IMG/VR virus record: IMGVR_UViG_3300032516_000001
Span: 124,001-188,000 of that record
Reading direction: 5' to 3' (one strand)
DNA length: 64,000 bases
In this document: in pieces, positions 1-64,000 of the stretch
How positions within the stretch are numbered: the stretch's first letter is position 1
Layout of the letters: the number at the start of each line of letters is the position of its first letter
Program-made: the position numbers and the translations under genes
Notes under the pieces: model-generated
The model's database searches: none
What the model was told of the DNA's origin: nothing
What the model saw: only the letters and a program-made list of their open reading frames with translations

Positions 1-357
1 TCCAGCTCGGACATATAACCCATCTTTGTCATTCGGATTAGCTATGCCCTCAGATCCAGCAGTCAAACCCGAAAATGGTCCTAAAAATCCACCAGTTGTA
101 TGGGATGCTGATATTGTATCGAGTTCATCAGGCCATATGAATTCAACAAATCCACCATATGTCATAACAACATTCTTACTTTTGGTGAATTTCTCGCCAA
201 AACTCTCCGGATTCGTATGTAAAGCCAACACATAACCAAAGATCGGACGGCCGATTGGATCGGTTATTTGAAACAGCATAGGGCGGCCACGCCGACTACC
301 GCGCCCAGCTTGGAGTGTATCACCAACAAACGGATTTGGGGTATATGGTAATGGCAT
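1..357 (-). CDS. Partial CDS (runs off the window), probable baseplate/tail-tube-initiator type structural protein
   Basis: Manual translation from ATG at 357 is open to base 1 (MPLPYTPNPFVGDTLQAGRGSRRGRPMLFQITDP...LALHTNPESF...VMTYGGFVEFIWPDELDTISAS); lies downstream of the tape measure gene, a typical position. Confidence 0.55.
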   Translation of the reverse strand, partial: MPLPYTPNPFVGDTLQAGRGSRRGRPMLFQITDPIGRPIFGYVLALHTNPESFGEKFTKSKNVVMTYGGFVEFIWPDELDTISASHTTGGFLGPFSGLTAGSEGIANPNDKDGLYVRAG

Positions 358-361
358 CTAA

Positions 362-1156
362 TTACTCATACTTCAAGATTGATTTATTATCTTGAATTGA
401 TTTAGCACGACATGTGGTCCTAATGCGATGGCAGTTTGCACATACTAACTCACATTTCGCGATCTCTGCCATCAATTTTTCTCTCGATTGATGTACCATC
501 GAACCAACACTACGAACTTTAGGTACCATGACATGATCAAAGTCCATCTGGCATGGTTCAAAAAATTCAAGGCAATCTATACATGGATTACTTCGTTTCA
601 ATTTATCTAGAAATAAACGGTTTCTGATCTTGGTTTCATTGTTATTTTTACTCGGTTTATTTGTACGAAGTCTATGACAATTGGCACATATAACATCGCA
701 TTTCTGAATTTCATTTAATAACTTCAATAGTGATGAGTGATAAACCATACGATGTATGTCACATGTCTTAATTTTATGACCACGATGATGGAAATCGATT
801 GCACAAACTGGAAATATTTTTCCACAATCAACACACGGGACAGATTTTAATTTGCGTATTAAATTTATTCTTTCAGATTTTTGTTTTAAATGTGATCTTC
901 TTTGTACTTCACGAGTTCTATTGGTATTCTTCGTTTTAATCCAACGTTCATGTCGTCTGTCTTTATGATTTAACGAATATTTATTAGCTGCAGCTCGACT
1001 TGCTTCTGGTGACTTCCGACGTTTCGGTAATTTAATTGACTCGTAATATTGATGATCATACGCCTTAAAACAATTATCACATCGTCTATCTCTAAATTTT
1101 AGACGTTTAAAAACAACATCAGGTTCGGATAAACCACATTTAGTACAAACAGTCAT
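362..1156 (-). CDS. HNH homing-endonuclease-like protein with two tandem HNH modules
   Basis: CVDCG..IDFHH..KCDVICANCHRLRT and CIDC..MDFDH..KCELVCANCHRIRT; N-terminal CxxC..CxxC. Confidence 0.8.
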   Translation of the reverse strand: MTVCTKCGLSEPDVVFKRLKFRDRRCDNCFKAYDHQYYESIKLPKRRKSPEASRAAANKYSLNHKDRRHERWIKTKNTNRTREVQRRSHLKQKSERINLIRKLKSVPCVDCGKIFPVCAIDFHHRGHKIKTCDIHRMVYHSSLLKLLNEIQKCDVICANCHRLRTNKPSKNNNETKIRNRLFLDKLKRSNPCIDCLEFFEPCQMDFDHVMVPKVRSVGSMVHQSREKLMAEIAKCELVCANCHRIRTTCRAKSIQDNKSILKYE

Positions 1157-1182
1157 ATTATGTGATCCTATAAGGATCCTAT

Positions 1183-4100
1183 TTAGGATTTCCTAGCATG
1201 CCTATCCATCGCGCCGTATACTGCGTGTTCTAGTTGTTGTGGGCTTAGATCAGTTCCATTTATAGTTATATTATAAACGTTTCCTCCTCCACCTCCGCCC
1301 CCACCAATTCCTCCACCAGTTGTTGGCATTACCCTTTCACCACGATGCATCATATATGATCCAGTAGCTGGGATTATGCCACCAGTTGCTTTTCCGCCCA
1401 AAACATCCTTTTGTATTCTGCCCTCCGGTCCTCCCCAATCCCCCCCATGCCAAGGAAGTTGCACTATCTTATCTATACCAACTCCCGCTTCAGATAAAGC
1501 TTTCCCATTTTCAGTAAGAGCATCCCTGACCTCGGAATTCTCTATTGCAGCCATTAGTATTACATGTTCGAGTAATGCGATTCGCAAAACATCAAGCGTC
1601 ACATCTCTGTATTTCTTGAAGTATTTGGTGAAAAAGGTGCTTTTGAATACTATGCCGTCTCTGAGAGATCCAGAGACATCTACCATTGAATCAGCGGATT
1701 CACGCGTATTCTTGGCGGTTTCACCTGAACTTTCTACTTGTTCTACAGCAGCCTCCATTATTTGTTCATCTGTTGAAGCTGCGGCTATTTCAGCTGCAGG
1801 CGGTGCTCCAGCTGCAGGCGATGCTCCTCCACCACCCCCAAACATTCCAAGCATTGGGAATGTTTTTCCCAATAATTTTTGAGCTCCCTCTTTTTCTATA
1901 TCAGCCGCTGGTGATGCTCCTCCACCACCCCCAAACATTCCAAGCATTGGGAATGTTTTTCCCAATAATTTTTGAGCTCCCTCTTTTTCTATATCAGGGG
2001 CTGGTCCTGCGGTAGCACCAGCTAGAACTGCGCCCTTCGCTCCCCCTTTTTTAGCTTCTTCTTCCGCCCTCTTCTTCGCTATTTCTGCCTGTTTAACTTC
2101 AATTTTTGCAGCTTTATCCAAAAGCTTATTTCTATCCTCTTCAGTTTTAGCTTTCGCAGCATCCTGTCTAATCACTCGAGTATCTATATCAGCAACTTTT
2201 GTTGCTGCGGCTTCCGCAAGCTGCTCTTCTTTTTTCTTCTGTTTACGTACTTCTACTGGTTCTGCTCCTGGTCTGACACCAGCTTTAGCATATCCGGCTC
2301 GTTTTACAGCCTCTTCTGATACACCGCGCCCATGTGTAACAAGTTTCGCTTCCATTGCCGATAATGATTCAGGCATGCTGCTCAAAAGTTCCATAACCTT
2401 CTTCTGATCACCAGCTGCAATGGCCTTCTTGAGATTGTTAACGGCTTCCCCAAGAGCATCGGTTGGTAAGCCCCCAGCTGTGAATATATCAGCCATTTCT
2501 TGATTACTCAAAGTTGATACATCTTCTAATGAAGGTAAATATTTTTCGACTGCTGCCGCTAAATCAGTTCCTGTCTTCCCAGATTTAACGGCTTCTTGTA
2601 ATGATTGATTAAACAATTTCATTTGTTCGCCCCTTTCCGGAGCAAGATCTTTGAATGCTTCAGCAACTTCATTTGTAGAATCTGTCATTCTAGCGAACAT
2701 TTTTTGTTGATCTTTATCACCAGTTATCCAACTCCAGAGATCATCCAATAAACCTAATATTGGTTGTAAAACACTGTATAACTTCTCAAGTAAAAATGCT
2801 ATGATATTCGATATTTTGTCAGATATCGATAAGGTTGCATCAACTTGTTCTGCGGCCAAATTTGAAGTTATCTCTTGAACATCCATAGCCGCATCTTGTT
2901 TATTTGATAATTCAGCTGCTTGAAATAATTGTTCATCAGTGGCATTTCTCATCGCTTCCTGTACCTGAGCATCACTCATGTCTTCTTTACCTTGTTTTAC
3001 AGTCTCCTCCAATGCTTTATTCATTGATTTGCTGGAAGTCCGCCCATACATCTTCAATTCGGCACGTTGCGCCTGAAGCGTTTGAGATGTAGTACGTAGC
3101 ATTTCCTGTTGTTCTTGGGAAATGCCTAATGATGTCATGACCTGTTCGCTTATACCATCAAATCCATTAGTAAGAGTTCCTCCCATCTTCGATAAAATTT
3201 GATATGTTCCATATACCCCAGCTCCTTTAAGAGCCGTGGCCATCGATAATGCATCGCCCTTGGCCCTGGCAGCCTCATACCCAGCTAATTTCATAGCATC
3301 GGCTATATCAGCTGGATTTAATTGTTCTCCCTCCGCAGCAGCGCCACCTCTAGCTTTGGCAATAAGTTTGGCCATCGCCCCTTCCCCGCCCTTCATGGCG
3401 GCAATCATATCATCTTCACTAACTCCGTATTTTTTAAAATTTTTAGCCATGGTTTTGGCTTTAATATTGAAATCCTTCTGTAATGCCCCACTAACAAATT
3501 CGGTTCCAGCAACCAATACAGTCTTTAGTCTTTGTTTAAAATCGACAGTTTTAAATCCTTTAGCGAAAGCATCCATGAATTTCTGAACATCTCGAGGACT
3601 CATGGTTCTCGAGAGCAATTTAATGGTGCCAGTTAATTCTTCTAATCTATTCTGATAAAGTTCAACATCGGGTAATACTGATCTGAATATACCCATAAAT
3701 TTTGTCATCGGCATATTAGCAGTAGCGGCAGCCTTTACAATGTTCTCCATCGACAATTGGACATTTTCTGCCGTTATTCCTATCTCACTGACCATCTTGC
3801 CCATCATTCCGGCAGCTTCCTCGGCCTCCATTCCGAGTGCTTTCCCGTATGCGATAGCACTAATGGTAAATTTCTTCACGCCTTCATCTAAAGTTCCTCC
3901 CATATCGATCAAAGTGCTTTGGGTCTTAATCAACGATCCGGTAGACTCCATTGCGAATTTATTAATGACTTTAGCAACAGTTTCGGAAGTAGCCCCATAC
4001 TGCAATAAGTCACCAGCTGCATTGATAGAAGATTGACGTAAATTGTCTATGGCACCGCGGTATGATTTAGCATCTGAAGTAAAGTCATTAGCAGTAGCCG

Positions 4101-4893
4101 ACCCTGCAACTATTGCCTTATTCAATTTGGTCATGTGTTCGCTAGCTGCGCTAAGAACTTGCCAAAATGCTGCAAAAATTCCAACAGCCGCTGTTAATAT
4201 TGGTAGGAATTTGGCTATTGTCCCCATAGCTTGGGCCATAGCACCAGCAGCCCCGGGCCCGGCCCCTTCAGCTCCCAGTCCACCTGCACGAGTAGCTGCA
4301 CCAGCAGCTCCTTTACCCAATGCGTCCGTTAGTCCTTTTCCAATGGCCGCTGGACCGCCGCCTTTACCAAAGGATGCACCGATTCCCTTAATAGCATCCA
4401 TCACTCCAAACTTGGCGGCGTTCCCTAGTTTTTCATATGATTCAGATACTTTATTTACTTTAAGTCCGTGAGCCTTATATTTCTTTTGTGCATTCTCGAT
4501 CTCATTATTCAGCCCTTTGATTTTCTCTTGAACTCCTTTGAAACTCTTGCCTAATTCCTCTTCCTCCTTAGATCCCCCTTGTGCTGATTTCAATCCTTTT
4601 TTTAATGCTTCAGCTTCGTCTAATGCGTCATTTAATTTATCACTTAATTTTCCTAATTCTTTGCCTGATGCTTGTACTCCACTAGATAATGCTTTGCTGT
4701 ATTCTTTTGTTGCTTTCGCTATGTCAGCAAGAGATTCAACGGATATTTTGGTTTGTTTAGATATTTTATTCCATTCAATTCTCGATTTTTGTAATTTCTT
4801 TTGGAATTCACTGAATTGATTTATTGCATCCTGGACGGCTTTTGGATCCATCTCAGGAGTAATAAGCAACTTCACGACGTTTTCGCGTGCCAT
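1183..4893 (-). CDS. Tail tape measure protein
   Basis: 1236 aa, Ala/Gly/Lys-rich and helical; C-terminal ATGG..YMMHRGERV motif typical of tape measure proteins; follows tube and chaperone genes. Confidence 0.85.
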   Translation of the reverse strand: MARENVVKLLITPEMDPKAVQDAINQFSEFQKKLQKSRIEWNKISKQTKISVESLADIAKATKEYSKALSSGVQASGKELGKLSDKLNDALDEAEALKKGLKSAQGGSKEEEELGKSFKGVQEKIKGLNNEIENAQKKYKAHGLKVNKVSESYEKLGNAAKFGVMDAIKGIGASFGKGGGPAAIGKGLTDALGKGAAGAATRAGGLGAEGAGPGAAGAMAQAMGTIAKFLPILTAAVGIFAAFWQVLSAASEHMTKLNKAIVAGSATANDFTSDAKSYRGAIDNLRQSSINAAGDLLQYGATSETVAKVINKFAMESTGSLIKTQSTLIDMGGTLDEGVKKFTISAIAYGKALGMEAEEAAGMMGKMVSEIGITAENVQLSMENIVKAAATANMPMTKFMGIFRSVLPDVELYQNRLEELTGTIKLLSRTMSPRDVQKFMDAFAKGFKTVDFKQRLKTVLVAGTEFVSGALQKDFNIKAKTMAKNFKKYGVSEDDMIAAMKGGEGAMAKLIAKARGGAAAEGEQLNPADIADAMKLAGYEAARAKGDALSMATALKGAGVYGTYQILSKMGGTLTNGFDGISEQVMTSLGISQEQQEMLRTTSQTLQAQRAELKMYGRTSSKSMNKALEETVKQGKEDMSDAQVQEAMRNATDEQLFQAAELSNKQDAAMDVQEITSNLAAEQVDATLSISDKISNIIAFLLEKLYSVLQPILGLLDDLWSWITGDKDQQKMFARMTDSTNEVAEAFKDLAPERGEQMKLFNQSLQEAVKSGKTGTDLAAAVEKYLPSLEDVSTLSNQEMADIFTAGGLPTDALGEAVNNLKKAIAAGDQKKVMELLSSMPESLSAMEAKLVTHGRGVSEEAVKRAGYAKAGVRPGAEPVEVRKQKKKEEQLAEAAATKVADIDTRVIRQDAAKAKTEEDRNKLLDKAAKIEVKQAEIAKKRAEEEAKKGGAKGAVLAGATAGPAPDIEKEGAQKLLGKTFPMLGMFGGGGGASPAADIEKEGAQKLLGKTFPMLGMFGGGGGASPAAGAPPAAEIAAASTDEQIMEAAVEQVESSGETAKNTRESADSMVDVSGSLRDGIVFKSTFFTKYFKKYRDVTLDVLRIALLEHVILMAAIENSEVRDALTENGKALSEAGVGIDKIVQLPWHGGDWGGPEGRIQKDVLGGKATGGIIPATGSYMMHRGERVMPTTGGGIGGGGGGGGNVYNITINGTDLSPQQLEHAVYGAMDRHARKS
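1820..1997. repeat. Two exact 85-bp direct repeats (period 93 bp) inside the tape measure gene
   Basis: 1820-1904 equals 1913-1997; encodes DIEKEGAQKLLGKTFPMLGMFGGGGGAS twice. Confidence 0.95.
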
Positions 4894-4924
4894 ATACTGA
4901 TCCCCATAATGGGAAGTCTAGATA

Positions 4925-6112
4925 TTATTTCTTATTAGCAGTCTGCGTATAATCCATCGGATTTGGCAAATCCAGATTGACCTTTTCGAATTGTTTAACT
5001 CGTTCCAAGTCTATCTGTTGCCATCTATCTCTATATGCCTCTGCTTCAACGCGCCCACCACCCAAAATTCTAGATCCACCAGCTAATGGGAGTGATTTAG
5101 ATTCCGCTGCCTCATCTAAAATTGGGGGTCTCGCATACAGCTGCTTCCTGTATTTATCAATAGATCTAGCCCGTCTACGTAGTTCTTTTTGTTTAATCTC
5201 AATAACCTTATCGTGATAGTCTTTTTCATCTGATAACGCGGCTGATAACTGATTCGCAAGCTCTTCCACTGACTCAGCCCTGAACAATTTCTCAACCGTG
5301 GCCATCCGGCCATCCGGAAGCGTGACTTGTTTCGGCGCAACGTCTTCAGGACCAGCATCGCGATTCAAATACCTAAACAGAACCTTAGTTTTAAGATCAT
5401 ATAAATCCAACTTCTCTTTTTCTTTTCGTCCTTTGTCTTTTTCTTCAACAGCTCTAATACCTTTACCAGCAAAACACCCGCCCATAAATTTGGTATTGGA
5501 CCAATCCGCCTCCAATTGCTCTCGGTTGTCCAATAATCTATTTAATGCAACCCACATCTGTTGACAATAGTTCGCACCCAGTTCATCTGTACCTTGAATT
5601 CCTGTGTTTAATGGTGAATTAATTGGGGAACTTTGCATATGTAACCATTTGAATCTTGATCTATTCTCATGAGCATATACTTCAGTCAATGGATATAATC
5701 TATTAGCTCGAGCATTTAATGAACCAAGATTCCCAGTCATTTCTTCTTGGACTCCGGCTGGGATTTTAGATATTGTCGATATCAATCTACGAATATGTCT
5801 CATTCTATCATATAATGTATTTTCCCCATCAATATATAATATACTATGAGCAATGAATGATGCCCTAAAAGAGGCTCTCACTTCTGTGGATGATTTGCGT
5901 AATAATTTGAAATAATCTAAATTTCGAACTTCATGATGGTTCAATGTCTTGAATATAAACGTTCTGTCTAATATATAAGCTGAACTAGTCAAAAATCCAG
6001 TAAACAGATATTTCTCTAATTCCTCCCAAACATTTTCATCTATCTTTTTATAGTAATCAGGTACACTGATTTCAATACGTCGCTTCTTAACTGGAGCCGT
6101 ATTATCCGTCAT
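4925..6112 (-). CDS. Hypothetical protein, probable tail assembly chaperone-like
   Basis: 395-aa ORF directly upstream of the tape measure gene; assignment is positional only. Confidence 0.5.
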   Translation of the reverse strand: MTDNTAPVKKRRIEISVPDYYKKIDENVWEELEKYLFTGFLTSSAYILDRTFIFKTLNHHEVRNLDYFKLLRKSSTEVRASFRASFIAHSILYIDGENTLYDRMRHIRRLISTISKIPAGVQEEMTGNLGSLNARANRLYPLTEVYAHENRSRFKWLHMQSSPINSPLNTGIQGTDELGANYCQQMWVALNRLLDNREQLEADWSNTKFMGGCFAGKGIRAVEEKDKGRKEKEKLDLYDLKTKVLFRYLNRDAGPEDVAPKQVTLPDGRMATVEKLFRAESVEELANQLSAALSDEKDYHDKVIEIKQKELRRRARSIDKYRKQLYARPPILDEAAESKSLPLAGGSRILGGGRVEAEAYRDRWQQIDLERVKQFEKVNLDLPNPMDYTQTANKK

Positions 6113-6135
6113 CCACAGATTATTCTAATGACAGT

Positions 6136-7089
6136 TTATCGATTAGGTTTACTGAATCTGGGATTCTTACTTTGATTGGCAGGATTCTTATTTATTTGAG
6201 GAGGGGATACAGGAGGCTGTCCGGATACTCTCTGATCTAATACTTCATTATTAACAGATGGCAATCCAACCAATGGTTTCTCGGGGGTACTTTGAGGTGC
6301 ATTGTGTTCCAGTATATTAGTTTGAGATGTTTTTCTCTGGGCTATGGCCTGCTCAATAGGACTCATTTTGCTCATATCTGGAACTGGTAGGGAGGTCACC
6401 GGCTCTGGGATAGTCGGTGGAACCTGGTTCTGGATATAGCCTTCCTGGCTTTCCTCGGGCTCAGAAAGGGTTTTAAATGGGTCGAAAGCTACAGAGGTAG
6501 CTTTTGGCTCAAGAGAGGCTTCCGAGCCCGAAGAAGCGGGCTCTTCGGTCTTGTCTCCAGATTCCATAAGCGGGCGTAAATGTAGTTGCTTTCGAAGGTC
6601 GGCCGCCTTCATTTCTAGTTCAACTAGCTCCTCATGGGGATCCTGAGCATTTTCAAATTTAATTTTTGCCTTATTTCCTTTATTGAATGACTCCATCAAG
6701 TCAGCAAAAATATCGAATGTAGTATCCATCCAATCAGTACTCCAATTTGCCATCTTATAATATACATATTTAGATAAATCTACCCTTATCATTTCTCCTG
6801 GTTTTCTGGGATCCGGAACAGTAAATATTTCTCCTTTATCCCGATAAGGTCTCAAATCTATTTCATCTATTCCAACTATCGCATGAGAAAGACTGACCCT
6901 TTTACTTTCCGCTATAAGGAAGGCTCCTGAGACCCCCTCAGTAGTTATTGTCTCAGTGACTTTAAGCTGGGCTGTGTATGAAATAGGGGATAACCATACG
7001 ATTCTCCCACCGACTTCTCTTTTCCAACACTCATCCCTACCAACGTTAGATATTTGTTCGTCTAATTGTGCTAGAAAATCGTTATCCAT
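6136..7089 (-). CDS. Hypothetical protein, probable tail assembly chaperone
   Basis: Between tube and tape measure genes; N-terminal folded region plus Pro/Ser-rich tail; assignment is positional. Confidence 0.5.
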   Translation of the reverse strand: MDNDFLAQLDEQISNVGRDECWKREVGGRIVWLSPISYTAQLKVTETITTEGVSGAFLIAESKRVSLSHAIVGIDEIDLRPYRDKGEIFTVPDPRKPGEMIRVDLSKYVYYKMANWSTDWMDTTFDIFADLMESFNKGNKAKIKFENAQDPHEELVELEMKAADLRKQLHLRPLMESGDKTEEPASSGSEASLEPKATSVAFDPFKTLSEPEESQEGYIQNQVPPTIPEPVTSLPVPDMSKMSPIEQAIAQRKTSQTNILEHNAPQSTPEKPLVGLPSVNNEVLDQRVSGQPPVSPPQINKNPANQSKNPRFSKPNR

Positions 7090-7124
7090 ATATGGATACA
7101 GTACCGAAGTTGTTCATTCCGAAG

Positions 7125-8924
7125 TTATGGACGCCATACCCATCGTTTCTTACCAAGATCCCATATTTTACTGAAACCCTGTTGTGTCCGTAATTCTTCT
7201 TCCGTAGTTAATGATTTTTTCTCGTTTCCTTTTTTCCGAAGGCCCGATTTGTGGTATCTTTTGTTTGCCTTTACCCAATAATAATCTGGAAGTACTTCCC
7301 CATCCAACTTAAATCCAAGTTTATTATATATCCTACCACTAAACAAACGATTATCAGAAAATGACACAATTGACGTTGGGTCATTTTGTTGTATGAAAAG
7401 ACCGAATATTTTCGACCATACACCATGAATTTTATACTCCGAATTAGAAACCATTCTGAGCAATTCCCAGGGATGAATAGATTGACGAGTTGGATACCCA
7501 AAGGAGATTGCGGCTATTATTTTATTATCTAGGAATACTCCATAATGGAGTTTAGCATTACAACTCCCTATGTAATGAAATTCATCATATAATGGTTTAA
7601 CTTCAGAATGTAAAACAGTCCGTATTTTGCATTCTGAAGGGCGGATAGATTGTGCTCCGGAAAGTGATAATCGATTTTTCAATAATTGTTCAACTTTTGT
7701 TCGTTTAAACGTCCATTCATCTTCAAACAAGGAAATGAAATCAAAACCAGCATTAATGGCGTTATTATATTTTTGTAAATCCCGTCGTTTTGCCCCGAGT
7801 CCACTATGCCAACGGAGTCCGTTATACTCAAGTAGAAAATTTTTACTAGGAATATAAATATCATATTTATACTTATCGATAGGGTGTTCCATTATAACTT
7901 CTAAACCGAGGCTTTCAAACCATGATGCTAAGTCCTGCTGAGCCATACTGATATGATTAGAAGCGCACCCGCAGGTAAGCGACGAACCTTTGACTATGTT
8001 ACCCCATATTGGATCATATCTTTCACCACAAGCGCCACATAAAGCTGGGAATGGCTCACAATATTTTTTTACATCTTCGAGTGGCTGAATCCATCCAGAC
8101 GGAATATCATTAACTGAAATCGGGGTCTTAAGGCTTCTTAGTAATTGTTCATTTTCTTTATACCATTTAACAGCTCTTGACTGACATAAACCACATCTGG
8201 TTGTTTTACCAGCGGTAACATCACATATAATGGACTCTAAAATCCCGCCACATTTACACTTCCATTTAACTTTCTTATTTGACCCGGGTGAGATGCTTTG
8301 CGGGTCAGACATTCTAAGTTGGCCAAATTCAGTATTGGTCCAGTATTCTAGGGATTTAACATTACATAATCCACAAGAAGAAGTGTGTCCTGATGTTACT
8401 AGCCAAATCGGTCTAACCGTTGTCTGTCCGCAATCACATTTCCATAACACTTCCGTATGAGAAGATGGATGAGATTCACATGGGTTGGCCATTTTAAGTT
8501 TGCCATATTTAGTAACCCGAAAATGTTCGGCAGATAATATTGAGCACTTTCCGCATGTTTTAGTGTGGCCCGAAGTAACAGAAGTAACTTGGATATCGAC
8601 TTCACGTCCACAATCACAAATCCAAGTGTGTTTTTTCTTGGATTTAGGCAATAAATCTTGTGGAAATTTTAGTCTTAAACTTCCGTATTTAATATTTTCC
8701 CAATAATCAGCGGTTAAAAGTCCGCATTTGCCGCAAGAAACAGTGCCGCCAGATACAACATCACAAACGGAAGCTATAACACTTCTGCCACAATCACAGA
8801 TCCATTCGACTTTGCGATGTGAACCCCGTGATGAGTCCGATGGACTCATCATCCGAAGTTTACCATATTTTATATTCTGAAAGTGATTGGCAGATAAAAA
8901 TGTAGTTGCAATTGTGTCCATCAC
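7125..8924 (-). CDS. Homing-endonuclease-like protein: Zn-ribbon repeats, PD-(D/E)XK nuclease, Hef-like GNAT-type C-terminus
   Basis: Repeated W.C.CG...SCG.C units; YDIYIP..LLEYNGLRWH nuclease motif; WELLRM..SFSDNR..GRIY.KLGF..KIWDLG. Start is GTG 8924 or ATG 8921. Confidence 0.75.
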   Translation of the reverse strand: MMDTIATTFLSANHFQNIKYGKLRMMSPSDSSRGSHRKVEWICDCGRSVIASVCDVVSGGTVSCGKCGLLTADYWENIKYGSLRLKFPQDLLPKSKKKHTWICDCGREVDIQVTSVTSGHTKTCGKCSILSAEHFRVTKYGKLKMANPCESHPSSHTEVLWKCDCGQTTVRPIWLVTSGHTSSCGLCNVKSLEYWTNTEFGQLRMSDPQSISPGSNKKVKWKCKCGGILESIICDVTAGKTTRCGLCQSRAVKWYKENEQLLRSLKTPISVNDIPSGWIQPLEDVKKYCEPFPALCGACGERYDPIWGNIVKGSSLTCGCASNHISMAQQDLASWFESLGLEVIMEHPIDKYKYDIYIPSKNFLLEYNGLRWHSGLGAKRRDLQKYNNAINAGFDFISLFEDEWTFKRTKVEQLLKNRLSLSGAQSIRPSECKIRTVLHSEVKPLYDEFHYIGSCNAKLHYGVFLDNKIIAAISFGYPTRQSIHPWELLRMVSNSEYKIHGVWSKIFGLFIQQNDPTSIVSFSDNRLFSGRIYNKLGFKLDGEVLPDYYWVKANKRYHKSGLRKKGNEKKSLTTEEELRTQQGFSKIWDLGKKRWVWRP

Positions 8925-8957
8925 TACATAATATCACAACGTAGTGATGGACACAAT
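8911..8957 (-). promoter_or_regulatory. Perfect 17-bp inverted repeat with a TG-A-TATTAT (-10) box in its loop and the endonuclease start codon in its 3' arm
   Basis: 8911-8927 ATTGTGTCCATCACTAC is the exact reverse complement of 8941-8957 GTAGTGATGGACACAAT; 13-nt loop. Confidence 0.8.
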
Positions 8958-8964
8958 ATTAAAA

Positions 8965-9654
8965 TCAGCCAAACACGCCTTGGAACAGGGTAGATCCCAT
9001 TCCTGGAAGAAGAATCGGATTATTACCAGCATCAAGTAAATCACCATAATTATCTGGTGACTCACCATACACCGTAGCCCCATCCGTTACATCGGTCACA
9101 GTTGCCGAAGCATCTTCTGCTACAATTGCTGAATCTGACGGGAAACTCGCGCTGATGCTGTTGAGCCAGCAAGCTTGATAAAATGTGATGAGTGCGAGAT
9201 TCCCAGAACCGTCACTAGCCGTTACTGGAGCTCCATAAATCTTAGTATCATTAGCATTCGTCACGAGTTCCGAAAACACTAATTCTGATTTGATATCAAA
9301 TGGCCATTTGTGTTGACGAAGACTTCTTACCAGACCATCAACACCACCACGATAACCAACTTCCTGAGCAATACCAGCGGTGTAGAGCAAAGTGCGGTTC
9401 AGGGTCAGCGTCATCGGCTCAGTGACACTGGGCACGAGTTCCTGAATCTTATCCCCGAAACCAACACCACGCACCGGATCGATTGTACGAGCTTCATTCC
9501 AGTCAAAAGTCGAAAGAACACCTATCTGTCTCTCAACTACTGGATCAGCACCCGGGTAGGGCTTGGAAATAACCCGGTTCTTCTGCGAAATCGCTACGCG
9601 CGTATTTGGTGAAGAACCACGCTGGTAGATGTAATTGTTTGCTGGAGCTGCCAT
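8965..9654 (-). CDS. Tail tube protein
   Basis: QIGVLSTFDWNE.RTIDPVRGVGFGD.IQELVP..TLTLNR..LY pattern resembles myovirus tube proteins; ATG at 9654 preferred over TTG 9675. Confidence 0.7.
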   Translation of the reverse strand: MAAPANNYIYQRGSSPNTRVAISQKNRVISKPYPGADPVVERQIGVLSTFDWNEARTIDPVRGVGFGDKIQELVPSVTEPMTLTLNRTLLYTAGIAQEVGYRGGVDGLVRSLRQHKWPFDIKSELVFSELVTNANDTKIYGAPVTASDGSGNLALITFYQACWLNSISASFPSDSAIVAEDASATVTDVTDGATVYGESPDNYGDLLDAGNNPILLPGMGSTLFQGVFG

Positions 9655-9740
9655 ATTTTCATAAGACACAAACATTCAAAAATTAATTTATATGTAAATC
9701 AATAATATAATAAACTGATTATTTGAGTGTAATTTATCTT

Positions 9741-11345
9741 ATGCCAATTAGAACCAAGGAGGATAAAGAACAAAGAAAAATAATGGAAGCAAACAAAACT
9801 GAAGAGTATAGAATCTTTTATGGTAATAATCAAAACTTAATACAAGAATGCAAATTATGTCACGACAAAAAACCTCTAAATGAATTCGTTTCTAATTATT
9901 CATTCAGATTCAGATGTAAAAAATGTCACCGTACGAAAACATATAGATGGAGAAATGAGAATAAACCAGCCTTCATAGAAATCAGACAACGTAGAGGAAA
10001 AAGATCTGCAGCATTCATCAGATCATTAAAAGAAGGAAAATCTTGTTGTCAATGTGAAAAACCATTTCCTCCGCATGTTTTGGATTTCCATCATTTATTC
10101 GATAAAGAATGGACAATTTCTCAGCTATATGGGAAAAGTCATGATAGAATACTGAAAGAAATAGGAAAATGTCAATTATTATGTGCTAATTGTCATAGAG
10201 ATACGACTCAAAACGAAATTTCTAAGATACCTATTCTAAAAAACAGATATTATGCCTCTGCATTAACTGATACCGAGATTAATATAGGAGATGCAACCAA
10301 GTTATGTATAAAATGTAACAAAACTAAACATATTAATGACTTTACTTTATTAAAGATAGGTAAACGTTTCACATATTGTAGAATGTGCATGAGAGAATAT
10401 AATACTACCCTATCTAAAAACAGAAAAAACAGAGCAGCAAAAGAAACTGTTAGAAATGAAAAAGATATGGCAGTATGCGTAGATTGTGGTAATAAATTTC
10501 ATTATTGGATATTTGACACTGATCATATAGGAGAAGACAAAATTGGAAATATAAATATTCTACAAAACGGATCGATACATGAAGTCAAAGATGAATTGAA
10601 TAAATGCGACATAATTTGTGTTAATTGTCATAGAAAACGAACTTGGCAATGGAGGAAAAATTCAGAACCATGTATATGCGGGTTTAAACCAAGAAGTGCA
10701 TCAGAAAAATCAAAACACATTAAAGATTGTCCGCTCCAAGAAAAACCAATCATAAACGAGTCAGAAGTTGATACCTTCATACAAAAAATAGAATCATTCA
10801 GAACAAATAACTTAGAAGAATCTCATGCAATACTCGATAAATATCATTATGCTAAATTTGGTAGATCAGCCTACGTTGTATATAAAGCATTATATGATAA
10901 TGAAATAGTAGCTATCGTGAAATTCGCTACCCCAGTGAGAAAAGAAGTTGCCACGTCTTTAGGGTGGAATTACTCAGAAGTATTGGAGTTAGATAGATTT
11001 TGTATCCTGCCTAAATTTCAAGTAAAAAATTTAGCGTCTAAAGTTATGGCACAAGTGATAAAGTTAGTAAAATCAGATTTTCCGCATATAGTGTTATTAG
11101 TATCATTTGTCGATCCAGAACAGGGGCATATCGGGACTATATATAAAGCATCCAATTGGACATATATTGGAACTACGGCCAATTCCTATACGTATATAGA
11201 TGAAAAAGGCGACGAAATTAATAAAAAAACCATTTACAACAGAGCAATAAGTAATAACATGAAGGAGAAAGAATATGCAGAGAAAATGAATTTGTCGAAA
11301 GTAAAAATAGGAGTAAAGGATAAATATGGGTACGAACTTAATTGA
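9741..11345 (+). CDS. Double-HNH endonuclease fused to a C-terminal Mom-like (GNAT) domain
   Basis: LDFHH..CANCHR and DTDH..CVNCHRKRT modules, then LDKYHY..KFATPVR..EVLELDRFCI..LVSFVDP.QGH.GTIYKASNW. ATG 9741 follows TAATTT by 5 nt. Confidence 0.75.
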   Translation: MPIRTKEDKEQRKIMEANKTEEYRIFYGNNQNLIQECKLCHDKKPLNEFVSNYSFRFRCKKCHRTKTYRWRNENKPAFIEIRQRRGKRSAAFIRSLKEGKSCCQCEKPFPPHVLDFHHLFDKEWTISQLYGKSHDRILKEIGKCQLLCANCHRDTTQNEISKIPILKNRYYASALTDTEINIGDATKLCIKCNKTKHINDFTLLKIGKRFTYCRMCMREYNTTLSKNRKNRAAKETVRNEKDMAVCVDCGNKFHYWIFDTDHIGEDKIGNINILQNGSIHEVKDELNKCDIICVNCHRKRTWQWRKNSEPCICGFKPRSASEKSKHIKDCPLQEKPIINESEVDTFIQKIESFRTNNLEESHAILDKYHYAKFGRSAYVVYKALYDNEIVAIVKFATPVRKEVATSLGWNYSEVLELDRFCILPKFQVKNLASKVMAQVIKLVKSDFPHIVLLVSFVDPEQGHIGTIYKASNWTYIGTTANSYTYIDEKGDEINKKTIYNRAISNNMKEKEYAEKMNLSKVKIGVKDKYGYELN

Positions 11346-11646
11346 AGTCACGAATAACTATGCCGAACTTCGTAAAAGACAAATATTACGACGACGGTTC
11401 GAAACACGAGAATTCATTATAAGTCTTAAACAACAACCATGTACTGATTGTGGCGGTACATTCCATTACTGTCAAATGGATTTTGTTGCTAAAAATGGCA
11501 ATGAACCATTCAAAATAAGCAATTTTCTCAATAGGTCGAGAAAACGTATAATACTAGAAATTAATAAACGTGATTTGGTTTGCGCGAATTGCGGCAGGCT
11601 TCGAACCTGGAATACGCAACGAGCTAAAAGATCGGGGCCTACTTAA
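11326..11646 (+). CDS. Small single-module HNH protein
   Basis: CTDCG..QMDF..DLVCANCGRLRT; the His positions are degenerate. Confidence 0.6.
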   Translation: MGTNLIEVTNNYAELRKRQILRRRFETREFIISLKQQPCTDCGGTFHYCQMDFVAKNGNEPFKISNFLNRSRKRIILEINKRDLVCANCGRLRTWNTQRAKRSGPT

Positions 11647-11956
11647 TGATTCTAGCTGCTATGCGACGAAGAGTGGAAGCCGTCTTTTCTTCGGTTCCAG
11701 TTTCTTTTTCAAATTTAGTCTTGGACTCTGAAACTTCTTCTTCCGATTCAGTAGCCTTTTGGGCCCACTGTGATCCATCAGGCATTTCAAAAACCGCAGA
11801 TTTGTAACCTTGAATAGTCAAATATCCTGAAAACTCAGATTCCCTAACCACCTTCTCCGGGATTTCTTTTATTCCCCAATTCCCGTCCGGTTGTAAATAA
11901 AATCCGGTGCCTTTAGATAAACTTGGATCCGCAGCATAAGCACCAGCGTTTCTCAT
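11639..11956 (-). CDS. Hypothetical protein ending in LRRIAARII
   Basis: 105-aa ORF co-oriented with the structural operon. Confidence 0.6.
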   Translation of the reverse strand: MRNAGAYAADPSLSKGTGFYLQPDGNWGIKEIPEKVVRESEFSGYLTIQGYKSAVFEMPDGSQWAQKATESEEEVSESKTKFEKETGTEEKTASTLRRIAARIIK

Positions 11957-12024
11957 ATTAAATACCTTTTTCCCCTGGCCACAGATGAAGTAGCCAGGGG
12001 AAATATTGATTCATCAGTATCTGT

Positions 12025-12597
12025 TTATGGTCCAGGACCAGTGGGTCCAGTAGCGCCCGCAGGACCAGTTGCTCCAGTAGCGCCCTCAGGACCAGTGGGT
12101 CCAGTAGCTCCAGTAGCGCCCTCAGGACCAGTGGGTCCAGTTGCTCCAGTAGCGCCCTCAGGACCAGTGGGTCCAGTAGCTCCGGTGACGCCCGCAGCTC
12201 CCTCAGGACCAGTGGGTCCAGTAGCTCCGGTGACGCCCGCAGCTCCCTCAGGACCAGTGGGTCCAGTGACGCCTTGAACACCAGTGGCGCCTTGAACACC
12301 AGTGGCGCCTTGAACACCAGTGGCGCCCTGTGGCCCTGTGGCACCCATCGCTATTACTGTTAGCGCACCAGTATTATATTCAGGATCTCCAGTCCATTTA
12401 TAGATGAGCCCAGTTGTTAACCGCTGAGCTTCAAGACTTGTGAATTGCGCCCCAGTACAAACAGTTAGCTCGCTAGTTATGTCGAAAGCCGGACCACGAG
12501 CCGGCGGAGCGGAACTCTTCGGAATTGTTCGGGCAGGGTGACCGGCAGCCATTGTTATGGCACTACCAACGGTGTTGTACACATAAAGTGGTGGCAT
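12025..12597 (-). CDS. Collagen-like (Gly-X-Y) repeat virion protein
   Basis: C-terminal run of GAT/GVQ/GPT/GPE triplets; tandem DNA repeats at about 12040-12335. Confidence 0.8.
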
Positions 12598-12621
12598 TGT
12601 AGTTCTCCCTATCCCTACCTA

Positions 12622-13047
12622 TTAGGTCAAGGCTCCCATGGCATTGTGCCAAGCTACCCCATCTGAATAATTGTAGGCATTATCATCTGTATTCCAGATT
12701 CCAGCGCCTACGGGATAGAGATTTGCATTTGGCCGAGACACATCGTCGTATTCCTCTGGCTTTAGGTACATCAGGGCTGTTATCAGCCCTGCAGCCACGA
12801 GTCTACGGATGGCACCGTTCTCATATGAAATCAGAGATTTCGAGGAAGCGGTGACATCAATATATCCGGCAGTCAATGGAGGAGCAGGAGGTGATGGTAG
12901 GTACCTCGGGACGTACACCGGCACTTTCCGATATTGGTATTCATAACCAACATCAAGATCCGGTACTAATACCGGACCGGTGTTTACACGACCGTCCTGG
13001 AGGAGCCCAGTGTGTGTGAGCCGAATGTAAAGACGCGGTGTTGCCAC
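12622..13047 (-). CDS. Hypothetical, probable virion protein
   Basis: 141-aa ORF in the structural operon; IWNTDDNAYNYSDG.W motif resembles fibre/baseplate termini. Confidence 0.55.
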   Translation of the reverse strand: MATPRLYIRLTHTGLLQDGRVNTGPVLVPDLDVGYEYQYRKVPVYVPRYLPSPPAPPLTAGYIDVTASSKSLISYENGAIRRLVAAGLITALMYLKPEEYDDVSRPNANLYPVGAGIWNTDDNAYNYSDGVAWHNAMGALT

Positions 13048-13078
13048 GGTTAAACCCTATTGTCTGGTTAGTTTGCGT

Positions 13079-13603
13079 TTACTTGTCGTAGTCGTATCGT
13101 CTCGGATGATTCTTCAAGTTTTTGCGCTCGAAATAGTACGTGCTATTTTTGCTCTGATCCTTGTAAATAGCAGCAACAGCTTTTTCAATCTGCTCGAGCG
13201 GCTTATCTAAATCGGCTGTAGTGTCAACCTCTGCGAATACCCCAGCCATCTTCTGTACTATGGTAGCTATATGGGGACGTACTGCAGCATTCTGAGGACG
13301 TGCGGCAAGCTTATGAATTGTTTCGACACCCTCGAGAATTTTAATGATTCTCTGATAATTCTTTAAGGGGATCTTAGCGGCGCTCTTCAATTTACTAATC
13401 TGATCGCCAATAAATTCAATATCGTCTTTCATAGACTTTTCGCCCCATGATCCTTTGGTGTCTTCTCGCGCCTGCTCCCCAAGCTGCTTTGCCTGTTCCT
13501 GTAAATCAGTAACTATCTGTTTGACGGCCTCATCATGGGGGTCCGTCTCAGCCAGCCGCTTGGAGGTTGCAATCAAGTTTTTGAGCGCGTCCATTTGTAC
13601 CAC
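13079..13603 (-). CDS. Hypothetical helical protein
   Basis: 174-aa ORF in operon orientation. Confidence 0.6.
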   Translation of the reverse strand: MVQMDALKNLIATSKRLAETDPHDEAVKQIVTDLQEQAKQLGEQAREDTKGSWGEKSMKDDIEFIGDQISKLKSAAKIPLKNYQRIIKILEGVETIHKLAARPQNAAVRPHIATIVQKMAGVFAEVDTTADLDKPLEQIEKAVAAIYKDQSKNSTYYFERKNLKNHPRRYDYDK

Positions 13604-13636
13604 TGTCCTCTTCTATGGCCCGGCATGAAGGGTCTA

Positions 13637-15124
13637 TTACTGTGATACTAATCTAACATTAGCATCCACATTAACATCGTGATGTTTCTTGACCTTTTTT
13701 CCGATGTTGTAGTTACGCATGACCTGTTCTGAAGCAGACATTAAATCGTCGGAATCAAAGGTTGCTCTATTCTTAGTGACCCTACCATTTGCTACCGCAT
13801 GAATAACTGTGCATTTAACCAATTCTTTTATATAATCTCCTGTAAATCCTTCTGTAATTTCTATCATATTATTCCAAGTATCCTTGGTTATGGACGAATC
13901 TGGAAATGCATTAACGGCCTTAAAGAATGATTGTATCATTTTGGCCCTGTCCTCAACATCAGGATAGGGAATCTCAACCTTTAGATTGAATCTCCCGGGT
14001 CTATTGATAAGGGCTTCATCCATTGAAGCCACGTTATTCGTAGATGCTAATATGACAACCCCAGCGTTAAGTTGGGTCCCGTCCAATTGAGTTAAAAATT
14101 CATTTAAAACCTGGCTAAACCCACCAAGTCCAGACCTGTCCTGCCCGAATAAATCCATATCCTCGATAAATACTATGGTGGGGGCCAGAGTCCTGGCGGC
14201 TTCAAATAATGAGGTGACATCCTCCGGACATCCTATGGATTTACCAGTACACCAGACCCTGGTTACTTCATTCGATAACTCATTTGATATGGCCCTAAAC
14301 ATGGTAGTTTTGGCCATTCCAGGAGGGGATATTAATATGACATTACGATTTGGACACATTCCGATTGAAGCCAAAGCCTCAATATTTTTGAGAATGCCTA
14401 CTGAGTTGTCCCTGATAATATTTTTGATATTATCCTTCAATATGACATCGTTCCAATTTGTAGACGTTATTTTAATAAAATCCAGTCTTCCTTTATCAAA
14501 CATTAGACATTTTTTGTAATAAATGTCGTTAAGTCGAATTGATGCCTCGAGATCCTGGATGAATTTTTCGGCTATTGTTTGATACTTTGGATTGGATCGT
14601 ATCGATATAGTACAAATTCTCTCATAAAAACAAAAATCGAAGAACACTACTAATGGGATATTCTCAGACTTGCTCTTGATGAAAAATGTTCCATGAATTG
14701 GAAGTGTGACCTCCATCCCAAGATCTATTGATACCTGCTCATATTCAATCTTGATCTTATAATCATCCAAAAGATAATCTCTATGTTTGTATGTCTGTAA
14801 AAATGGATGTATTTCATACTGGGCTTCTGGACCACCATATTGAGTAAATAATTTGGAAAATGCCCAAGCATTCAGATTACGGGCAAAAGATGGATATGAT
14901 CTATTGATATTTATAGCTGTATGATATTCACATCCGAGCCATTTCTCCTGAATATCAGCTGATGGATTCTTAGGTAGAATATCTCCAAGTTTTCTTAACT
15001 GTTCCTCTTTGGAAAAGAATGAATCGATAAAGTAGTTAATCGCTCCAGAAATTTGAATTGGTATACCGTATTGTTCAGGGGACAATCCTTTAAGATATGC
15101 CGCAGTTCTATGTATAATACCCAT
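13637..15124 (-). CDS. AAA+ family ATPase
   Basis: Walker A variant SPPGMAKT, Walker B IVFIEDMD, second region of homology ASTN..DEALINRPGRF. Confidence 0.85.
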   Translation of the reverse strand: MGIIHRTAAYLKGLSPEQYGIPIQISGAINYFIDSFFSKEEQLRKLGDILPKNPSADIQEKWLGCEYHTAININRSYPSFARNLNAWAFSKLFTQYGGPEAQYEIHPFLQTYKHRDYLLDDYKIKIEYEQVSIDLGMEVTLPIHGTFFIKSKSENIPLVVFFDFCFYERICTISIRSNPKYQTIAEKFIQDLEASIRLNDIYYKKCLMFDKGRLDFIKITSTNWNDVILKDNIKNIIRDNSVGILKNIEALASIGMCPNRNVILISPPGMAKTTMFRAISNELSNEVTRVWCTGKSIGCPEDVTSLFEAARTLAPTIVFIEDMDLFGQDRSGLGGFSQVLNEFLTQLDGTQLNAGVVILASTNNVASMDEALINRPGRFNLKVEIPYPDVEDRAKMIQSFFKAVNAFPDSSITKDTWNNMIEITEGFTGDYIKELVKCTVIHAVANGRVTKNRATFDSDDLMSASEQVMRNYNIGKKVKKHHDVNVDANVRLVSQ

Positions 15125-15506
15125 GTCTAACTCATACCAAAGGAAGTTTATTATCGTAAATTTATTTTCAAAGAAAGTATTTAATTTTATGACACACCAA
15201 ATCGCGTCGAAATTCTATAGACTAAAGATGACGGATGATATCCATAATCTGATATTGAGCATTCCATTTAGAAATTTAGAAGAGATAACCGTAAGAGAAC
15301 AAGTATACCGCGCCTATGGAGAGATTCAAGTTGGGTCTAAATATCATCCTGTCGATGTCAGAATTTGGTTACAAGACGGGGCTCCTAAGCTTGAAATTAA
15401 ATCTAAGCAGGCCCAAATCTATGCCGTATATCCATTCAACACCAGAAATGAGCAAGAGGAAGCTAAAAATGACCTGAATAATCTGTTGTTAAAATGGTGG
15501 AACTAG
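15123..15506 (+). CDS. Hypothetical protein
   Basis: 127-aa ORF divergent from the AAA gene; the true start may be the internal ATG (MTHQIAS). Confidence 0.5.
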   Translation: MSNSYQRKFIIVNLFSKKVFNFMTHQIASKFYRLKMTDDIHNLILSIPFRNLEEITVREQVYRAYGEIQVGSKYHPVDVRIWLQDGAPKLEIKSKQAQIYAVYPFNTRNEQEEAKNDLNNLLLKWWN

Positions 15507-15707
15507 ATGCGCATAGAATGTGCCTGTTACATGTGCTATAACAATCCGACCCGTTGATTTAAGCTTAGAAATAATACTGAGCTGGAGCCAAGAATTTCTG
15601 CCGCCTGTGAAAAACATTTCCGTTATATGACGGAATATACAGTATTCGACACTTATGAAGAACTAACTTCGAATGAAATTGAAGTCCTTAAAATCATGCA
15701 TTACTAA
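15507..15707 (+). pseudogene. Small Zn-finger family member interrupted by an in-frame TGA
   Basis: Manual translation MRIECACYMCYNNPTR*FKLRNNTELEPRISAACEKHFRYMTEYTVFDTYEELTSNEIEVLKIMHY; TGA at 15555-15557. Confidence 0.65.
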
Positions 15708-15751
15708 ATATTCAGATGAAATTTTTATAATACCGTGCAAATTGCCTAAAT

Positions 15752-16405
15752 TCAATCTCTAGGATCACATTTCTTAGTTTTTGGTAGCGGAACAACTGCT
15801 GGGGCGGGCCATTGGGGGTCAAAATAAAAAATAACAACTTGATATTTAACCATCTTCACACTATCGATCCCGCCACAATTTGAATCATAAACTGTGTCAA
15901 ATTTATAATAGTCAGTTATTTGTGTGCCACAAAGTCCGTTAATTTGGGCGGATTCAACGCATCTGCCCTGGTTACAAAACCCAGTTTTTACTACCCATTC
16001 ATCACGGCCATCATCGTTCACATCAATTACCTTAATTACAACACCTTCTGAATCAGCATCTAAAACTATCTTTCCATTTCGAACAATATAGACTCGAGTC
16101 TTGCCGTAATTATTGTAATGGGCTGAAGAACAATCCACAAAATGGACTGTGTAGAGTTGCTCCTTTCTACCCTTTTCGGTAAATGATCCATTAGCAATAC
16201 TGGAAACATGTGGTACGGATCCATTATAGTCTGTACACTTAACCTGGTGCTTTCCAAGAATTTTAGATAATATAACTGATTCCTCAATTTTCGAGGGTAT
16301 GACAGGTTCCATGTATGGTTGATAAATTGTAACTGGTTTGTATGATTCGGATTTTGTTAACGGAGCGAATAGTATAGATACAGCAGCTAACAAACCTGTG
16401 ATCAT
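15752..16405 (-). CDS. Secreted/periplasmic hypothetical protein
   Basis: Hydrophobic N-terminal signal (MITGLLAAVSILFAP); FG-GAP-like Ca-binding loop DVNDDGRDEW; paired cysteines. Confidence 0.6.
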   Translation of the reverse strand: MITGLLAAVSILFAPLTKSESYKPVTIYQPYMEPVIPSKIEESVILSKILGKHQVKCTDYNGSVPHVSSIANGSFTEKGRKEQLYTVHFVDCSSAHYNNYGKTRVYIVRNGKIVLDADSEGVVIKVIDVNDDGRDEWVVKTGFCNQGRCVESAQINGLCGTQITDYYKFDTVYDSNCGGIDSVKMVKYQVVIFYFDPQWPAPAVVPLPKTKKCDPRD

Positions 16406-16410
16406 ATCAT

Positions 16411-16416
16411 ATTATA
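16411..16416 (-). promoter_or_regulatory. -10 box TATAAT 5 nt before ATG
   Basis: TG-TATAAT-ATGAT-ATG. Confidence 0.55.
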
Positions 16417-16434
16417 CATAGAAAATCTTTGAAT

Positions 16435-17163
16435 TTACGATACTTTCAGCTTCAATACTCCATCCACAACTGAGTGGCTATTGGCTCTTACCCAATCAAA
16501 AAATGCCCCTTCATTTATTTTGTTTTTATTCATGAACGGGCCTAATTTAACCCAAGCAGCATTTTCGACAGCTTTGCTTGCTGGTTCGAATATTTTTGTA
16601 ATAGGATCAAAATCTTTAACACCCATGCTAGAAGCTATTTCGTCCCATCTCTGATCATTGGCCAGACTTTCGAATTTATCGTTTTTATTCTTATTGGTCA
16701 ACACCAGGGTTTTGAACACTGCACCGTTCAAATTGGTGGTGACATCCATGTGTACTTCGGTCAATTCAGGATTAGAGAAATGCATCTCAATGCTAAGTGA
16801 TTCCTCTTGTTTTACATCATTATATTCATACTTGTCTATATTATATCTAATATTATCGACGGTTCCTGTATTAGGAACAAACTGTAATTTTCCACCCATT
16901 TTCTTCAATATTGCGAATTCATCTATGGCTTCATTTAGATCTTTATATTGAATACCATTCATCTTCGGTTTCATTGATGGATCAACATCAACATCGGTAA
17001 CTTCTAATTCATATCCCTTTTCTATTTCTCCTTTGTAATTATTGGTACCCGGAACTTGACGCATAAATGGTGGATATATTCCTTTATCGTTGAAAGCTTT
17101 GTCTATCATGAGCAACGTATCGCTGCGAACAGCTACCCGGGCAGCAATCTGTAGAAAATTCAT
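16435..17163 (-). CDS. Hypothetical protein starting with the IAARVA tag
   Basis: ATG at 17163 gives MNFLQIAARVA. Confidence 0.6.
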   Translation of the reverse strand: MNFLQIAARVAVRSDTLLMIDKAFNDKGIYPPFMRQVPGTNNYKGEIEKGYELEVTDVDVDPSMKPKMNGIQYKDLNEAIDEFAILKKMGGKLQFVPNTGTVDNIRYNIDKYEYNDVKQEESLSIEMHFSNPELTEVHMDVTTNLNGAVFKTLVLTNKNKNDKFESLANDQRWDEIASSMGVKDFDPITKIFEPASKAVENAAWVKLGPFMNKNKINEGAFFDWVRANSHSVVDGVLKLKVS

Positions 17164-17227
17164 AATAATATGATCAAACAAATGGTTTAATACTTCATTT
17201 TATATTACAAATGATGTATTCAAGTGG

Positions 17228-17233
17228 TAAAGT
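17228..17233 (+). promoter_or_regulatory. Extended -10 box (TGG-TAAAGT) 5 nt before ATG; probable leaderless promoter
   Basis: Same geometry as many other genes in the window (see findings). Confidence 0.55.
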
Positions 17234-17238
17234 AAATT

Positions 17239-17709
17239 ATGAACACCAAAAAATGTATCAAATGTGGAAAAACAAAAAGTATAGAAGAATTTGGTCATTT
17301 TAAAGTAAAAAAGAAATATGACTATGTAAGAAAGATATGTACACGGTGCATGTCAAATGCCAGAATTGTATATAATAAAAACCATCGATTTAAACAAACA
17401 TATCAAAATTGTGTTAAATTCAATAAGTTATTTGGAATAAAATGTGATTTCAGTCCGGAATTCGTAGAAAACATAATTAACCAGCCCTGTGCATATTGTG
17501 ATGATAATGAAGTGAAGATTGGACTGGATCGAATTGATAATGATAAACCATACTCAAAACATAACATTGTTCCATGCTGTATTAGATGTAATTATATAAA
17601 AAGGGATATGCCAACCCGAGCATGGAATATGTTGCATCCTGAAATCAAGAAAATAAGAGAACAAGGATTGTTCGGTAGTTGGTGTCCAAGAGGGTTGAAA
17701 TTAACATGA
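17239..17709 (+). CDS. HNH endonuclease-like protein
   Basis: CAYC..IGLDRIDN.K.Y...NIVPCCIRCN.IK; TGG-TAAAGT lies 5 nt before ATG. Confidence 0.75.
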   Translation: MNTKKCIKCGKTKSIEEFGHFKVKKKYDYVRKICTRCMSNARIVYNKNHRFKQTYQNCVKFNKLFGIKCDFSPEFVENIINQPCAYCDDNEVKIGLDRIDNDKPYSKHNIVPCCIRCNYIKRDMPTRAWNMLHPEIKKIREQGLFGSWCPRGLKLT

Positions 17710-18200
17710 GAATTTGTAGAATTTGTAAAGAAGAAAAATTATTAAATGAATTTTATTCACAAATTATGAAGTTGGCCAGTGGGCCGAAAAGAATGTATAG
17801 AACAGAATGCAAAAAATGCACTGATAAAACCTCAAGGAAATATCATCAAAATCATAGGGACAGAATGATATTGGATAATTCGAGAAGGGAAGACAAGAGG
17901 AATAATTTAAAAACAGAAATTACCAGAGAACAAATTTGTGAATTAATAAATAAACCATGTCATTACTGTGGAGAAACGTGCATTCCGATCGGAATCGATA
18001 GAGTCGACAATAATAAGGGCCACACCAATAATAATATTGTTTCATGTTGTATTAGATGCAATTCACTTAAAAGTGATATGCCAACACAAGCATGGATGAA
18101 GTTAGTACCCACTGTTCGAAGAATTCGAGAACTGGGATTCTTCGAACAGTGGGTTGGTCACAATCTGGGATCTAGAAAATTAGGTATCAGACATCGCTAA
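17706..18200 (+). CDS. HNH endonuclease-like protein, tandem paralog of 17239-17709
   Basis: CHYCG..IGIDRVDNNKGH..NIVSCCIRCN.LK; ATGA overlap with the preceding stop. Confidence 0.75.
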   Translation: MRICRICKEEKLLNEFYSQIMKLASGPKRMYRTECKKCTDKTSRKYHQNHRDRMILDNSRREDKRNNLKTEITREQICELINKPCHYCGETCIPIGIDRVDNNKGHTNNNIVSCCIRCNSLKSDMPTQAWMKLVPTVRRIRELGFFEQWVGHNLGSRKLGIRHR

Positions 18201-18218
18201 TACTGAACAAATGTTCAG

Positions 18219-21200
18219 TTATATACGGATCCTTATCTGACTTGTATGAACCACGTACTCTAGGGGAAACACCGGGACATAGATGCACTCAGTTCTCATG
18301 ATCGTCGGATCATCTTCATCAACCGATGCCTTGATGCCGGCGACCTTGGCAACAATCTGCTGTTGAATCAGATTTTGGAACATGCCCAACAAGGCGGTTT
18401 CTGAAGACTTCAGAAGTTGTGGCGTGAACTTCTGCCCGATCATCGGATCGAGGACTTTACGGACCGTCTGTTGAACGAGTTGAATGGTCAAAATGACTGA
18501 CGGAGTCCGGGTGATGACCGAACTCATATTAGTCGTAAGACCATGCCGTACTCGCATCACAGTATCGACTTGCTCGATAACAGTGACACCACTAACAGCA
18601 GTCTGATTTGCTTCAGTCGGGTCAAGAACGCGTCCAAGTTTCTTGAACCCCAAGACTTGGCGACGAGTCAGTGGAACCGCCACGTCCGAAGCCGGATTTG
18701 TCAATATACCAGAAAGAGCTGCCGCCATGTAGGAGGCGTCAACCAACTGGTCAAAGACGTTGCCAAGATCGTCCTGGACGCTCATGACGTATCTATCAGG
18801 ATACGTGACGATCATCATCTCAGACTGGAGTGCAGTTGCGACGGTTCGCGCACCAGTCGGAGTTGTTCCGGCCGCTGTTCCAACGATTCCGATCCGCTCA
18901 CCTTGCTGCCGTGGTGCGCTCATGAAAACGCAATGCTGGTTCAGGTAAGCGAATATGTTTGGATCCGTTCCCAGTGGAACAATAATGTCGGGCTTGACAC
19001 TACCCTCAATCGGTCTCCTCTGTTCATCGATAGCCGCAGTGAACGACCCTACTGCAGCCTGACCGGAACCGGGGGCCTTCAGAACTTGTTTCATTCCAAG
19101 AAGCACTGCACCATTCAGCAAAGCCAAACGGGCTGCGAGCGCGAGCGGGAATTCAGGAGTTGGAGGACCGAAATTCTGCTGAATCTTCTTGAGATCCTGG
19201 AACAGTCCAGTGTCGAGATCCGTCTTTTGGTACTGGTAGCTGATATAATAAACGTCGCCAATTGCTGGTTCAGATCCACCCTTGTTAAAGGTCTGTACTA
19301 AAGCAGTCGAATCGACGTTGATATTCAATGTATTGAATACCGTCAATTCCAGACCTGGGATGCTCTTGGATGGGATCGCAGCGTCAGCCGTCCAAATTGA
19401 ACCCACAATTAACGTAAATTTCCCGGCGGTCGAATAGGTCCCGGCCGAAGCAGGAAGGATCGTGAATCGTAGACCAGTTACTGCATCTGTATAGGTCTGT
19501 CCAGGAACCCCGGTGCCAGATGACCCATTCGGATTGGACGATATGACCGTATACCCAGCCGTAGCAGCTTCACCAGAATCTCCGCTGGTGCCCACCACGA
19601 TTCCAAGACCAGTCTCTGGAATAAACGCAGTGTTAACAACAGCGGTGAATGCTATCGTCGAAGTCGTGCCAGTAGTTAACGAGCACATCTTGACGAATGA
19701 GCCGAGACCAGATACGAGAGCTGGCCAAGCAGCTGCTGCTGCTTTGAAGTTGGTGTCATTATTCAATGCACCGGCAACTGCATCAGCAGTCGGCTGCCAA
19801 CGTCCTACTGAATCACCAGAAGTGAATCCAAGAACGTCGAGAGCCGTGCTAGTGTTATTAATACCGACTAGCGAAGACACCGTATTGGTTCTCGATGTCA
19901 ACACCAATTTATTGATATTGAGACCGAGTCCAGTATGGGCTACGAGCTGCGAAATCGTCAATACTGATGTATTGACAGCATCCGCGATTAGATGGAATGC
20001 CAGACCTGCAATGTGCGCAGTGTACTTATCACGGATTTCAATCGCTAAAACGATAGCTGATTGAAGATCAGTAGCATCAGCTGCCGTTACGATATTTACC
20101 GTGTCAGGTCCAGTGGCAAAGGTGCTATGCCATGCACCACCAGTATTTGAAATGTGTCTATTGTACTTTGTTTTAATATCATTAACTAAAGTGATTAATG
20201 CAGGCAAAGCAGCTGCAGCTGCGGCTGTAACGTCATTGACGTTATCAAGTACGCCGTGGAATACCCCACCAACGCTCGAGTGGTGACCGGCACCAATAGT
20301 GCCATACTTGGTTCTGAGATCATTGGCCAACGCTATCGCATCAGCTAATAATGTCGCTGAATCAGCTGCCGGGCCATTATTGGCGTACGCAGCCTGGACA
20401 TAATCGGCGACTTGGTTCAATGTGATGGCGGGGCCAGCCGGAAGATACAGGCTGTAGTCTGTTCCATCGATATTGATACTGAAGAAATCGGTTACGCCAG
20501 CTTGGATGACGAATGGACCATCCTTAGTACCGACCAACGCCGCTGGATGATTCAGTGCGCTATACTGACCATAGGCAACTTGATTGGGCTGCAAACCAAC
20601 CTTAGCCGCAGCATTAGTCTGTCCAACCGTAGTGGGGGTTAGTACCTTTACATTCGAAGAATAACCATTGGTGGCGGTCTCCGTGTTACGACCAACGATC
20701 TTCAGGATTTCCTGAGTTCCGTAGGTCACAACAGTCGCCGGTACATAGCCACCAATCGGGTTGAATGCCGCAGTACCGTCTGGATGGACTTGGACATCCG
20801 CCCCTACTACAGCATTGATTGCAGCCGCCACTAAAGTCAAGGTGACAATACCCGTCATGGCGATCGGGGCCAGAATGACATCGTCGATTTGAAGGACTAG
20901 ATAGTCCGTCGTGGCGAAGGCCGTTGTTGGACTAACCGGCTGTCCAAGAAGATTGGCCGGGAATCCAGTGGTCATGTTCACCGAGAATGCCGCAGCACCA
21001 TCAACCTTCACACCACCAAACGAACGTGAAGCGGTGTAAAGATCGTATGGCTCAGCTCCCGGAGTCGTGAAACAGGCATGAGTCGCCGGAAGTAACGCCG
21101 AACTAAATTCGATTGTTACAGTTTCGGAAACGGGTGTGCCGCCATAATGGATGGCATCAGGAACAGTCTCTACGCCGGATGGCCACTGCACGATCTGCGG

Positions 21201-22922
21201 AAGAGCCGATTTCGTACCGAATCTAGTCTGGAACAACGGAGCATTGTTGTTCAACTCCGACGTAACGGTGAATTTCCCGATCCCGCTTGGGCCGGGGGTT
21301 ATCACCTTTAGTGTATAGGTATCGTCAACCAATCGGCTATACCAGAAAGTAGCATAGACCTTGGAATCAGCTGTCACCGCATTCTTGAGAGTAATAGTGT
21401 TAGTTGACGAGTCTACTCCCAATACTGCCACAGCAGGCCGTGAATAGGCATCTCGAAAACTGGTACCGACATAGACCGTCACAAGATCCGGCCGATTGGT
21501 CGGAAGATCAATACGGCTGTTGGTGACAGTCTGATAAAGTGACAATCCAAGTGGGGTGTCACGACCATTTCCGGTAGTCGGAGTTAATGGGAGAGTGAAT
21601 TTGGTAGCTGAAGCCGTGTTAGTTATCGGGTCAGTATAACGGGTAGCTTCGACACCGAAAATACGGTCATCAACTAACAGTCCGTAAATTTGTACTGAAT
21701 CGAATGAGACGGTTCCGGTTACCAGACCAGAACTGATCTGGAATGCCGACCCCCAATAGATCTTGGATTGATCACCTTCATTCACGACTGTGAAATCGGG
21801 ACCATTGAGATAATCCCTCCGACCTGGGGCTATACCAACATTCCCCATCGTGATTATGTTGCTATTGGGCAGATAGTCGAAGGTATCTTGCCAAGTATTG
21901 AAATAATATTGGATTGTTATCGTTGCCGTCTCAGCAGGAGCCGATGCTAAAGTAACAGTGCTATTGGCACCATCGACCCCTGATGGGATTACTTGAATCC
22001 CATTAACTAGAACGGTGACCTTTGATGTATCGGTGGTAGTAATTCCACCACCGGATCCATCAACGATAGGTCCATTAAATACGCGGAATGCCCGATTGCG
22101 ATTGGTGTAGTCACCAGGATTGAATCCAAATGCCCCATTGGCATTACCAGATCCAATGAGAATATTTCCATAAGCCATAAGCTGGATGTGATACAGACCC
22201 TGATTGTCAGTATCGACTGCAGCTGTAAGCCCGGCGATGGCCGCTAGATTCACATCATTTGCAATATCAGTAGCCGAACGTGTGCCAGAAGTTAATGTGA
22301 TCGCTACCGGCGCAGTCGAATCATCCAAGTAAACCTGGAGCGTATCACTAGTTCCAGTAACGATTGTATAGGTTTCGGCCTTCGGAGAAATCAGTATTGC
22401 CCGACCAACAGTAATCTGACTAGAAACATTATCCGTGACACGGGTGTCACCACGATGGAAAAAGTAATTAACCGATATCGCATCAGTTGGACTTGGAGGA
22501 ACAAGAAGAGTGATCAGACCATTTGCCCCGTCGACAGCCGCCACGACAACTGGTTCACCATTGACAGTGACAGATACCCTATTCGTTTCATACGTGGTTT
22601 TGCCAATCCCAGTTCCATCCACGATAGGATAATTACGAACCCTTAACTGGAACCGATTCCCATCCTGGAGTCCAATAGTAGGATTGGAGGCTGTGCCACC
22701 AGTGACCCAACGACCAGTTGGATCCTCACCAAATATGGGTGTATCGGCTACGCTGCTCGACCCACGAATCATCTCATAATCGGATTGAGTCAAACTTTCC
22801 TGACCCACCCCAATCAACAGTGGGACCCTGAGACCGTTCAGTAATTGGCCGACAACCGGCTCAATAACAGAGCGAGTGTAAACACCAGGAGGAGCATATG
22901 TAGTGAATGGTCCAATACCCAT
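18219..22922 (-). CDS. Contractile tail sheath protein with large insertion domains
   Basis: N-terminal YAPPGVY; C-terminal sheath signature (VTVIEQ..RVRHGLTT..IQLVQQTVR..IG.K..DPT....YVPVFPLEY); 1567 aa. Confidence 0.92.
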   Translation of the reverse strand: MGIGPFTTYAPPGVYTRSVIEPVVGQLLNGLRVPLLIGVGQESLTQSDYEMIRGSSSVADTPIFGEDPTGRWVTGGTASNPTIGLQDGNRFQLRVRNYPIVDGTGIGKTTYETNRVSVTVNGEPVVVAAVDGANGLITLLVPPSPTDAISVNYFFHRGDTRVTDNVSSQITVGRAILISPKAETYTIVTGTSDTLQVYLDDSTAPVAITLTSGTRSATDIANDVNLAAIAGLTAAVDTDNQGLYHIQLMAYGNILIGSGNANGAFGFNPGDYTNRNRAFRVFNGPIVDGSGGGITTTDTSKVTVLVNGIQVIPSGVDGANSTVTLASAPAETATITIQYYFNTWQDTFDYLPNSNIITMGNVGIAPGRRDYLNGPDFTVVNEGDQSKIYWGSAFQISSGLVTGTVSFDSVQIYGLLVDDRIFGVEATRYTDPITNTASATKFTLPLTPTTGNGRDTPLGLSLYQTVTNSRIDLPTNRPDLVTVYVGTSFRDAYSRPAVAVLGVDSSTNTITLKNAVTADSKVYATFWYSRLVDDTYTLKVITPGPSGIGKFTVTSELNNNAPLFQTRFGTKSALPQIVQWPSGVETVPDAIHYGGTPVSETVTIEFSSALLPATHACFTTPGAEPYDLYTASRSFGGVKVDGAAAFSVNMTTGFPANLLGQPVSPTTAFATTDYLVLQIDDVILAPIAMTGIVTLTLVAAAINAVVGADVQVHPDGTAAFNPIGGYVPATVVTYGTQEILKIVGRNTETATNGYSSNVKVLTPTTVGQTNAAAKVGLQPNQVAYGQYSALNHPAALVGTKDGPFVIQAGVTDFFSINIDGTDYSLYLPAGPAITLNQVADYVQAAYANNGPAADSATLLADAIALANDLRTKYGTIGAGHHSSVGGVFHGVLDNVNDVTAAAAAALPALITLVNDIKTKYNRHISNTGGAWHSTFATGPDTVNIVTAADATDLQSAIVLAIEIRDKYTAHIAGLAFHLIADAVNTSVLTISQLVAHTGLGLNINKLVLTSRTNTVSSLVGINNTSTALDVLGFTSGDSVGRWQPTADAVAGALNNDTNFKAAAAAWPALVSGLGSFVKMCSLTTGTTSTIAFTAVVNTAFIPETGLGIVVGTSGDSGEAATAGYTVISSNPNGSSGTGVPGQTYTDAVTGLRFTILPASAGTYSTAGKFTLIVGSIWTADAAIPSKSIPGLELTVFNTLNINVDSTALVQTFNKGGSEPAIGDVYYISYQYQKTDLDTGLFQDLKKIQQNFGPPTPEFPLALAARLALLNGAVLLGMKQVLKAPGSGQAAVGSFTAAIDEQRRPIEGSVKPDIIVPLGTDPNIFAYLNQHCVFMSAPRQQGERIGIVGTAAGTTPTGARTVATALQSEMMIVTYPDRYVMSVQDDLGNVFDQLVDASYMAAALSGILTNPASDVAVPLTRRQVLGFKKLGRVLDPTEANQTAVSGVTVIEQVDTVMRVRHGLTTNMSSVITRTPSVILTIQLVQQTVRKVLDPMIGQKFTPQLLKSSETALLGMFQNLIQQQIVAKVAGIKASVDEDDPTIMRTECIYVPVFPLEYVVHTSQIRIRI

Positions 22923-22992
22923 TTTAGTTTCCTACCGTTCGAGCAGATTGAGTGTGAGTATCTGGTCTACGTATAAAGGAGCACAAAACAAG

Positions 22993-23047
22993 TCTATGTA
23001 TTTGTATGGGTCTTCCATGCTCGATTTCGAATAAGCATGGACATAGA
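22993..23047 (-). terminator. Possible hairpin/attenuator upstream of the sheath gene
   Basis: CCATGCT/AGCATGG stem plus an outer TCTATGT/ACATAGA stem, followed by TTGTTTTGT on the minus strand. Confidence 0.35.
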
Positions 23048-23064
23048 GAGTTTATCGTATACTA

Positions 23065-24396
23065 TTATTCTTGTGCGGCTTTATCTTTGATCCGCTTAAA
23101 AGTTGTAAGAGCTTTCTCTCTAATTTGCATAGTATTATTATCTGCTGGAACGGGTTTTCCCGTACTAGGATCTATTGACAATGCATGAGTTCCGGCCTGC
23201 CTGCGTATTTTAGCCCTTTCTACTCTATCCGCATCATATGCTTCCCATTTTCGATTGGCAGAACGACCAACAGCAATATCTAATGAAGGATTATCGTGTG
23301 AACCAGTACTCCTTCTAGGAATTGGACCAGATTCACCCATATTGTTAAATTTGAAATTTGTGGCAGAAGGTATCCTAGGTACCAACTTCCCACATTTTTT
23401 ACACGGATGTTTTTCGGAATATTGCTTTATATCATCTGATGAGAGCAACAACTCTTCAAACACTATACGACAGTCATTACATTGATATTCAATGATCGGC
23501 AAGGCCACTTCTCCTAATATACTATACTGATGATTTTTGAAGTTTTTTCTATGCCAATACTTCGACATATTCCGCGCATTCGTACAAATTTTGCACTCGA
23601 GAGAATCATTTCTACCTTTATGTTTATGGCGATAACAATCTGCAATGGGGATCAATCCGTGTTTTTTACATAATTTGTGTGTTTCAGTATAAGAAATAGA
23701 TTTGCTTCGGTAATTCGGATCCTGCCACAATATCTTTGCTGCAATAGAATTACTTATTCGTACTTTCTCACGATATTCCGGATTCTGCCACATCTTCAAA
23801 GTCGCATTGTGCATTTTCTCCTTGATTTCGGGTCGAGCAAAAGTTATCTTCTTGGTAGCTGTTGATTTAGCTATGGATTCCGGACTTGGGGGTTTTCCCA
23901 AACGTGCTTTAGCAATAACAACAGACATCTTTTCCCGGTATTCAGGATCTTGCCATAGTTTTTTCATTTCAGCAGATTTTTGTTCTGATGACATAAATAA
24001 ATAGTCTTTAAAATTGTCTAAGGATCGAGGCAGTGCCTTTTCACGATATTCCGGATTATTCCAGGGATTTTTATTTATATGTGGTTTGTGTTCACCACCC
24101 TTAGCCAAATTAAACCCGAACTGCGGATCTCTTGTATTGAAATGATTGATCCACTTCTCTTCAGCTAAATCGGCTGCTTCTAACGTATCGCAAATTTCTA
24201 GAATTCCATGAGTGAATGCGTCTTTCCCATATTTACGAATAGCATTCCAAAAATGGGCACAACCTCTGCCCCGCTTGTGTTTTGCATTCGCTATATGCTG
24301 ATTCCAACGCTTCATCATCGTTAATTTGGTTAACCCGATGTAACGACGTTGTGAATCAATATGTGTATGCGAATAAATCGTCCAGTGAAGTCCCAT
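23065..24396 (-). CDS. GIY-YIG homing endonuclease fused in frame to an FmdB-like Zn-ribbon protein
   Basis: WTIYSH..RRYIGLT..RWNQH..E GIY-YIG pattern; NUMOD-like repeats (KLWQDPEYREK); C-terminal (M)PIIEYQCNDC..FEEL..CKKCG. Confidence 0.75.
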   Translation of the reverse strand: MGLHWTIYSHTHIDSQRRYIGLTKLTMMKRWNQHIANAKHKRGRGCAHFWNAIRKYGKDAFTHGILEICDTLEAADLAEEKWINHFNTRDPQFGFNLAKGGEHKPHINKNPWNNPEYREKALPRSLDNFKDYLFMSSEQKSAEMKKLWQDPEYREKMSVVIAKARLGKPPSPESIAKSTATKKITFARPEIKEKMHNATLKMWQNPEYREKVRISNSIAAKILWQDPNYRSKSISYTETHKLCKKHGLIPIADCYRHKHKGRNDSLECKICTNARNMSKYWHRKNFKNHQYSILGEVALPIIEYQCNDCRIVFEELLLSSDDIKQYSEKHPCKKCGKLVPRIPSATNFKFNNMGESGPIPRRSTGSHDNPSLDIAVGRSANRKWEAYDADRVERAKIRRQAGTHALSIDPSTGKPVPADNNTMQIREKALTTFKRIKDKAAQE

Positions 24397-24416
24397 AAGG
24401 AACTTTACCAGACGAT
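24377..24416 (-). promoter_or_regulatory. 18-bp hairpin containing the -10 box (TAAAGT) and the ATG of the GIY-YIG gene
   Basis: mRNA strand AUCGUCUGGUAAAGUUCC-UUAU-GGGACUUCACUGGACGAU pairs 17 of 18 positions (3 G-U). Confidence 0.75.
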
Positions 24417-24441
24417 CTATTCAACCGATATTCGTAAGCCG

Positions 24442-25653
24442 CTAAATCACTCTCTCGTAGCCAATGTCCTTTCCAATCACAATTGCCATTCCTGCAATTT
24501 GGGATGGGTCACTCATAACTTGTAATTGATCCCAAGTATATGAACCATCAAGGAACCCCTTTTGCTGTTCCTCAGTCTTAGATATAGGATCGACTTGTGT
24601 CGAAGTAATGGGTAATGGAATATAAATTTCCCAGTCCACTCTCATTGAAAGCGATATTGCTCCATCATAATAATATGCATCCAATGTTTCATTATATATT
24701 TCTTCGCTTTCTCCACCAGGCGCGACATCAATCAACTCGAGCCCTTCGAATCCCCAATAATTCTGTCGTTCCAATATTTTATTTACTACATAATCACTGA
24801 GTTTTTCACGATCTTCAGCATCTCTAGAAAATACTATCAAATCAAAGTGGACTTCGAATTTTCCACCATAAATATCCGCAACTTCGGTCCTGCTTTCGGT
24901 TACTACTATTTCGATTTCATCGCATTCCTGGATTCTATCCCCGAATGCGAGAACAGCGCCAGGAATTGCAGTTAGGTTAGTAGTTTCAGCTTTAAACTGA
25001 AATGGACCCTGATCTTCGATCTTATATCTGTAATCAGCATATATAACGGAATCAATTGGTGTAGGCTTTAGGAAGGTTATTCCTCCTGTACCATAATCAG
25101 CAGTATAATCAACACCATTCGATAGCGGATGCTTTCCATCTATCCACAATCTAATTGAACCCGGATAGATATTCTCTCTAGACAACTGCCCGGTTGGATC
25201 AGATGATGTAACGAATTGGATTACTGGTTCGTCTGTAACTGTTAGATTTGGCTCGAGTATGAATGTTCCAGGGATATTGTGTGGTTCATCAGGAAGAGAT
25301 GTGACTTTGAGTAAATAAACGCCGGGTGGACTAGGAAATATATTTCGAGTCGAAGATACCTTCTCTAGATATAACTGGTTCTCCTTAATCCATTCTAATG
25401 AAGTACCGAGATGATTTTTAGCTGGCAAGTGTACTACGAATGACTTTAATCTACCTATATAGTTATTTGCAGATAACCTAACTCTATCAGCTGAAGTTCC
25501 GTTTATGATAACCCCCCTTTGAGGTCTTTCCTCAAAAGAGAATTTATTCTTCACATTTTCAGAATCAGAACGATAGCGTGGATGCTCATAAAGTATTCTT
25601 TTGAGCTCCCATATTATTCTTTTCTTGGTAGCCGATGTAAGAGAATTTTTCAT
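24442..25653 (-). CDS. Probable tail-completion/neck structural protein
   Basis: 403 aa in the structural operon upstream of the sheath; contains an Ig-like beta insert (DYTADYGTGGITF..P..DSVIYADY). Confidence 0.5.
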   Translation of the reverse strand: MKNSLTSATKKRIIWELKRILYEHPRYRSDSENVKNKFSFEERPQRGVIINGTSADRVRLSANNYIGRLKSFVVHLPAKNHLGTSLEWIKENQLYLEKVSSTRNIFPSPPGVYLLKVTSLPDEPHNIPGTFILEPNLTVTDEPVIQFVTSSDPTGQLSRENIYPGSIRLWIDGKHPLSNGVDYTADYGTGGITFLKPTPIDSVIYADYRYKIEDQGPFQFKAETTNLTAIPGAVLAFGDRIQECDEIEIVVTESRTEVADIYGGKFEVHFDLIVFSRDAEDREKLSDYVVNKILERQNYWGFEGLELIDVAPGGESEEIYNETLDAYYYDGAISLSMRVDWEIYIPLPITSTQVDPISKTEEQQKGFLDGSYTWDQLQVMSDPSQIAGMAIVIGKDIGYERVI

Positions 25654-26012
25654 TTACCAGGGATAGCCCCAGCTTCTACTAAGCGTCTAGCTAGTTGAGC
25701 CTTGTTTCCAGTTACATCAAGCCCCGAATCCTGGGCTAATTTAATCAGCTCAGATTTCGTATATTGTTCAATAAATAAAGCGACAGCATCGGATTCAATC
25801 TCAGTTTCTCCATCTATAGATATAACCGGCACGTCAATCGCTGGCGGTGGAAACGGTGGAGGTGGCGGCATTACCGGCACTACCAAAGGAGGAGGCACTA
25901 CTGGAGGTTGTGGAGAAGGTAGTGTGGGAGACGCTGCTGGGATTTCAGCAAACTTCATTCCGTACGAATGCTCTAGCACATCGTTTTCGGTTAATAGAAC
26001 TTTCCGTTTCAT
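25650..26012 (-). CDS. Pro-rich protein with a C-terminal SAP-like DNA-binding motif
   Basis: Poly-Pro linker; YTKSELIKLAQDSGLDVTGNKAQLARRL fits the SAP pattern. Confidence 0.7.
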   Translation of the reverse strand: MKRKVLLTENDVLEHSYGMKFAEIPAASPTLPSPQPPVVPPPLVVPVMPPPPPFPPPAIDVPVISIDGETEIESDAVALFIEQYTKSELIKLAQDSGLDVTGNKAQLARRLVEAGAIPGK

Positions 26013-26038
26013 GTTTACACCATCCGATTAAAAGCTGG

Positions 26039-27049
26039 TTAGTCATTAGGCATTTGTGACAACAAAAGAAGGCCAGTGGCTACGGCTGTTATCGGATCTT
26101 TAGCAGGCCTAATATCCGATATTTGAATCGGGAATTTATCTTTATACACATTAAATCTAGATTCAAATTTATCTACGAAACCAGCGGCCAATGAAGTTCC
26201 GCCACTTATGATTATTGGTATGGATTGAGGAACATGGATGGTATCTTTAACTTTAGCAAAATGCTTGATTATATTTTCGATTGAATAATCAATCAGACCT
26301 TGAATAAAAACTGCCAATGCTTCGACTTCACGAGATTTAGGACTGTTTATATCGGCTCCACTTTCTTTGATAGCACACATTTTAGCGGCCGTGGTATTTA
26401 CAGCCTTGGCCGCATGAATATCTATCCAGTCCCCGCCTCTGGTCAAAGAGAATTCAAGCGCATTCATCGCATTATATGATAAACAAATGTTGGTCATACC
26501 GCTTCCGAATGATATCCCAATACCAGAAAAATCTGGTATGCATTCAGAGAATATGATAGCCTGTCCTTCATTGTGAGGAGACGCATCATATCCGTTCTCT
26601 GTAATAATTTTCTTTAAGATAGCAGTATGATATGCATTAGTGGAATCAGGAACATCAATAGCCGGGGCAGGAACAGAGAAACAGCATTTTTCATTCTCAA
26701 TCTGCGGCTTACCAAGAATTTGTTGTAATATTAGAGCTATTACTTGTTGAGCATCAATTTCCCCAGGAGATATCATGCCTTTAGACAAAGGACGACGAGC
26801 TTCTCTATTAAAAAGATTAGCCGTCTCCATCGCTTCATCACCAATAATCAGTAATCTGCCATCAAATTCTACATAACTCTTCTTAGACAGTCTTAAGAGT
26901 CGTTTGTTCTCGAGCGGAAGATCGATAAAAGCGTCCCTAATCCTAATAGTCTTTACATTACCCTTGCTAGTCTCACGGGCAGAAACTATGTTCATCGTGC
27001 CGAGATCCAGCCCAACACCAAAGGTGTCATTTTCCTCAATAGTCATCAT
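26039..27049 (-). CDS. Actin-like ATPase (MreB/ParM/FtsA superfamily)
   Basis: Phosphate-1 GLDLGTMNIV, phosphate-2 GISFGSGMTN, adenosine ISGGTSL, connect-2 PITAVATG; ATG at 27049 overlaps the HNH stop (ATGA). Confidence 0.85.
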   Translation of the reverse strand: MMTIEENDTFGVGLDLGTMNIVSARETSKGNVKTIRIRDAFIDLPLENKRLLRLSKKSYVEFDGRLLIIGDEAMETANLFNREARRPLSKGMISPGEIDAQQVIALILQQILGKPQIENEKCCFSVPAPAIDVPDSTNAYHTAILKKIITENGYDASPHNEGQAIIFSECIPDFSGIGISFGSGMTNICLSYNAMNALEFSLTRGGDWIDIHAAKAVNTTAAKMCAIKESGADINSPKSREVEALAVFIQGLIDYSIENIIKHFAKVKDTIHVPQSIPIIISGGTSLAAGFVDKFESRFNVYKDKFPIQISDIRPAKDPITAVATGLLLLSQMPND

Positions 27050-27942
27050 GCGGCCTTTCGACGTTCTACTGTGCGACTTACGTGACACCAACAGCATACG
27101 ACTTCGCATTTATTCAACTCCACCATAATTCTGGACAAACTAGCCTGACTACCAATTAGATTAGAAACATTATCAAGTTTTTCATCAATGTGATCCAGAT
27201 CCATTTGCCACGGATTGAACATGTTACCACAATCGATACATGGTTTACTTTTATACTGTCTTACTAAATCTAATCGTCTAGCTCGAAATCTAGCTAAACC
27301 AGCATAATGAATACATTTTTTACACCCCGGTTTATATACTGGTCTGTGCTCCTTACATGACGTTACATATTCAGATAGTCTATCATGTGATCTATTCCTA
27401 TGACATCCAACACAAACCAAATCACATTTTTCTAATTCATTTTTCAATTTTTCAAGACTAGCAGTTGGATGATTAACTAATCTATATATATCATATATCT
27501 TATCAGTACGATGATCAAATGTCATAGCTTCTTTCTGATATACATGACCACAATCAATACAAGGATTTGATTTTATTAAAGAAACATATGCACGTTTGGC
27601 TTCCCGACAAGAAGATCTTTTTATAGAAAGTTTTTCGGCATTGGTAGCTCTGTAATTAGAATTATATAAACTTCTACACCTCTTACACATTCCCTTATTG
27701 AATTCAGTAATGTGTTTTTCTTGATTACACAAACTACATTTCTTATGATTGATATCACACCCATGCTTTAATTCATGGATTTCTATTCGTTTTTGTTCCC
27801 TTAACCCTAAGATATCACGTGATTTCCAACTATTGCAATTACATCTATGACGTTTTAAAGTCGATAGTGAACTCGCAACATAACCGCATATACACATTAA
27901 ACCAATCATATTATTTATCCTTAATTTCTTATCTTGTATCAA
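27046..27942 (-). CDS. Double-HNH homing-endonuclease-like protein
   Basis: CIDCG..MTFDH..KCDLVCVGCHR and CIDCG..MDLDH..KCEVVCCWCH. Confidence 0.78.
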   Translation of the reverse strand: MIQDKKLRINNMIGLMCICGYVASSLSTLKRHRCNCNSWKSRDILGLREQKRIEIHELKHGCDINHKKCSLCNQEKHITEFNKGMCKRCRSLYNSNYRATNAEKLSIKRSSCREAKRAYVSLIKSNPCIDCGHVYQKEAMTFDHRTDKIYDIYRLVNHPTASLEKLKNELEKCDLVCVGCHRNRSHDRLSEYVTSCKEHRPVYKPGCKKCIHYAGLARFRARRLDLVRQYKSKPCIDCGNMFNPWQMDLDHIDEKLDNVSNLIGSQASLSRIMVELNKCEVVCCWCHVSRTVERRKAA

Positions 27943-27943
27943 A

Positions 27944-28459
27944 TTACTTTACTGTTGATCTCAATTTCTTCAAAGCCTCTACTCCCTTACTTAAATCATT
28001 CTTGAATATTTTACCCTCACGCAACTTGATATCAGTTTCAGCTTTGTCGGGGGTTATCTTGGATGGAATAAACATCGGTTCCGGCGTCTCATCCGAATGG
28101 TTTGAACGCTCTTGAATTATTATGTGCTTCTCAGTAATTGATTCAGACTTCGGCTTAGATTCAATTTTAAGTAGAATATTTGCCAGCAGTGATTTAATTT
28201 CGTCCATATCTTTATGAACATCATTCGGAATTTGTGAATTATGTGGTTCCGATTTAGGTTTGACAAATGGCCATATTGGCATGACGTTCATTTCTCGAAT
28301 TTTATCTATTCGAATTAAATCACAGTTAGCAATAAGATCCTTAGACCTATCAGCAGTATTGGCATCTACGATAGCACTGCTACCTTTTCCAGCTAAGCGA
28401 ATACTCAAATCCTCTATTATTACATCAGCATTAACTATGTTTGTGATCCTATATTTCAT
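27944..28459 (-). CDS. Hypothetical protein
   Basis: 171-aa ORF coupled to its neighbours in the operon. Confidence 0.6.
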   Translation of the reverse strand: MKYRITNIVNADVIIEDLSIRLAGKGSSAIVDANTADRSKDLIANCDLIRIDKIREMNVMPIWPFVKPKSEPHNSQIPNDVHKDMDEIKSLLANILLKIESKPKSESITEKHIIIQERSNHSDETPEPMFIPSKITPDKAETDIKLREGKIFKNDLSKGVEALKKLRSTVK

Positions 28460-29121
28460 TCTCCGGCGTACTCTGCGATTATCTCGCCCAATTTTGGAAC
28501 AAAAGTATTCATTATAACTTTATCTAACTGATCCATGAATTTATCGATTATCCCTTGATTATCACCTTGTGGAAGTTGGATTCCGGTTTTTGTTTTTTGG
28601 ACCATTCGTCTTGTAGACACCGACAATTTACCTTCACTCGTTATTCTAGCAGAACGCGGCATAGTAAGAGCAACTTCGTGCTCTAAAGTCCGAATTTCTG
28701 CGGTCTTCTTATGACTTTGTAACTTCTTTCTGGCATCGATAGCGGGCTTTCTGGCGTCCTTTGCAGGCTTATTTTTGCTGACTAACCGCCTAGGTCCATG
28801 GCTACCCCATCCATATGTACGAGCCCTTTCTTCTAATTTCTGCTTGGCTTGCTTTTCAGCCAATTTTTCTTTAGCTATGTCCTGTTCAGTAACTTGATCA
28901 GCTGGGACCATAGCGCCTTCATCTAATATGATTTCAAATTCAACAGTATTACCATATGCATGAGCGAATATTTCATAATTTTTGAGAAATTCTGAATTTG
29001 GAAACCCAGCTGTATCAAGCGTCCTTTTTAATGCGATTAACCCCTCTTTTGCTATGACATCGATCGATTCATCGACGGCTCTGTGCATGGCCGCCCATAA
29101 AGTAGTAGCAATATCATCCAT
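28456..29121 (-). CDS. Hypothetical protein (possible neck/tail-completion)
   Basis: 221-aa ORF between the head-closure-like gene and the actin module. Confidence 0.5.
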   Translation of the reverse strand: MDDIATTLWAAMHRAVDESIDVIAKEGLIALKRTLDTAGFPNSEFLKNYEIFAHAYGNTVEFEIILDEGAMVPADQVTEQDIAKEKLAEKQAKQKLEERARTYGWGSHGPRRLVSKNKPAKDARKPAIDARKKLQSHKKTAEIRTLEHEVALTMPRSARITSEGKLSVSTRRMVQKTKTGIQLPQGDNQGIIDKFMDQLDKVIMNTFVPKLGEIIAEYAGE

Positions 29122-29129
29122 AACTGCCG

Positions 29130-30455
29130 TTAGTAGATTATATTTTCGCCAGTCACACTGCTGCTTCGTAATTCACGCTCATCGGGAATATTCTTTTTCT
29201 CAGTCATCATCGGAGTGGCATCGCCTTCCCCGGGCTTGATGTAGCGCGTACGTGGGAACTCCATAAAATATGGATCCAGAATTGGAACCGTGTATCTGAT
29301 GTCAGGTTCGTCTAAATGGGATATTGTAAAGAATTGTTGTAATTGCATACCACGATTAGTCGGCATGCGTACCGGACCTAATCCGTATCTATCACCATTG
29401 AGTTTGACTATAAAATCTCTCTGTGAAAGCAAGGGAGTCGGAATAGTCCAGGTATCATAAGAATGTGTTAAAGATCTGCCTCTATTACTTTGGGCTATGC
29501 TACGTTCGGCATCATCGGGCGCAATTATAATATCGTATCCTCCATCGTAACCACCTATGATTCCGGTATTGAAGCAAGTGCGGCAGTCACTCTTTGCTTG
29601 TCCATGAGATTCCACGTAGCATCCACATTTTGGTCCAGATGTCTTGCGAATAAATACTTTTACGCGCTCTCCACCCTGATACAGAATCCAATGATTTCTA
29701 CGGATGGCTTCAGCCCAAATATAATCAAGCTTTTCGACTTCTTGACTATTAGTTTTGGCTGCTCGTTCTAATGGCGTTTCAATTAATTGCCGGTTCACAT
29801 CATCATATGCTACAGTAGTTAGCCGATAAAATACCCGCTTAGCTAAATTCGTTCTAACTTCATTCGTTACATATTTATACGTTGCCAAAACCACATCATT
29901 TGATGACTGTGGTAATACTGGTCCAACTGCCTTCTGTGATGCAACATCATAATATGGATAATTTCGTATCTCCACAGCTCCATCGACAGACCAAATTCTT
30001 TCAACAGGCGAATGCACCCCATTTACCGTGACCTGCACATTCAAATCCGTACAATTTGCAGCTCCAATAGATGGGTGTAATATTATTGGCTTGAATTTAG
30101 TACTGAAAATATATTTACCCTCTGGATCAGTCTCCGGCCCCATTTTAGTAAATGAATTAGATACATTTTCTTGGAGAGATAAAACCACTTGAGTCTTGTC
30201 TCTCCAAAACGTGGATCCAACCGGAATATTATTAATCCTGAACCATGGACCGAATTCTGAATCGAAACTTCGATAAATATTTACTCCGAGAACGTTGAAT
30301 TTAGCATTAGCAGATATTTGCCCCGGACATGTCCAACGTATATCTACAGTGCTCTTTTCTGGAACATAAGAAGATATATTGATTGGGGGATGTGGCGAAC
30401 AGGGGTAATCCTGCTCGAGTATGTGCGGATACCGATCTCGTGGTGCGGGAGACAT
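29130..30455 (-). CDS. Probable head-closure/neck protein
   Basis: C.C..C..CF.TG..GGY motif followed by DFIV..NGDRY, as seen in head-tail joining proteins; N-terminal FN3-like strands. Confidence 0.55.
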   Translation of the reverse strand: MSPAPRDRYPHILEQDYPCSPHPPINISSYVPEKSTVDIRWTCPGQISANAKFNVLGVNIYRSFDSEFGPWFRINNIPVGSTFWRDKTQVVLSLQENVSNSFTKMGPETDPEGKYIFSTKFKPIILHPSIGAANCTDLNVQVTVNGVHSPVERIWSVDGAVEIRNYPYYDVASQKAVGPVLPQSSNDVVLATYKYVTNEVRTNLAKRVFYRLTTVAYDDVNRQLIETPLERAAKTNSQEVEKLDYIWAEAIRRNHWILYQGGERVKVFIRKTSGPKCGCYVESHGQAKSDCRTCFNTGIIGGYDGGYDIIIAPDDAERSIAQSNRGRSLTHSYDTWTIPTPLLSQRDFIVKLNGDRYGLGPVRMPTNRGMQLQQFFTISHLDEPDIRYTVPILDPYFMEFPRTRYIKPGEGDATPMMTEKKNIPDERELRSSSVTGENIIY

Positions 30456-30488
30456 ATCTCCCTATAATTCTCTAGTAAGAGGCGAAGA

Positions 30489-30779
30489 TTATTCGGGGCT
30501 AGTTGCTACTTCATCCGGCAATGATACAAAACGTACTTCACCATTTGGTAATACATTTATATTATCAATCTTATCGGCTTTGAACCCGGCCTTCTCTATA
30601 GTCTTCTTTATGAATTGCTCGCGAGACTCATAAAGACCAGCTAACTGAACTTCTAGCCCACGTACTCGTAAAGCAGTGAGTCCCAGCTCTCTGGACCAAT
30701 GAGTGATAGAATGTTCTATCTTGTTCAGATAATCTGTGGATTCTGGATCTAAATTGAATGAATGGCTAGTAGCGTCCAT
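30489..30779 (-). CDS. Small coiled-coil hypothetical protein
   Basis: 96-aa ORF; TAAAGT 6 nt upstream of ATG. Confidence 0.6.
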   Translation of the reverse strand: MDATSHSFNLDPESTDYLNKIEHSITHWSRELGLTALRVRGLEVQLAGLYESREQFIKKTIEKAGFKADKIDNINVLPNGEVRFVSLPDEVATSPE

Positions 30780-30797
30780 CTATTGACTTTACTGTTG

Positions 30798-31178
30798 TTA
30801 CACTTCTTCCGTATCGGTATCTATGTCATCTTCGATAGCAGCTTGGTCATTGACAGCCAATTCCATATTAACAGCTTTGACCCGGGCAACGGTAGATTGT
30901 AAATCGAATTCCTCGGCAACTATCGTCATACCATTCTGTATAGCGGCAATTAGTTCACTCTGTATTTTCTTTTCCAATGCTTCTTTCGCAGCATTACCTT
31001 CAAAGTCAACAGTTATTGATAAGTCGATATGAGCTGAATATTCAGTTCTAGGGGTGGTAAAATCAGCCTTTGGCTTAGAAACACGTTTTGGCTTCTTAGT
31101 ATTCTTGGTATCTTTCTTACGCCTAGCCGCTTCAACACTAACAGAAGCTATGCGTTCAGCCAAAACCTTAAAATCCAT
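30798..31178 (-). CDS. Hypothetical protein starting with the LAERIA tag
   Basis: MDFKVLAERIAS followed by a basic patch. Confidence 0.6.
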   Translation of the reverse strand: MDFKVLAERIASVSVEAARRKKDTKNTKKPKRVSKPKADFTTPRTEYSAHIDLSITVDFEGNAAKEALEKKIQSELIAAIQNGMTIVAEEFDLQSTVARVKAVNMELAVNDQAAIEDDIDTDTEEV

Positions 31179-31204
31179 ACCAACCTATTTCAATGAACGG
31201 CTTA

Positions 31205-31495
31205 TTATTCATTCATAGTTATGTAGACTGTCCACAATGCCTTAAGTTCGTTTATAGCATTTCTAATCTCAGGGATATTTGGCATGTCTGGAGTTCCGAC
31301 CTCTATTATTTCTCCTAAGTGATCATCAAATATAAATTTGGATAACACTCTCCTACGATCATCCGCATGATATCTTATAAATAAATCGGCATGCTTATAT
31401 GTAGATTCAGGGTTCCCCTCCATAAGTTCAATAACATATAGACCGATAAATCTTCGCCAAACGTGCGGTTCGAATCTTTGGTGTCTAGTACACAT
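31205..31495 (-). CDS. Hypothetical protein
   Basis: 96-aa ORF overlapping the purB stop. Confidence 0.45.
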   Translation of the reverse strand: MCTRHQRFEPHVWRRFIGLYVIELMEGNPESTYKHADLFIRYHADDRRRVLSKFIFDDHLGEIIEVGTPDMPNIPEIRNAINELKALWTVYITMNE

Positions 31496-32801
31496 CTATA
31501 TCTTCGATGATTTTATCGACATGTCGTAGTGCATATTTGGTCGAACAACGAGATGCTAAATCATCTTTATTGAGTTTTCCGTCGGATATCAACTCACGTA
31601 CTTTAGAATGATTAAGTAATACCCCCAATAACTCTCCGATTTGGGTTTTCGATGCTTTTAATACCATCTCTTGAACTATGTCATGCGATTCTTTCCTCGT
31701 TAACCCAGTAGAAATTAGAGTTAACAATATGGTCTCACTACACCAGAAACGACTGTTCACTAGGTTATCTTCAATCTGCTTCTCATCTATCACAAGATTC
31801 TGAATTAGTTTAATAGTTCTATGCAGCATGAATCCAACAGTCGAAGTAATATCCGGAGCTATAAATCTTTCCACCGATGAATGGGATATGTCTCTTTCGT
31901 GCCAGAGTATGCAATTCTCCAAAGCCGGTGCAACTATGCCGCGCACATATCGAGAAAGCCCACAGAGATTTTCACTCAGGATAGGATTCTGTTTGTGGGG
32001 CATTGCACTCGAACCCTTTTGCCCCGACGCAAAACCTTCGTGAATTTCCGATACTTCACTGCGCTGTAGATGTCTAACATTAATGGCTAATCGTTCGATA
32101 GCAACCGCGATCAATGATAATGTCATGAAGAATGCAGCATATCTATCACGGGCGATGACTTGAGTAGATCCAATTGCTGGGTTGAGCCCTAACGTTTCTA
32201 GGGCTATACGTTCAATTTTAGGATCAAGATGGGCATAAGTACCAACAGCACCGGATAATTTACCGACCGCAAAATCTGTCTTAGTATTCTCCAATCTCAA
32301 TATATTGCGTTTGAATTCAGCCAAATGTCTAGCCAACATAAGCCCAAGAGTGATGGGTTCAGCATGCATTCCATGCGTTCTACCAATCATAGCAATATTG
32401 GATGTTTCTTTAATTTTGTATCTTAAAGCATCAACTATTCCATGGAGATAGTTATTGATTATCCGATACGAGTTCAATAATGCTATTGAGAATGATGTAT
32501 CGACTATATCACTGGACGTAAGACCGTAATGCAGCCATCTGGCATCAGGACCTACCTTTTCTTCTATATATTGAAGAAATGCAACAAGATCATGCTTAGT
32601 TGTTTCTTCTAATTGTTCAATTTTGGAAATATCTATGATTGATGGTAATTTTGATACAATTTTCTCGGAAGTTCCAACTGGCACAATTCCAGCTGCCTCC
32701 ATGGCTTCACAAGCCATTACCTCAACTGTTAACCAATTCTCATATTTAGTTTTTTGAGACCAAATTACATCAAATTCCGGTAGGGAATAGCGCGAAATCA
32801 T
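31485..32801 (-). CDS. purB: Adenylosuccinate lyase
   Basis: Fumarate-lyase signature GSSAMPHKQNP; TKHD, HYGLTSSD, GRTHGMHAEP, WHERDISHSSVER; 438 aa. Confidence 0.95.
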   Translation of the reverse strand: MISRYSLPEFDVIWSQKTKYENWLTVEVMACEAMEAAGIVPVGTSEKIVSKLPSIIDISKIEQLEETTKHDLVAFLQYIEEKVGPDARWLHYGLTSSDIVDTSFSIALLNSYRIINNYLHGIVDALRYKIKETSNIAMIGRTHGMHAEPITLGLMLARHLAEFKRNILRLENTKTDFAVGKLSGAVGTYAHLDPKIERIALETLGLNPAIGSTQVIARDRYAAFFMTLSLIAVAIERLAINVRHLQRSEVSEIHEGFASGQKGSSAMPHKQNPILSENLCGLSRYVRGIVAPALENCILWHERDISHSSVERFIAPDITSTVGFMLHRTIKLIQNLVIDEKQIEDNLVNSRFWCSETILLTLISTGLTRKESHDIVQEMVLKASKTQIGELLGVLLNHSKVRELISDGKLNKDDLASRCSTKYALRHVDKIIEDIDVY

Positions 32802-32814
32802 ATCATAACATACA

Positions 32815-33240
32815 TCAGATAAGTTTTTTGGCTATACGAGCGAGATGATCTTCCCCATGATTAAGAGCGAACGCTATCGCCATGCCATCTTCTCTACGGG
32901 ATTTGGGTAAAACATGATTAATAAATTCATCTGGCGGCTTCACATCGTGTGCTTCAAGATAATGGGCGAATCCTTGAGGCCAAACATAGGTTCCATCAGA
33001 CAGGCAACATGATCCGTTTCTTTGCCCACAGAATCTGCAACTTGACCACCCACGCCATCTAGCTACAACTCTTCCCTCATTTAGGTGCTGTATTATCGCA
33101 TTACGTTCTATCTGATCCCAATTCGGATCAACAAAGTTATGTGGATCAGGTAAATCGGCTTGATGTTTATTGTACCAATAGCCGATAGCTCGCATTCCGC
33201 GAGCCTCGACCGGACTATCAGGGTGTTCGTCTAATATCAT
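32815..33240 (-). CDS. Conserved-type hypothetical metal-binding protein
   Basis: CRFCG..NGS..LSDG.Y.WP.GFAHY...H motif. Confidence 0.6.
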   Translation of the reverse strand: MILDEHPDSPVEARGMRAIGYWYNKHQADLPDPHNFVDPNWDQIERNAIIQHLNEGRVVARWRGWSSCRFCGQRNGSCCLSDGTYVWPQGFAHYLEAHDVKPPDEFINHVLPKSRREDGMAIAFALNHGEDHLARIAKKLI

Positions 33241-33548
33241 GGCGGTGGGATATTACAAACAGTTTCGATTTCTTCACACGTTGTAATTTGTGTCAAGCAA
33301 TCGGTATTCCAATATACACCGTTGTCATGCTGATAAATGCAAAATTCCTCACAGCTGATAGTCCCGCCATCAGCTGTGATCACAGGCTGAGATTCTTCAC
33401 ATGGTCCACCATCGGGGGCAATGATAGCCATGTGCGCGCAAGCTTCACCACATTTCTCAGCTCCGGGTACAGGGGTGACATGCGGCTCAGGTTCTCCGCT
33501 TCCACCACAACAACTGCAGATTATGACTAATGCCCATGCGTATTTCAT
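33237..33548 (-). CDS. Cys-rich lipoprotein
   Basis: MKYAWALVIICSCCGG signal and lipobox; regularly spaced Cys; ATGA overlap with the peptidase stop. Confidence 0.65.
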   Translation of the reverse strand: MKYAWALVIICSCCGGSGEPEPHVTPVPGAEKCGEACAHMAIIAPDGGPCEESQPVITADGGTISCEEFCIYQHDNGVYWNTDCLTQITTCEEIETVCNIPPP

Positions 33549-34408
33549 GCTAATGCTCCTTTGGTAAGTACCCAAAAAGATTTTGTTCCTGAATAGTTGA
33601 TAATATAATCGGTGTGCATCCAGACGTAACCTTGATCACCCCAATATTTACTCCAAGAATTTCGTACCTTGAACGCAGATTTAGCTTGGGACCAACCCAC
33701 GATGACCATCGCATGTCGACCAACAATAGGAGTACTGGGCTTATGGGCAATACCAGATTTATAAGCCATGAAGGCTTCATCTACATCGGTACCAAAGATG
33801 ACACTATGACGAGCCGCCAAAGCCTGAAGGATTAATTGTAGTCTGTCATTTCCTGTTTCTTTAATAGAATAAAATGCAGCGTATGTGTGCGCAAAAGCTT
33901 CTCTATAAGACATTAAGGAAGGCCTGTGAGCAGCATTATCAGCAATATATGGCCACCGAACTTCAGTACAAATACCATGACGCAGCATGCCATCAAGGAT
34001 AAGCCGGTTGTAGCAACCGGATGAAGCATTATAACCCTGAGGTGGATCTATCAATTGTCGCCCATTGAACCAAGCGAACATGCGAGAAAGATCTGGAGTA
34101 GTACTAACTGCCTGACTCAGAGTCATCCCATCATCTATTTTGCCTATGATAACTTGGGATTCCCCCGCGTCAACTGCTGCATTAGCAGTACACGACGGAA
34201 ATGATAACTGGTCCGAGATAGGGCGGTAAAACGAAGACACGTCCATTTCGTTCTGGACTGCGCCTCCTAAAACGAGTAATTTTGAATCTTTAGCTAATGA
34301 AAGATCTTTTTTTCCTATGTCCGGTAGATCATCTATCCAACCGAACCGCGGGATCAATCGAATCTGTGTTACATTTGTCAGTGTGATCATGGTGTTGCCT
34401 AATTTCAT
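33545..34408 (-). CDS. Papain-family (C1) cysteine peptidase
   Basis: DQ..FPSCTANA (catalytic Cys), GRHAMVIVGW (His), VRNSW...WGD.GY (Asn); the start may be TTG at 34357. Confidence 0.9.
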   Translation of the reverse strand: MKLGNTMITLTNVTQIRLIPRFGWIDDLPDIGKKDLSLAKDSKLLVLGGAVQNEMDVSSFYRPISDQLSFPSCTANAAVDAGESQVIIGKIDDGMTLSQAVSTTPDLSRMFAWFNGRQLIDPPQGYNASSGCYNRLILDGMLRHGICTEVRWPYIADNAAHRPSLMSYREAFAHTYAAFYSIKETGNDRLQLILQALAARHSVIFGTDVDEAFMAYKSGIAHKPSTPIVGRHAMVIVGWSQAKSAFKVRNSWSKYWGDQGYVWMHTDYIINYSGTKSFWVLTKGALA

Positions 34409-34811
34409 CTCTAACTTGCATCAACAGCTTACCAAGCCAGTTCTTGCCCCTACCCCCAACCTTACCCCATGTAGTGTCGCCCCAAGTATTTCCCTCTATT
34501 AACGTAGCATTGCCCGTAGCCAGGAGTTTGTCTCGTAATTCTGGTATAGCGAATTTGATCCGAAGAATATCTAACATAATATTTATCTTGATAAATTCCC
34601 AGTCTGGCCGTAACGTAACTTCCTTGCCCATTCGTTTTGCCTTGCCAGGGCTAGAAGCGAAACGGATTTGTCGCCGTTCATTCTCATTCAATGTCTTGGC
34701 CGCCTGAAATACGTGCTCACTCGAATCATAAGTATGCCCATCATACGCAATTTTACACAAATGAAAATTACTTAGGAATTCATATTCATCATCAAACCTG
34801 TCAATAATCAT
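34329..34811 (-). CDS. NADAR (YbiA-like) family protein
   Basis: FLSNF, SEH.FQA.K, LLATG...LIE.N.W.D..WG, G.NWLGKLLM.VR. Confidence 0.92.
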   Translation of the reverse strand: MIIDRFDDEYEFLSNFHLCKIAYDGHTYDSSEHVFQAAKTLNENERRQIRFASSPGKAKRMGKEVTLRPDWEFIKINIMLDILRIKFAIPELRDKLLATGNATLIEGNTWGDTTWGKVGGRGKNWLGKLLMQVRDEIRQHHDHTDKCNTDSIDPAVRLDR

Positions 34812-35008
34812 ATGCGCATGACCTCGAATGCTAGAGCTTCTTCTTTGGTAACTTCAGATATGATTTCGGAAATCTTGCTGCGCCTACGGACATCTTTGGC
34901 GCATTCATCACAACAAATTACAATCCGCTTCAGATCGTATCCACTCAAGAAATAGGTAGTAGGTATGTCTCCACAAAATTCACAAGTATTGAAATCAGCA
35001 AATCTCAT
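34808..35008 (-). CDS. Small Zn-finger protein, EVM-tag family
   Basis: CEFC..CCDEC; ends TKEEALAFEVMRI. Confidence 0.7.
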   Translation of the reverse strand: MRFADFNTCEFCGDIPTTYFLSGYDLKRIVICCDECAKDVRRRSKISEIISEVTKEEALAFEVMRI

Positions 35009-35289
35009 TCTGTCATTATTTCTTCAACAAGTTCGTCATCAAATGAAATGGTAGCATACTTAATAGAACCTTTCCCGTAAAGACCACAATTACTTTTGAT
35101 CAACTCTTTCAATCGTTTAACCGCGTCTTCTTCAGTCTCACCTGCAGAACGAAGTTGTGGGTTTGCGATACACACAGCTATGAACGGTTTTCCACTAGCT
35201 ATTGCAGTGGATATAGCGAAAGCATCGATAGGATCATGTGCACTATAACTAGCATTCATTATAACTATCGGAATTCTTGGGTATTTCAT
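35005..35289 (-). CDS. Small HicB-like fold protein, EVM-tag family
   Basis: AGETEEDAVKRL resembles HicB; ends DDELVEEIMTE. Confidence 0.55.
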   Translation of the reverse strand: MKYPRIPIVIMNASYSAHDPIDAFAISTAIASGKPFIAVCIANPQLRSAGETEEDAVKRLKELIKSNCGLYGKGSIKYATISFDDELVEEIMTE

Positions 35290-35528
35290 TCGGACATCAC
35301 CTCTGTAACCACGACTTCTTCTTCGGATGAATCGTCAAAATTCTGTGCAAGTTCGCACAATCTAAAATTGTAACATGAATCACAAACAGCAATTATCTTT
35401 CCGCTAATAACATTTTTTAGAAATCTGTCTGATGGTCTCATACAGTATCTACATTCTCTATTATGAGCGGAGAAATGAATTGGAAATGAATTCAAATAGT
35501 TACTCGCTATCTGTTTTAGGTTGGACAC
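35286..35528 (-). CDS. Small Zn-finger protein, EVM-tag family
   Basis: CRYC..VCDSC; ends SEEEVVVTEVMSE. Confidence 0.7.
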   Translation of the reverse strand: MSNLKQIASNYLNSFPIHFSAHNRECRYCMRPSDRFLKNVISGKIIAVCDSCYNFRLCELAQNFDDSSEEEVVVTEVMSE

Positions 35529-36088
35529 GGGAAATGTTTTCGTATTAGTTGCACTACTTCATCATACATCACGGGATAGAAATCCCAGGCGTCCACTCCA
35601 ACATGAATCATATTCTCGAACACCTGTTGGTTCTTGTGCGTATGACCATGGATTAAGATTTCGCCTTTCCTCCGTTCGGGTCGCTTTTCTAAAAATCTAT
35701 CATCCTCCCCTTTATTGTGTTCGACACCCGCATACGGATAATGACAAAAACGACAAATCCGACCGGCTATGGTCAAAGAGGCGCTATCCATGATTAGCGC
35801 AAAGCCTAAATCGGTCATAGACTTAACGCTTCTATCGTGGTTTCCCGGTATAAGGAATTTTATACCGTTCATCTGTCTTACAATTTCTCTGGCTCTTTCT
35901 TTATGACAGAGGAAAACGTCACCAAGCCAGAGAACGATATCGCTCATTCCTATTCGCTCATTATATCTACGGACAAGCTCCACATCCATTTCGTCAACGG
36001 AGTTAAATGGCCGATTCGCTAACTTACAAATATCCGTACGAGAGCTTTTGTGTCCAAAATGCGGATCACTATAATATGCGGTTATCAC
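35516..36088 (-). CDS. Calcineurin-like metallophosphoesterase
   Basis: SDPHFGH, LGD, GNHD and HGHTH motifs. Confidence 0.92.
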   Translation of the reverse strand: MITAYYSDPHFGHKSSRTDICKLANRPFNSVDEMDVELVRRYNERIGMSDIVLWLGDVFLCHKERAREIVRQMNGIKFLIPGNHDRSVKSMTDLGFALIMDSASLTIAGRICRFCHYPYAGVEHNKGEDDRFLEKRPERRKGEILIHGHTHKNQQVFENMIHVGVDAWDFYPVMYDEVVQLIRKHFPCPT

Positions 36089-36117
36089 AAATGACCATAC
36101 ATTCGATATTTAAAAAT

Positions 36118-36321
36118 TTACGACAACATGACCTGTAATACTATGAATTCTTCAATTGAAACAGCCCGCCTCTGGTAACAAAAACTCCCAAGACCAATAT
36201 TATCATAATCTTTGTGATCGTCACAAACTGGTATGCACTTTATCTTGGTATTAACCGGATCGATATAAAATAGTATTACTTGGGTAGCGTCATTCGCACA
36301 TACAGCCATATCACATTTCAT
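36118..36321 (-). CDS. Small Zn-finger protein, EVM-tag family
   Basis: C...VC..VCDDH; ends SIEEFIVLQVMLS. Confidence 0.7.
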   Translation of the reverse strand: MKCDMAVCANDATQVILFYIDPVNTKIKCIPVCDDHKDYDNIGLGSFCYQRRAVSIEEFIVLQVMLS

Positions 36322-36566
36322 TGAGCCATTACCTGCAAAACTTCATATTCATCAAGTGATAAATCCTGTTTGTAGGAAAAGGGCCATGGAATTTGGAAAT
36401 TCCTATGCTCATCGCATACAAAATATTGACCCCAATAAGGGCCAAGAGTCGACTCTTGTCTAAAAAAGATGACCCTTGTGACTTTGCCGTTACATTCTAC
36501 TTTTCTTCCATCCTGTGTCATTGTTGTGCACACAACATGATTTGTGTAAAAATTTATTAACTCCAT
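36318..36566 (-). CDS. Small Zn-finger protein, EVM-tag family
   Basis: VCDEH; ends SLDEYEVLQVMAQ. Confidence 0.7.
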   Translation of the reverse strand: MELINFYTNHVVCTTMTQDGRKVECNGKVTRVIFFRQESTLGPYWGQYFVCDEHRNFQIPWPFSYKQDLSLDEYEVLQVMAQ

Positions 36567-36567
36567 A

Positions 36568-36843
36568 TCATGGCATCAATCTATGTATTATCCACCAAAA
36601 TACACCATCGAATACACGAACAAATATACTAGGTTTCTTGACATCACGATCTTGAACGATTTGCTTTATTGTACGACGCTTAGCAATCCAATTGCCATAT
36701 TCTACCGGCGTCATACCAAGATATTCATATAATGTAACGTCAGATTTCTCAAATCTATCGTGCCAATTCGCAATCCACCCGTCTATATCGTCCTCATGAA
36801 GGTCGCCAAGAACATAACCTTCCATGAAAGTTGGGTGCTGCAT
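36568..36843 (-). CDS. Hypothetical protein
   Basis: DDIDGWIANWH..LYEYLGMT..EY..W pattern, common in phage small proteins. Confidence 0.65.
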   Translation of the reverse strand: MQHPTFMEGYVLGDLHEDDIDGWIANWHDRFEKSDVTLYEYLGMTPVEYGNWIAKRRTIKQIVQDRDVKKPSIFVRVFDGVFWWIIHRLMP

Positions 36844-36865
36844 AATCTAAATTTACATATAAAGT

Positions 36866-37141
36866 TTATTTCTTACACAAATCGGCACAATGATCGGCTA
36901 GGCGTTTCCCGTAATTTGGATCACCAACGATTTCACCTTTCTTAATGTCACCCTCAGTTATTGGTGGAAGATTTTGCTTGGCACGTTCTGCATTCACCGT
37001 CTCGAGCATCAATGAACGCTCATGCTTGATCCAAGCTGGAGTGTTAGTACCGTCGTCATCAATCATGTGCTGGTACTTATCACGGTCTGCGCTTGCAGTC
37101 CATAATGCGTTGTAGAATCTCGCTGATAGTATATTGTTCAT
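36866..37141 (-). CDS. Hypothetical protein
   Basis: GAGGA ribosome-binding site 4 nt before ATG 37141 (MNNILSARFYNALW...YGKRLADHCADLC). Confidence 0.6.
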   Translation of the reverse strand: MNNILSARFYNALWTASADRDKYQHMIDDDGTNTPAWIKHERSLMLETVNAERAKQNLPPITEGDIKKGEIVGDPNYGKRLADHCADLCKK

Positions 37142-37188
37142 GTGGTCCTCACTATCGTTTCTTGATTTTACCAAATGAAAGTCTAATG

Positions 37189-37194
37189 TATACT
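37189..37194 (+). promoter_or_regulatory. -10 box TATACT 5 nt before ATG
   Basis: TG-TATACT-TATTT-ATG, no Shine-Dalgarno sequence. Confidence 0.55.
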
Positions 37195-37199
37195 TATTT

Positions 37200-37667
37200 A
37201 TGCCGTTTCCGATATCCTCGACATCAGTATTTAGAATCGATCCTATATATGATGAACAAGAGCCATATATTGATAATGGACTGAATGATATACCGCATAA
37301 TATTCCAGGACTATTTATTGCTATACGTAATCCAATCATAAGACCAATCCCAATAACTTTTGATATCAAATTTCGAGGAACACGATACACGATTGTCCAT
37401 CCCAATATAGCCAAAATGATGATTAGGGCAGACAATTTCTGTAATGATTCATTCAATTTTGGTAGTATGGCCCCAATCACTACCTTTTCCCATGCATTTC
37501 CATTTGGACCAATCACAGATACCATTGACATTGACGAGAGAAAGAGAAATGAATTATTGCAAAAATTACGGAAAGACCTGAGCGATTGCTATAATGCAGG
37601 GATATCAGATAAAGAAATCCAACAGGTATGGGATTTCCAGTTAGTTGACAGTGTTCATCAGGAATAA
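37200..37667 (+). CDS. Hypothetical protein with an EVM-like C-terminus
   Basis: TG-TATACT lies 5 nt before ATG; ends QLVDSVHQE. Confidence 0.55.
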   Translation: MPFPISSTSVFRIDPIYDEQEPYIDNGLNDIPHNIPGLFIAIRNPIIRPIPITFDIKFRGTRYTIVHPNIAKMMIRADNFCNDSFNFGSMAPITTFSHAFPFGPITDTIDIDERKRNELLQKLRKDLSDCYNAGISDKEIQQVWDFQLVDSVHQE

Positions 37668-37679
37668 ATATCCAAATAC

Positions 37680-38055
37680 ACGAAAGCCACGGAATGAATT
37701 GCTCCACCCGTGGCCTCGCTGGTTCGCGGTTAAGCGAACCCGGTAGATGATGTAAACCCGAAAGCCTACTCCGCACTAGGTGCCCGCGCTACATCAACCG
37801 AAAGCGCGCTACCGTCTGAAGTGTTACCTTCACCCAAAACTAACTTGCGCCAACTTTGGGCCTTGCGGAACGGGAGCTCCAGGCAGCGTTTCCGCTGTCC
37901 TTTCCGGTTCATTGAGAACCCGAGGAAACCCCGGCCTCTCTCCACGGATGTTTACCTGGTGTTACCACCAGGAGGTTTCGGAGGGCTTGTCTCCGTACCG
38001 GTCGTTAATCCATTGCTGCATCAAACGACCGAAATTCCAGAGTCATTAAAGGCCC
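37680..38055 (-). ncRNA. Large structured non-coding RNA, class unassigned
   Basis: GC-rich island in AT-rich DNA with at least 10 stems. The minus strand shows GNRA tetraloops (GUAA, GAAA, several GCAA) and UUCG loops with G-U pairs. Overlapping ORFs have no recognisable content. Confidence 0.75.
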
Positions 38056-38056
38056 A

Positions 38057-38437
38057 TTAAATAATTGAGGATTCAATAAATTCAACAAAATCGTCCATGG
38101 TTGATAATCCAAAGCTATCTATGTCTGAATCGGTAGCTTCATCCAAATCGATAAAATCTATTTTGCCTGAATCCACCAAATCAATCAACTTCCTTATATC
38201 ATCATCACCCTGCATTTCTATAACGCTAGGATCTGATCCCGAGTAAAGTATCTGATCGAGTGTAGGGTCAATTTCAACAGAATTCCTACCATCTGATAAT
38301 TTAACAAAAGTACGTGTAATCGTCTCAGTTTTAACCTTAGACTTGGGCTTAGTAAGTAATATAGCAATTTTCTCAAGATTCATGTTGGCAACTCCGGAAG
38401 TTCGCCTGCATAGGGTGGCAATCTTATTAAGATCCAT
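38057..38437 (-). CDS. Hypothetical protein with a doubled N-terminal L..IA tag
   Basis: MDLNKIA...MNLEKIA; TATATT 5 nt before ATG. Confidence 0.65.
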   Translation of the reverse strand: MDLNKIATLCRRTSGVANMNLEKIAILLTKPKSKVKTETITRTFVKLSDGRNSVEIDPTLDQILYSGSDPSVIEMQGDDDIRKLIDLVDSGKIDFIDLDEATDSDIDSFGLSTMDDFVEFIESSII

Positions 38438-38465
38438 AACGGAATATAATACAAGAAACCTATAA

Positions 38466-38669
38466 TCAAACTCTGTCTATGTTATAAATAATTCCATAGA
38501 CACAGTCATCCTCTGGATGATACGGATAGATACTCGACATTAATACACCACATAATGGACAGTGACGTTCTAAAAGATCGAATCTCCTAGACTTAATATC
38601 CGCTATACTAATTGTAGATGTGGGAACATCAAATAAAGGAATGAAGACAAATTTGGGTTCCGGAATCAT
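38466..38669 (-). CDS. Small Zn-finger protein
   Basis: HCPLCG..HPEDDC. Confidence 0.6.
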   Translation of the reverse strand: MIPEPKFVFIPLFDVPTSTISIADIKSRRFDLLERHCPLCGVLMSSIYPYHPEDDCVYGIIYNIDRV

Positions 38670-39226
38670 GAATGGTGAACCATGAGAGAATGTATTTCAA
38701 CATCAATTTTAGATTTAATGTGTTGACTGATATCTGGTTCCAGTTCACGTTCATTTGATTTAGGCTGCCAGCATTCAATAACGCCGCACCAAATGTAACC
38801 CTTTGGAATAGCTCTCGACACATAAATCGGAGTATTCCACAATTTTCTGTTAAAATGGCCGATTAATCCACGTTTCAAGTCATTTCGATTCATGCAAGGC
38901 GTAAATTCTTTCATGTGCATTATTACCGATACATCGAACGAACTGATAGTAAATGGATCATCACCCAGAATGGATGAACAGAATTCTTCGGGTGTGGCGT
39001 CTAGTGTTGGAATCTCAGAAGGCGGCCACTCAACGGGAGGAAGTTCATAGCATAGAGACTGCCACATCTCTAATTCATAATAAGATGCTTCACGCGTTTC
39101 ACTCTTCCATCCTCTGTGTTCCGTAATATATCCGAATTTATCGATATGAAATGTTAATTGATGACGAGCAGCGACTCTATGATATTGATCCTGTTCTCGA
39201 TGTATTGGTTCTATCACGGAAAGCAT
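38666..39226 (-). CDS. Hypothetical protein
   Basis: 186-aa ORF coupled by overlap; ends DVEIHSLMVHHS. Confidence 0.6.
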   Translation of the reverse strand: MLSVIEPIHREQDQYHRVAARHQLTFHIDKFGYITEHRGWKSETREASYYELEMWQSLCYELPPVEWPPSEIPTLDATPEEFCSSILGDDPFTISSFDVSVIMHMKEFTPCMNRNDLKRGLIGHFNRKLWNTPIYVSRAIPKGYIWCGVIECWQPKSNERELEPDISQHIKSKIDVEIHSLMVHHS

Positions 39227-39243
39227 AGATCACGATACTAAGA

Positions 39244-40818
39244 CTAAAATCGATAAATATATTTGATCTTAGCCGGAATTGCAATCTTGGTCAAACCAAG
39301 CTTATCAACGTACTCACGTTCTTTTAATTTCAAATTACAAGCCTTATCATAAACAGATTTTTTGTTTATTTCATTTCCATCTTTATCAACGTAAACATAA
39401 CTAGAAGTAGTTTGACCAACTTCTTCCCAATTACTTGCTTTATATATGGTACCAACATGTCCAAATCGTGGATCGGCAAACGAAACAAGACATTTAATTT
39501 CGGGAAAAGCGCTAGACACCTTCTTAATAACTCTAGACATGAGATAAGAAGCAAAATTCTTCTTATGATAACTGGGATCAATACAGAATCTGTCTAATTC
39601 CAAGACTTCGCCATGATTTAAATCAAGTGTATGCGCTATACCTTGTCTAACAGGAGTAGCGAATTTAATAACAGCAACAACTAGTTCTTGAATTTTGGCA
39701 ACAAATATAACTTTAGATGCTCGGCCAAATCCAGCATAATGATACTTATCCAAAAATTCGGTAACATCTGGAGAATGGAGTACTTGGGAAATAACTATAG
39801 AATCAAAAGAAAAATCGATAACATCAATATTTGATCTGTTATGATAACAAACCCCATTTCCAATATACTTACTATAATTACAATTCCAGCACAAAAGCTG
39901 ATATTTTGACATTAACGATGGCTTTTTAACTAATTTTTTGTAAAGATCGATTCCAGATCCTTCACCTATCTTTCTACATGCTGAACCATCATTGTATTTA
40001 TGATCCAAAGTTAACTTATAAAGATCCTTCTCTCCACAACATACGCATTTTCCACCCAATAATGTTAAACAACTCTGTCTGAATTTATCAGTTATTATTC
40101 TACGGCAAGGCAGACATCTATTACTGCCATGAGACAACTGTGATGGGAATTCGTTAACGTCTTTTTCTTTTAAACAAATATTACAAATTTTGGTTATACC
40201 TGATGAAATAACTACTTTTAACTGATGTATTGGGTTAATTCTATATTTCTTATTATTACAATTGTGGCACAATACCTGATAACGTGTTTTATCTGACTCA
40301 CCGTTTAAAATCCTACGTTTCCAACCAAGACTGCCAAAACTACGTTCAGTATTACCATCGTTATTTACATGATCTATTGTCAGAAACTCTTTAATATCTA
40401 AACCGCATGTAACGCATTTTTGACCCAATAAATCAAGAACTTGATTAATAATTGACTGTCTGTACACTCTATGACTTTCAACTACATGTTCAGCGTTATC
40501 ATCAGTCCATTTTTTTATTCTTACCCTAATCTTATCAAGATTTTTCAATCTGTATTCTGATTTATTCTTTAGTATTGCTGCACGATTTTCTTTATAATAT
40601 TCATGTTTATCATTCAAAATTTGATCATGATTATCAGCATACCATTTCTTCCTGATAACTTTTAACTTTTCACTATTTTCTATTTCATATATTTTATTAT
40701 GTTTCTTTCTACATTCCTTACACTTTGAGTCTTTCCCGTTTTTCTTAATTGTGTTATTAAAATACTCAGAAAGCAATTTTTCAACACCACATTTAACACA
40801 AATTTGTGTTGCATCCAT
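39244..40818 (-). CDS. Double-HNH endonuclease fused to a C-terminal Mom-like (GNAT) domain
   Basis: C..CG..LTIDHVNNDG..CHNCN and C.CCG..LTLDH.YNDG..CWNCN; then LDKYHY..KFATPVR..EVLELDRFCI..SFADP..GH.GTIYKASNW. Confidence 0.78.
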   Translation of the reverse strand: MDATQICVKCGVEKLLSEYFNNTIKKNGKDSKCKECRKKHNKIYEIENSEKLKVIRKKWYADNHDQILNDKHEYYKENRAAILKNKSEYRLKNLDKIRVRIKKWTDDNAEHVVESHRVYRQSIINQVLDLLGQKCVTCGLDIKEFLTIDHVNNDGNTERSFGSLGWKRRILNGESDKTRYQVLCHNCNNKKYRINPIHQLKVVISSGITKICNICLKEKDVNEFPSQLSHGSNRCLPCRRIITDKFRQSCLTLLGGKCVCCGEKDLYKLTLDHKYNDGSACRKIGEGSGIDLYKKLVKKPSLMSKYQLLCWNCNYSKYIGNGVCYHNRSNIDVIDFSFDSIVISQVLHSPDVTEFLDKYHYAGFGRASKVIFVAKIQELVVAVIKFATPVRQGIAHTLDLNHGEVLELDRFCIDPSYHKKNFASYLMSRVIKKVSSAFPEIKCLVSFADPRFGHVGTIYKASNWEEVGQTTSSYVYVDKDGNEINKKSVYDKACNLKLKEREYVDKLGLTKIAIPAKIKYIYRF

Positions 40819-40823
40819 GTGTA

Positions 40824-40829
40824 ACTATA
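40824..40829 (-). promoter_or_regulatory. -10 box TATAGT 5 nt before ATG
   Basis: TG-TATAGT-TACAC-ATG. Confidence 0.55.
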
Positions 40830-40937
40830 CAACGAATTGGAATTCAGAAAACGTATTTGGAATTAAGAAGAGTTGTATTTGTAGCTATAAATTCAAATTG
40901 TCATTAAACCAATAACATCTGTAAGAAGTTATCTAAG

Positions 40938-41021
40938 TTTTCTGAACGTAGAAGATAATTTTCTGACCGTAGAAGGTATTTTTCTGACCGTAGAAGGTAT
41001 TTTTCTGACCGTAGAAAGTAT
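40938..41021. repeat. Four tandem 21-bp repeats (TTTTCTGACCGTAGAAGGTAT)
   Basis: Units start at 40938, 40959, 40980 and 41001; each contains the dyad TTCT-N6-AGAA. Confidence 0.92.
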
Positions 41022-41135
41022 CAGTATGGTGTAAACGTTCCCCCGTCCTACTTAGATACCAATAAGGGCAAATAACCCCAAAAAGACCATCATCATCAAG
41101 ATTCACATGCATATTTCATGTTACATTCTGTACCG

Positions 41136-42407
41136 TTAAACATTTACAGCCAAGAAATTTCGAACACGATCATCTAAAATTTGAAGATCATCCTTAAGTT
41201 CATGCTCCCATACAGTCAGACACTTTAGTCCAACCTCATTCCACTGATTGATAATCTTTCGCGCATGAACCTTGTTGCTTTCGCCAGTTTTATCTTTCCC
41301 GTGCCAATAATCACCAAGAATTTCAACGACATGAGTCACGCGTTTGAAAGATGGAGACCCGTCTTGTTTCGGATAAACAGGAAAACAAAAATCCGGATTT
41401 CGATTGTTCTGAACGGATGGAATAAGCTTCCAGAAACTCCCATTGCCAGAGAAACAAAAGAATGGGTATAACTTATTAAATGCCAACTCGGGCTTATTCG
41501 GACCAGCACGACGCGAATGCTCCAAATGCTTACGCGCATACTCCGGGTTCATCATCGGATGAGGCACACCATATTTCTTCATACATGTAGATCGGTACGA
41601 TTCTTCATTATGGGTCAAACTGTAAATCAAACGATTACTCTCAATGGACATAAATCGTCTTAGTGATTCATTCATCGATGATTTGGTCTTAGAGTCCTGA
41701 GTAGTCCACTCAACCCCGTAACGCACCAGATTAGTTTGTTTGATTTTTTCTTGGACTTCTGGCGCTTGCGCTGGGTCCGGTACACCGAATTGGGCGATAT
41801 TGGTTTGACGCCCCTTCTCACGAATTTCTGGAACTCGTAACGTTTGTTCATCACCATAACGCTCGAGATTGGTGGCGAGTTGTTTGGCCCTGATCTCAGG
41901 AACTTGAGACGGATTCTCTACACCGTATTTCTCAAGGTTTGTTTGACGAATCTTTTCCTTTATTTCGGGACGCGCAAAATTGTCCTTCGGGAGATGTGCG
42001 GTTCTATCTTTCCCGTCCCAATGTGATTGGACCTGTTTGTATAGAGTGGACTTCTTACAGAACACATTCTCGGCGCCATAACGTTCCGTTATTGTGGCCG
42101 CTTTCTTCTCAGCAGCACCCGGCACCATCAAAGCGTTTGTAACATCGTCCCCGTATTTCTTCTGGAATGTTGATTTGATCCGTTCAAGAGCAACGGCATT
42201 CTTATCTCTTGACTGCCAAGCCTGACAGTCTTTCCTATGGCGTTTCATCTGAGTCAGAGATGTGCTTTTATGACCGCAGAGACACGCTAACGGTTTTCTA
42301 TCTGGATTTGCTGCTAAAAACTCAGGGCACTTACGTTTATGTCCCGAAGTTACCGGCCTATCAAATTCTTTTCCACAGAATTCGCAATGAAAACTCACAA
42401 TCATCAT
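41136..42407 (-). CDS. Homing-endonuclease-like protein with KYGV..P repeats and a C-terminal Vsr/PD-(D/E)XK-like nuclease
   Basis: About 7 repeats of the (K/R)YG.EN..Q.PEI type; NPDF..VEILGDYWHG..CLTVWEHE. Confidence 0.75.
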   Translation of the reverse strand: MMIVSFHCEFCGKEFDRPVTSGHKRKCPEFLAANPDRKPLACLCGHKSTSLTQMKRHRKDCQAWQSRDKNAVALERIKSTFQKKYGDDVTNALMVPGAAEKKAATITERYGAENVFCKKSTLYKQVQSHWDGKDRTAHLPKDNFARPEIKEKIRQTNLEKYGVENPSQVPEIRAKQLATNLERYGDEQTLRVPEIREKGRQTNIAQFGVPDPAQAPEVQEKIKQTNLVRYGVEWTTQDSKTKSSMNESLRRFMSIESNRLIYSLTHNEESYRSTCMKKYGVPHPMMNPEYARKHLEHSRRAGPNKPELAFNKLYPFFCFSGNGSFWKLIPSVQNNRNPDFCFPVYPKQDGSPSFKRVTHVVEILGDYWHGKDKTGESNKVHARKIINQWNEVGLKCLTVWEHELKDDLQILDDRVRNFLAVNV

Positions 42408-42469
42408 ACACTAAAGTATAACACATTTTCGGACTAAGCGCAAGTATTGGTGTTCTTATCCCAAACCGA

Positions 42470-43360
42470 CTAAATTCCCAAGAACCTTCTGGGTGTTAAT
42501 GCTCCACGCCCGACCGAAGGTCCGAATGACGACCTTATACCTATCCCATAACGTGACTGTTTCAAACCGCGTATTATTTTAACAGTTTCTTTTGCAGCAG
42601 TAACCATTGAATCAAACCGGGACTGTGCGTCTGATGCCAGAGATTGATATTTAGAAGATTTTTCAATAGATAGAGACACACCCCCTATGTTATAGTCGAA
42701 TTCATCCACGACCCAGTTAAGAGCCAATGCATTCACTGCATATATAGTAGCTCCAACCAGGCACAACGATCTCCAATTCCTATGCTGTGTAATTAACTGG
42801 TCTAAACTGGCATAGAACGTTTGCGGAGGATACATATTTAGTGCATCGTTTGATATGCGCAAGAATTCCAATAATTCCTCATCTTCCCAAATAAATCCAA
42901 ATACTCTATTATACTGATTAATCGTAGTTTCTCCCGCAGGTGGCGTGAAATGATAGTTGCGATCAGGATTGTTATCTCGTAACATTATTCTAAGACCATG
43001 AACTAAATCATATTCAATGGGTGTAAAATCAGTACAAGTTGTAACTGTTGGTTCAACAACATTAAATTCTTGTAATACTTCAACGAATTGACTATTTAGA
43101 TACTGTCTGAAATGCCATCGGATTCTATAGGGTCCGATATTAGCATCTGCCGGAATTATGAATGATGCATAATATTCCCCGATCGATGGATTTATTGGGA
43201 TACGATTTGCTGGCGATAACAACACTTCCACGCCAGTTGTATAATCGTATATGTCATATGAGACTTCAGCAGCATTTACTGGATTGCCACCTTTAGCTTT
43301 TAAGTATAAAGCAAGATCCCCACGGCAAAGCTCTTGACACCTCTTATATGCACAGCCCAT
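42470..43360 (-). CDS. Probable neck / head-tail adaptor protein
   Basis: Ig-like N-terminal half; WEDEELLEFL..ALNMYPP..YQSLA pattern of adaptor proteins; ATG 43360 lies 5 nt after TATTGT. Confidence 0.55.
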   Translation of the reverse strand: MGCAYKRCQELCRGDLALYLKAKGGNPVNAAEVSYDIYDYTTGVEVLLSPANRIPINPSIGEYYASFIIPADANIGPYRIRWHFRQYLNSQFVEVLQEFNVVEPTVTTCTDFTPIEYDLVHGLRIMLRDNNPDRNYHFTPPAGETTINQYNRVFGFIWEDEELLEFLRISNDALNMYPPQTFYASLDQLITQHRNWRSLCLVGATIYAVNALALNWVVDEFDYNIGGVSLSIEKSSKYQSLASDAQSRFDSMVTAAKETVKIIRGLKQSRYGIGIRSSFGPSVGRGALTPRRFLGI

Positions 43361-43393
43361 ATAACACAATACATATTAATTGGCTATCACCGC

Positions 43394-44614
43394 CTAAATA
43401 ATCTGCATCTTCTGCTTGGCGAAGAACGGCGAGTCAAAAAGATCACGGACGTCTTCGTCTTTTGATAATTCAGCTAAAACTTCCGAAGGAGTTGAAGTAT
43501 TCCCCGCGACAAACCTTTTGACTACAGCATCTTTATCTTTCGCCAATTCGGCTAAAACTTCTGGAGGAGTTGAAGTATTCCCAGCAACACCAGATCTTAT
43601 ACTAGAATCTTCATTCTTTGCTAATTTAACTAAGGCTTCCACTGGAGTATCTGGATCGTAAATAATTTGGTATAGAACGTCATGATCAATTATATCTGTT
43701 AATTGGGGCATTAGATGCCCATACACATCATAAAATTCTTTCCGACCTTCCATGAATAATCCTTCTGTCGTTGCAAAATTCATTTCACGAAATACTTTAA
43801 GTACTTCATTATCATCTAGTTCACCTGATGTCATTCTGGTTAAAGGAGATTTCGGATAAGATTTGGTTATGGACTTAATTTTTGGCATTATCCCTGAAAA
43901 ATCTCTGCCGGTATACTTTTCCACTGTAGATTCTTCTATGTCATTGTCTTTAGCATCATAATACTCAATCTCATTTGGTTCATTATTTTCATCTCTTTGT
44001 ATCGAAATTGCTATTTTATATAATGAATTCTGCTCTTCGGGACTAAGTGTTTGATTTATATTCTTAGTTAGTATAAAGAAGAATACTACGTTATTCATAT
44101 CATAATCATCAAAATATGCTGCATCTTTCATACTGATGCACCACTTAGTACCAAGCCCGTAATGAGCCGCAGCTTCTTTATTCTTAACTTGTATCACTCT
44201 AAACTTTTCCGAATCATATACTTCTTCATAATCGCATTTATCAGATAATTTATATCTTTCTTCTACTTTTTCCTTTCTTTTGCCCTGTTTGTCTCTTATC
44301 TCGAACAATTTATCACGTAATTCGGTGAAATCCGTTGGTTCATACTGATTTATGTCTTTCTTCTCTAATTGTCTACCATGTTTATGGAATAGATCGGTAA
44401 CGTCAGCAATCTCTCGAGCGAGAGCCTGTTTAGATTGAAGAATTTTCATTTGCCAATCAATATATTTCAAAGAATGAGATGGGTCTCTAGAAATGAAATA
44501 CTCCACGTCCTTCTCATATTTTGGGTATTTCTTTAGTATCTCTTCTTTCCTTCCAGCTATACGTATAGCAATATTCGTAAGAACTATGTTAAATGCAATC
44601 CGGCGAAGATCCAT
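43394..44614 (-). CDS. Protein with IA.RIA tag, YG.GTKWC domain and leucine-rich-variant (LRV) repeats
   Basis: MDLRRIA..IAIRIA; AAAHYGLGTKWCIS; three TP.EVL..LAKD....VAGN.ST repeats. Confidence 0.7.
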   Translation of the reverse strand: MDLRRIAFNIVLTNIAIRIAGRKEEILKKYPKYEKDVEYFISRDPSHSLKYIDWQMKILQSKQALAREIADVTDLFHKHGRQLEKKDINQYEPTDFTELRDKLFEIRDKQGKRKEKVEERYKLSDKCDYEEVYDSEKFRVIQVKNKEAAAHYGLGTKWCISMKDAAYFDDYDMNNVVFFFILTKNINQTLSPEEQNSLYKIAISIQRDENNEPNEIEYYDAKDNDIEESTVEKYTGRDFSGIMPKIKSITKSYPKSPLTRMTSGELDDNEVLKVFREMNFATTEGLFMEGRKEFYDVYGHLMPQLTDIIDHDVLYQIIYDPDTPVEALVKLAKNEDSSIRSGVAGNTSTPPEVLAELAKDKDAVVKRFVAGNTSTPSEVLAELSKDEDVRDLFDSPFFAKQKMQII

Positions 44615-44642
44615 CTTAACCTCTAATTAATCAGCGTCCAAT

Positions 44643-44882
44643 ATGAGTCTAAAATGTAAAGTGGGTAAAATGAATAAATCAAGAAAATATCACAGAGATT
44701 CAGATTATCCTTTAGACAGGATCGAAGACAAGGATGATTGCCAATCCTATTCGAAATGCCTGAATGAAGCCGCTAAGAATACTAAAATTCTGAATCTACC
44801 ATGTATAGGTTGCGTCAACTATATAAAGATCGGATCGCAATTAGATGCTTGGAGAAAACGCCAAGACGGATATACGTGGTAA
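44643..44882 (+). CDS. Small Cys-rich hypothetical protein
   Basis: C..YSKCL..AA..PC.GC motif. Confidence 0.55.
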   Translation: MSLKCKVGKMNKSRKYHRDSDYPLDRIEDKDDCQSYSKCLNEAAKNTKILNLPCIGCVNYIKIGSQLDAWRKRQDGYTW

Positions 44883-45118
44883 AAGCTCATTTCTATAAAG
44901 ACATCAAATTTTATGAAGAAGGAGACCAACTCTGTTGGCTTTGTAGATCCAGTACTGCTTCGACGTATCTTCTCGTAGAGAACCATCTCTTGAAAATGGC
45001 AGAAATCTTCAAAATTTGTTCGAGGTGTGTACCTGCAATTTATTTCACTACCCTTGGTAGCATTCGCATTGAATTATCTAAAGATGAAGTAGAAGTATAC
45101 AAAATCATGGAAACATGA
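44876..45118 (+). CDS. Small Zn-finger protein, EVM-tag family
   Basis: CWLC..ICSRC; ends SKDEVEVYKIMET; GTG start at 44876. Confidence 0.7.
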   Translation: MVKAHFYKDIKFYEEGDQLCWLCRSSTASTYLLVENHLLKMAEIFKICSRCVPAIYFTTLGSIRIELSKDEVEVYKIMET

Positions 45119-45119
45119 T

Positions 45120-45447
45120 ATGCGATCCACTGAATTTGCTCGCTATCTACGCGCTTGGTTTCGTGACAAGAAGCATAATTTCCGTGCAGCAAATTTTGGG
45201 ATTACTGCAGCGAAGTGTACTAAATGTGGTCTAGTAGTTACTATTCGTGGACGAATTTTTAGTTCAACTCATACCTGGCTTCCCAACGATATCCGAAAAT
45301 TTGTTAATTTTAAGGCGAAACCGGGTTCCAAATTGTATCGAGTGTCACATTATCCCAAAAAAATTTTCTCCATCCCAACTTCATGAGATACTACAACCCA
45401 TACCGGATTGCGGCGTTGTAATTGTTTATGCAATCACAGAATCTTGA
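45120..45447 (+). pseudogene. Possibly frameshifted Zn-finger/EVM-tag gene (ORFs 45120-45386 and 45247-45447)
   Basis: KCTKCG is in one frame and the tag-like end DCGVVIVYAITES is in the +1 frame; an A7 run (CCCAAAAAAATTTT) lies in the overlap. Confidence 0.35.
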
Positions 45448-46078
45448 ATATGATTGCTGCCACGCGTTTAGCTATGGCTGCCAAATTCACGCTCATTCTA
45501 GAATACGTAATTCCAGTCAAATTATCCGCAATTTCTTCCATGGCATCCAGATCTTTATGTTTAGCAGCACTGGCTAAGCCGCCCATAAAGTCTTTTAAAG
45601 CAGCAGTGTCTAATATCTCATCGACACCAGGAGTTTTAGATATCTGGATCCCAAGATTTACAATAGATGAAACTAAAGAGGCATCACCGGTCTGTTCAAT
45701 TAAATCTGTAGCATTTAATATAGAATTCTTGAGAGCCATGATGGCCCCCTTGGAATTTCTGTTACTTATATTATTTCTTATTGAAGTTAAATTCTGTTCT
45801 ACCAACGTCCCGGGATCATAACCACTCTTGCGCTTCTTGCCCTTCTTCTTACCCTTTCCTTTCCCCTTCATGTGCTTGAAAGCTTCGACTTGCTGTAATC
45901 TTTTGCTCGCTTCTTCTTTAGTATCATAGCAGCCCCCATTCCAATCAGGGGATTTTTTTGACTTAACGCAATATTTACCATCTTCTTTCTTTATATATGC
46001 TAAGCGAGTACTTGTTTCAATAGCCAATTCGGATATCCTGGCAGCTATAGATGCATTCCTGAATACATAATTATCCAT
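45434..46078 (-). CDS. Hypothetical, probably head-associated protein
   Basis: SIAARIS near the N-terminus and IAKRVAA at the C-terminus; KEDGKYCVKS..GCYDTKEEA.KRLQQVE.FKH motif common in phage head-related proteins. Confidence 0.6.
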   Translation of the reverse strand: MDNYVFRNASIAARISELAIETSTRLAYIKKEDGKYCVKSKKSPDWNGGCYDTKEEASKRLQQVEAFKHMKGKGKGKKKGKKRKSGYDPGTLVEQNLTSIRNNISNRNSKGAIMALKNSILNATDLIEQTGDASLVSSIVNLGIQISKTPGVDEILDTAALKDFMGGLASAAKHKDLDAMEEIADNLTGITYSRMSVNLAAIAKRVAAIIFKIL

Positions 46079-46136
46079 GCTATTAATATATAATAAAAGG
46101 CCCGAAAATTCCAGACTGTCTAAAGTATGAAATTAT

Positions 46137-46778
46137 ATGCTGAATGGATTTACTTGGTGGAAATACGTTATGAAACCGGTCTTGATTAATGAAAAAGTAT
46201 TTGAAGGACTGGATCCATTGAGTTATACAATGGAACCAAAATTCGACGGCTATCGAATCCCTACTATTGCAGGATCTGATCGAGTTTTCACTTTTACCCG
46301 ACAGAAGAACCCGTTGAAACTCCCCGCGACTCTCCAAGATGAACTCAATAGCCTTAATCTACCGGCCGGCACAGTCCTTGATGGAGAAATCTGGAGTCCA
46401 GCTAAACGAGGAGGATGGGATAATCTTCCACAAGGACAATGTAAATTATCCTTTTGGGACGTAATCCGGGAAGGGACTAAAGACGTTTCAAGTGAGTCAA
46501 TCGAAACCCGTCGTCAAATTCTTACTAATTTACTGTCTAATTCTACCCCGAATATCATGCAAGCGACTGTGTATGCTGTGTCATTTGAAAATTTGCGAAT
46601 GCTCGAGCAACAGGCACGAGAAGTTAGAGATGGCCAGGCACTACGTTCCGGCTTCATTCATGGTGTTGTGTTGAAGCGAAACGGGTCACCACGACGAGAT
46701 CATGCATGTAGATCTGTCGAACATCCTGATTGGCTTAAAATTGTGTACCGTGATCTCTCCGGATGGGCGCCAAGATAA
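46137..46778 (+). CDS. ATP-dependent ligase-like nucleotidyltransferase domain with no OB domain
   Basis: Motif I EPKFDGYR, III VLDGEI, IIIa SFWDVI, IV HGVVLK, V WLKI; only 213 aa. Confidence 0.8.
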   Translation: MLNGFTWWKYVMKPVLINEKVFEGLDPLSYTMEPKFDGYRIPTIAGSDRVFTFTRQKNPLKLPATLQDELNSLNLPAGTVLDGEIWSPAKRGGWDNLPQGQCKLSFWDVIREGTKDVSSESIETRRQILTNLLSNSTPNIMQATVYAVSFENLRMLEQQAREVRDGQALRSGFIHGVVLKRNGSPRRDHACRSVEHPDWLKIVYRDLSGWAPR

Positions 46779-47062
46779 TTTTTATTCCTAAGTTAAATGT
46801 GACCAAGGATTACGCACCTGATACTATTGATGCTGCCATAATCGCTACCTTAAAAATGCTCTTTAGAGGCAAAGCCGTTGTATGGCAGGGTGCTAGAATG
46901 TATACGGCTGGTGGTACTACATGTATAAATGGGAAACCAGTTGGTGATATGGTGAGTGCCACATTCGTGTGGTTCACACAATACAGCACAGCTGACCCAT
47001 ATAAGAGTCATTGGGGGGAATCATCGTCTTCTGTTGAATTTCTTAGGAGACGATTTACTTAA
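46763..47062 (+). CDS. Hypothetical protein
   Basis: 99-aa ORF overlapping the end of the ligase-like gene. Confidence 0.45.
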   Translation: MGAKIIFIPKLNVTKDYAPDTIDAAIIATLKMLFRGKAVVWQGARMYTAGGTTCINGKPVGDMVSATFVWFTQYSTADPYKSHWGESSSSVEFLRRRFT

Positions 47063-47867
47063 TATCGGTCAAAATTTTCATGATATTCAAATTGAATTCT
47101 GGATCATATCTCCAATCGATAGTATTATTTACAAAGGAATGGATTACTTCTGATAATGGTAACGGTGAAGAAAATTCTATAGAGTTATTTAATTTCAAAC
47201 TTGGTATTAATCCATCATACATTATATATCCATCACTACCAATTACAGAAAATTTCCTTTCTTTACAGTTATGTCCGTTTCCAACTTTGATTGTGGCGTG
47301 AATCCCAACGAAATCTAACTCTAGAATATATATCTCTCCAGGATTTTTCTCCTCTTTAGTAATCTTAATTGAGTTTGGATAATTTTTAGTAACTCCAAAA
47401 CACATAGATAAATCATGTGGACCATAATCCAAAAGCGAAGAATATTCGCGGAACGGACCATGATTTAAACCGAATGATTCGATATTGAATGGGTGCTCCC
47501 AATTGGAAACCATGCTTCGTAATGCAACATAAGCCGGCGAAAATAGATGAGTATTATCAATTAAAATAGTTGTATTCTGCCTCTGCGCAGTATTAAAAAT
47601 AGCTTCGGCATCTCCTAGAGTCTCAGCGACTGGCTTTTCAAGTAGAACCGGTATCCCAGCCTCAAGAAAATGAGTGGCTATTTCCCAGTGAGTTGACGGC
47701 GGAGTAGCTATTATTACTTTATCTATTTTAGATATAATTTCACGGTAATCTGTAATCGGTCCCGTCTTGTCACATATAGCTACAAGCTCGGCGCTCGGGA
47801 CAGATTCGATAGTCTTTATGTAGTTCCTGCCCCAGGCCCCACACCCGACTAACCCCAATCTAATCAT
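47055..47867 (-). CDS. Gfo/Idh/MocA family oxidoreductase
   Basis: GLVGCGAWG, IATPPSTH, VLLEKP. Confidence 0.9.
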   Translation of the reverse strand: MIRLGLVGCGAWGRNYIKTIESVPSAELVAICDKTGPITDYREIISKIDKVIIATPPSTHWEIATHFLEAGIPVLLEKPVAETLGDAEAIFNTAQRQNTTILIDNTHLFSPAYVALRSMVSNWEHPFNIESFGLNHGPFREYSSLLDYGPHDLSMCFGVTKNYPNSIKITKEEKNPGEIYILELDFVGIHATIKVGNGHNCKERKFSVIGSDGYIMYDGLIPSLKLNNSIEFSSPLPLSEVIHSFVNNTIDWRYDPEFNLNIMKILTDIK

Positions 47868-50800
47868 TCAGCATATGCTTTTTCAGCCCATTTGAAGAAA
47901 CGGGTTAATCCCTCTCGTAATGAAATTTTCGGATTATATCCAATTTGACTCTGGGCTTTCGTGATATCTGGACAACGTCGATTCGGTTCATCAGCCGGAT
48001 AACTATCAGGATATTCGGCCACGTTATATTCTATTTTTCTATCCAATGCTCTTTCGATTTCTTTCACTAAATCAAGCACAGATATTTCGGGAGTTGGATT
48101 CCCAATATTATATGGTTCGCCAGGTACGCCATTAACCAACACCTGTAAGAACCCACGGATTGCATCCGTAGCATAACAGAACGTCCTGGTTTGATTACCA
48201 GTTCCATAAACTTGCAGAGGTTTCTTCTCTAAAACTTTGGCTCCAAAATTTGGCAAAACACGATAATCAGTCTTCTGCATACCCGGTCCATAACAATTAT
48301 GACACATGATTCCTAAATCGCCCCCAAAGAAATTTTCTGTTCCGGGAACCGTAAAATCATACACAAAACCATCAATGGTTTTGCGATCAATAGACTTAAT
48401 CTCCGCAAAAGCAATATCAGCATGGACGTCACTCCCATTCCTAGGAGAAAGCTCATGAAGTTTATCCACTTCAGTACCATTTACACCATGAACCTCAATT
48501 CGATGAGCCGTGACATAATTCTTGTGTTTGGCTGCTCTTGTTCTAAATGAGTGGACCGAACCAAGAAGCCCGAGGCGAAGAAGAAGAGCATTTAACCCCT
48601 GAATTACACCCCAATTTGAGTTATTAAAAAGAATAAACTTCCCAGTTGTTTTCGCGTCATGATTTCCATCCCCACACCAGAATCCATGAAGAAATTTTGA
48701 TATTCTATGTTTCGGTAATTTTAATACCCATCCTGGGACACACTTTGAACTTCCAGCCCCAGCCATGCCAAAGCTCTTGAAAAGTTCAACAAGGACTCTA
48801 GAATGAATAATCATAATAGGCGTTTTTGTCCTATCGATATTAATTAACGAATTTATACCAAATAACTCTTTAATGATGCGCGCCACTTTATCTAAATATT
48901 TTTTGTGTTTATCTGAATATTCAAGAGAATAAGATCCACCACTGTCACAAACATGACCATCAGCTAGGGTGTAGCCAAATAACCACAAAAGACTGTCAAT
49001 ATCCGAAATATAGTTACTGATAAATTTATCCGAACTTCTATAACATACAGATTCTTCCTTCACATGAGGAATTGATGCTGATTTAAAAATCCCAGCCGGA
49101 ATCCTATCATTTGAATCCCATTTTAAACAATTAGCAGAAAATAACCTTGATGCGACTCCGTAATCACCCGCTGCCTTTCTAAGAATGGGCGGACGGGATA
49201 AAATGACTTCTCTAATTACTTCCGAACGAAGAGATAAACCTTCATTTGGGATTTTGTCGGAAATGAAAAATGGAAGAAGATCGCTCTCTGGGATAGGCAA
49301 ACTCCGCGGAATCACGATTTTGTCACCAACATTCAAATCCTTCCCAGCTACAGCTCTGATTTCTCCATTTATAAAACGAAAAAGGTCATGATCCTCTGTA
49401 ACGGTAATAGACCTGCCCCACTTAGTATGGAAAGTAATAACTTCTTCGTTTACTTTGCGTCGAAGAATGGCCGATATAGAACGCATTATCACTCGCCCAT
49501 CAGTATTAAAAGACGGGACGGTAACTCCACCAGGAGATCCCCCAGTACGTTCATAGCACTTTTCAAAGCTTTCAAATAATAACTCTCCATCCTTTTCATA
49601 TAAAACTTTTTGATCCCCAGTCAAACAATTGAATGGACGGACTATCTTACCCTGCACCCCATAATGTTCATGGAAGATTTGAACAAGCGTCTCCCCCAAT
49701 CGCTTGCTTTCATCATAACAATTGCCGCACCAGACAGCTTTCCCATTACGACGAACACATATGATGTGGTTTTTCACATTGACACAATAAACACGCCCAT
49801 CATATTCATAACGTTTAATATTAGTTATTTTAGCATATCTCGGGCGTCTAATATTTACATGATAAAGACCTCTGACTGACTGACTTATGCAAGCAGCGTA
49901 ACCAACTCGTAGTGCTAATTCTTGTACATCATCAGCAAGTTTCTTAGACTTAGTGTAATAGATTATATGACCACCTTTCCTACCATTTTTTGCTTTTTTA
50001 ACGGTTCCATCTCCTAGTACCAAAGCATCAAGCAAAATTTTAGATTGACGAGGTGACAAATTCATATACTCACGTGGTACATATTTATCACCAGCTTTAC
50101 CAAGCGGTTTTAATAAATTAACCAAAAATTTACTACAAATTCTAAATTGATGATGATCTGAATCCATGTAATTTATACCGATACGATCCAGACAAGCAGA
50201 TATTTTTTTACGACCTTCAAGTTTAACTTGTGATATCAAGATATAATATCTTGATACATCATAAATTTTTCCATCTTCACTCATTTTAACAAAATGACAT
50301 CCACTCCGCTTTTCTTTGGTTTTTCTAGTATAAGCGCATCCTTCTGATATATAATAACCAAGAAATTCAAGCCAGTCATCCATACTTATTTTCTTCAAAT
50401 CTGGCCTAAATCGAGACGGATTTTCACTGAATTCCATCCATTTTTTCTCCGCTCCAGTAAAATTGGCCCCGGTCGGCACCCCCCAAGAGGGGCCGTATTT
50501 GATGTTACCAGCTTTGATAAATCGAAATTTCCCTATTTTATCTTTGACATATAAATTGTGATCTGGCGTAACATTTAAATCTGTTACTGTGCTAGAAAAT
50601 TGAACCATGTCACCTTTATGTTTGTACTCGATATATTCAGTCGGAACGTGATATTCAACTATTCCTTCAGGATTAAGTGTAGCAACACTAATTTCTTTTG
50701 TTAGTTTAGAAAACGATTCCCATCCGTTCTCAGTTAAAATCTCAGTTTTGTCGTCGTAACATGCCCGTTTGCCAAGAGAACTGACATTACCCCAATAGCT

Positions 50801-51301
50801 TTCAGCCGTCGGAACCCGTTTTGGATCCGGGTCCCCATAAATTTCACTGGAGCTAAAGAAAAGCAACTTAGCATTCGGTTGCCTTTTAGCTAATTCCAAA
50901 ACATTCGTTAACCCGGTGGTAGCGACCTGCAACGTCTCTAATGGGTATCTCCGATAATAGTAAGGACTGGCTATGCCGGCTGCATGTATTACAAAGTCCA
51001 CCGGTCTTTCTGGATAAAATGGTTTAATTATATCATGTTCAACAAATGCCATGTCCCGCGAAATAGGAACATCCTTACCTTTTTCGCCAGCAGTAATGAA
51101 ATTATCTAAAACAATGAGTTCACATAGCGGTTTCCCATTATCCCAGAATAAATTTTTGTTCAAATAAATAAAGACATCGCTGAAATATCTGCCGAGGAAC
51201 CCACGCCCACCGGTTATGAGTATTCTCTTTCCCGAGAACTCCCAAGCGAGATCGCCCAGGCTCTCAGCAATTTCTTCTATATCACTCTTCAATAAAAACA
51301 T
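47864..51301 (-). CDS. NAD-dependent epimerase/dehydratase (UDP-glucuronate decarboxylase-like) containing two inteins
   Basis: TGGRGFLG, HAAGIASP..Y, SSSEIYGDP, YWGNV..RA|CYDESKRLGE, RPFN|CYGP; the spliced product would be 354 aa. Confidence 0.9.
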   Translation of the reverse strand: MFLLKSDIEEIAESLGDLAWEFSGKRILITGGRGFLGRYFSDVFIYLNKNLFWDNGKPLCELIVLDNFITAGEKGKDVPISRDMAFVEHDIIKPFYPERPVDFVIHAAGIASPYYYRRYPLETLQVATTGLTNVLELAKRQPNAKLLFFSSSEIYGDPDPKRVPTAESYWGNVSSLGKRACYDDKTEILTENGWESFSKLTKEISVATLNPEGIVEYHVPTEYIEYKHKGDMVQFSSTVTDLNVTPDHNLYVKDKIGKFRFIKAGNIKYGPSWGVPTGANFTGAEKKWMEFSENPSRFRPDLKKISMDDWLEFLGYYISEGCAYTRKTKEKRSGCHFVKMSEDGKIYDVSRYYILISQVKLEGRKKISACLDRIGINYMDSDHHQFRICSKFLVNLLKPLGKAGDKYVPREYMNLSPRQSKILLDALVLGDGTVKKAKNGRKGGHIIYYTKSKKLADDVQELALRVGYAACISQSVRGLYHVNIRRPRYAKITNIKRYEYDGRVYCVNVKNHIICVRRNGKAVWCGNCYDESKRLGETLVQIFHEHYGVQGKIVRPFNCLTGDQKVLYEKDGELLFESFEKCYERTGGSPGGVTVPSFNTDGRVIMRSISAILRRKVNEEVITFHTKWGRSITVTEDHDLFRFINGEIRAVAGKDLNVGDKIVIPRSLPIPESDLLPFFISDKIPNEGLSLRSEVIREVILSRPPILRKAAGDYGVASRLFSANCLKWDSNDRIPAGIFKSASIPHVKEESVCYRSSDKFISNYISDIDSLLWLFGYTLADGHVCDSGGSYSLEYSDKHKKYLDKVARIIKELFGINSLINIDRTKTPIMIIHSRVLVELFKSFGMAGAGSSKCVPGWVLKLPKHRISKFLHGFWCGDGNHDAKTTGKFILFNNSNWGVIQGLNALLLRLGLLGSVHSFRTRAAKHKNYVTAHRIEVHGVNGTEVDKLHELSPRNGSDVHADIAFAEIKSIDRKTIDGFVYDFTVPGTENFFGGDLGIMCHNCYGPGMQKTDYRVLPNFGAKVLEKKPLQVYGTGNQTRTFCYATDAIRGFLQVLVNGVPGEPYNIGNPTPEISVLDLVKEIERALDRKIEYNVAEYPDSYPADEPNRRCPDITKAQSQIGYNPKISLREGLTRFFKWAEKAYAE
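48296..49627 (-). mobile_element. Intein 2 (444 aa) with a LAGLIDADG endonuclease
   Basis: Starts CLTGDQKV; TEDHDL; LFGYTLADG and FLHGFWCGDG; ends VYDFTV..IMCHN; +1 residue is Cys. Confidence 0.92.
49721..50761 (-). mobile_element. Intein 1 (347 aa) with a LAGLIDADG endonuclease
   Basis: Starts CYDDKTEILTENGW; block B TPDHNL; LAGLIDADG helices FLGYYISEG and LLDALVLGDG; ends VWCGN; +1 residue is Cys. Confidence 0.9.
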
Positions 51302-52519
51302 CTAACACTCCTTGAATTCCGGAATCGGAATTATGAACTTTCCGCCCTTTTGATGAAACGATTCGTTTTTCTGCATTATCGGATCAGCGAAATTCCAGGC
51401 CAAAATCAGCATGTAATTCGGGTTAAAACTAACGGCTCCAACACTAGACATGATCGGTATGTCAGTTCCAGGAATAAATTTGCCTTGTTTTAATGGACTA
51501 TCATCAATAATGCATTTTATATGATCAGAAGTCAACCTGAATTGATGAACTAAGGTCGTTGCTTTAGCAGGAGCACCGTATCCTATAACGGTCTTATTCC
51601 TTAATTTTAACTCATCTAATTTATTTGAGAGTTTAACTCCTAAATTAATGATTTTTGATTCAAATTCAGTGAAATTCAAATTCTTTTCCATTGATTCCGC
51701 AATTTCGACATTCTTCGAAATTGGACGCATGCCAAGATCAACATAACATCGAATCGATCCCCCATGAGTGTTGATGAAATCAACATCAAATAACCTCATC
51801 CCGTGAACTTTGAAGAATGAGATCAAAGGACTAATAGTGTGATATGACAAATGCTCATGGTAGATTGTATCAAATAGCAAATTCTTCAGCACATCAACTA
51901 AGTATGACACCTCGAATACAAACACACCATCTGGTTTGAGTAGTATTTTTACTCCTGACACAATATCGTGTAAATCATCGATATGAGCAAAAACGTTATT
52001 AGCTGTAATTGCATCTACCTGGCCATGATTTTCAACCATCATAGTGGCTAACTGACTATTGAAAAATTCTGGTAAAGTCATCAATCCATCACGGGTAGCC
52101 TGTCTAGCTATGGCAAAAGCCGGATCTACACCAAAAACAGACGCCCCAATATTATGCAAGCATTTTAAAAGTGTCCCATCATTGCTTCCGATATCTACTA
52201 CTGTAGATTGGTAACCAATCTTGAATCGATTGGCCAACATATCAGCATATGATTCAAAATGTTTAACAAACACCGGGCTCGTACCAGATACGTACACATA
52301 ATCTCTAAATAATCTTTCTGGGTCTACAATTATAGGTAATTGTACGTGCTTGCATTTGTCACATTGAACTAGGTATAACGGGAATTTTTCCTGATTTTTG
52401 GATTTTTCAGGATCGCGCAGTAACTCATTGGCAAGGGGTGTAGAATTGAGTTTGATTTTGGGGTCAAGCTGGTCGTGTCCACACAGTCTACAGTTAAGTC
52501 TAATATGATAATCAGCCAT
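51302..52519 (-). CDS. NDP-sugar C-methyltransferase (Zn-binding N-terminus, class I SAM)
   Basis: CRLCG..PLAN..YPL..C..C..VQL, DIGSNDG, IYHEH, HGGSIR, GYGAPAK, ILAWNF. Confidence 0.9.
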   Translation of the reverse strand: MADYHIRLNCRLCGHDQLDPKIKLNSTPLANELLRDPEKSKNQEKFPLYLVQCDKCKHVQLPIIVDPERLFRDYVYVSGTSPVFVKHFESYADMLANRFKIGYQSTVVDIGSNDGTLLKCLHNIGASVFGVDPAFAIARQATRDGLMTLPEFFNSQLATMMVENHGQVDAITANNVFAHIDDLHDIVSGVKILLKPDGVFVFEVSYLVDVLKNLLFDTIYHEHLSYHTISPLISFFKVHGMRLFDVDFINTHGGSIRCYVDLGMRPISKNVEIAESMEKNLNFTEFESKIINLGVKLSNKLDELKLRNKTVIGYGAPAKATTLVHQFRLTSDHIKCIIDDSPLKQGKFIPGTDIPIMSSVGAVSFNPNYMLILAWNFADPIMQKNESFHQKGGKFIIPIPEFKEC

Positions 52520-52552
52520 ATATGACTCTACTTCTTGTGATTTAGCTCTGTT

Positions 52553-53020
52553 TCAATACTTCTGTCGATTAGGGATCATGTCTTTTGTAATAAAACTAAC
52601 TCTTACCAAATCAGATTCATGGCTCTCGTGAGACCTAACATTCCTGGCCATAGTGATAAACGTAGTTTCTATCGGGAAATACATGGCATGTTCCATCATC
52701 GGTGGGGTGAAGAACATCTGTCCAGCCAAAAAAATCTGCGGTTTCGGTATTTCAATATCACCAATTTTTCTTTCAAAATATGTTATTCTACCTGATATTA
52801 TATATGCATAATGCATATCAGTTTTATGGTAGTGATTAGCACGGATAGTGTCGGCTTTACTAGTAATAACAGCTACGCTAGTAACCGGGCGTAAAATCAA
52901 ATTCTGTATAACTCCGGAGTCATTGATGAATGGCTGAGGTAATGGAACGAACCTTTCATTTGGCCAAATTCCACTATCTACGGCCGCAGTATATGCTTCG
53001 TGATCAATGCTACTGTTCAT
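52553..53020 (-). CDS. Cupin-fold sugar isomerase/epimerase-like protein
   Basis: RANHYHK..H....SG and PP...HA cupin motifs; located in the sugar cluster. Confidence 0.7.
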   Translation of the reverse strand: MNSSIDHEAYTAAVDSGIWPNERFVPLPQPFINDSGVIQNLILRPVTSVAVITSKADTIRANHYHKTDMHYAYIISGRITYFERKIGDIEIPKPQIFLAGQMFFTPPMMEHAMYFPIETTFITMARNVRSHESHESDLVRVSFITKDMIPNRQKY

Positions 53021-55113
53021 TTTTGATCCCATTCAACCGGAGAAAGGCCTTCTTCCCCTCTAGTCAATAGACACTTCTCTAAATCGTTTGTTAACGTTGA
53101 CCATTCAAATTTTTTGGCGTGTTCTCTACAACCTTCAGCTAGTCGCCTTCTTGATTTATCATTTTTCAAAATATGAATAAGTTTCTCGACATATTCGTCC
53201 TTATACTGTGCAAACGGAGGCGGAACATTTAACCCAACACCGCCCCATAATTCAGCAAAAGCATCAGCCGTGCATAAGACCGGGACCGTTCCAGCCGCAC
53301 AAGCTTCTAGAACAGTGACTCCAAATGCTTCCGTGTAACGTACTGGATCACATGGATAGGCAAGAATTTCAGAAGTAGCCATCTCTTCTTGAATTCTCTG
53401 TCTACTAACTGACTGATAAGTATGGACACCCTTGTCCTTAAGTCTTTTCATTGCCTCAAGCATGTATCTGGATCTATTAGCAAGCTCCGCCATGAATCCA
53501 GTAGCATTCGTAAGACGCGCGAAGCCCTCTAGCCCACTGAAATTATAGAATATATGAAGAGTGGCGTGCGGCACAGCTTGCTTGATCTTTGGAAATGCCT
53601 CCAACATCCAATGCAATCCGCGGTCATGAGATGAGGCCCAGATCATTTTACCTGGCGTTTTCTCCTTCGGTTTGAAATCATCGGTATTCACGCCATTATA
53701 TAACACTTTCCATTTTTCGGCCGGAAAACCAGAAGCCGGCTTCATGAAATTAGCGTGAGAATGAGAAACCACAGCCAGTGTGTCAACATATGACTCCCAG
53801 CCGGGTTCGCAGAGACTGAAATCGGTAACCTGTTGATCAAAAAGCCTGAATTGGGTTGGGTTAGCTATTTTCAACGGTTCTGGAGTCATCCATGAACACA
53901 AAGCATCCCAATGTTGATCTTTATATATCGATGCCCATTCATCGTAATTGCAACAAACCACGCGTTCTAAATTAGCTGCTTTAGTAATTCCGGTAAATAT
54001 TGTTATCCAATGCCCCCTACGAGCCATTTCGAGGGCATACATGATAAATGTCATTTCAGAACCAGTAAGCCCACGGTCTGATGTCCATATATTATCTACA
54101 TCCATGGGTGCACGTATCTGAGACGGTGGGAAAAAGAACGCGCACCTAAGCTTTCTACTAGATGGCTGTATTGGATCTACTATTGGTTGTATTTGCTTTA
54201 TTTGCTCTCGAGTTCTCTTTATTTGCTCTCGAGTTCCTTTTAAATTCCAGTTATTTACAAGTGGATAACCAAGATTTCTCTTTTTATGCCAAATTGCTTC
54301 ATTTGAGGCATGTGATCTGGATTGCCGTGGAAGAGGAAAAACGCAATCCGCATTAACTACATATACGATATTTGATGGATTGTTAACCCATTGGATACCT
54401 TTATTAGTTAATCGATCAGCGACATTGCTATTTTGATAGGCATAAGCCCCATCTAAATCCTCATCCCAGCCATTGATATCGAGAATTGACGCCAATTTGC
54501 AGCTTTCATTTTTAGCATAGAAGAAAATAGATGAAATACCACCAATTGGCATAGACAACTTTGGATCATTATTGCCTTTAAGTGGATCTATCAGTAATGA
54601 ATCAATCGATTCGCATTCTTGATTTAGAATGCTCCACTTATAGTTGTTGAGCCTCCCGGATCCGATATCAGAAACATATTGATCGACTTGGTTTTCTTGG
54701 TATCTCGGAAAATCGGGGCTTAACTCCGGTAAACTCTTATATTGATTGGGACTTATTAATCCCGCGTTTATCCCATTAGCTTTATGGAACAAAGCATGTG
54801 TCTTTACACAATTTGACGGTAACCAAGTGTAATCATTGATAAATAAAACGACTTCACTATTGGCATGAACTAAGGCGGTATTTATATATCTACCAAGGCT
54901 GTCAAGAGGAAACGGATTACTGATTGGTTCAATATGTCTTACTTTAAAAGCATACAATTTTTGGATTTCTTCAACCTCATTCTTCCTATATTTATAGATT
55001 CCATCCGAAATAATGAGTTCGAAATCAGTGAAAGATTGTTGTGCTAAGCTATTAAATATGATATCAAGTCCACCAACTCGCATCGTTGGCAGAATAATTG
55101 AGATGTACGGCAT
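53017..55113 (-). CDS. Two-domain glycosyltransferase (GT2 + GT4-like)
   Basis: ISIILPT..LIISD..FINDY..GWDED N-terminal half; NGVNTDDF..SSHDRGL..E.FG..VLEA.AAG C-terminal half. Confidence 0.85.
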   Translation of the reverse strand: MPYISIILPTMRVGGLDIIFNSLAQQSFTDFELIISDGIYKYRKNEVEEIQKLYAFKVRHIEPISNPFPLDSLGRYINTALVHANSEVVLFINDYTWLPSNCVKTHALFHKANGINAGLISPNQYKSLPELSPDFPRYQENQVDQYVSDIGSGRLNNYKWSILNQECESIDSLLIDPLKGNNDPKLSMPIGGISSIFFYAKNESCKLASILDINGWDEDLDGAYAYQNSNVADRLTNKGIQWVNNPSNIVYVVNADCVFPLPRQSRSHASNEAIWHKKRNLGYPLVNNWNLKGTREQIKRTREQIKQIQPIVDPIQPSSRKLRCAFFFPPSQIRAPMDVDNIWTSDRGLTGSEMTFIMYALEMARRGHWITIFTGITKAANLERVVCCNYDEWASIYKDQHWDALCSWMTPEPLKIANPTQFRLFDQQVTDFSLCEPGWESYVDTLAVVSHSHANFMKPASGFPAEKWKVLYNGVNTDDFKPKEKTPGKMIWASSHDRGLHWMLEAFPKIKQAVPHATLHIFYNFSGLEGFARLTNATGFMAELANRSRYMLEAMKRLKDKGVHTYQSVSRQRIQEEMATSEILAYPCDPVRYTEAFGVTVLEACAAGTVPVLCTADAFAELWGGVGLNVPPPFAQYKDEYVEKLIHILKNDKSRRRLAEGCREHAKKFEWSTLTNDLEKCLLTRGEEGLSPVEWDQK
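54197..54236. repeat. 21-bp-period tandem duplication in the interdomain linker (TREQIK x2)
   Basis: TTTATTTGCTCTCGAGTTC at 54197 and 54218. Confidence 0.85.
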
Positions 55114-55122
55114 GATATACCT

Positions 55123-56085
55123 CTATGTTGATCTTACTTGAGACTCGATCCATTTGTATGTCCGATTCATACCATCTTCAAAACCAATATGCGGTTCCCA
55201 TTTCAACACACTACGAAGCATTGAGTTATCTGAATTTCTGCCACGAACACCCTGTGGTTTTGATTCGTCATATCGCTTTCTAATAGTCTTTCCGGCAATT
55301 TTTGCTACAATATCACACAATTCATTAATGGACACTAAACGATCCGTTCCAAGATTGATAGGATCGTGGTGATCGGATTCCATCAGACGTATCAATCCAT
55401 CGACACAATCATCTATGAAACAATATGAACGTGTCTGTTTTCCATCACCCCAAACCTCTATTTCATCATTAGACTTCGCTAATGCTATTTTACGGCATAT
55501 AGCGGCGGGACTTTTTTCACGCCCACCATCATAAGTTCCCAGTGGACCGTATATATTATGGAACCGTACTACACGCGTATCGAAACCGAGATCTTCACGA
55601 TAATGACGACATATTCTTTCCATCGTTAATTTTTCCCAGCCATATCCATCTTCTGGTAATGCCGGGTATGCGTCCTCTTCACGCAGCGGAATGACGTTTA
55701 CTTGTTCCTGCATGCTTGTCGGATATATACATGCTGAGGATGAAAATAGAAGACGTTTCGCATTATGTCTGAATGCTTCCTCGATAACATTCAAGTTAAT
55801 ACGCGAATTATTCACTATTATTTGACATCTGTGGCTCTCAATGAAACCTATCCCCCCCATATCAGCAGCTAAATGATAAATTCTATCATACGGTTCATCA
55901 TCGAAAAACTTTTTCACAACAGATTCAGAGCGTAAATCAGTATTTGCGTAAAATTGGGTAGCAGTTGTCTTCCCAAATTCCGGAAATTTCAAATCCACTC
56001 CGGTAACTTCATGGCCATCATTAATTAACCTTGTAGTGAGATGACTCCCTATAAACCCGCCGGCCCCTGTTACCAGAATTCTCAT
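55123..56085 (-). CDS. GDP-mannose 3,5-epimerase-like SDR
   Basis: TGAGGFIGSHL, HLAADMGGIGFI, SSACIYP, YGWEKL, RFHNIYGP.GT.DGGREK.PAA.CRK. Confidence 0.88.
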   Translation of the reverse strand: MRILVTGAGGFIGSHLTTRLINDGHEVTGVDLKFPEFGKTTATQFYANTDLRSESVVKKFFDDEPYDRIYHLAADMGGIGFIESHRCQIIVNNSRINLNVIEEAFRHNAKRLLFSSSACIYPTSMQEQVNVIPLREEDAYPALPEDGYGWEKLTMERICRHYREDLGFDTRVVRFHNIYGPLGTYDGGREKSPAAICRKIALAKSNDEIEVWGDGKQTRSYCFIDDCVDGLIRLMESDHHDPINLGTDRLVSINELCDIVAKIAGKTIRKRYDESKPQGVRGRNSDNSMLRSVLKWEPHIGFEDGMNRTYKWIESQVRST

Positions 56086-56093
56086 TTTATCAC

Positions 56094-57275
56094 CTATAGA
56101 GTGCTCGGAATCCTTAGTGACAAATCTAAAACTTTGATCTTAGATGATTCAGCTAATCTATTACGAATATCAGGATAATCAACACAGAGTATGACAAAAT
56201 CAGCATTGTTCACAACGTAATCGATATTCGGCGCATGAATCCAAGATGGTTTGATTTCAAGAACAATGTTCTTAACAGTTGGGTCATAGACAATCGGGTT
56301 TAGTTTCTCAATAGCGTTGGCTATCGTCATACCAACAGCATCAGTTATATCAAGCGCATTGGGCTTATAACCTAAGCCAACAACTGCAATTTTACGATTC
56401 GTGACCTCATGTAATTTGACCCATTCAGTAGCTATTTTTGCATATTTATTGAGTGTCTGCGCGTGTGAATTCATCACAGCATCAGATGTAGGAGACTGAT
56501 GGATGTCGTTCCAGATCAAACTATCTCTAGGGAGGCAAGGCCCGCCCGGAGGAGGGCCGGGTAACATATAACTTGTTCCGCCAATTCTCGGTTCAAATCC
56601 AAGTGCTCTGAAAACAACATCGGCATCTGCTCCCAGTTTTGATAGCTTGGCATTGATATCGTTGCCCCACGCACCACGCGCTGACAAGGTTGCGTTTATT
56701 GCTAATTTGGCGCAAGCGATTGAAATGACATTGCCACGCACTTCATTTGCGCATTTATTGTTCCAAATTGATGCTAATTCATCCTGAAGCTCTTTGCTGT
56801 CGACGTCATCACAACCCAAAAACATAATATGAGCATGAGCAAAATCGTAAGCTACCTGCCCCAATCTGATGAGTGGAGGATTATAGATTATCCGAAGTTT
56901 ATTGTGACCATTACAAACTTCACGCGCATCGCGTGGGTCTAAAGTTGACACCACATTTACTTTATATTTATCAGAAACAATGCTGTCGATTTCATTAATG
57001 ATATTAGTTATGAATGCCGAAGATAGCGTTTTACCGGATAATGGAGTAGGTGCTATAACAAACGCCCACTCTGTTTTCTCTACAGCCTCGACAGATGAAT
57101 CTGCTAAATTGAAATTCCATTCTATATGCTCAAACAGCGGGTTTTCTTTCCGCCGTAGCTTTCGCATCAACTCTTTATTTACATCGTACCCCCATACTTC
57201 GTGACCTAAACATCCAAGGTGATATGCCATGGGAAGACCGACCTTCCCGAGACCAAAAACGGCAATGCTTGTCAT
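56094..57275 (-). CDS. UDP-glucose/GDP-mannose dehydrogenase family protein
   Basis: GLGKVGLP, AKLAINA, GGPCLPRD, GLGYKPN..D. Confidence 0.85.
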   Translation of the reverse strand: MTSIAVFGLGKVGLPMAYHLGCLGHEVWGYDVNKELMRKLRRKENPLFEHIEWNFNLADSSVEAVEKTEWAFVIAPTPLSGKTLSSAFITNIINEIDSIVSDKYKVNVVSTLDPRDAREVCNGHNKLRIIYNPPLIRLGQVAYDFAHAHIMFLGCDDVDSKELQDELASIWNNKCANEVRGNVISIACAKLAINATLSARGAWGNDINAKLSKLGADADVVFRALGFEPRIGGTSYMLPGPPPGGPCLPRDSLIWNDIHQSPTSDAVMNSHAQTLNKYAKIATEWVKLHEVTNRKIAVVGLGYKPNALDITDAVGMTIANAIEKLNPIVYDPTVKNIVLEIKPSWIHAPNIDYVVNNADFVILCVDYPDIRNRLAESSKIKVLDLSLRIPSTL

Positions 57276-57276
57276 T

Positions 57277-58584
57277 TCATTTTCCCTGTTTCAGTGCCTG
57301 CATTTTGAATTCCCACGCGTTATAGTGGCCCAATCTAGAAATATCAACAAACCCAATTTTTCTTAACAGTGACTCTAAGGATGACTCGGTGTATCCCCAT
57401 AAATGAAAATCGGCGTCATAAGTATTTCCACGCGTTCCCCAAATACATGTTGCCCATTCATCAACCATCCCATCAGCAATAATCCTCTTTAATGCGAATT
57501 CCATATCAGTTACCATTATATATAACGATCCACCAGGTCGTAGTATGCGTAAACACTCATTTAGAACTTTCTCGCCAGCCTCGGCTGACAAATGATTGAT
57601 CAGATGGATCATTTTAATCTTATCGGCGTGTCCATCGTGAAGTGGAATAATACCTTTGCTAAGATCACATACAATATCAACCCCTGGAATTGCCCTAACA
57701 TCTACATTGGGATGATAAACATCAGCAGAACCGCCACCCCCTAATTCGACCCACGTCGATTGCCCACACGTAGAACATGTCGGGCCAACACCCCCTGGTG
57801 GCGGCATCGGACCAATTGCTTGATACTGTCGTACGTCCATACTCCGCTTTACATCAACTTGGCTGGAGTACATCTCATCATCTTTGATAAATTTTGCCCA
57901 CATATAAGAATTACCATTGAAAATCCTGTAATGTTCGAGTTTCAATCCAAGCAGGGCTTGTAACTGTTCTATTGTATACCCTCTATTGTACGGACCTTCG
58001 TTAGTAAGTGCATTCTCATAAGGATAGTAAACTGTCGTATAAACCATGCAGAGAAATGTGCCACCGGGTTTAAGACATCGTTTAAATAATTCAACTACAT
58101 ATTGAACTTTTCCCGGTTGTATAGCATGCAAAACCCCATCCAAAAGTATTAAATCAAACATTCCTAACTGATTAATATCATCATATTCTTTAAGCAAAAC
58201 AGCTTTTGATGGATAACCTTCTAAAATTTTCGAGGTTAACTGCACATTTGAAGGAGTTATATCGACAGCAATAACATCCGCACCAGCTTGTGACATATAA
58301 AGTGAATCAACACCCATGCCACAGCCAAAATCCAAAACCCGCAAGCCTTTAAGATTTATAGCTAAAAGTTCTTCATAATAAATCTCACCTGTAAGAACTT
58401 TGTCCCAACGCATTCTGTTACGGAATTCCCAGTGTTCTTTAACATGTCGCTTTGTATCTTCGATATTATTAAGTGCGTCACTAGTTTTCTGAGCTGGTCC
58501 ATCATCCCAAAAACACGCGTCCCAATATGCTATGGAATCCCGACTGATTTGCGAATTTTCGTTCTTCATCGCATGGCCTTCCAT
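57277..58584 (-). CDS. Protein with two class I SAM methyltransferase domains
   Basis: VLDFGCGMG in domain 1; CSTCG linker; VELGGG..LRPGG in domain 2. Confidence 0.82.
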   Translation of the reverse strand: MEGHAMKNENSQISRDSIAYWDACFWDDGPAQKTSDALNNIEDTKRHVKEHWEFRNRMRWDKVLTGEIYYEELLAINLKGLRVLDFGCGMGVDSLYMSQAGADVIAVDITPSNVQLTSKILEGYPSKAVLLKEYDDINQLGMFDLILLDGVLHAIQPGKVQYVVELFKRCLKPGGTFLCMVYTTVYYPYENALTNEGPYNRGYTIEQLQALLGLKLEHYRIFNGNSYMWAKFIKDDEMYSSQVDVKRSMDVRQYQAIGPMPPPGGVGPTCSTCGQSTWVELGGGGSADVYHPNVDVRAIPGVDIVCDLSKGIIPLHDGHADKIKMIHLINHLSAEAGEKVLNECLRILRPGGSLYIMVTDMEFALKRIIADGMVDEWATCIWGTRGNTYDADFHLWGYTESSLESLLRKIGFVDISRLGHYNAWEFKMQALKQGK

Positions 58585-58586
58585 CT

Positions 58587-59333
58587 TTACACAAATTCAT
58601 TCGGAATGCATAGCAGATCAACACTGATAGGCGCACCGTGAGGTGAAATACTTGCTATGTCGCTAGGCGTAGTTAAATTATTGGGGACCCTTGATATCGT
58701 TGTTACTGAATAATTCTCATTTAAAAGAAGTTTTCCGAGTTCAAATGAAGAATCTCCGACTTTATCCATGGTATAATTACATACTTCAACTACCATAGAT
58801 GGCCTATATTTACGCAAACATTCTAAAGAACCACGTAATACGCGCAATTCCCACCCATCAACGTCAATTTTGATGAAAGTTGGCTCTATATTTAGAATTG
58901 ATACTATTTGATCTGTTGTTAACACCTCTACTGTAAATGGCTTTGCTTCCTTGAGTTCTACATAGGGTAAAAAATATTGGTTGTTCTTATTCAATTCATG
59001 ATCCGGTGATAATAATGTCCAATGTCCTTGATGAACTACACTAATTGGGTTGCATGTCCGGCAATCGGATAAAGCTGCCCTGATGCATGTAACATTATTA
59101 TATGTGAGATTTTGTACACGATTAACTAAACATGCGAATGCTTTAGGACCCGGTTCTACGGCTACGACTTTTCCATCGTGGGAAGCTTCTATAGCCAACG
59201 GAATGGTTAAATCTCCTACGTTAGCCCCTATATCAATGATTACACATTTACCAAATCTTTTGATATAATTACGAAATGATGACAACAAATCAGTCTCATT
59301 GTAATTAGAAGCTATTTCACTGATAATATTCAT
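58587..59333 (-). CDS. FkbM family methyltransferase
   Basis: IDIGANVG, AVEP, FIKIDVDGWE..VLRG. Confidence 0.85.
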   Translation of the reverse strand: MNIISEIASNYNETDLLSSFRNYIKRFGKCVIIDIGANVGDLTIPLAIEASHDGKVVAVEPGPKAFACLVNRVQNLTYNNVTCIRAALSDCRTCNPISVVHQGHWTLLSPDHELNKNNQYFLPYVELKEAKPFTVEVLTTDQIVSILNIEPTFIKIDVDGWELRVLRGSLECLRKYRPSMVVEVCNYTMDKVGDSSFELGKLLLNENYSVTTISRVPNNLTTPSDIASISPHGAPISVDLLCIPNEFV

Positions 59334-59347
59334 AGTCTACTATCCAA

Positions 59348-60436
59348 TCATGGCGACTCTGGCCATATTTCACATCCCCAGTATTCTAAGTCACTAACGT
59401 CTATTGATTTTACCGGATGATTTCGCTCTTCTCTCCATAAATCTAAACGCGATGCGAGTTCATCCATAATGTAATTATTTTTAGCATGACATATTTTTGA
59501 ACGGTCATTTGACGCGTGTATTTCATTTCTACGCATCTCGTTGTAGTTCATTCCGTCTCTAAAACTCCACCTTCCTTCAATGCGTTCCTCCATGCCTCCC
59601 CATGGCAAAGATCCACAAATCCAGCGTGGATTTGGAACGATCGGGTCTTTCATTCTAGGTTCCCACCACAAATTGAGTCCAAGACCTTCAATCCTTATTG
59701 CAAAATCAGTATCCATCGGACCTTTCCCCCGTTCCAAACGTTCATCAAGGCCGCCCAATCTCCACAAGGTGTCACGCCTCATAGATTCATTTTTAACATG
59801 AATCCAACTAGGCGCCTTGGTACCCGGAACATTCCCAGACATAAGACGTCGGGAGTCTTGAATTTGATCCTGCCCGTGAACTTTTAAGGATGGAATAATC
59901 GAAGAATCGAAAGGTCCATCCTGGAATATAAACATTTCTGGTAAAATTCCGCCCTCGATTACTGGCGATGTAGTAACACAATGACCCGAATATCCAGATA
60001 AAGATGAATGGGCGTATTCCTTAGAAAAATCATAATCTCTCAGTAATTTTAATTTTGGAAGATCCGTATGCAGATATGGACCGATTAAATACAGATTATC
60101 TCTTTGTGAATGGTATTCAAGATGAGATTCGATCCACTCAGGATGACAATAACAATAATCCTGTAATATTAGGATGTATTCACCACGCGCAAGAGCAAAA
60201 GCAGTGTTCCACGCAGAACAGAACGTAGTCCATTTACCATTACGTCTATGTTCTGGTACGTGAATGCACTTAATTCCATATTTATTCGCTAAATCAATCA
60301 CTTCGGAATGACGCTTTTCATAACGGTTATCACATATGATTAATTCGAAATCTTTAAAATTCTGATCTCGCATGCCAGCAAGAGTAATATCTAAACCGCC
60401 AGGTCTAAATGTAGAAACGCATACCGAAACTTTCAT
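59348..60436 (-). CDS. GT2-family glycosyltransferase
   Basis: VSVCVSTFR, ELIICD, N.AFALARGEYILILQDY, GGLDE. Confidence 0.82.
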   Translation of the reverse strand: MKVSVCVSTFRPGGLDITLAGMRDQNFKDFELIICDNRYEKRHSEVIDLANKYGIKCIHVPEHRRNGKWTTFCSAWNTAFALARGEYILILQDYCYCHPEWIESHLEYHSQRDNLYLIGPYLHTDLPKLKLLRDYDFSKEYAHSSLSGYSGHCVTTSPVIEGGILPEMFIFQDGPFDSSIIPSLKVHGQDQIQDSRRLMSGNVPGTKAPSWIHVKNESMRRDTLWRLGGLDERLERGKGPMDTDFAIRIEGLGLNLWWEPRMKDPIVPNPRWICGSLPWGGMEERIEGRWSFRDGMNYNEMRRNEIHASNDRSKICHAKNNYIMDELASRLDLWREERNHPVKSIDVSDLEYWGCEIWPESP

Positions 60437-60457
60437 GTGATTACTATACTATACGAA

Positions 60458-61150
60458 TTAAGTTATTGGGAAATAGAGGCTATGGGAAATAGGACCACAT
60501 GGAATAGTTGAAATCTCATTATATTTTACTCCAAATTTCCCACCAATAAGAGAATCTCGAATTTCTTCATAAATAGATGCACGTTTAAAAACATGGTTCT
60601 CAACTTGGATTTTCGGATGAAATTCAGATATAAGATTTTTTGATCCTTTTAAAACTTCTACCTCAGCCCCCTCAACATCTAATTTCATCCAATCCACGCG
60701 CGATAGATTAACCGAAGTCATCCATGAATCGATGATAGTCACCGGAATGATATAACCATCACAGATCCCGGGATCCATGGAGAAAAATTCTTGTGTCATA
60801 GTATGCAACCAACCATCACGATCATAGACTCCGGATTCAATGACACAACATTTATCGGACCACCCATTCAATGCTAAAGTTTTACGCAGTATATTTGCCT
60901 CTGATTCATCACCAGTTCCTTGAGGAGACCAGGCCCATACGTAAGAAGCTCCTTGCGCTAAAGCTGTAACTGTATATGAACCATAGGCTGCTCCGACGTC
61001 GAGGACGACATCCCCCGGGAGTATATGCCAATACGCCTCTCTAACAGACGCCTCATCTTCAAATGTGTACCAAGTCGGGTGTTTTGGAATATTATCTAAA
61101 CAAACGATTTTGTATGATTTTCCCCGAAACGTAAACTCTTTAATAGACAT
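60458..61150 (-). CDS. FkbM family methyltransferase (tandem paralog A)
   Basis: VLDVGAAYGSY, MKLDVEGAE.EVLKG. Confidence 0.85.
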   Translation of the reverse strand: MSIKEFTFRGKSYKIVCLDNIPKHPTWYTFEDEASVREAYWHILPGDVVLDVGAAYGSYTVTALAQGASYVWAWSPQGTGDESEANILRKTLALNGWSDKCCVIESGVYDRDGWLHTMTQEFFSMDPGICDGYIIPVTIIDSWMTSVNLSRVDWMKLDVEGAEVEVLKGSKNLISEFHPKIQVENHVFKRASIYEEIRDSLIGGKFGVKYNEISTIPCGPISHSLYFPIT

Positions 61151-61154
61151 GGAA

Positions 61155-61874
61155 TTAGATTATTGGGAAGTATAGACTATGGGAAATGAAATGATATGAA
61201 ACAGTCGAGATTTCCCTATATCTTATCCCCAGTTTTCCTTCAACAAGAAGATCATAAACCTCTTGATACAAAGATGCGCGTCTAAAAAGGTGATTTTCAA
61301 CGAGAATCTTTGGACAAAAATTAGATATTAGATTCTTAGCGCCTTTTATAACTTCTCCTTCGGCCCCCTCAACGTCTAACTTCATCCAATCTACGCGCGA
61401 TAGATTAACCGAAGTCATCCATGAATCGATCGTAGTTACCGGAATAACATCCAGAGGTAATCCGTTTGCCGGCCCATCCGGAATTGCGGGAGAGTCAGCA
61501 TAAAATTCTTGTGTATCAACGTTTAACCAACCATCACGATCATAGACTCCAGATTCAATAACACAACATTTATCAGCCCATCCATTTAGCGCTAAAGTCT
61601 CACGCATCAACTGTGCCCCGGTATCAATGACCCCTCTTCCCGTATAAGGAGACCAAGCCCATACATAAGAGGCCCCCTGAGACAAAGCCGGCATCGTGTA
61701 TGAGCCGTAGGAAGCCCCGATATCGAAAACAACATCATCCGGGAGTATGTGCCAATTCCTATCTCTAACGGATGACTCATCTTCGAATGAATACCAACTC
61801 GGGTGGTCCTTGGTTTCTGTAGTATAAGCGATCTTATACATCTTTCCTCGAAACGTGAGTTCTTTTATGAGCAT
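61155..61874 (-). CDS. FkbM family methyltransferase (tandem paralog B)
   Basis: FDIGASYGSY, MKLDVEGAE.EVIKG. Confidence 0.85.
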   Translation of the reverse strand: MLIKELTFRGKMYKIAYTTETKDHPSWYSFEDESSVRDRNWHILPDDVVFDIGASYGSYTMPALSQGASYVWAWSPYTGRGVIDTGAQLMRETLALNGWADKCCVIESGVYDRDGWLNVDTQEFYADSPAIPDGPANGLPLDVIPVTTIDSWMTSVNLSRVDWMKLDVEGAEGEVIKGAKNLISNFCPKILVENHLFRRASLYQEVYDLLVEGKLGIRYREISTVSYHFISHSLYFPII

Positions 61875-61882
61875 ATGGCTAC

Positions 61883-64000
61883 CTAACTAGCTGCTTTATA
61901 CATAGGAACGATGTTTTGTTCGACATCCTTAATAATGTCGTATAACATTTTCTCCCAATCAACAGCAAGAGAATCCCATCCGAAATTATTCTTGGCGTAT
62001 TGTTGCAGGGATATTCTATCTTCGTTCCCAAATTTAGTCATTGCCTGTATAACAGCATTGGTCCATTTGTCTTGATAATCTTCTGAAAGCCAATCACCAG
62101 GAATCATATAACCACGCGGACCAACCGTTTCGTTCAAAGCGGCGATCGGTGACGTCACCATTCGTAATCCGGCCGCTTGTGCTTCCATAGCAGTAATACA
62201 GCTTGATTCGGAAAACCATGTCGAATATGCCCAAACACCTGAAGAAAGAAACTCTTTAGCTAATTCTATTTGGTTAATTCTGTCTTTGAAAAATATCCCG
62301 TATTTTTTACCATCTTCAAGTTGTTGCTTTAAACGAGCAATCAAAGCAAGTTGACCACGATCATTCATACTCGTGGCTGAAACCTCCCAATTTTTAAATC
62401 CATAAAATACATGTAATTCCGCATCAACAATTTTTTCACGAATCCTGGGCCAACAACACATAGCAACTTCAAGACCACGATCCGGGCTTGAACTATAAAC
62501 GGCTTTATGCGGGTTACGATCAATTTTGAAATTAAACCTATCTAAATCTATACCATTACGGGTAGTAATAACCTGAGATGGATGAACAAATTTGTGAACA
62601 GACAAGAAGAAATCGTGGTGCCACTCACTAAGAACCAAGAATCGGTCGATTTTCAACGCTCGTTCATGAGTAAGGGCGCCTCCAAGATGAATATCATGTA
62701 CCCAACAAAACGATACCTTATATTTGATATTATATTCACTATCCATTATATGTGGACGGCGTGAAGTAATGAATACGTCGCATTCTATGTTTCTACAATT
62801 AGTATGATGTATGTAATCAACACCATCATACTTCCCCTCAATTCCTAAACAATCCCCGTAAACACGTACTTTGTGTCCTTTAGCTGCCAGTCTCTTTCCC
62901 ATCTCGATGACAGCAGTTTCTGATCCGCCAATACCACCATCACGCATAGTTGCCGGCGTCCATGGTTCACAACTATTTCCTATATAGAATACTATATCCA
63001 GTTTTGGTGCGACAGAAGTTTCTAATTTTGGCGTAACAGGAGTATCTGACTGTGCGACGCTCGATCCAGACGTAGTTGAACAAACTTTAGGAATAGTCTC
63101 AGACTCACCTACAAACGAAATAGATGCTCTTCCATGAATAACGTTTATGACGAAACTTCTTACTTGTTCATCGATTACATTGCTATTCAATAACGTATTC
63201 AGACCCTGCTCTATTTTCTGTCGTGCAAAGAATTCTTCATATAATTTTTTGTTCAAAAGTAAACTGTCATCAGGTTTAATCAATAGTGCCTTATTCACAC
63301 TTTCAAGAGCACCGCCTACATCTCCTATTTTATTTAGAGCTAGATTTAGATAACGGTGAATATCAAAATCTCGTTCGATTGGATTAACAAACAGAATAGT
63401 TTTTGTAGGCGGAAGCTGTAGTCCTAATTTAGCAAAATGAACGCTTTTCTCCCAATTTCGGTGTTCATTTGGTCCGCCCCGCTGTGCTAGATAATAATAA
63501 CTCTTGGCTAGAGAAAAATAAGCTTCGGCCCAACCCTCGCGCACAGTTAACGCTTTAAGTGCCCATTCGACAGCATTATCATAGTCACCCCTATTTTGAT
63601 AATGCTTGGCAATCTCGAGACATGCTAAAAATTTTTCATCGTCCCATCCTGATAATTCAACATAACGCTTATGAAATTTGATAGAACTTTCTATATCACC
63701 ATTGTTTGCATACTCCAACCCAAGGTAATATAATTGTCGTATATCTGATTCGCCAACCTTTGCAAAATGAGCCTTGAGAATTCTTAAGTTTCTGCCGGAC
63801 TCAATAACCTTGCCCGATTGCATTCTGCGATGGATAATTGTTATACTGTCTTTTTGGTCCATCCATGTAGATCGTTTTGGTACTAACACTTCATGGACCG
63901 GGCCAGTCCATTTAAAAGCTTCTTTAGGAGTTACAATTCTTTCTCGATAGTGGTAGCAAGTAATATTGCCTTTTTCATCATGAGCATACTCATACGGTAA
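61883..64000 (-). CDS. GT2 + TPR + GT4 glycosyltransferase (5' end outside the window)
   Basis: The frame stays open to 64000 (..YRERIV..FKWTGPVHEVL), a SunS-like GT2 signature; TPR helices; GGSE..RNGID..SSPDRGL..E.SCI.AMEAQAAG GT4 domain. Confidence 0.88.
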   Translation of the reverse strand, partial: LPYEYAHDEKGNITCYHYRERIVTPKEAFKWTGPVHEVLVPKRSTWMDQKDSITIIHRRMQSGKVIESGRNLRILKAHFAKVGESDIRQLYYLGLEYANNGDIESSIKFHKRYVELSGWDDEKFLACLEIAKHYQNRGDYDNAVEWALKALTVREGWAEAYFSLAKSYYYLAQRGGPNEHRNWEKSVHFAKLGLQLPPTKTILFVNPIERDFDIHRYLNLALNKIGDVGGALESVNKALLIKPDDSLLLNKKLYEEFFARQKIEQGLNTLLNSNVIDEQVRSFVINVIHGRASISFVGESETIPKVCSTTSGSSVAQSDTPVTPKLETSVAPKLDIVFYIGNSCEPWTPATMRDGGIGGSETAVIEMGKRLAAKGHKVRVYGDCLGIEGKYDGVDYIHHTNCRNIECDVFITSRRPHIMDSEYNIKYKVSFCWVHDIHLGGALTHERALKIDRFLVLSEWHHDFFLSVHKFVHPSQVITTRNGIDLDRFNFKIDRNPHKAVYSSSPDRGLEVAMCCWPRIREKIVDAELHVFYGFKNWEVSATSMNDRGQLALIARLKQQLEDGKKYGIFFKDRINQIELAKEFLSSGVWAYSTWFSESSCITAMEAQAAGLRMVTSPIAALNETVGPRGYMIPGDWLSEDYQDKWTNAVIQAMTKFGNEDRISLQQYAKNNFGWDSLAVDWEKMLYDIIKDVEQNIVPMYKAAS

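What the first reader, a model, noticed from the sequence alone, without database searches (positions are those of the whole stretch)
24377..24416. Second, sequence-unrelated hairpin with the same architecture at the GIY-YIG gene
Seen: an 18-bp stem (one mismatch, three G-U pairs on the mRNA strand). Its 5' arm contains TGG-TAAAGT, and its loop and 3' arm contain ATG 24396 and the next codons. It has no sequence similarity to the 8911 hairpin and belongs to a different nuclease family, which suggests convergent evolution. Weaker stems occur at other co-oriented endonuclease genes (1164-1178 GATCCT/AGGATC; GUUGUAU/AUGCAAC around 40818; UUAUAC/GUAUGA around 42407). I saw no comparable stems at the two endonuclease genes transcribed opposite to the operon (9741, 17239), which would not receive read-through. 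Inference: a general rule for taming toxic nucleases inside late operons.
Basis: partly seen in the sequence, partly recalled or inferred. Interest (0 to 1): 0.68.

Follow-up and report, generated by a model that had tools for sequence, protein, structure and literature searches.

The report
Start-codon hairpin on a mobile nuclease gene
A very stable RNA hairpin buries the start codon of a mobile GIY-YIG nuclease gene in an uncultured 241-kb phage, and relatives of the gene keep the same fold with different sequences, so this is a well-supported new example of a control already known from phage T4.

Summary
On the minus-strand RNA, 24377-24416 forms 17 pairs with one A·C mismatch and three G·U pairs (-22 kcal/mol, z -6.7). 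The stem extends to 25 pairs (24369-24425, -31.9). ATG 24396 lies in the loop and first 3' pair.

Of 69 gene starts in the window, only this one and the HNH gene start at 8921 are outliers (z about -7; all others above -1.6).

The hairpin belongs to a mobile cassette. It is kept in 61 distinct homologues from metagenomes. Their start regions fold far better than control starts. The non-coding 5' arm co-varies with the coding 3' arm. The mRNA strand folds better than the antisense strand.

The 5' arm carries TGGTAAAGT, an extended -10-like motif 5 nt before the ATG. A TAnnnT hexamer at that spacing precedes 20 of 69 starts.

Best reading: the T4 I-TevI/segB/mobE type of control. Read-through transcripts are silent, and transcripts from the embedded promoter lack the 5' arm. 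These would be leaderless here, which is inferred.

"Late operon" is unproven, and the "general rule" holds for 2 of 5 co-oriented nuclease genes.

The parts
24369..24425 (-). Full hairpin on the mRNA strand: 25 pairs, two interior mismatches, loop UUAU
   Evidence: -31.9 kcal/mol, z -8.4; the antisense strand folds at only -22.4. Pair list.
24377..24416 (-).
24402..24410 (-). TGGTAAAGT, an extended -10-like motif (TGnTAnnnT) inside the 5' arm, 5 nt before the ATG
   Evidence: The sequence is. A TAnnnT hexamer with a 5-6 nt spacer precedes 20 of 69 starts against about 2.9 expected. TGnTAnnnT lies at -14 to -16 in 4 of 8 nuclease genes and 0 of 61 others. GGTAnnGT is invariant in 17 class-A homologues. 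Promoter activity is inferred, not shown.
24394..24396 (-). ATG start codon of the GIY-YIG gene, in the loop and first 3'-arm pair
   Evidence: It is the first start codon after the in-frame stop. All homologues start M-x-x-(x)-W-T-I/V-Y.
24424..24447 (-). Conserved 5' box of the cassette (ATTTAGCGGCTTACGAATATCGGT), which includes the TAG stop (24444-24442) of the upstream gene
   Evidence: Homology with the paralogue L005 begins exactly here, at -51. The box recurs in L006 and other class-A loci. Its function is unknown.
23527..24396 (-). GIY-YIG homing-endonuclease part of the 443-aa ORF (about residues 1-290)
   Evidence: Pfam GIY-YIG at residues 5-88; PHROG homing endonuclease. Homologues are 258-285 aa long.
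23065..23502 (-). Resident Zn-ribbon gene read in frame with the endonuclease ORF (possible own start TTG 23502 after AGGAG)
   Evidence: Residues 299-443 are 44% identical (E 3e-39) to the 150-aa gene that directly follows the 403-aa gene homologue in L126, an empty site.
24442..25653 (-). Co-oriented upstream gene (403 aa), the source of read-through transcripts
   Evidence: Full-length homologues at 61-64% identity. The gap to the ATG is 45 nt, with no terminator-like site in it.
8906..8960 (-). Second, unrelated hairpin (19 perfect pairs) at the HNH endonuclease gene. ATG 8921 is in the 3' arm, and TGATATTAT (extended -10-like) spans the loop and arm, 6 nt before the ATG
   Evidence: Start 8921 is weakly supported by alignment to 201phi2-1 gp35 from residue 9 (E 6e-4).

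Best explanation
The hairpin is a conserved RNA element at the 5' end of a mobile, free-standing GIY-YIG homing-endonuclease cassette. The cassette is inserted directly after a co-oriented phage gene.

On transcripts that read through from the upstream gene, the non-coding 5' arm pairs with the first eight or so codons. This buries the AUG, so ribosomes cannot start and the nuclease is not made from the host operon's mRNA.

The 5' arm also carries an extended -10-like promoter element (TGGTAAAGT) 5 nt before the ATG. Transcripts started there would begin at or next to the AUG. They would lack the 5' arm, could not form the hairpin, and would be translated as leaderless mRNA.

This is the logic established for T4 I-TevI/II/III, segB and Aeh1 mobE. 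The difference is that no Shine-Dalgarno sequence is involved.

Shown: the hairpin exists, it is exceptional, it belongs to the cassette, it is conserved with co-variation on the sense strand, and the motif is present at an enriched position.

Inferred: translational repression, promoter activity, the leaderless start, and the timing of expression.
For: 1. Stability and rarity. The core folds at -22 and the full stem at -31.9 kcal/mol, with z -6.7 to -8.4. It ranks third among all 60-nt windows. Among 69 starts only 24396 and 8921 are outliers (z -6.7 and -7.0; all others above -1.6). The cost of opening -15 to +12 is 22.0 and 28.0 kcal/mol, against a median of 8.2 and a next-highest value of 13.3.

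2. Conservation in the family. There are 61 distinct homologue start regions. Their median z is -2.0 and 49% fall below -2. For 150 control ORF starts in the same loci the median is -0.19 and 5% fall below -2 (P 1.7e-13). Opening energy is 15.7 against 11.3 (P 2e-9).

3. Co-variation. Cognate 5'-UTR plus CDS combinations gain -10.1 kcal/mol, against -5.6 for swapped combinations. None of 10,000 permutations reached this (z -12.7). In the model-fitted alignment 74.8% of cells are paired, against 27-49% when the partners are slid. Ten of 16 pairs show changes on both sides. The unfitted MAFFT alignment gives 71% against 28-47%.

4. RNA on the sense strand. In the window the sense strand folds at -31.9 and the antisense at -22.4. 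Family means are -18.5 and -14.4 (P 6e-8).

5. Read-through context. 56 of 61 homologues have a co-oriented ORF ending within 51 nt upstream, median 24.5 nt. Here the gap is 45 nt and holds no terminator-like site.

6. Part of a mobile cassette. Homology with the paralogue starts at -51. L126 is an empty site.

7. Promoter-like motif and its consequence. The positional enrichment is given. Opening AUG to +15 costs 21.4 kcal/mol on the read-through RNA and 1.7 on the predicted leaderless RNA. For the 8921 gene the values are 19.1 and 1.0.

8. Precedent: PMC2988022.
Against: There are no transcript 5' ends and no expression data.

The motif could instead be conserved because it pairs with the 3' arm, or as a translation signal.

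With a 5-nt spacer the A of the ATG is the sixth base after the hexamer, one short of the usual seventh position (established knowledge of sigma-70 promoters).

No -35 element was found.

Class-B homologues (38 of 61) have hairpins but no TAnnnT at that spacing. The promoter-in-arm step therefore cannot be general for the family. Their hairpins are also weaker: 39% have z below -2.

Three other co-oriented nuclease genes manage without a hairpin.

Host, phage RNA polymerase and promoter classes are unknown, so 'early' and 'late' cannot be assigned.
Confidence: 0.55

Rival explanations
1. Translational coupling or throttling without an internal promoter. The nuclease is made only from the polycistronic mRNA. 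The hairpin keeps initiation very low, or allows it only when a ribosome finishing the upstream gene melts the 5' arm and re-initiates.
For: 56 of 61 family members lie within 51 nt downstream of a co-oriented ORF. Thirteen of them have a gap of exactly 23 nt, and the upstream stop codon sits inside a conserved box. Class-B members lack the -10-like motif at the leaderless spacing. According to PMC2988022, seven T4 free-standing endonuclease genes are promoter-less cassettes.
Against: In the window the stop codon (24444-24442) is 19 nt from the first strong pair (24422). This is beyond the reach of a terminating ribosome, which covers about 12-15 nt according to established footprint sizes. 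A 25-pair, -32 kcal/mol stem would not open spontaneously. The invariant GGTAnnGT at a fixed distance from the ATG is not explained by this model.
Confidence: 0.15
2. An RNA processing or insulating element. The long duplex is an RNase III-type cleavage site, an mRNA 3'-end stabiliser, or a U-tract-less terminator. It would separate the host gene's message from the cassette, and silencing of the nuclease would be a by-product of cleavage within the 3' arm.
For: The window copy and its paralogue have a 12-nt insertion that lengthens the stem to 25 pairs, about two helical turns, the size RNase III needs. The 8921 hairpin has 19 perfect pairs. Both hairpins start right after the upstream gene.
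Against: Most family hairpins have only 8-13 pairs, which is too short for RNase III. No T-run follows the stem, and the terminator scan does not pick it up. The feature that is conserved is that the arms bracket the ATG, not a position relative to the upstream stop.
Confidence: 0.12
3. A DNA-level palindrome. It would be an operator bound by the endonuclease (autorepression as in I-TevI) or by another dimeric protein, or a recombination or boundary signal of the cassette.
For: I-TevI represses its own promoter through an operator that overlaps it (PMC2988022). The 8921 repeat is a nearly perfect palindrome that folds equally well on both strands (-29.1 against -27.0).
Against: The GIY-YIG hairpin has G·U pairs that become A·C mismatches on the other strand, a difference of 9.5 kcal/mol. 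The same asymmetry is seen across the family (P 6e-8). The arms co-vary without sequence conservation, and the register shifts between homologues. This fits RNA pairing, not a protein-binding site.
Confidence: 0.06
4. No function: a chance or hitch-hiking inverted repeat.
For: None beyond the absence of experimental data.
Against: 0 of 200 shuffles fold as well. Only 2 of 69 starts are outliers. There is family-wide conservation with co-variation.
Confidence: 0.02

Closest known systems
Regulatory hairpins of T-even phage homing-endonuclease genes (I-TevI, I-TevII, I-TevIII, segB of T4; mobE of Aeh1), reviewed in Edgell, Gibb & Belfort 2010, PMC2988022
   Same: A very stable stem-loop covers the translation start of a GIY-YIG or HNH homing-endonuclease gene that sits inside a host transcription unit. 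A promoter element lies in or next to the 5' arm, so its transcripts cannot form the structure. The arrangement is found on unrelated nuclease families in one genome.
   Different: No Shine-Dalgarno sequence is present or sequestered. Instead the AUG and the first codons form the 3' arm. The putative promoter is an extended -10-type motif only 5-6 nt from the AUG, which predicts a leaderless mRNA rather than a T4 late (TATAAATA) transcript with a leader. The phage is an unrelated, uncultured 241-kb phage. Nothing has been tested experimentally.
RBS-sequestering hairpins of T4 late genes soc, e, 39, 25, 26 (cited in PMC2988022)
   Same: The logic is the same: genes on long polycistronic transcripts are silent until a proximal promoter yields a shorter RNA.
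   Different: Those are resident phage genes, not mobile nuclease cassettes. Here none of 61 non-nuclease starts in the window has such a hairpin.
Leaderless mRNAs with a TANNNT -10 element directly upstream of the start codon (Mycobacterium and other bacteria; lambda cI from PRM). This comparison rests on established knowledge; Cortes 2013 and Shell 2015 are cited in PMC11855218.
   Same: A TAnnnT hexamer lies a few bases before ATG or GTG with no Shine-Dalgarno sequence, at 20 of 69 starts in this window.
   Different: The usual spacing is 6 nt, whereas here 5 nt is the mode. No transcription start data exist for this phage. Combining this motif with an occluding hairpin on read-through RNA has not, to my knowledge, been described.

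Membership tests
T4-type regulatory hairpin of phage homing-endonuclease genes | A stable stem-loop that includes the translation initiation region of a homing-endonuclease gene | tested here: met
   ATG 24396 lies in the loop and 3' arm of a hairpin of -22 to -32 kcal/mol. The cost of opening -15 to +12 is 22 kcal/mol against a median of 8.2. GIY-YIG domain.
T4-type regulatory hairpin of phage homing-endonuclease genes | The gene lies downstream of co-oriented host gene(s), so longer transcripts contain both arms | tested here: met
   The co-oriented 403-aa gene ends 45 nt upstream, with no terminator-like site between. 56 of 61 homologues have the same layout. The transcripts themselves were not observed.
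T4-type regulatory hairpin of phage homing-endonuclease genes | A promoter placed so that its transcripts lack the inhibitory 5' arm | tested here: inconclusive
   TGGTAAAGT in the 5' arm fits TGnTAnnnT, and the position is strongly enriched in this phage. No transcription start data exist and no -35 element was found. The motif is absent from class-B homologues.
T4-type regulatory hairpin of phage homing-endonuclease genes | A Shine-Dalgarno sequence is the sequestered element | tested here: not met
   There is no GGAG, GAGG or AGGA in the 25 nt before the ATG. The start codon and the first codons are sequestered instead.
T4-type regulatory hairpin of phage homing-endonuclease genes | Translational repression relieved on the short transcript (experimental) | not testable with these tools
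   Only predicted: opening cost is 21.4 kcal/mol on the read-through RNA and 1.7 on the leaderless RNA.
Free-standing GIY-YIG homing endonuclease | N-terminal GIY-YIG catalytic domain | tested here: met
   Pfam PF01541 at residues 5-88, E 1.9e-11. PHROG 314, 7168 and 5123, all homing endonuclease. The WT[IV]Y...R.YIGLT motifs are invariant.
Free-standing GIY-YIG homing endonuclease | Presence/absence polymorphism at the insertion site, and multiple copies | tested here: met
   In L126 the 403-aa gene homologue is followed after 12 nt by the Zn-ribbon gene with no endonuclease gene between. At least 4 further copies lie on the same 241-kb contig. Paralogue homology begins at -51.
Free-standing GIY-YIG homing endonuclease | Site-specific cleavage and homing activity | not testable with these tools
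Intrinsic (Rho-independent) terminator | A G+C-rich stem followed directly by a U tract | tested here: not met
   The stem is followed by AUUUAUUCGCAU, and the terminator scan does not report it. The family 3' flanks encode I/V-Y-C/S-H, without U runs.
Rfam RNA families | Match at the gathering threshold | tested here: not met
   No match in the whole window. Only sub-threshold generic hairpin (miRNA precursor) matches lie at 24361-24429.

The most novel reading that the evidence does not exclude
The cassette carries a minimal, self-contained on/off module. One short sequence is at once an extended -10 promoter and the 5' arm of the silencing hairpin, and codons 2-8 of the nuclease are the 3' arm.

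RNA from the promoter is leaderless and translatable without any Shine-Dalgarno sequence. Any transcript entering from the host operon is self-silenced.

Such a module would need no -35 element and no ribosome-binding site. It would therefore work wherever the cassette lands, and it would put the N-terminal codons under RNA-level rather than protein-level selection.

It would be shared by a large family of GIY-YIG elements in uncultured large phages, and would have arisen independently on an HNH gene in the same genome.
Probability: 0.35. Interest if true: 0.6.

Novelty: new member of a known kind. Interest (0 to 1): 0.4.

Why it matters
It extends the control known from T4 and Aeh1 to an unrelated, uncultured large phage and to a family with more than 120 metagenomic hits, 61 of them with distinct start regions analysed here. 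It also gives comparative (co-variation) evidence that the hairpin is under selection. That suggests silencing of read-through translation is a common requirement for nuclease cassettes that lodge inside operons.

If the leaderless promoter-in-arm reading holds, it would show how a mobile gene can carry complete, host-independent expression signals in about 50 nt. It would also give a simple sequence signature for finding the 5' boundaries and true starts of such cassettes in metagenomes.

Tried and rejected
- Identifying the phage by DNA similarity: megablast of the locus against 50,697 phage records found nothing. tblastn gave only distant hits.
- tRNA and Rfam scans of the window: nothing. 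An E-value-mode Rfam scan of the hairpin gave only sub-threshold miRNA-precursor matches, meaning a generic hairpin.
- RNAalifold on the MAFFT alignment A2 predicted no consensus structure. The cause is one-base register shifts in the inner helix. It was replaced by a named-structure count, a covariance-model alignment and an alignment-free arm-swap test.
- Intrinsic terminator reading: rejected, because no T tail follows the stem.
- Full sigma-70 promoter (-35 plus -10) at the hairpin: none found.
- The exact word GGTAAAGT is not over-represented in the window: 3 against 1.4 expected, and 16 of 100 shuffles reach 3. Only the degenerate, position-specific motif is enriched.
- 'Weaker stems' at 1156, 40818 and 42407: rejected as background.
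- Relatives of the 8921 HNH gene that cover its N-terminus: too few to test conservation of that hairpin. The start at 8921 is supported only weakly.
- TAnnnT spacing in the flanks of homologous loci: only a weak enrichment, not used as evidence.
- The mobE hairpin paper (PMC2655525) is not held. It is cited only through the review.

Full report
**What is there**

Genes in the window run mostly on the minus strand. It has 17 pairs, one A·C mismatch (24406/24387), three G·U pairs and the loop UUAU. Energy is -22.0 kcal/mol, z -6.69, and 0 of 200 shuffles fold as well.

The helix continues outward to 25 pairs over 24369-24425, at -31.9 kcal/mol and z -8.4. TGGTAAAGT lies at 24410-24402 in the 5' arm. 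The A and U of ATG 24396 are in the loop, and the G makes the first pair of the 3' arm.

The ORF 23065-24396 has a GIY-YIG domain at residues 5-88 (Pfam E 1.9e-11). It also matches PHROG homing-endonuclease families.

**Is it more than chance, and is it specific?**

Among all 60-nt windows on both strands, this hairpin ranks third and the 8906-8965 hairpin ranks eighth.

I folded -40 to +30 around 69 curated gene starts against dinucleotide shuffles. Only 24396 (-32.2 kcal/mol, z -6.7) and 8921 (-29.1 kcal/mol, z -7.0) stand out. Every other start has z above -1.6.

The free energy needed to open -15 to +12 is 28.0 kcal/mol at 8921 and 22.0 at 24396. The next highest value is 13.3 and the median is 8.2.

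PHROG searches confirm eight nuclease-like genes (with for the GIY-YIG gene). Five are on the minus strand:
- 362-1156
- 7125-8921
- 23065-24396
- 39244-40818
- 41136-42407

Three are on the plus strand:
- 9741-11345
- 17239-17709
- 17706-18200

So 2 of 8 nuclease genes carry such a hairpin, against 0 of 61 other genes (hypergeometric P 0.012). The contrast between co-oriented genes (2 of 5) and divergent genes (0 of 3) has no statistical weight.

**Origin and mobility**

The window is part of a 241,648-bp contig, Ga0315273_10000003 / IMGVR_UViG_3300032516_000001. It has no close relative among sequenced phages.

The GIY-YIG protein belongs to a large family, with at least 127 metagenome hits. 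At least four further copies lie on the same contig.

A paralogue (L005, 54% protein identity) shares an 88.5%-identical DNA block. The block begins exactly 51 nt before the ATG, at ATTTAGCGG (24447), and runs to about +360. The hairpin region within it is 100% identical.

A related 427-kb phage contig (L126) shows an empty site. There, the homologue of the upstream 403-aa gene is followed after 12 nt by a 150-aa Zn-ribbon gene. That gene is 44% identical (E 3e-39) to residues 299-443 of the window's 443-aa ORF.

The window ORF is therefore an endonuclease of about 290 aa read in frame into the resident gene. The hairpin lies wholly within the inserted cassette.

**Conservation**

I extracted 61 distinct start regions of homologues. 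Nearly all fold so that the non-coding stretch just 5' of the ATG pairs with the first codons up to and including the conserved TGG-AC (Trp-Thr). The ATG sits in or next to the loop. Arm sequences and register differ between homologues.

| Measure | Homologue starts | Comparison | P |
|---|---|---|---|
| Median z, -35 to +30 | -2.0 (49% below -2) | -0.19 (5% below -2), 150 control ORF starts in the same loci | 1.7e-13 |
| Opening energy (kcal/mol) | 15.7 | 11.3, control starts | 2e-9 |
| Energy gained by joining 5'-UTR and CDS (kcal/mol) | -10.1 (cognate) | -5.6 (swapped between homologues) | 0 of 10,000 permutations, z -12.7 |
| Mean folding energy by strand (kcal/mol) | -18.5 (mRNA strand) | -14.4 (antisense strand) | 6e-8 |

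On an unfitted MAFFT alignment of 17 class-A sequences, 71% of cells pair in the window's register, against 28-47% when the partners are slid. On a covariance-model alignment of 35 distinct sequences, 74.8% of cells pair, and 0 of 500 shuffles reach this. Ten of 16 pairs have changes on both sides.

In the window the sense strand folds at -31.9 kcal/mol and the antisense at -22.4. This points to an RNA structure rather than a DNA palindrome or a protein-binding site.

**Context for read-through**

56 of 61 homologues have a co-oriented ORF ending within 51 nt upstream, with a median gap of 24.5 nt. Here the gap is 45 nt. The hairpin is not followed by a T run, and the terminator scan does not call it.

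**The promoter-like motif**

No Shine-Dalgarno sequence precedes the ATG. Across the window, a TAnnnT hexamer lies 5 nt (13 genes) or 6 nt (7 genes) before the start codon at 20 of 69 starts. About 1.4 per offset is expected. The consensus is tG-TA(t/a)(a)GT.

The full extended -10 pattern TGnTAnnnT occurs at -14 to -16 in four of the eight nuclease genes (8921, 24396, 42407, 17239). It occurs there in none of the other 61 genes.

In 17 class-A homologues from other contigs, G-T-A-n-n-G-T is invariant at 5-6 nt from the ATG, while its pairing partners vary. This suggests a sequence-specific role in addition to pairing.

A transcript beginning at the AUG would be open: opening the first 15 nt costs 1.7 kcal/mol. 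On the read-through RNA the cost is 21.4. For 8921 the values are 1.0 and 19.1.

These points make an embedded promoter giving a leaderless mRNA plausible, but there are no transcription start data. No -35 element was found. The 5-nt spacing is one base shorter than the usual optimum. Class-B homologues (38 of 61) lack the motif at this spacing and instead share a box, TAG-N3-5-CTTTTATGGA, of unknown role.

**Comparison with what is known**

The review of T4 mobile elements (PMC2988022) describes exactly this logic for I-TevI, I-TevII, I-TevIII, segB and Aeh1 mobE. [quoted passage not shown] A late promoter is placed so that its transcripts cannot form the hairpin.

The present case shares the architecture. 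It differs in three ways:
- It has no Shine-Dalgarno sequence; the AUG and the first codons are buried instead.
- The promoter type and spacing differ, and they predict a leaderless mRNA.
- The phage lineage is unrelated.

I found no paper that combines leaderless expression with such a hairpin for a homing endonuclease.

**Verdict**

The 'general rule' is overstated, because 2 of 5 co-oriented nuclease genes show it. 'Late operon' is unproven, since the neighbouring genes are mostly unannotated or non-structural.

Convergence between the two hairpins is plausible. They are unrelated in sequence, sit on different nuclease families, and both carry an extended -10-like motif next to the ATG. The 8921 hairpin could not be tested comparatively.

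Noticed in passing
window 37670-37960 (- strand): A GC-rich island of about 290 nt in a 40% GC genome. It folds at -128 kcal/mol (z -5.2), with many tetraloop-capped hairpins and a terminal hairpin followed by a U-rich tail. No tRNA and no Rfam match. The ORFs listed there (37513-37776 -, 37780-38049 +) are probably not genes. It is a candidate unknown structured RNA.
   Followed up: partly
window, 20 of 69 gene starts (e.g. 16405, 40818, 41112, 43360, 36843, 60436, 17239+, 9741+): A TAnnnT hexamer (consensus tG-TAtaGT) lies exactly 5-6 nt before the start codon, against about 2.9 expected. These genes have no Shine-Dalgarno sequence. This suggests widespread leaderless transcripts in this phage. 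The empty site in L126 shows the same pattern (TAGTATAGTttaattGTG).
   Followed up: partly
window 23065-24396 (-); junction near 23502-23527: The 443-aa 'GIY-YIG' ORF is a composite. An endonuclease of about 290 aa has no stop codon of its own and reads in frame into the resident 145-150-aa Zn-ribbon gene. That gene is the homologue of the one at the empty site in L126 (44% identity, E 3e-39). A possible independent start is TTG 23502, preceded by AGGAG.
   Followed up: partly
window 26039-27109 (-): A full-length match to Pfam Volactin (PF25216, E 1.5e-65), an actin-like protein family, encoded two genes upstream of the hairpin locus.
   Followed up: no
window 18107-18154: A 20-pair inverted repeat (-34.7 kcal/mol, the top-ranked 60-nt window). 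It lies inside the 3' end of the EndoVII/HNH-like ORF 17706-18200 (+), just before the end of the convergent 1567-aa gene at 18219. It may be a bidirectional terminator.
   Followed up: no
window 7125-8921 (-), 39244-40818 (-), 9741-11345 (+): Three HNH endonuclease-like genes each carry a C-terminal Mom-like (DNA modification, GNAT-related) domain.
   Followed up: no
window 8925-8930 (-): An AUG-UAG start-stop mini-ORF lies inside the 3' arm of the 8921 hairpin, immediately before GTG 8924 / ATG 8921.
   Followed up: no
window 24424-24447 (-); class-B loci such as L040, L018, L029: A conserved box lies at the 5' edge of the cassette and contains the upstream gene's stop codon. It reads ATTTAGCGGCTTACGAATATCGGT here. 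In the other 38 homologues it reads TAG-N3-5-CTTTTATGGA, with the stop often exactly 23 nt before the ATG. Its role is unknown.
   Followed up: partly
L001 and L002 (other assemblies of the same locus), position equivalent to window 24380: The only difference within the hairpin is C to T in the 3' arm. It turns a G-C pair into G·U, so the stem is kept, and it changes the Thr codon ACG to ATG.
   Followed up: no
window 11966-12000 (-): A 14-pair hairpin (cccctggc...gccagggg) followed by AAAAAGG lies directly upstream of ATG 11956. It does not cover the start codon.
   Followed up: no
L039 (same 241-kb contig, 25739-30467): Two GIY-YIG paralogues lie in tandem, with GTG starts at locus positions 1989 and 3777. 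In the second, the start region pairs with codons about 13-17 instead of codons 2-5.
   Followed up: no
window 31485-32801, 33545-34408, 16435-17163 (-): Adenylosuccinate lyase (Pfam Lyase_1, E 1e-49), a papain-family cysteine protease (E 5e-18) and a weak SinI-like restriction endonuclease match (E 5e-5).
   Followed up: no

What the first reader, a model, noticed from the sequence alone, without database searches (positions are those of the whole stretch)
25650..28459. Actin-family ATPase plus SAP-domain protein embedded in the virion-assembly operon
Seen: an intact actin-superfamily motif set (26039-27049), followed by a small protein with a poly-Pro linker and a SAP DNA-binding motif, preceded by a hypothetical gene, all among neck and tail genes. 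Established: some jumbo phages use a tubulin (PhuZ) spindle; ParM-type actins need a DNA-binding adaptor; poly-Pro tracts recruit actin regulators in eukaryotes. Inference: an actin-based positioning or trafficking system for phage DNA or capsids, with the SAP protein as adaptor.
Basis: partly seen in the sequence, partly recalled or inferred. Interest (0 to 1): 0.62.

Follow-up and report, generated by a model that had tools for sequence, protein, structure and literature searches.

The report
Huge-phage actin gene beside tail genes
A clade of 400-600 kb phages carries one strongly conserved actin-type gene (volactin family) between its neck and tail genes; the neighbouring SAP-domain protein is real but is a lineage-specific add-on, not a shown adaptor.

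Summary

The window is part of a 242 kb fragment of a huge phage. The actin is a single-copy gene in this clade (244 IMG/VR contigs, more than 2000 protein clusters). It always lies in the order p441-p221-p171-actin-terminator-Zn ribbon-sheath and is the slowest-evolving gene of that module. Five relatives of 427-619 kb, four of them rated 92-100% complete, have one such actin and no tubulin.

The phage actins form their own clade, sister to archaeal volactins and apart from MreB, FtsA and Hsp70.

The small protein is missing from half the clade. Its conserved part is a roughly 25-aa N-terminal motif. The ancestral C-terminus is a Lys/Arg tail, and SAP replaced it in one sub-lineage. No centromere-like repeats were found, and the one co-folding test gave no verdict.

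My best reading is a late-expressed, filament-forming phage actin that organises virion assembly or DNA. Its mechanism is not shown. The kind is known, but this clade and its genomic setting appear undescribed.

The parts
26039..27049 (-). Volactin-family actin ATPase (336 aa), single copy, core gene of the huge-phage clade
25650..26012 (-). Small disordered accessory protein (120 aa): conserved N-terminal motif of about 25 aa, Pro-rich linker, C-terminal SAP domain
   Evidence: SAP PF02037 at 24.7-26.6 bits. Alignment of 25 orthologues. SAP is present in 8 of them, a Lys/Arg tail in about 14, and neither in the rest.
27944..28459 (-). p171: conserved protein upstream of the actin, with a small N-terminal domain, a disordered linker, an invariant FIPS-type motif and a basic ALKKLRKK-type tail
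   Evidence: Alignment with L002, L006 and L007. The motif is found upstream of the actin in nearly all loci of both clades. No family match.
27046..27942 (-). HNH homing endonuclease with two HNH units, a mobile insertion between p171 and the actin
   Evidence: phrog_2255 1.3e-32 and phrog_3106 8e-31. Absent at this site in most relatives. Contigs that skip it occur in two metagenomes.
24442..25653 (-). Tail terminator (neck 'gateway') protein with an inserted domain; its start overlaps the stop of the SAP gene by 4 nt
23065..24396 (-). GIY-YIG homing endonuclease read in frame with the module's FmdB-type Zn-ribbon protein
   Evidence: PF01541 1.9e-11, Zn_ribbon_8 and TIGR02605. Relatives have a free-standing Zn-ribbon gene of 143-147 aa here.
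18219..22922 (-). Giant tail sheath protein (1567 aa)
   Evidence: Residues 1180-1567 resemble Phage_sheath_1/1C clusters at 0.92-0.94 by Atlas features. A homologue carries a faint PF17482 hit. Syntenic in almost all loci.
28456..29121 (-). p221, conserved module protein of unknown family
   Evidence: Synteny. No family or PDB match.
29130..30455 (-). p441, conserved module protein with weak hits to 'virion structural protein' PHROGs
   Evidence: phrog_38102 at 0.0011. phrog_1004 at 0.003 for the L007 homologue. Found at a 50% coverage threshold in 63 of 86 related loci.

Best explanation
The gene encodes a volactin-family actin that binds and hydrolyses ATP and most likely assembles into dynamic cytoplasmic filaments. 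It is a single-copy core gene of a clade of 400-600 kb tailed phages. It is packed into the neck/tail operon, so it is probably made late together with virion parts.

I infer that the filaments organise late infection in a crowded cell. They could bring DNA, filled heads or tails to where they are joined, as PhuZ tubulin and the AlpC actin do in other phages.

The 120-aa protein after it is an accessory, fast-evolving disordered protein. Its N-terminal motif docks on an unknown partner. Its C-terminus, here SAP and ancestrally a Lys/Arg tail, binds a polyanion, probably DNA. It is not required by the actin across the clade.

The universally present upstream protein p171 is the better candidate for a general partner.

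Shown: identity, fold, family placement, synteny and conservation. Inferred: polymerisation, timing, cargo and all contacts.
For: - Family and fold. The motif set is shared with archaeal volactins, which form dynamic filaments in vivo (PMC10869688).
- The tree places the phage clade beside archaeal volactins and apart from MreB, FtsA and DnaK.
- There are more than 2000 homologue clusters, many on 200-440 kb contigs, and 244 IMG/VR contigs.
- The gene order is fixed in about 80 loci.
- The actin is the best conserved gene of the module: median identity 62% against 57-58% in the near clade, and 51% against 35-44% in the far clade.
- Five large relatives (427-619 kb; four rated 92-100% complete) each have one copy and no tubulin.
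- The genes are tightly packed or overlapping, with no promoter or terminator signal above shuffled controls.
- The neighbours are a tail terminator and a sheath.
- The small protein's C-terminus is either SAP or a Lys/Arg tail.
- Precedent: the prophage actin AlpC with its adaptor AlpA (PMC4446434).
Against: - There are no expression data. Only DNA runs hold the locus.
- Polymerisation is untested.
- Gene position alone does not prove late expression or a role in assembly.
- Actin systems that move DNA (ParMRC, AlpAC) are early or constitutive and have centromere repeats, which are absent here.
- No cultured phage carries this gene. Only two uncultured huge phages match, out of 50,697 phage records.
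Confidence: 0.5

Rival explanations
1. This is a ParMRC/AlpAC-like system in which the SAP protein is the adaptor that ties phage DNA or capsids to actin filaments for positioning.
For: - An actin and a putative DNA-binding protein are adjacent and co-oriented.
- The small protein has a conserved N-terminal motif that could dock on the actin.
- Where SAP is missing, the C-terminus is mostly a Lys/Arg tail, so polyanion binding seems to be maintained.
Against: - The small protein is absent from the whole sister clade and from L028, while the actin persists.
- SAP is derived and lineage-specific.
- There are no iterated repeats or other centromere candidates near the locus.
- The actin has no ParM-family match in Pfam.
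- The poly-Pro tract is not conserved.
Confidence: 0.15
2. The actin-fold protein does not form a cytoskeleton. It is an ATP-driven assembly factor for the neck or tail, or a protein carried in the virion and delivered to the next host. That would explain why its gene sits between the head-completion and tail-terminator genes.
For: - Invariant position inside the neck/tail module in about 80 loci.
- Co-conservation with p441, the terminator and the sheath.
Against: - It lacks any substrate-binding or extra domain. It is 336 aa, the bare actin core.
- Its nearest relatives by sequence are archaeal volactins, which form filaments (PMC10869688).
- No precedent for such a role is known to me.
Confidence: 0.15
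3. The phage actin acts on the host cell. It replaces or perturbs the host's shape or division machinery, for example to enlarge or reshape the cell for very large virions, in line with volactin's role in cell shape.
For: Family kinship with volactin, a cell-shape factor. Fold similarity to MreB.
Against: - MreB_Mbl scores only 15 bits.
- No N-terminal amphipathic helix or other membrane-binding part was seen in the alignments.
- Linkage to neck/tail genes is not expected for a host-takeover gene.
Confidence: 0.1
4. The SAP/Lys-Arg-tail protein has nothing to do with the actin. It is a neck- or portal-associated protein that holds the packaged DNA end, docking through its N-terminal motif on the tail terminator whose gene it overlaps.
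For: - Its stop overlaps the start of the terminator gene by 4 nt.
- In L029-L031 and L033 an endonuclease separates it from the actin but not from the terminator.
- It has a DNA-binding-type C-terminus.
Against: - In L032 and L020 an endonuclease separates it from the terminator instead.
- A long acidic low-complexity linker is unusual for a channel protein.
- It is absent in half of the clade, although the terminator is universal.
Confidence: 0.2

Closest known systems
Volactin of Haloferax volcanii and other archaea (Pfam PF25216)
   Same: Passes the family model (222 bits against a cut-off of 35). Has the same motif set, including Ser in phosphate 2 and the short IIB region. Is the sister group in the tree.
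   Different: Archaeal members score about 400 bits and phage members 220-260. The phage proteins form a separate clade. They are encoded by tailed phages inside a neck/tail operon rather than in a cellular genome. A cell-shape role is unlikely.
AlpC/AlpA of the Corynebacterium prophage CGP3 (PMC4446434)
   Same: A phage-encoded actin with small neighbouring genes that could act as adaptors. The proposed role is spatial organisation of the infection.
   Different: AlpAC are early genes and AlpA binds a defined site. Here the gene lies among late structural genes, no binding site was found, and the candidate adaptor is not universal. No sequence kinship was shown.
PhuZ/TubZ tubulin spindles of jumbo phages
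   Same: A phage-encoded cytoskeletal NTPase in very large phages. The relatives studied here have the actin and no tubulin.
   Different: A different protein superfamily. No evidence here of a phage nucleus or of centring.
MamK, MreB and BeeR (bacterial actins)
   Different: Only 15-21% identity. MreB_Mbl scores 15 bits and NCBIfam MamK 21 bits, against cut-offs of 27 and 400. They fall in separate clades.
Gp506 of Bacillus phage G
   Same: The best viral structural match in BFVD, another actin-fold protein of a giant phage.
   Different: 13% identity and TM 0.57, so not the same family.

Membership tests
Volactin family (PF25216), actin fold | Score above the curated family threshold | tested here: met
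   222 bits against a cut-off of 35, covering model positions 3-318 of 321.
Volactin family (PF25216), actin fold | Four-subdomain actin fold with the five nucleotide-binding motifs | tested here: met
Volactin family (PF25216), actin fold | Groups with archaeal volactins rather than MreB, FtsA or Hsp70 | tested here: met
   The joint clade has SH-aLRT 95. The phage clade (99) is sister to the archaeal volactins, not nested in them. ParM, AlfA and MamK sequences were not in the tree.
Volactin family (PF25216), actin fold | ATP-dependent assembly into dynamic filaments | not testable with these tools
   Needs the purified protein or imaging.
ParMRC / AlpAC-type actin segregation system | Dedicated DNA-binding adaptor encoded next to the actin throughout the family | tested here: not met
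   The small protein is absent in the sister clade and in L028. SAP occurs in only one sub-lineage.
ParMRC / AlpAC-type actin segregation system | Centromere-like repeated binding sites near the operon | tested here: not met
   Only short intragenic repeats were found. Intergenic space is minimal.
ParMRC / AlpAC-type actin segregation system | Adaptor binds the actin | tested here: inconclusive
   The one co-folding job gave no verdict (see Tried and rejected). It is no evidence either way.
SAP domain (PF02037) | Score above threshold and a conserved helix-loop-helix motif | tested here: met
   24.7 and 26.6 bits against a cut-off of 23.9. The motif is kept in 8 orthologues. DNA binding itself was not tested.
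MreB/Mbl (PF06723) | Score above the family threshold | tested here: not met
   15.2 bits against a cut-off of 27. Separate clade.
Hsp70 / sugar kinases | Nests within these families, or carries a substrate-binding domain | tested here: not met
   No Pfam hit. The DnaK nucleotide-binding domain is the outgroup in the tree. The protein is the bare 336-aa actin core.
Tail terminator (gene 24442-25653) | Terminator fold as in lambda gpU or the myophage neck gateway | tested here: met

The most novel reading that the evidence does not exclude
The actin filament is itself part of the virion-morphogenesis machinery of these huge phages. It would be a cytoskeletal track or template for joining heads to very long, giant-sheathed tails, or a cargo delivered with the virion. 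The flanking disordered proteins, p171 and the SAP/Lys-Arg protein, would be its linkers. That would be the first cytoskeletal element dedicated to assembling a phage particle.
Probability: 0.2. Interest if true: 0.85.

Novelty: new variant of a known kind. Interest (0 to 1): 0.6.

Why it matters
Phage cytoskeletons are known from PhuZ/TubZ tubulins and a few plasmid-like actins. This is a large, environmentally widespread clade of 400-600 kb phages with a single, very conserved actin and no tubulin. The gene is fixed inside the neck/tail operon.

If it polymerises, cell-biological organisation of infection by huge phages would not be limited to the nucleus-forming Chimalliviridae. It would also give the volactin family, so far known from archaeal cell shape, a viral branch.

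The paper library I could search does not describe it.

Tried and rejected
- **Co-folding.** I co-folded the actin with residues 1-45 of the small protein. The result was no answer, with a score of 0.00 against a mark of 0.32. It is not evidence for or against binding.
- **PDB by sequence.** Sequence and profile searches with the actin found nothing useful; the best was MreB at E 0.45. The sheath and p221 also gave nothing.
- **Family scans of neighbours.** Pfam, PHROGs and NCBIfam on p441, p221, p171 and the terminator gave no family, or only weak 'virion structural protein' hits.
- **Nucleotide search.** Megablast of 12 kb against the phage collection found no match.
- **Expression.** There are no RNA runs, only four sediment DNA metagenomes.
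- **Signals and repeats.** Promoter and terminator scans were not above shuffled controls. Centromere-like repeats: none. tRNAs in the window: none.
- **Cellular origin.** I rejected this. The only 'genome' hits are short MAG contigs from unrelated phyla. Those checked (L009, L011) carry the same phage module, so they are probably phage DNA binned into those MAGs.
- **Hsp70 or sugar kinase.** I rejected this reading.
- **Gaps in the tree.** ParM, AlfA and MamK sequences could not be added because I had no referenced sequences. I relied on structure ranks, where ParM and AlfA are not among the 50 best rows. One row, L078, was a mis-extracted ORF with a very long branch.
- **Failed script.** A regex-based typing of the small proteins missed many of them. 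I replaced it with manual typing.
Full report
**What is there**

All genes of the region lie on the minus strand and are tightly packed. In the direction of transcription the order is:
- p441 (29130-30455)
- p221 (28456-29121)
- p171 (27944-28459)
- an HNH endonuclease (27046-27942)
- the actin (26039-27049)
- a 120-aa protein (25650-26012)
- a 403-aa protein (24442-25653)
- a GIY-YIG endonuclease fused to a Zn ribbon (23065-24396)
- a 1567-aa protein (18219-22922)

The window is bases 124001-188000 of a 241,648-base IMG/VR virus record that CheckV rates 57% complete. It is therefore a fragment of a huge phage.

**The actin**

- It matches Pfam Volactin (PF25216) at 222 bits, E=1.2e-65. The next family, MreB_Mbl, reaches only 15 bits.
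- NCBIfam gives only faint MamK and salactin matches, far below their cut-offs.
- Neither the sequence nor a profile of it finds a solved structure.
- An AF2 model built on 33 homologues is confident, with pLDDT 89.8 and pTM 0.87.
- The motif set is complete. The Ser in phosphate 2, where MreB has Asp, is shared with archaeal volactins and so is a family trait rather than a defect.
- The start at 27049 overlaps the HNH stop codon.

**Family and phylogeny**

The word search found 2046 protein clusters at E<=1e-5. The best 120 all carry PF25216, are 59-87% identical, and many lie on 200-440 kb contigs. IMG/VR holds 244 contigs with a relative. Among 50,697 deposited phage records, only two uncultured huge phages match: LR745208 (485 kb, 49% identity) and LR756511 (595 kb, 28%). 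In GTDB genomes the only hits are short MAG contigs from unrelated phyla. Those checked (L009, L011) carry the same phage module.

Archaeal volactins from the phylum searched score about 400 bits on the Pfam model. The phage proteins score 220-260 bits.

I built a maximum-likelihood tree of 42 rows with the quick search. The phage proteins form one clade (SH-aLRT 99). That clade sits beside the archaeal volactins and three distant forms, in a group (95) separate from bacterial MreB, archaeal MreB-like proteins, FtsA and the DnaK nucleotide-binding domain.

**Context**

In about 80 related loci the order p441 - p221 - p171 - actin - (small protein) - 403-aa protein - Zn ribbon - giant protein is kept.
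- The C-terminal 390 residues of the giant protein resemble tail-sheath clusters by language-model features, at 0.92-0.94.

The actin is the slowest-evolving gene of the module:

| Clade | Actin, median identity | p441 | Terminator | Sheath |
|---|---|---|---|---|
| Near | 62% | 58% | 57% | 57% |
| Far | 51% | 43% | 35% | 44% |

Five relatives of 427-619 kb each have exactly one such actin and no tubulin. Two of them have terminal repeats, and four are rated 92-100% complete. The held part of this genome has no tubulin or ParB either. Promoter and terminator scans are at background level.

**The small protein**

The SAP domain is real but marginal by score, and it is conserved in 8 orthologues.

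Across 25 orthologues the only conserved part is an N-terminal motif of about 25 residues. It is followed by a low-complexity linker of varying make-up: Pro, Pro/Ala, Pro/Glu or Glu/Ser. The C-terminus is SAP, a short Lys/Arg tail, or neither.

On an actin tree the small protein is absent from one deep clade, where the gap from the actin to the terminator is only 23-60 nt. It is present in the other deep clade. There the basal lineages have the Lys/Arg tail, and SAP marks one sub-clade that includes the window (SH-aLRT 92) with one reversion.

The actin therefore does not need this protein, and SAP is a late replacement of a basic tail. What is kept is a polyanion-binding end. No centromere-like repeats lie nearby.

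**p171**

This upstream protein has a small N-terminal domain, a long disordered linker, an almost invariant FIPS-type motif and a basic ALKKLRKK-type tail. It is found upstream of the actin in both clades, sometimes with one inserted gene between. It is the better candidate for a general partner of the actin. I could not test it.

**How it most likely works**

Shown: the protein is a volactin-type actin, single copy, under strong constraint, and fixed in a neck/tail operon of huge phages that lack tubulin.

Inferred: it polymerises with ATP as volactin does in vivo (PMC10869688), it is made late, and it organises the late steps of infection. The prophage actin AlpC with its adaptor AlpA (PMC4446434) and the PhuZ spindle are the functional precedents.

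The rivals are given separately: a ParMRC-like system with SAP as adaptor, a non-filament assembly factor or virion cargo, host shape takeover, and a small protein that belongs to the neck rather than to the actin.

**Novelty**

Phage actins and the volactin family are both known. This clade, its size and its fixed place among tail genes are not described in the library I could search. In BFVD the nearest viral fold is phage G Gp506, at 13% identity.

**Population data**

Four sediment metagenomes hold the locus as DNA. Contigs from three of them cover the actin-SAP junction without differences. In two runs a contig joins 26998 to 27944, skipping the HNH gene, and depth falls over the HNH gene in one run. 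So forms with and without HNH coexist.

**Side observation**

Two distant homologues, L013 and L014, are read through 20 TAG codons that fall mainly on alanine columns. Details are under Noticed in passing.

Noticed in passing
L013:2825-3826 (+) and L014:2913-3914 (+); MAG contigs DAOOQE010000051.1 and CAYRGR010000064.1, GC 23%: The volactin-like gene on these contigs has 20 in-frame TAG codons and only 5-6 GCN codons. Ten TAGs fall in alignment columns where Ala is the majority (8 of them at 27/32 or more). Four more fall where Ala is the second residue. Of 22 columns with at least 50% Ala, 10 are TAG and 1 is GCN. With TAG read as a sense codon the whole of L014 becomes tightly packed ORFs. 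This suggests TAG is read as Ala or another small residue, not Gln. I know of no such code in phages or bacteria; that is from memory. No tRNA lies on these short contigs.
   Followed up: partly
window 27046-27942 (-): An HNH homing endonuclease sits between p171 and the actin, its stop overlapping the actin start. Contigs in two sediment metagenomes join 26998 to 27944 without it, and depth drops over it in one run. Phage variants with and without HNH therefore coexist.
   Followed up: yes
window 23065-24396 (-): A GIY-YIG endonuclease is read in one frame with the module's FmdB-type Zn-ribbon protein, which stands alone (143-147 aa) in relatives. GIY-YIG and HNH genes sit at different places of this module in different relatives, for example between the actin and the small protein in L029-L033, and between p441 and p221 in L020, L021 and L044.
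   Followed up: partly
window 7125-8924, 39244-40818, 41136-42407 (-): Three further large homing-endonuclease genes of HNH or Mom-like type lie in the window. This genome is heavily colonised by such elements.
   Followed up: no
window 31485-32801 (-): An adenylosuccinate lyase gene (Lyase_1/ADSL_C) lies just upstream of the neck/tail module. It is kept there in two close relatives.
   Followed up: no
window 18219-22922 (-): The tail sheath is 1567 aa here and up to at least 1931 aa in relatives. Only its C-terminal part was tested and looks sheath-like, so most of the protein may be inserted domains.
   Followed up: partly
L011:6941-7282, L064:7977-8282, L067:5498-5896, L087:1438-1713 (+): In part of the far clade a different small ORF of 91-132 aa occupies the slot between the actin and the terminator. 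It has a shared C-terminal motif and is unrelated to the SAP/Lys-Arg protein.
   Followed up: no
window 53017-63889 (-): A run of sugar-metabolism genes lies here: two glycosyltransferases, a nucleotide-sugar epimerase, a UDP-glucose dehydrogenase and methyltransferases.
   Followed up: no
L007:6618-6971, L017:6617-6922, L023:6614-6967, L027:6572-6949, L040:1670-2008 (+): In several relatives an extra conserved gene of 101-125 aa is inserted between p171 and the actin. In the far clade a gene of about 220 aa, with a conserved motif near its C-terminus, often takes that place.
   Followed up: no

What the first reader, a model, noticed from the sequence alone, without database searches (positions are those of the whole stretch)
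34808..36566. Dispersed family of small proteins sharing a C-terminal [ST]x[DE]Exx[VA]xx[VI]Mxx-stop tag
Seen: TKEEALAFEVMRI* (34808), DDELVEEIMTE* (35005), SEEEVVVTEVMSE* (35286), SIEEFIVLQVMLS* (36118), SLDEYEVLQVMAQ* (36318), SKDEVEVYKIMET* (44876) and TSNEIEVLKIMHY* (15507). Variants occur at 37200 (LVDSVHQE*), 38666 (LMVHHS*) and 45247 (IVYAITES*). The bodies are divergent, mostly CxxC..CxxC/H fingers, and one is HicB-like. The tag is conserved at protein level with synonymous DNA variation and always sits at the extreme C-terminus. Inference: a shared docking, export or degron signal for a family of host-takeover effectors.
Basis: partly seen in the sequence, partly recalled or inferred. 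Interest (0 to 1): 0.66.

Follow-up and report, generated by a model that had tools for sequence, protein, structure and literature searches.

The report
Expanded phage zinc-ribbon family, conserved C-terminal helix
The shared "tag" is real, but it is mainly the last strand and helix of a previously undescribed small zinc-ribbon protein family that has multiplied in large sediment phages, and only a few unrelated proteins carry a similar ending, so a portable signal is possible but unproven.

Summary
In the 241.6-kb phage record that contains the window, the motif [ST]x[DEN][DE]xx[VAIL]xx[VIL]Mxx sits exactly at a stop codon 11 times and occurs internally only twice in six frames. A scoring matrix built only from foreign relatives finds 12 C-termini at 15 bits or more, against 0.06 expected.

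They share a zinc ribbon (C..C ... CxxH/C), an 11-23 residue linker, then [WY][KR]EI[ST]x[ED]E[FYA]xVxx[VI]Mxx-COOH. A profile search found about 70 more such proteins of 62-125 aa in metagenomes, all ending in the same register. One 20-kb stretch of another phage contig carries at least 17.

AlphaFold2 places the tag as a fifth beta-strand plus a terminal helix at pLDDT about 95, so it is part of the fold. Pfam, PHROGs and structure searches (best Z 4.8) give no family. The nearest solved relative is the ClpG/ClpK N1 zinc domain (E 0.0036).

Some points remain open. A HicB-like protein, a 203-aa protein, a membrane protein and an extended ribbon carry similar endings. The Met is lost in the internal copies of three fused two-domain proteins and one extended ribbon.

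The copy at 15507 carries a strain-specific TGG-to-TGA nonsense change.

The parts
36318..36566 (-). Family member E, 82 aa. Zinc ribbon with predicted ligands C13, C25, C51 and H54. The tag is strand Y65-S70 plus helix L71-A81, at window 36321-36371.
   Evidence: The AF2 model has mean pLDDT 85, and 95 for residues 71-80. P0006 is a 91% identical orthologue in related contigs L014-L016.
36118..36321 (-). Family member D, 67 aa, a zinc ribbon (C..C...CDDH) with tag SIEEFIVLQVMLS at 36121-36171. It ends in TAA, and no gene start overlaps its stop.
   Evidence: The external matrix scores it at 28.5 bits. The ribbon-only profile gives E 6.8e-9.
35286..35528 (-). Family member C, 74-80 aa with an uncertain start. 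Zinc ribbon (CRYC...CDSC) with tag SEEEVVVTEVMSE at 35289-35339. An ATGA overlap joins it to the next gene.
   Evidence: The matrix score is 25.9 bits. Orthologues in L014-L016 start differently.
35005..35289 (-). Protein B, 94 aa, not a zinc ribbon. The body is HicB/UPF0150-like (a lead only). Its ending TISFDDELVEEIMTE lies at 35008-35058.
   Evidence: The external tail matrix scores it at 17.6 bits. Homologues at 57-85% identity keep TISFDDELVEE[IV]MxE unchanged. Profile-profile comparison with the ribbon family aligns only tail to tail (P 0.0024, probability 12%). The HicB-like reading rests on Atlas neighbours scoring 0.85-0.87, and Pfam gives no hit.
34808..35008 (-). Family member A, 66 aa, a zinc ribbon (CEFC...CDEC) with tag TKEEALAFEVMRI at 34811-34861. 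An ATGA overlap joins it to the NADAR gene.
   Evidence: The matrix score is 28.5 bits. A B-like gene followed by an A-like gene is also found in a more distant relative, P0081 then P0057 on one 841-bp contig.
44876..45118 (+). Family member of 80 aa from GTG 44876, or 105 aa from ATG 44801. Zinc ribbon (CWLC...CSRC) with tag SKDEVEVYKIMET at 45065-45115.
   Evidence: The matrix score is 28.3 bits. It is conserved in L014.
15507..15707 (+). Family member interrupted by an in-frame TGA at 15555-15557 (MRIECACYMCYNNPTR*FKL...AACEKH...TSNEIEVLKIMHY). The tag lies at 15654-15704.
   Evidence: The matrix score is 22.6 bits. Divergent strains in two sediment runs read G at 15557, giving TGG (Trp), so this strain carries a nonsense allele.

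Best explanation
The 'tag' is the C-terminal structural element, one beta-strand plus an 11-residue amphipathic helix, of a previously undescribed small zinc-ribbon domain of about 60-100 aa.

The domain has four zinc ligands (C, C, C, H/C) on two knuckles and a long beta-hairpin carrying a conserved 'PAT-x-F' strand. An 11-23 residue variable linker follows, and then [WY][KR]EI[ST]x[ED]E[FYA]xVxx[VI]Mxx-COOH.

- The EI[ST] segment adds a fifth strand to the sheet.
- I-[ST]-x-x-E-[FY] is a hydrophobic staple plus an N-capping box that starts the helix.
- V(-7), [VI](-4) and M(-3) form the face that I infer packs on the hairpin. This is an inference, because the model's coordinates could not be read.

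In such a small domain the zinc site and this strand-helix make up nearly all of the core. They stay fixed while the exposed hairpin and loops diverge to about 20% identity.

The family has multiplied in tandem arrays in large phages of sediments: at least 12 copies in this 57%-complete record and at least 17 in 20 kb of another contig. The copies lie in blocks of small, same-strand genes that often overlap by ATGA.

By inference, these are zinc-stabilised binder scaffolds whose paralogues each recognise a different target. The targets are unknown.

Shown: the motif and its enrichment, full-length homology, strict co-occurrence of ribbon and tail, the predicted placement of the tail in the fold, and protein-level selection. 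Inferred: packing of the helix on the sheet, the binder role, and expression timing.
For: - Enrichment at stops.
- Full-length alignment of 10 genome copies and 69 family members. C13, C25 and C51 are invariant, and E73 and M80 are conserved in at least 90%.
- A profile search returned 78 hits at E <= 1e-3. Nearly all are 62-125 aa and all end in the same register, with Met at -3 in 67 of 69.
- Information content peaks at the four ligands, at A and F of the ribbon strand, and in the tail. The linker is 11-23 residues, and the fourth ligand is H in 55 and C in 14.
- AF2 with 69 sequences gives mean pLDDT 85, strands 13-16, 22-25, 31-39, 42-50 and 65-70, helix 71-81, and pLDDT 95 for residues 71-80 in a monomer model.
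- The ribbon-only profile finds 19 distinct proteins in three contigs, and every one carries the tail.
- Multi-copy arrays occur in unrelated contigs L011, L012 and L017.
- The zinc-ribbon core resembles the ClpG/ClpK N1 domain. The profile gives E 0.0036 to 8p66_B, and N1 uses the same C,C,C,H ligand set (PMC10641755).
Against: - A similar and strongly conserved ending occurs on bodies that are not ribbons:
  - the HicB-like protein B (17.6 bits);
  - the 203-aa protein ending at genome position 4282, whose 52%-identical homologue has the same last 10 residues;
  - a two-TM protein, P0085;
  - L011 +14800;
  - an extended ribbon in L017 whose own helix has become internal and lost VM, while the new C-terminus again ends in AIVMRVMES.
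- In three fused two-domain proteins the internal first copy has A, N or I in place of the Met, while 67 of 69 terminal copies keep it.
- An invariant Met, and termination exactly two residues later in about 100 proteins, is more than a buried helix normally requires.
- The model's coordinates could not be inspected, so packing of the helix on the sheet is inferred from pLDDT alone.
Confidence: 0.6

Rival explanations
1. The ending is a portable C-terminal recognition element, and may also be a structural helix. A short helix with a free end (...V-x-x-[VI]-M-x-x-COOH) would be read by one common partner, such as an assembly hub, a protease or adaptor, or another family member. This would tie many different early phage proteins to one fate.
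For: - The tail occurs on at least four non-ribbon bodies, and within each of those small families it is the most conserved segment.
- The Met is kept only when the helix is terminal: 67 of 69 terminal copies, against 0 of 4 clear internal copies (P0012, P0026, P0040 and L017 +17713).
- An extended ribbon re-creates the ending at its new C-terminus.
- The register relative to the stop is fixed in every member seen.
Against: - No partner was found. The held part of the genome has no S41, PDZ or ClpP family hit.
- The last residues are polar (E, S). By my knowledge of ssrA-type and Tsp/FtsH C-terminal degrons, those end in non-polar residues.
- The helix is confidently built into a monomer fold.
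- Ribbons never lack the tail.
- Most of the motif is generic helix-start and amphipathic-helix grammar, so convergence on other bodies is plausible. Profile-profile support for tail homology with protein B is weak (probability 12%).
- Several non-ribbon cases score only 8-13 bits.
- The choice of last residue is largely set by the ATGA overlap.
Confidence: 0.22
2. The helix is a self-association module. Each protein would form dimers or higher oligomers, or mixed oligomers with paralogues, through the C-terminal helices.
For: - Natural fusions of two complete domains in one chain exist (P0012, P0026, P0040). Such fusions are a classical hint that the units act together.
- The helix has a broad hydrophobic face at positions -9, -7, -6, -4 and -3.
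Against: - There is no direct support.
- The monomer model is already confident.
- In ClpG, the nearest solved relative, the N1 domain with its helical C-terminal part is monomeric (PMC10641755).
Confidence: 0.12
3. The conservation is a nucleic-acid signal. The 3' ends would carry the ribosome-binding site or coupling signal for the overlapping downstream gene, and the peptide motif would be a by-product.
For: - 8 of 15 tails in this genome and 10 of 14 in L017 end NNA-TGA, which forms an ATGA stop/start overlap. This forces the last codon (GAA here, TCA in L017).
- In this genome the codon before Val(-4) is G-ending in 7 of 9 cases, giving AGGT or GGGT about 9 nt before the downstream ATG.
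Against: - All Val and Ile codons are used at -4, and Ile codons give no Shine-Dalgarno match.
- Members with no overlapping downstream gene keep the motif (36118, 15507, and genome positions 4282, 5176 and 231129).
- The G-ending bias is absent in L017, where GAA GTC is common.
- The upstream half of the motif (EI[ST]xEE) lies too far from the downstream start.
- This reading explains at most the last one or two residues and some codon choice.
Confidence: 0.03

Closest known systems
N1 zinc-binding domain of the AAA+ disaggregase ClpG/ClpK (PDB 8P66; Katikaridis et al. 2023, PMC10641755)
   Same: - It is the best hit of the family profile among all PDB sequences (E 0.0036, 20.7 bits, profile positions 5-51).
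- It has the same C-x2-C ... C-x2-H ligand set (C6, C9, C31, H34), a 'CG-x-PAT' strand and a beta-hairpin ribbon.
- N1 binds hydrophobic peptides by adding a strand to that sheet. This is the position I infer for the family's own EI[ST] strand.
   Different: - N1 lacks the linker and the strand-helix ending.
- N1 is the N-terminal domain of a large ATPase, not a free-standing 60-100 aa phage protein.
- The sequence match is weak, and N1 did not appear in the structure searches.
- No function can be transferred.
C-terminal peptide signals of bacteria and phages (ssrA/ClpX degrons, the SspB XB tail, T4 clamp-binding tails). This comparison rests on my own knowledge.
   Same: They sit at the extreme C-terminus, are short, and can be shared by otherwise different proteins.
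   Different: - Those signals are disordered and mostly end in non-polar or aromatic residues.
- This ending is a predicted folded helix with polar last residues.
- It is almost always attached to one domain type.
- No reader protein is known or was found.
Small phage zinc-ribbon families such as Lar (Pfam PF14354) and DUF4428 (PF14471)
   Same: They are free-standing phage proteins of about 60 aa with two CxxC-type knuckles. Member A gives a weak hit to Lar_restr_allev (E 0.013). One of the 69 members hits DUF4428 at E 0.0025.
   Different: Both scores are below the curated cut-offs (16.2 against 28.6 bits for Lar). Neither family has the conserved C-terminal strand-helix.
HicB/UPF0150 antitoxin-like fold (applies to protein B only)
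   Same: Several HicB and UPF0150 clusters are among the nearest Atlas neighbours by features (0.85-0.87) and by structure. The sequence has the typical 'AVC...P..G.TEEDA...LKE' core.
   Different: There is no Pfam hit, no HicA-like partner was seen nearby, and the protein carries the extra terminal helix.

Membership tests
New zinc-ribbon plus terminal-helix family (defined here by alignment A2) | Four zinc ligands in the pattern C..C ... C-x-x-H/C with a conserved A-x-x-F strand. | tested here: met
   Window copies A, C, D, E and 44876 align with three invariant Cys and an H/C fourth ligand. The 15507 copy has the motifs but is interrupted by TGA. Protein B lacks them.
New zinc-ribbon plus terminal-helix family (defined here by alignment A2) | The protein ends EI[ST]x[ED]E[FYA]xVxx[VI]Mxx, with the stop two codons after the Met. 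| tested here: met
   The window copies score 22-28 bits against a matrix built only from foreign members.
ClpG/ClpK N1 domain | A C,C,C,H zinc site on a beta-hairpin ribbon with significant sequence or structure similarity. | tested here: inconclusive
   The ligand pattern is the same, and the profile gives E 0.0036. No structural hit was reported.
ClpG/ClpK N1 domain | N-terminal domain of an AAA+ Hsp100 protein. | tested here: not met
   All members are free-standing proteins of 62-125 aa.
Lar restriction-alleviation protein (PF14354) | Score above the Pfam gathering cut-off of 28.6 bits. | tested here: not met
   Member A scores 16.2 bits (E 0.013). The other members do not hit.
HicB-like antitoxin (PF15919/PF21748), for protein B | A Pfam match, and an adjacent HicA toxin. 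| tested here: not met
   B and its homologues give no Pfam hit at E <= 0.1. The neighbouring genes are ribbon members A and C. Only the Atlas neighbours point to the fold.
C-terminal degron of the ssrA type | A disordered tail ending in non-polar residues, recognised by ClpXP, ClpAP, FtsH or Tsp. | tested here: not met
   The last two positions are mostly E/N/A and S/E. The segment is a confident helix. The record has no ClpP, S41 or PDZ family hit. Recognition by host proteases could not be tested.
Shine-Dalgarno or translational-coupling element | Nucleotide-level conservation that does not depend on the encoded residues. | tested here: not met
   Synonymous codons vary freely at the conserved residues. 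Only the last codon (NNA before TGA) is constrained.

The most novel reading that the evidence does not exclude
The ending is a portable 'terminal helix tag'. In this reading a group of very large sediment phages marks a large share of their small early proteins with one C-terminal helix that must be free-ended. The marked proteins would include zinc ribbons, a HicB-like protein, a membrane protein and others. A single, still unknown partner would read the tag and give the whole set a common fate, such as assembly on a hub, timed removal or delivery.
Probability: 0.2. Interest if true: 0.8.

Novelty: new variant of a known kind. Interest (0 to 1): 0.45.

Why it matters
Small zinc-ribbon proteins are common in phages and almost never understood. 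Here one such family is defined that is absent from Pfam and PHROGs and has no structural neighbour. It has been amplified until it makes up a large share of the small genes in some megaphage regions, at least 17 in a 20-kb stretch with 44 called genes.

A scaffold with a fixed zinc site and terminal helix and hypervariable loops is what an arms-race binder repertoire would look like. That makes it a concrete target for structure and interaction work.

If the ending also acts as a free-end signal, it would be a new way for a phage to control many effectors at once. If not, the result shows how a conserved 'tag' can simply be the core of a tiny fold.

Tried and rejected
- **Close relatives in the phage collection or IMG/VR.** Megablast of the locus found nothing. 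The neighbouring phosphatase found no related viral locus. The alignment had no stretch conserved enough for a pattern search. P0007 looks like an animal Ig-repeat protein and was not pursued.\n- **Lost Python box.** The Python box was lost. A tree of paralogues and a within-genome against between-genome identity comparison were therefore not done.\n- **Literature searches.** No description of this family was found.
Full report
**Setting**

The window is bases 124,001-188,000 of a single 241,648-bp virus record with 42% GC. IMG/VR classes the record as linear, and CheckV estimates it to be 57% complete. It encodes a DNA polymerase, a helicase and collagen-like tail fibres, so it is a tailed phage. 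An identical protein lies on a 323-kb contig, so the phage is very large. Near-identical DNA occurs in sediment metagenomes from at least four studies. There is no close relative in the phage collection.

**The observation**

- Over the whole record, the pattern [ST].[DEN][DE]..[VAIL]..[VIL]M.. is followed by a stop 11 times and is internal 2 times in six frames.
- I built a position matrix from 60 relatives that do not come from this genome and anchored it at the C-terminus. It gives 12 frames at 15 bits or more against 0.06 expected, and 18 frames at 8 bits or more against 0.41 expected.
- At the DNA level every Val and Ile codon is used at the conserved positions, so selection acts on the peptide.
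- The three 'variants' at 37200, 38666 and 45247 are not members. One is antisense to a conserved gene, none has the Met, and none is among the 30 best matrix scores.

**What the proteins are**

Ten copies from this genome align from end to end. Each has C-x(2-11)-C, then 'P-A-T-x-F' on a strand, then a hairpin, C-[DE]-x-[HC], a linker, and the tag.

A profile of these ten copies was scored against 1.84 billion representative proteins. It returned 78 hits at E <= 1e-3.

- Apart from four repeat-protein false positives and five two-domain fusions, the hits are 62-125 aa proteins from metagenomes. They are unnamed or called 'hypothetical'.
- In the 69-sequence alignment, three Cys are invariant and E73 and M80 are conserved in at least 90%.
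- The fourth ligand is H in 55 and C in 14, and the linker is 11-23 residues.
- All 69 sequences end in the same register. The tail consensus is [WY][KR]EI[ST]x[ED]E[YAF]xVxx[VI]Mxx, with Met at -3 in 67 of 69.
- Apart from the zinc ligands and the A..F strand, the tail holds almost all of the information in the family.

Pfam and PHROGs do not contain the family.

**Copy number and context**

This record has 12 ribbon copies in five places.

- Genome stop positions: 5176, 25165, 25460, 26526, 26816, 139705, 158810, 159288, 160120, 160320, 169116 and 231129.
- Near-identical strains (L014-L016) keep the window cluster in the same order: a 221-aa gene, a 91-aa gene, E, D, a metallophosphatase, C, B, A, a NADAR gene and a peptidase C1 gene.
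- Unrelated contigs carry their own arrays, at least 6 copies in L011 and at least 9 in L012. L017 has at least 17 in a 20-kb stretch with 44 called genes.
- A profile of the ribbon alone, with the last 17 residues removed, finds 19 distinct proteins in these sequences. Every one has the tail, two of them with His in place of Met.

**Structure**

AlphaFold2 with the 69-sequence alignment gives mean pLDDT 85. The model has strands 13-16, 22-25, 31-39 and 42-50, a short turn at the second knuckle, strand 65-70 and helix 71-81. Residues 71-80 have pLDDT 95. The tag is therefore a fifth strand (..EI[ST]) plus the terminal helix.

By established knowledge of helix starts, I-[ST]-x-x-E-[FY] is a hydrophobic staple (N' and N4 positions) with a capping box (Ser/Thr at the N-cap, Glu at N3). 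V(-7), [VI](-4) and M(-3) form an i, i+3, i+4 stripe. I could not read the model's coordinates, so packing of this stripe on the hairpin is an inference from the high confidence in a monomer model.

No solved or predicted structure matches convincingly.

By sequence profile, the nearest solved protein is the N1 domain of ClpG/ClpK (8p66_B, E 0.0036). In N1, zinc is held by C6, C9, C31 and H34, and the sheet binds hydrophobic peptides by adding a strand (PMC10641755). This makes an in-cis strand addition by the family's own C-terminus a reasonable picture, but it is a lead and not a membership claim.

**What does not fit a purely structural reading**

(i) Protein B (35005-35289) is not a ribbon.

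- Atlas neighbours point to a HicB/UPF0150-like fold.
- Its ending scores 17.6 bits with the foreign matrix.
- Homologues at 57-85% identity keep TISFDDELVEE[IV]MxE unchanged.
- hhalign aligns the two families only tail to tail and end to end, and only weakly (P 0.0024, probability 12%).

(ii) The 203-aa protein ending at genome position 4282 scores only 9.3 bits. Its 52%-identical homologue nevertheless has the same last 10 residues.

(iii) Other contigs show three more cases.

- P0085, a protein with two predicted membrane helices, ends SLREAIVASVMES.
- L011 +14800 (129 aa, helical) ends EELAIMKIMED.
- One ribbon in L017 has an internal tail, LTREEFFVLAILG, followed by about 110 residues that again end AIVMRVMES.

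(iv) In the two-domain fusions P0012, P0026 and P0040 the first, internal copy has A, N or I where terminal copies have Met.

These points keep a 'free-end signal' reading alive. The numbers are small, several scores are marginal, and the motif's grammar is generic enough for convergence.

**Nucleotide overlay**

- Eight of 15 tails in this genome and 10 of 14 in L017 end NNA-TGA, which forms the ATGA overlap with the next gene. This fixes the last codon (GAA, GCA, ATA, CAA or ACA here; TCA or GCA in L017).
- The overlap explains the preference for E here and S there at the last position. I had first taken that preference for co-evolution with a partner.
- The overlap does not explain the rest of the motif. 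Members without an overlapping downstream gene keep the motif too.

**Other tests**

- A homodimer prediction gave 'no answer' and is not used as evidence.
- The held part of the genome has no S41 peptidase, PDZ or ClpP family match.
- The 15507 copy has TGA where divergent strains in two runs read TGG. It is a strain-specific nonsense allele, not evidence for another genetic code. TGA is the usual stop of the family's own genes.

**Verdict**

It is best explained as the conserved strand-helix end of a new, heavily amplified phage zinc-ribbon domain (confidence about 0.6). Less likely, but not excluded (about 0.2), the free-ended helix is also a recognition element shared with a few other proteins. 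The targets and the function are unknown.

Noticed in passing
window 37640-38060 (- strand folded): An ORF-free island of about 400 nt with 52-57% GC sits in a 35-40% GC neighbourhood, between genes 36866-37531(-) and 38057-38437(-). It folds far better than shuffles (-175.4 kcal/mol, z -6.6, 0 of 100 shuffles as good). There is no tRNA and no Rfam match (one chance snoRNA at E 0.98). The same gap between called genes exists in the related contig L014. It is a candidate new structured RNA.
   Followed up: partly
window 15555-15557: There is an in-frame TGA in the family member at 15507-15707. Contigs of divergent strains in two sediment runs read G at 15557 (TGG, Trp). The near-identical strains keep TGA, so this is a nonsense allele fixed in this strain.
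   Followed up: yes
window 31205-31495 (-): A 96-aa frame ends NELKALWTVYITMNE* and scores 12.6 bits with the foreign tail matrix, but it has no ribbon. It is a marginal extra carrier of the ending, and its start overlaps the end of gene 31485-32801.
   Followed up: no
window 33545-36088 and 39244-40818: The ribbon cluster is embedded among unusual accessory genes: a papain-like peptidase C1, a NADAR domain protein, a metallophosphatase and a 524-aa fusion of HNH-type zinc motifs with a Mom-like domain.
   Followed up: partly
genome positions 228526 and 228783 (- strand; outside the window, locus L008): Two neighbouring small proteins carry a minimal C-x2-C-x(8-9)-H-x4-C finger whose helix reads TEEECIVAQVM or TEDECIVAQIH. 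This resembles the tag but is internal and followed by 10-27 more residues. Met and His interchange here, and also in three tail variants elsewhere.
   Followed up: no
window 47864-51301 (-): A 1145-aa ORF has separate PHROG matches to nucleotide-sugar epimerase, thymidylate synthase or ribonucleotide reductase, and large terminase segments. This pattern suggests an intein-bearing or mosaic gene.
   Followed up: no
protein P0010 (metagenomic, 821 aa): A secreted repeat protein has units that read ...C-E-A-C-G...W-I-E-T-T-R-E-E-V-V-I-L-P-L-G-H. The unit is a Cys-rich knuckle followed by a segment that resembles the tag, and it is repeated about 14 times. It matched the family profile at E 3.5e-9. 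Whether it is related or convergent is unknown.
   Followed up: no

What the first reader, a model, noticed from the sequence alone, without database searches (positions are those of the whole stretch)
37680..38055. Unassigned ~375-nt highly structured RNA in the accessory region
Seen: a GC-rich island on the minus strand, running from the stop of 38057-38437 to the convergent gene. The 5' GGCCUUU (38054-38048) can pair with AGAGGCC (37939-37933) and close a multi-loop domain. That domain contains CGGUCGUU/AACGACCG (38031-37999, apical GCAA), GGAG/CUCC and CCUGGUG-GUAA-CACCAGG (37972-37955). Further stems follow: CAGCG-GAAA-CGCUG (37897-37884); a 12-bp CCCAAAGUUGGC-GCAA-GUUAGUUUUGGG stem (37860-37833); and a CGGUAG/CUACCG domain (37814-37741) with a UUCG loop and a 7-nt UGAUGUA/UACAUCA complement that could be a pseudoknot. 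It ends with GGUUCGC/GCGAACC and a 12-bp GCAA-capped hairpin (37714-37686). GNRA/UUCG loops and G-U pairs all favour the same strand. Established: this density of GNRA loops is typical of large folded RNAs (RNase P, self-splicing introns, and phage-borne orphan classes such as GOLLD and ROOL). I could not find the core signatures of RNase P, tmRNA, or group I/II introns. Inference: a new or highly diverged ribozyme or scaffold RNA.
Basis: partly seen in the sequence, partly recalled or inferred. Interest (0 to 1): 0.88.

Follow-up and report, generated by a model that had tools for sequence, protein, structure and literature searches.

The report
Orphan 377-nt structured RNA, huge phage
A huge uncultivated phage carries a 377-base, GC-rich, non-coding stretch that folds into about a dozen very stable hairpins on one strand. 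It matches no known RNA family, but no relatives could be found, so its function stays untested.

Summary
Window 38056-37680 (minus strand) is 55% GC in a 40% GC phage. It has stops in all six frames, and no gene was called there on the independent assemblies that span the region. It folds far better than shuffles on the minus strand (z -5.9, against -2.8 on the plus strand). GNRA-capped hairpins are strongly enriched: 3-5 seen, against a mean of 0.1 and a maximum of 2 in 1000 shuffles.

It matches none of the 4227 Rfam models, even at E<=10, and it is not a tRNA or tmRNA. The intron reading fails because the upstream ORF ends at its own stop and is an 18-codon remnant in a strain variant.

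No homologue was found anywhere. Only near-identical copies from the same phage population turned up. One variant carries two substitutions, and both become G.U wobbles on the minus strand. Covariation therefore cannot be tested.

Best reading, at moderate confidence: a genuine, independently folding non-coding RNA, made as the tail of an operon of small orphan genes and ended by its own terminator-like hairpin, that acts through its fold. A ribozyme or scaffold role is unsupported, not refuted. It is a credible candidate for a new large RNA class, but so far a singleton.

The parts
37680..38056 (-). The whole structured RNA element, 377 nt. RNA position 1 = window 38056.
   Evidence: GC 55.4% against 40.2%. 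MFE z -5.9 on the minus strand and -2.8 on the plus strand. Stops in all six frames. No gene called here on the assemblies that span it. No Pfam hit for the overlapping ORFs. The 89-aa overlapping ORF has 0 hits among 1.84 billion protein representatives.
38049..38056 (-). 5' strand (UGGGCCUU) of the candidate long-range closing helix. It pairs with AAGGCCCA at 37864-37857.
Evidence: Pair probability 0.92 in the 377-nt ensemble.
37999..38031 (-). H1: CGGUCGUU...AACGACCG hairpin with an apical GCAA.
   Evidence: -14.5 kcal/mol folded alone. P 0.86. The A51G change in L007 turns U33-A51 into a U.G wobble.
37979..37995 (-). Hc: CGGAG/CUCCG hairpin with a 7-nt loop, ACAAGCC.
   Evidence: P 0.94.
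37955..37972 (-). H2: CCUGGUG-GUAA-CACCAGG.
   Evidence: P 1.00. -12.0 kcal/mol.
37935..37954 (-). Purine-rich segment of about 20 nt, UAAACAUCCGUGGAGAGAGG, mostly unpaired in the predictions.
   Evidence: Unpaired-probability profile. It can form 9 bp with the 5' arm of the terminal hairpin, but that fold is 22 kcal/mol worse than the MFE.
37906..37920 (-). Hf: GGUUC-UCAAU-GAACC. It has an alternative, CCGGGG-UUU-CCUCGG, at 37934-37920.
   Evidence: P 0.58 and 0.42 for the two alternatives.
37881..37901 (-). H3: AGG-A-CAGCG-GAAA-CGCUG-CCU.
   Evidence: P 1.00 and 0.92. -11.4 kcal/mol.
37867..37880 (-). Hh: GGAGC-UCCC-GUUCC.
   Evidence: P 0.96.
37832..37861 (-). H4: 13-bp hairpin GCCCAAAGUUGGC-GCAA-GUUAGUUUUGGGU, with several G.U pairs.
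   Evidence: It forms in the fold that includes flanks (-13.1 kcal/mol). Its base competes with the closing helix.
37818..37831 (-). Hk: GAAG-GUAACA-CUUC.
   Evidence: (P 0.82).
37741..37814 (-). 3' multi-helix domain closed by CGGUAG/CUACCG. The alternative is a long hairpin that uses UGAUGUAG/UUACAUCA.
   Evidence: Two competing folds. -25.9 kcal/mol folded alone.
37721..37740 (-). H6: GGUUCGC-UUAACC-GCGAACC.
   Evidence: P 1.00.
37680..37719 (-). H7: terminal GCAA-capped hairpin of about 17 bp, followed by the U-rich tail UUUCGUGUAUUU. A terminator-like 3' end.
   Evidence: -22.0 kcal/mol. The U tract is interrupted and the consensus scan does not call it, so termination is inferred, not shown.
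38057..38383 (-). Upstream gene, 108 aa with an acidic C-terminus. Its stop codon abuts the RNA. The 126-aa ORF reaching 38437 is probably a remnant fused to this gene.
   Evidence: P0002, the 108-aa form, is called on two assemblies. It belongs to a paralogue family that starts MNLxKIAILLT. No Pfam, PHROG or PADLOC family.
37532..37679 (-). 148-nt AT-rich spacer between the RNA and the next start codon.
   Evidence: Identical in all copies.
36866..37531 (-). Downstream 221-aa orphan gene with hydrophobic N-terminal segments.
   Evidence: Called on every assembly. Only identical copies exist among 5.8 billion protein clusters. Its codon score is positive along its length, while the overlapping + ORF 37200-37667 scores like an antisense shadow.

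Best explanation
This is a genuine non-coding RNA element of about 377 nt, read from the minus strand of a huge (241-323 kb) uncultivated phage.

Shown: it is non-coding, strand-specific, and far more stable and richer in GNRA loops than chance allows.

Inferred, production: it is transcribed as the 3' extension of the operon of small orphan genes that ends at 38057. No promoter is recognisable in front of it, and the stop codon abuts its first base. It ends at its own strong terminal hairpin with a U-rich tail (37719-37680).

Inferred, action: it folds into about eleven local hairpins. Five are capped by GNRA loops, which can dock into helices and compact the RNA. It then works as a stable folded RNA, binding a protein or another RNA in trans during infection, rather than as a message or as a simple terminator. 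It belongs to no described RNA family.
For: GC island: 55.4% against 40.2%. In AT-rich genomes, long GC-rich intergenic regions are the established hunting ground for structured ncRNAs (PMC8723152 abstract).

Stability: MFE z -5.9 and -5.75 on the minus strand against -2.8 on the plus strand. 15 of 111 hairpin pairs are G.U.

Tetraloops: 3-5 GNRA-capped hairpins, against a mean of 0.10 and a maximum of 2 in 1000 shuffles, and none on the plus strand.

Hairpin certainty: H2, H3 and H6 have pair probability 1.00.

Not coding: stops in all frames, codon scores at or below zero, no gene called on the assemblies that span it, no Pfam hit, and 0 hits for the longest overlapping ORF among 1.84 billion representatives.

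Variation: the only two substitutions seen in the population (C17U and A51G in L007) both convert a Watson-Crick pair into a G.U wobble on the minus strand. They would break the pairs on the plus strand.

Context: in L007 the upstream genes are replaced or diverged, yet the RNA is kept intact from its first bases.

Size: at 377 nt with about eleven hairpins, it is far larger than a terminator or a typical leader needs to be.
Against: No homologue was found, so there is no covariation and no evidence of purifying selection. The RNA lies in a block that is 100% identical among strains for about 5 kb, so its conservation says nothing.

Two wobble-compatible substitutions out of two have a chance probability of about 0.25.

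There are no expression data and the transcript ends are unknown. The U tract after the last hairpin is imperfect, and the terminator scan did not call it.

The long-range architecture is ambiguous, with several folds within about 2 kcal/mol of each other.

No partner protein gene is recognisable nearby.

A string of stable hairpins could serve a purely cis role.
Confidence: 0.4

Rival explanations
1. A cis-acting 3'-UTR or intergenic element. The array of stable hairpins ends the upstream operon, protects its mRNA against 3'-to-5' exonucleases, and insulates it from the downstream 221-aa gene. It has no function of its own as a free RNA.
For: It starts at the stop codon of the upstream gene and ends in a strong hairpin followed by a U-rich tail. 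No promoter-like site was found in front of it. GNRA and UUCG loops are also common on plain stabilising hairpins (established knowledge). The architecture is mostly hairpins in a row, and the long-range helices are uncertain.
Against: Eleven hairpins over 377 nt is far more than termination or protection needs. Other gene junctions in this window use single perfect palindromes instead. A roughly 20-nt unpaired purine-rich segment and multi-helix junctions have no obvious role in a mere barrier.
Confidence: 0.25
2. A cis-regulatory leader (riboswitch-, attenuator- or protein-binding type) for the downstream 221-aa membrane-protein gene. The terminal hairpin would be a conditional terminator.
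For: The element lies upstream of, and on the same strand as, 36866-37531 and ends in a terminator-like hairpin. Competing alternative helices exist: the closing helix against the base of H4, and two folds of the 3' domain. The segment 37954-37935 can form 9 bp with the 5' arm of the terminal hairpin.
Against: The forced antiterminator fold is 22 kcal/mol worse than the MFE. A 9-bp complement is expected by chance in a sequence of this size (my own estimate, not a tool result). No known aptamer model matches, even at E<=10. 148 nt separate the hairpin from the start codon. 377 nt is larger than nearly all known leaders.
Confidence: 0.1
3. A ribozyme: a self-splicing group I-like intron or intron relic, or a self-cleaving RNA.
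For: The size and GNRA-loop density resemble group I introns (established knowledge). The phage is crowded with selfish elements: a DUF7487 and a GIY-YIG homing endonuclease, three HNH/zinc-finger-Mom fusions, and a LAGLIDADG intein.
Against: There is no hit to any intron or self-cleaving ribozyme model at E<=10. The upstream ORF ends at its own stop codon and is only an 18-codon remnant in L007 while the RNA is intact, so there is no exon 1 to rejoin. No minus-strand reading frame with coding signal continues after the element before 37531. The identical block in L007 runs on for more than 1 kb past the 3' end, so there is no mobile-element boundary there.
Confidence: 0.08
4. Not a functional RNA. 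Either a recently acquired GC-rich fragment or decaying relic whose structure is incidental, or a DNA-level site (a recombination or packaging signal).
For: It is a singleton, with no homologue in any collection. Its base composition is foreign to the genome. A mosaic recombination boundary lies within about 10 nt of its 5' end, and assemblies break inside it.
Against: The strand asymmetry (33.7 kcal/mol, 15 G.U pairs) and the GNRA enrichment are RNA-level signatures that an arbitrary GC-rich fragment would not show. There are no terminal inverted or direct repeats. No coding remnant is detectable. The hairpins are still perfect, including stems of 7 and 13 bp.
Confidence: 0.17

Closest known systems
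GOLLD and ROOL (large ornate RNAs of phages and prophages; Rfam families)
   Same: Encoded by a phage. Several hundred nucleotides long, with many hairpins. No protein partner known and function unknown. Both classes are described as phage- or prophage-encoded RNAs of unknown function (PMC12286853).
   Different: No match to either covariance model, even at E<=10. 377 nt, against more than 800 nt for many GOLLD RNAs (PMC12286853). Those classes often lie near tRNA islands, but this 64-kb window has no tRNA. No evidence here for pseudoknots or oligomerisation.
Group I self-splicing introns of phages
   Same: Size range, GNRA-capped peripheral hairpins, and residence in a genome full of homing endonucleases and an intein.
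   Different: No CM match. No interrupted gene: the upstream ORF has its own stop codon and is a remnant in L007. No recognisable P3-P8/P7 core when read by eye against recalled features (a lead, not a test).
Bacterial RNase P RNA
   Same: Similar length (E. coli M1 RNA is about 377 nt, from memory). A multi-domain, GNRA-containing fold.
   Different: No hit to any RNase P model. The universally conserved P4 sequences, recalled from memory, are not seen in the sequence.
Structured ncRNAs found as long GC-rich intergenic regions in AT-rich genomes (the GC-IGR/DIMPL approach)
   Same: It has exactly the signature that approach exploits: a long intergenic region much richer in GC than the genome (PMC8723152 abstract).
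   Different: Those candidates become classes only after homologues show covariation. Here none could be collected.
Guide or scaffold RNAs of mobile elements and retroelements (IscB/TnpB omega-RNA including HEARO, IS110 bridge RNA, retron and DRT ncRNAs)
   Same: A highly structured RNA of 150-400 nt in a region rich in mobile nuclease genes.
   Different: Each of these needs an adjacent IscB, TnpB, IS110 recombinase or reverse transcriptase gene. None is detected within about 5 kb. The HEARO model does not match.

Membership tests
Any Rfam 15 family (4227 covariance models) | A score at or above the family's gathering threshold, or at least a marginal E-value | tested here: not met
   0 hits at gathering thresholds in the whole window. 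Only chance snoRNA/lncRNA hits in the flanking coding sequence at E 1-6. 0 hits at E<=10 on 37670-38065.
tRNA / tmRNA | Cloverleaf, or a tRNA-like domain plus a tag reading frame | tested here: not met
   ARAGORN found 0 genes in the window.
Group I intron | Interrupts a gene whose exons join into one reading frame or one RNA | tested here: not met
   The upstream ORF ends at its own TAA and is an 18-codon remnant in L007 while the RNA is intact. There is no coding signal on the minus strand between 37680 and 37531.
Group I intron | Conserved catalytic core (P3-P8 pseudoknot, P7 guanosine site) recognised by the family model | tested here: not met
   No Intron_gpI hit at E<=10.
Group I intron | GTP-dependent self-splicing | not testable with these tools
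   Needs an in-vitro assay.
RNase P RNA | Match to the bacterial or archaeal RNase P models, which include the conserved P4 core | tested here: not met
   No hit.
GOLLD / ROOL | Match to the family model | tested here: not met
   No hit.
GOLLD / ROOL | Frequent location next to phage tRNA islands (PMC12286853) | tested here: not met
   No tRNA in 64 kb. This is a tendency of those families, not a strict criterion.
Riboswitch / transcription attenuator | A known aptamer, plus mutually exclusive terminator and antiterminator folds of comparable energy | tested here: not met
   No aptamer model matches. The only antiterminator candidate costs 22 kcal/mol. An unknown aptamer cannot be excluded.
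Intrinsic terminator (3' hairpin only) | A GC-rich stem immediately followed by a U tract | tested here: inconclusive
   The stem is strong, at -22 kcal/mol. The tail UUUCGUGUAUUU is interrupted, and the consensus scan did not call the site.
Omega-RNA, bridge RNA, retron or DRT ncRNA | An adjacent gene for IscB, TnpB, an IS110 recombinase or a reverse transcriptase | tested here: not met
   Pfam, PHROG and PADLOC scans of the neighbouring genes found only HNH-Mom, a DUF7487 homing endonuclease, a phosphoesterase, LRV and orphans.
Protein-coding gene | An open frame with coding statistics or homologues | tested here: not met
   Stops in all six frames. Codon scores at or below zero. No Pfam hit for four overlapping ORFs. 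0 hits for the 89-aa ORF among 1.84 billion representatives.
Conserved structured RNA (generic criterion) | Compensatory base changes among homologues | not testable with these tools
   No diverged homologue could be retrieved. Only two substitutions are known, and both are wobble-compatible.

The most novel reading that the evidence does not exclude
The element is the founding member of a new class of large (about 380 nt) phage-encoded folded RNA, comparable in rank to ROOL or GOLLD. It would act through a compact tertiary structure held together by GNRA loops, binding a host or phage factor, self-assembling, or catalysing a reaction during infection by a huge phage.
Probability: 0.35. Interest if true: 0.78.

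Novelty: categorically new. Interest (0 to 1): 0.55.

Why it matters
Large structured non-coding RNAs are rare in bacteria and phages. The few known classes turned out to have elaborate functions or architectures: ribozymes, RNP scaffolds, and the RNA-only cages of ROOL and GOLLD (PMC12286853). A further class carried by a huge phage would add to that short list and give a new object for RNA structure work. It would also suggest that the accessory regions of huge phages hide RNA-based functions that protein-centred annotation misses. The weak point is that this is a singleton. Without relatives or expression data it remains a well-founded candidate, not a demonstrated functional RNA. 'Categorically new' here means only that no known family or system fits.

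Tried and rejected
Known families. Rfam at gathering thresholds and at E<=10 gave nothing, and ARAGORN found nothing.

Other GC islands in the window. 11968-12402 is a collagen-like repeat CDS and 33240-33545 is a small lipoprotein CDS. Both are ordinary coding sequence, and the RNA has no paralogue in the window.

Sequence homologues. blastn against 50,697 phage records found nothing at E<=1e-5 and only 23-31-nt chance hits at E<=10. Megablast with the 16-kb neighbourhood found nothing. blastn against 72,556 plasmids found nothing.

Synteny route.
- The flanking proteins of 126/108 aa and 221 aa have only identical copies among 5.8 billion protein clusters.
- The 186-aa protein has relatives at about 50% identity only on high-GC contigs that carry no RNA homologue.
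- The search for related loci in IMG/VR, run with four queries (three neighbouring proteins and the paralogue alignment), returned the source contig and two unrelated phages.

Pattern scans with loops fixed and stems degenerate. IMG/VR returned only the source contig. JGI metagenomes returned the source contig and L007. GTDB genomes returned two chance matches whose stems are not complementary. An exact 27-mer scan missed even the source contig because the word straddles the end of a stored chunk.

Nearest sequenced relative. I fetched all of LR745208.1 (485 kb, 55% GC, proteins 25-49% identical, with syntenic blocks either side of the RNA's position). nhmmer and three single-sequence covariance models (R1-R3) found nothing credible. 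The best hit, 15 bits in L032, had many broken pairs.

Selection from strain variation. Rejected, because divergence is mosaic (blocks at 0% or 10-15%) and the RNA sits in an identical block.

Other readings rejected.
- Terminator/antiterminator switch: 22 kcal/mol penalty.
- Mobile element with terminal repeats: none found.
- CsrB-like sponge: counting by eye, 10 GGA motifs against about 7 expected, mostly inside stems.
- Defence-system context: no PADLOC hits.

Full report
WHAT IS THERE. The window is part of IMGVR_UViG_3300032516_000001, a 241,648-bp phage contig. The same genome appears as a 323,057-bp ENA contig. On the minus strand, the stop codon of a small gene (38057-38059) is followed directly by 377 nt (38056-37680). 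This stretch is 55.4% GC in a window of 40.2% GC. All six frames carry 2-8 stop codons, and codon-usage scores are at or below zero in every frame. No gene is called there on any of the independently assembled contigs that span it. The four ORFs that overlap it have no Pfam match. The longest of them, 89 aa on the plus strand, has no relative among 1.84 billion protein representatives. The other GC-rich islands of the window are ordinary coding sequence: a collagen-like repeat gene and a small lipoprotein gene. This is therefore the one non-coding GC island in 64 kb.

IS THE STRUCTURE MORE THAN CHANCE? Yes.
- The minus strand folds to -165.6 kcal/mol, with z -5.88 against 100 dinucleotide shuffles and z -5.75 against 1000. 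The plus strand reaches only -131.9 kcal/mol, with z -2.81.
- The asymmetry comes from 15 G.U pairs among the 111 pairs of the local hairpins.
H2, H3 and H6 have pair probability 1.00.
- The MFE fold has three GNRA-capped hairpins with stems of at least 3 bp. A fourth GCAA sits on a short apical stem, and a fifth (H4) appears in the equally stable fold. In 1000 shuffles the mean was 0.10 and the maximum 2, and the plus strand has none.
- Two qualifications apply. In 200-nt windows corrected for GC the region scores z -2.7 to -3.0, among the best but behind two perfect-palindrome sites at 8780-9100 and 18100-18160. The long-range architecture is also open. The ensemble prefers a closing helix between positions 1-8 and 193-200 (P 0.92).

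SURROUNDINGS. All genes here run on the minus strand.
- Upstream lies a gene called as 126 aa. It is more likely 108 aa (38383-38057), because that form is called on two assemblies and the first 18 codons look like the fused start and end of a lost paralogue.
- That gene belongs to a small family that begins MNLxKIAILLT. The variant contig L007 carries two other members and an 18-codon remnant in its place.
- Further upstream are a 67-aa and a 186-aa orphan, an HNH/zinc-finger-Mom fusion, and a DUF7487 homing endonuclease.
- Downstream, after a 148-nt AT-rich spacer, comes a 221-aa orphan with hydrophobic N-terminal segments (36866-37531). Every assembly calls this gene.
- No reverse transcriptase, IscB/TnpB, IS110 recombinase, Cas or defence-system protein is detectable nearby.
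- No sigma-70-like promoter precedes the element. The terminal hairpin (-22 kcal/mol) is followed by UUUCGUGUAUUU, a plausible but imperfect terminator that the consensus scan did not call.

KNOWN FAMILIES. Rfam 15 gives nothing at gathering thresholds in the whole window and nothing at E<=10 on the element. The marginal snoRNA hits lie in the upstream coding sequence and are chance. ARAGORN finds no tRNA or tmRNA in 64 kb. The intron idea is tempting because the phage is crowded with homing endonucleases, Mom fusions and an intein. It fails on the defining point. The upstream ORF ends at its own stop codon and is a mere remnant in L007 while the RNA is intact. No coding frame continues after the element either.

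SEARCH FOR RELATIVES. This was the main effort, and it was negative.
- blastn found nothing in the phage or plasmid collections.
- The two flanking proteins exist only as identical copies among 5.8 billion protein clusters.
- The 186-aa protein has only relatives at about 50% identity, on high-GC contigs with no RNA homologue.
- Protein-anchored scans of IMG/VR returned the source contig only.
- DNA patterns with fixed loops and degenerate stems returned only the source and L007 in IMG/VR and the JGI metagenomes, and two chance hits in GTDB genomes.
- The nearest sequenced relative I could identify is the 485-kb 'uncultured phage' LR745208.1. It is 55% GC, shares proteins at 25-49% identity, and has syntenic blocks on both sides of the RNA's position. 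I fetched it whole and searched it with nhmmer and three single-sequence covariance models. No credible hit resulted.

POPULATION VARIATION. More than eight contigs from ENA, JGI and Logan samples carry the locus.
- The RNA is identical in all but L007, which has C17U and A51G. Both changes turn a Watson-Crick pair into a G.U wobble on the minus strand, and both would give A.C mismatches on the plus strand.
- That outcome is consistent with an RNA on the minus strand, but two of two has a chance probability of about 0.25.
- Strain divergence is mosaic: blocks at 0% alternate with blocks at 10-15%. The RNA lies in an identical block about 5 kb long, so its conservation carries no weight.
- A mosaic boundary lies within about 10 nt of the RNA's 5' end in L007.
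- Two assemblies of one sample break at RNA positions 52 and 192, exactly one 141-mer apart. This implies further variants that I could not retrieve.

HOW IT MOST LIKELY WORKS.
- Shown: a non-coding, strand-specific, unusually stable and GNRA-rich fold.
- Inferred: it is transcribed as the tail of the small-gene operon and ended by its own hairpin. It then acts as a stable folded RNA in trans (confidence 0.4).
- Rival, pure cis 3'-UTR stabiliser, terminator or insulator (0.25). It fits the position, but is out of proportion to the eleven hairpins and the junctions.
- Rival, leader or attenuator for the 221-aa gene (0.1). The only antiterminator pairing costs 22 kcal/mol.
- Rival, ribozyme or intron (0.08). 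There is no core match and no exons.
- Rival, non-functional or DNA-level sequence (0.17). This is favoured by singleton status but contradicted by the RNA-specific signatures.

NOVELTY AND VERDICT. Nothing known fits, and in that sense it is categorically new. The claim rests on one sequence. Its interpretation is partly supported: an unassigned structured RNA, yes; a ribozyme or scaffold, untested; the convergent gene and the pseudoknot, doubtful. Interest is moderate to high (0.55). A validated new class of large phage RNA would be notable, given what ROOL and GOLLD turned out to be (PMC12286853). For now the decisive tests have still to be done: covariation in homologues, expression, probing, and activity.

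Noticed in passing
window 8780-9100 (minus strand): Perfect palindromic hairpins of 19-20 bp between the zinc-finger/Mom fusion gene 7125-8924 and gene 8965-9675. MFE z is -6.5. These are symmetric inverted repeats, unlike the finding. They are probably terminators or endonuclease-associated palindromes.
   Followed up: partly
window 18100-18160: A 20-bp perfect palindrome (CCCACUGUUCGAAGAAUUC...) at the junction of the convergent genes 17679-18200(+) and 18219-22922(-). Probably a bidirectional terminator. z is -6.0 for 18040-18260.
   Followed up: partly
window 11968-12402: The GC-richest stretch of the window (up to 68%) is a collagen-like Gly-X-Y repeat coding sequence ([12 protein letters not shown]...), not an RNA.
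   Followed up: yes
window 7125-8924, 9723-11345(+), 39244-40818: Three genes fuse a zinc-finger or HNH-like nuclease N-terminus to a Mom-like GNAT domain. Together with a GIY-YIG gene (23065-24396), a DUF7487 homing endonuclease (41136-42407) and a LAGLIDADG intein inside an epimerase (47864-51301), this is an unusually high load of selfish elements.
   Followed up: partly
window 26039-27109: A Volactin-family actin homologue (Pfam E 1.5e-65). A 49%-identical copy occurs in the 485-kb uncultured huge phage LR745208.1, which shares syntenic blocks with this window.
   Followed up: partly
window 38057-38437; L007 145-817: A tandem family of small paralogues that begin MNLxKIAILLT lies just upstream of the RNA. 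The 126-aa ORF looks like a deletion remnant fused to a 108-aa gene. Strain L007 has two different paralogues and an 18-codon remnant there.
   Followed up: partly
L002-L009 against the window (about 36000-41000): Strain variation is mosaic: blocks with 0% divergence alternate with blocks at 10-15%. Assemblies of one sample break inside the RNA at positions 52 and 192, one 141-mer apart, which points to unseen variants.
   Followed up: partly
window 36866-37531(-) against 37200-37667(+): These are two overlapping ORFs on opposite strands. Every assembly calls the minus-strand 221-aa gene, and the plus-strand ORF scores like an antisense shadow. The 'convergent gene' of the finding is therefore probably not real.
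   Followed up: partly
The DNA search: An exact 27-mer from the RNA found nothing in viral contigs, not even the source contig. The reason appears to be that the word straddles the end of a stored chunk (locus L017 ends at 7112). Negative pattern scans therefore have small blind spots.
   Followed up: yes
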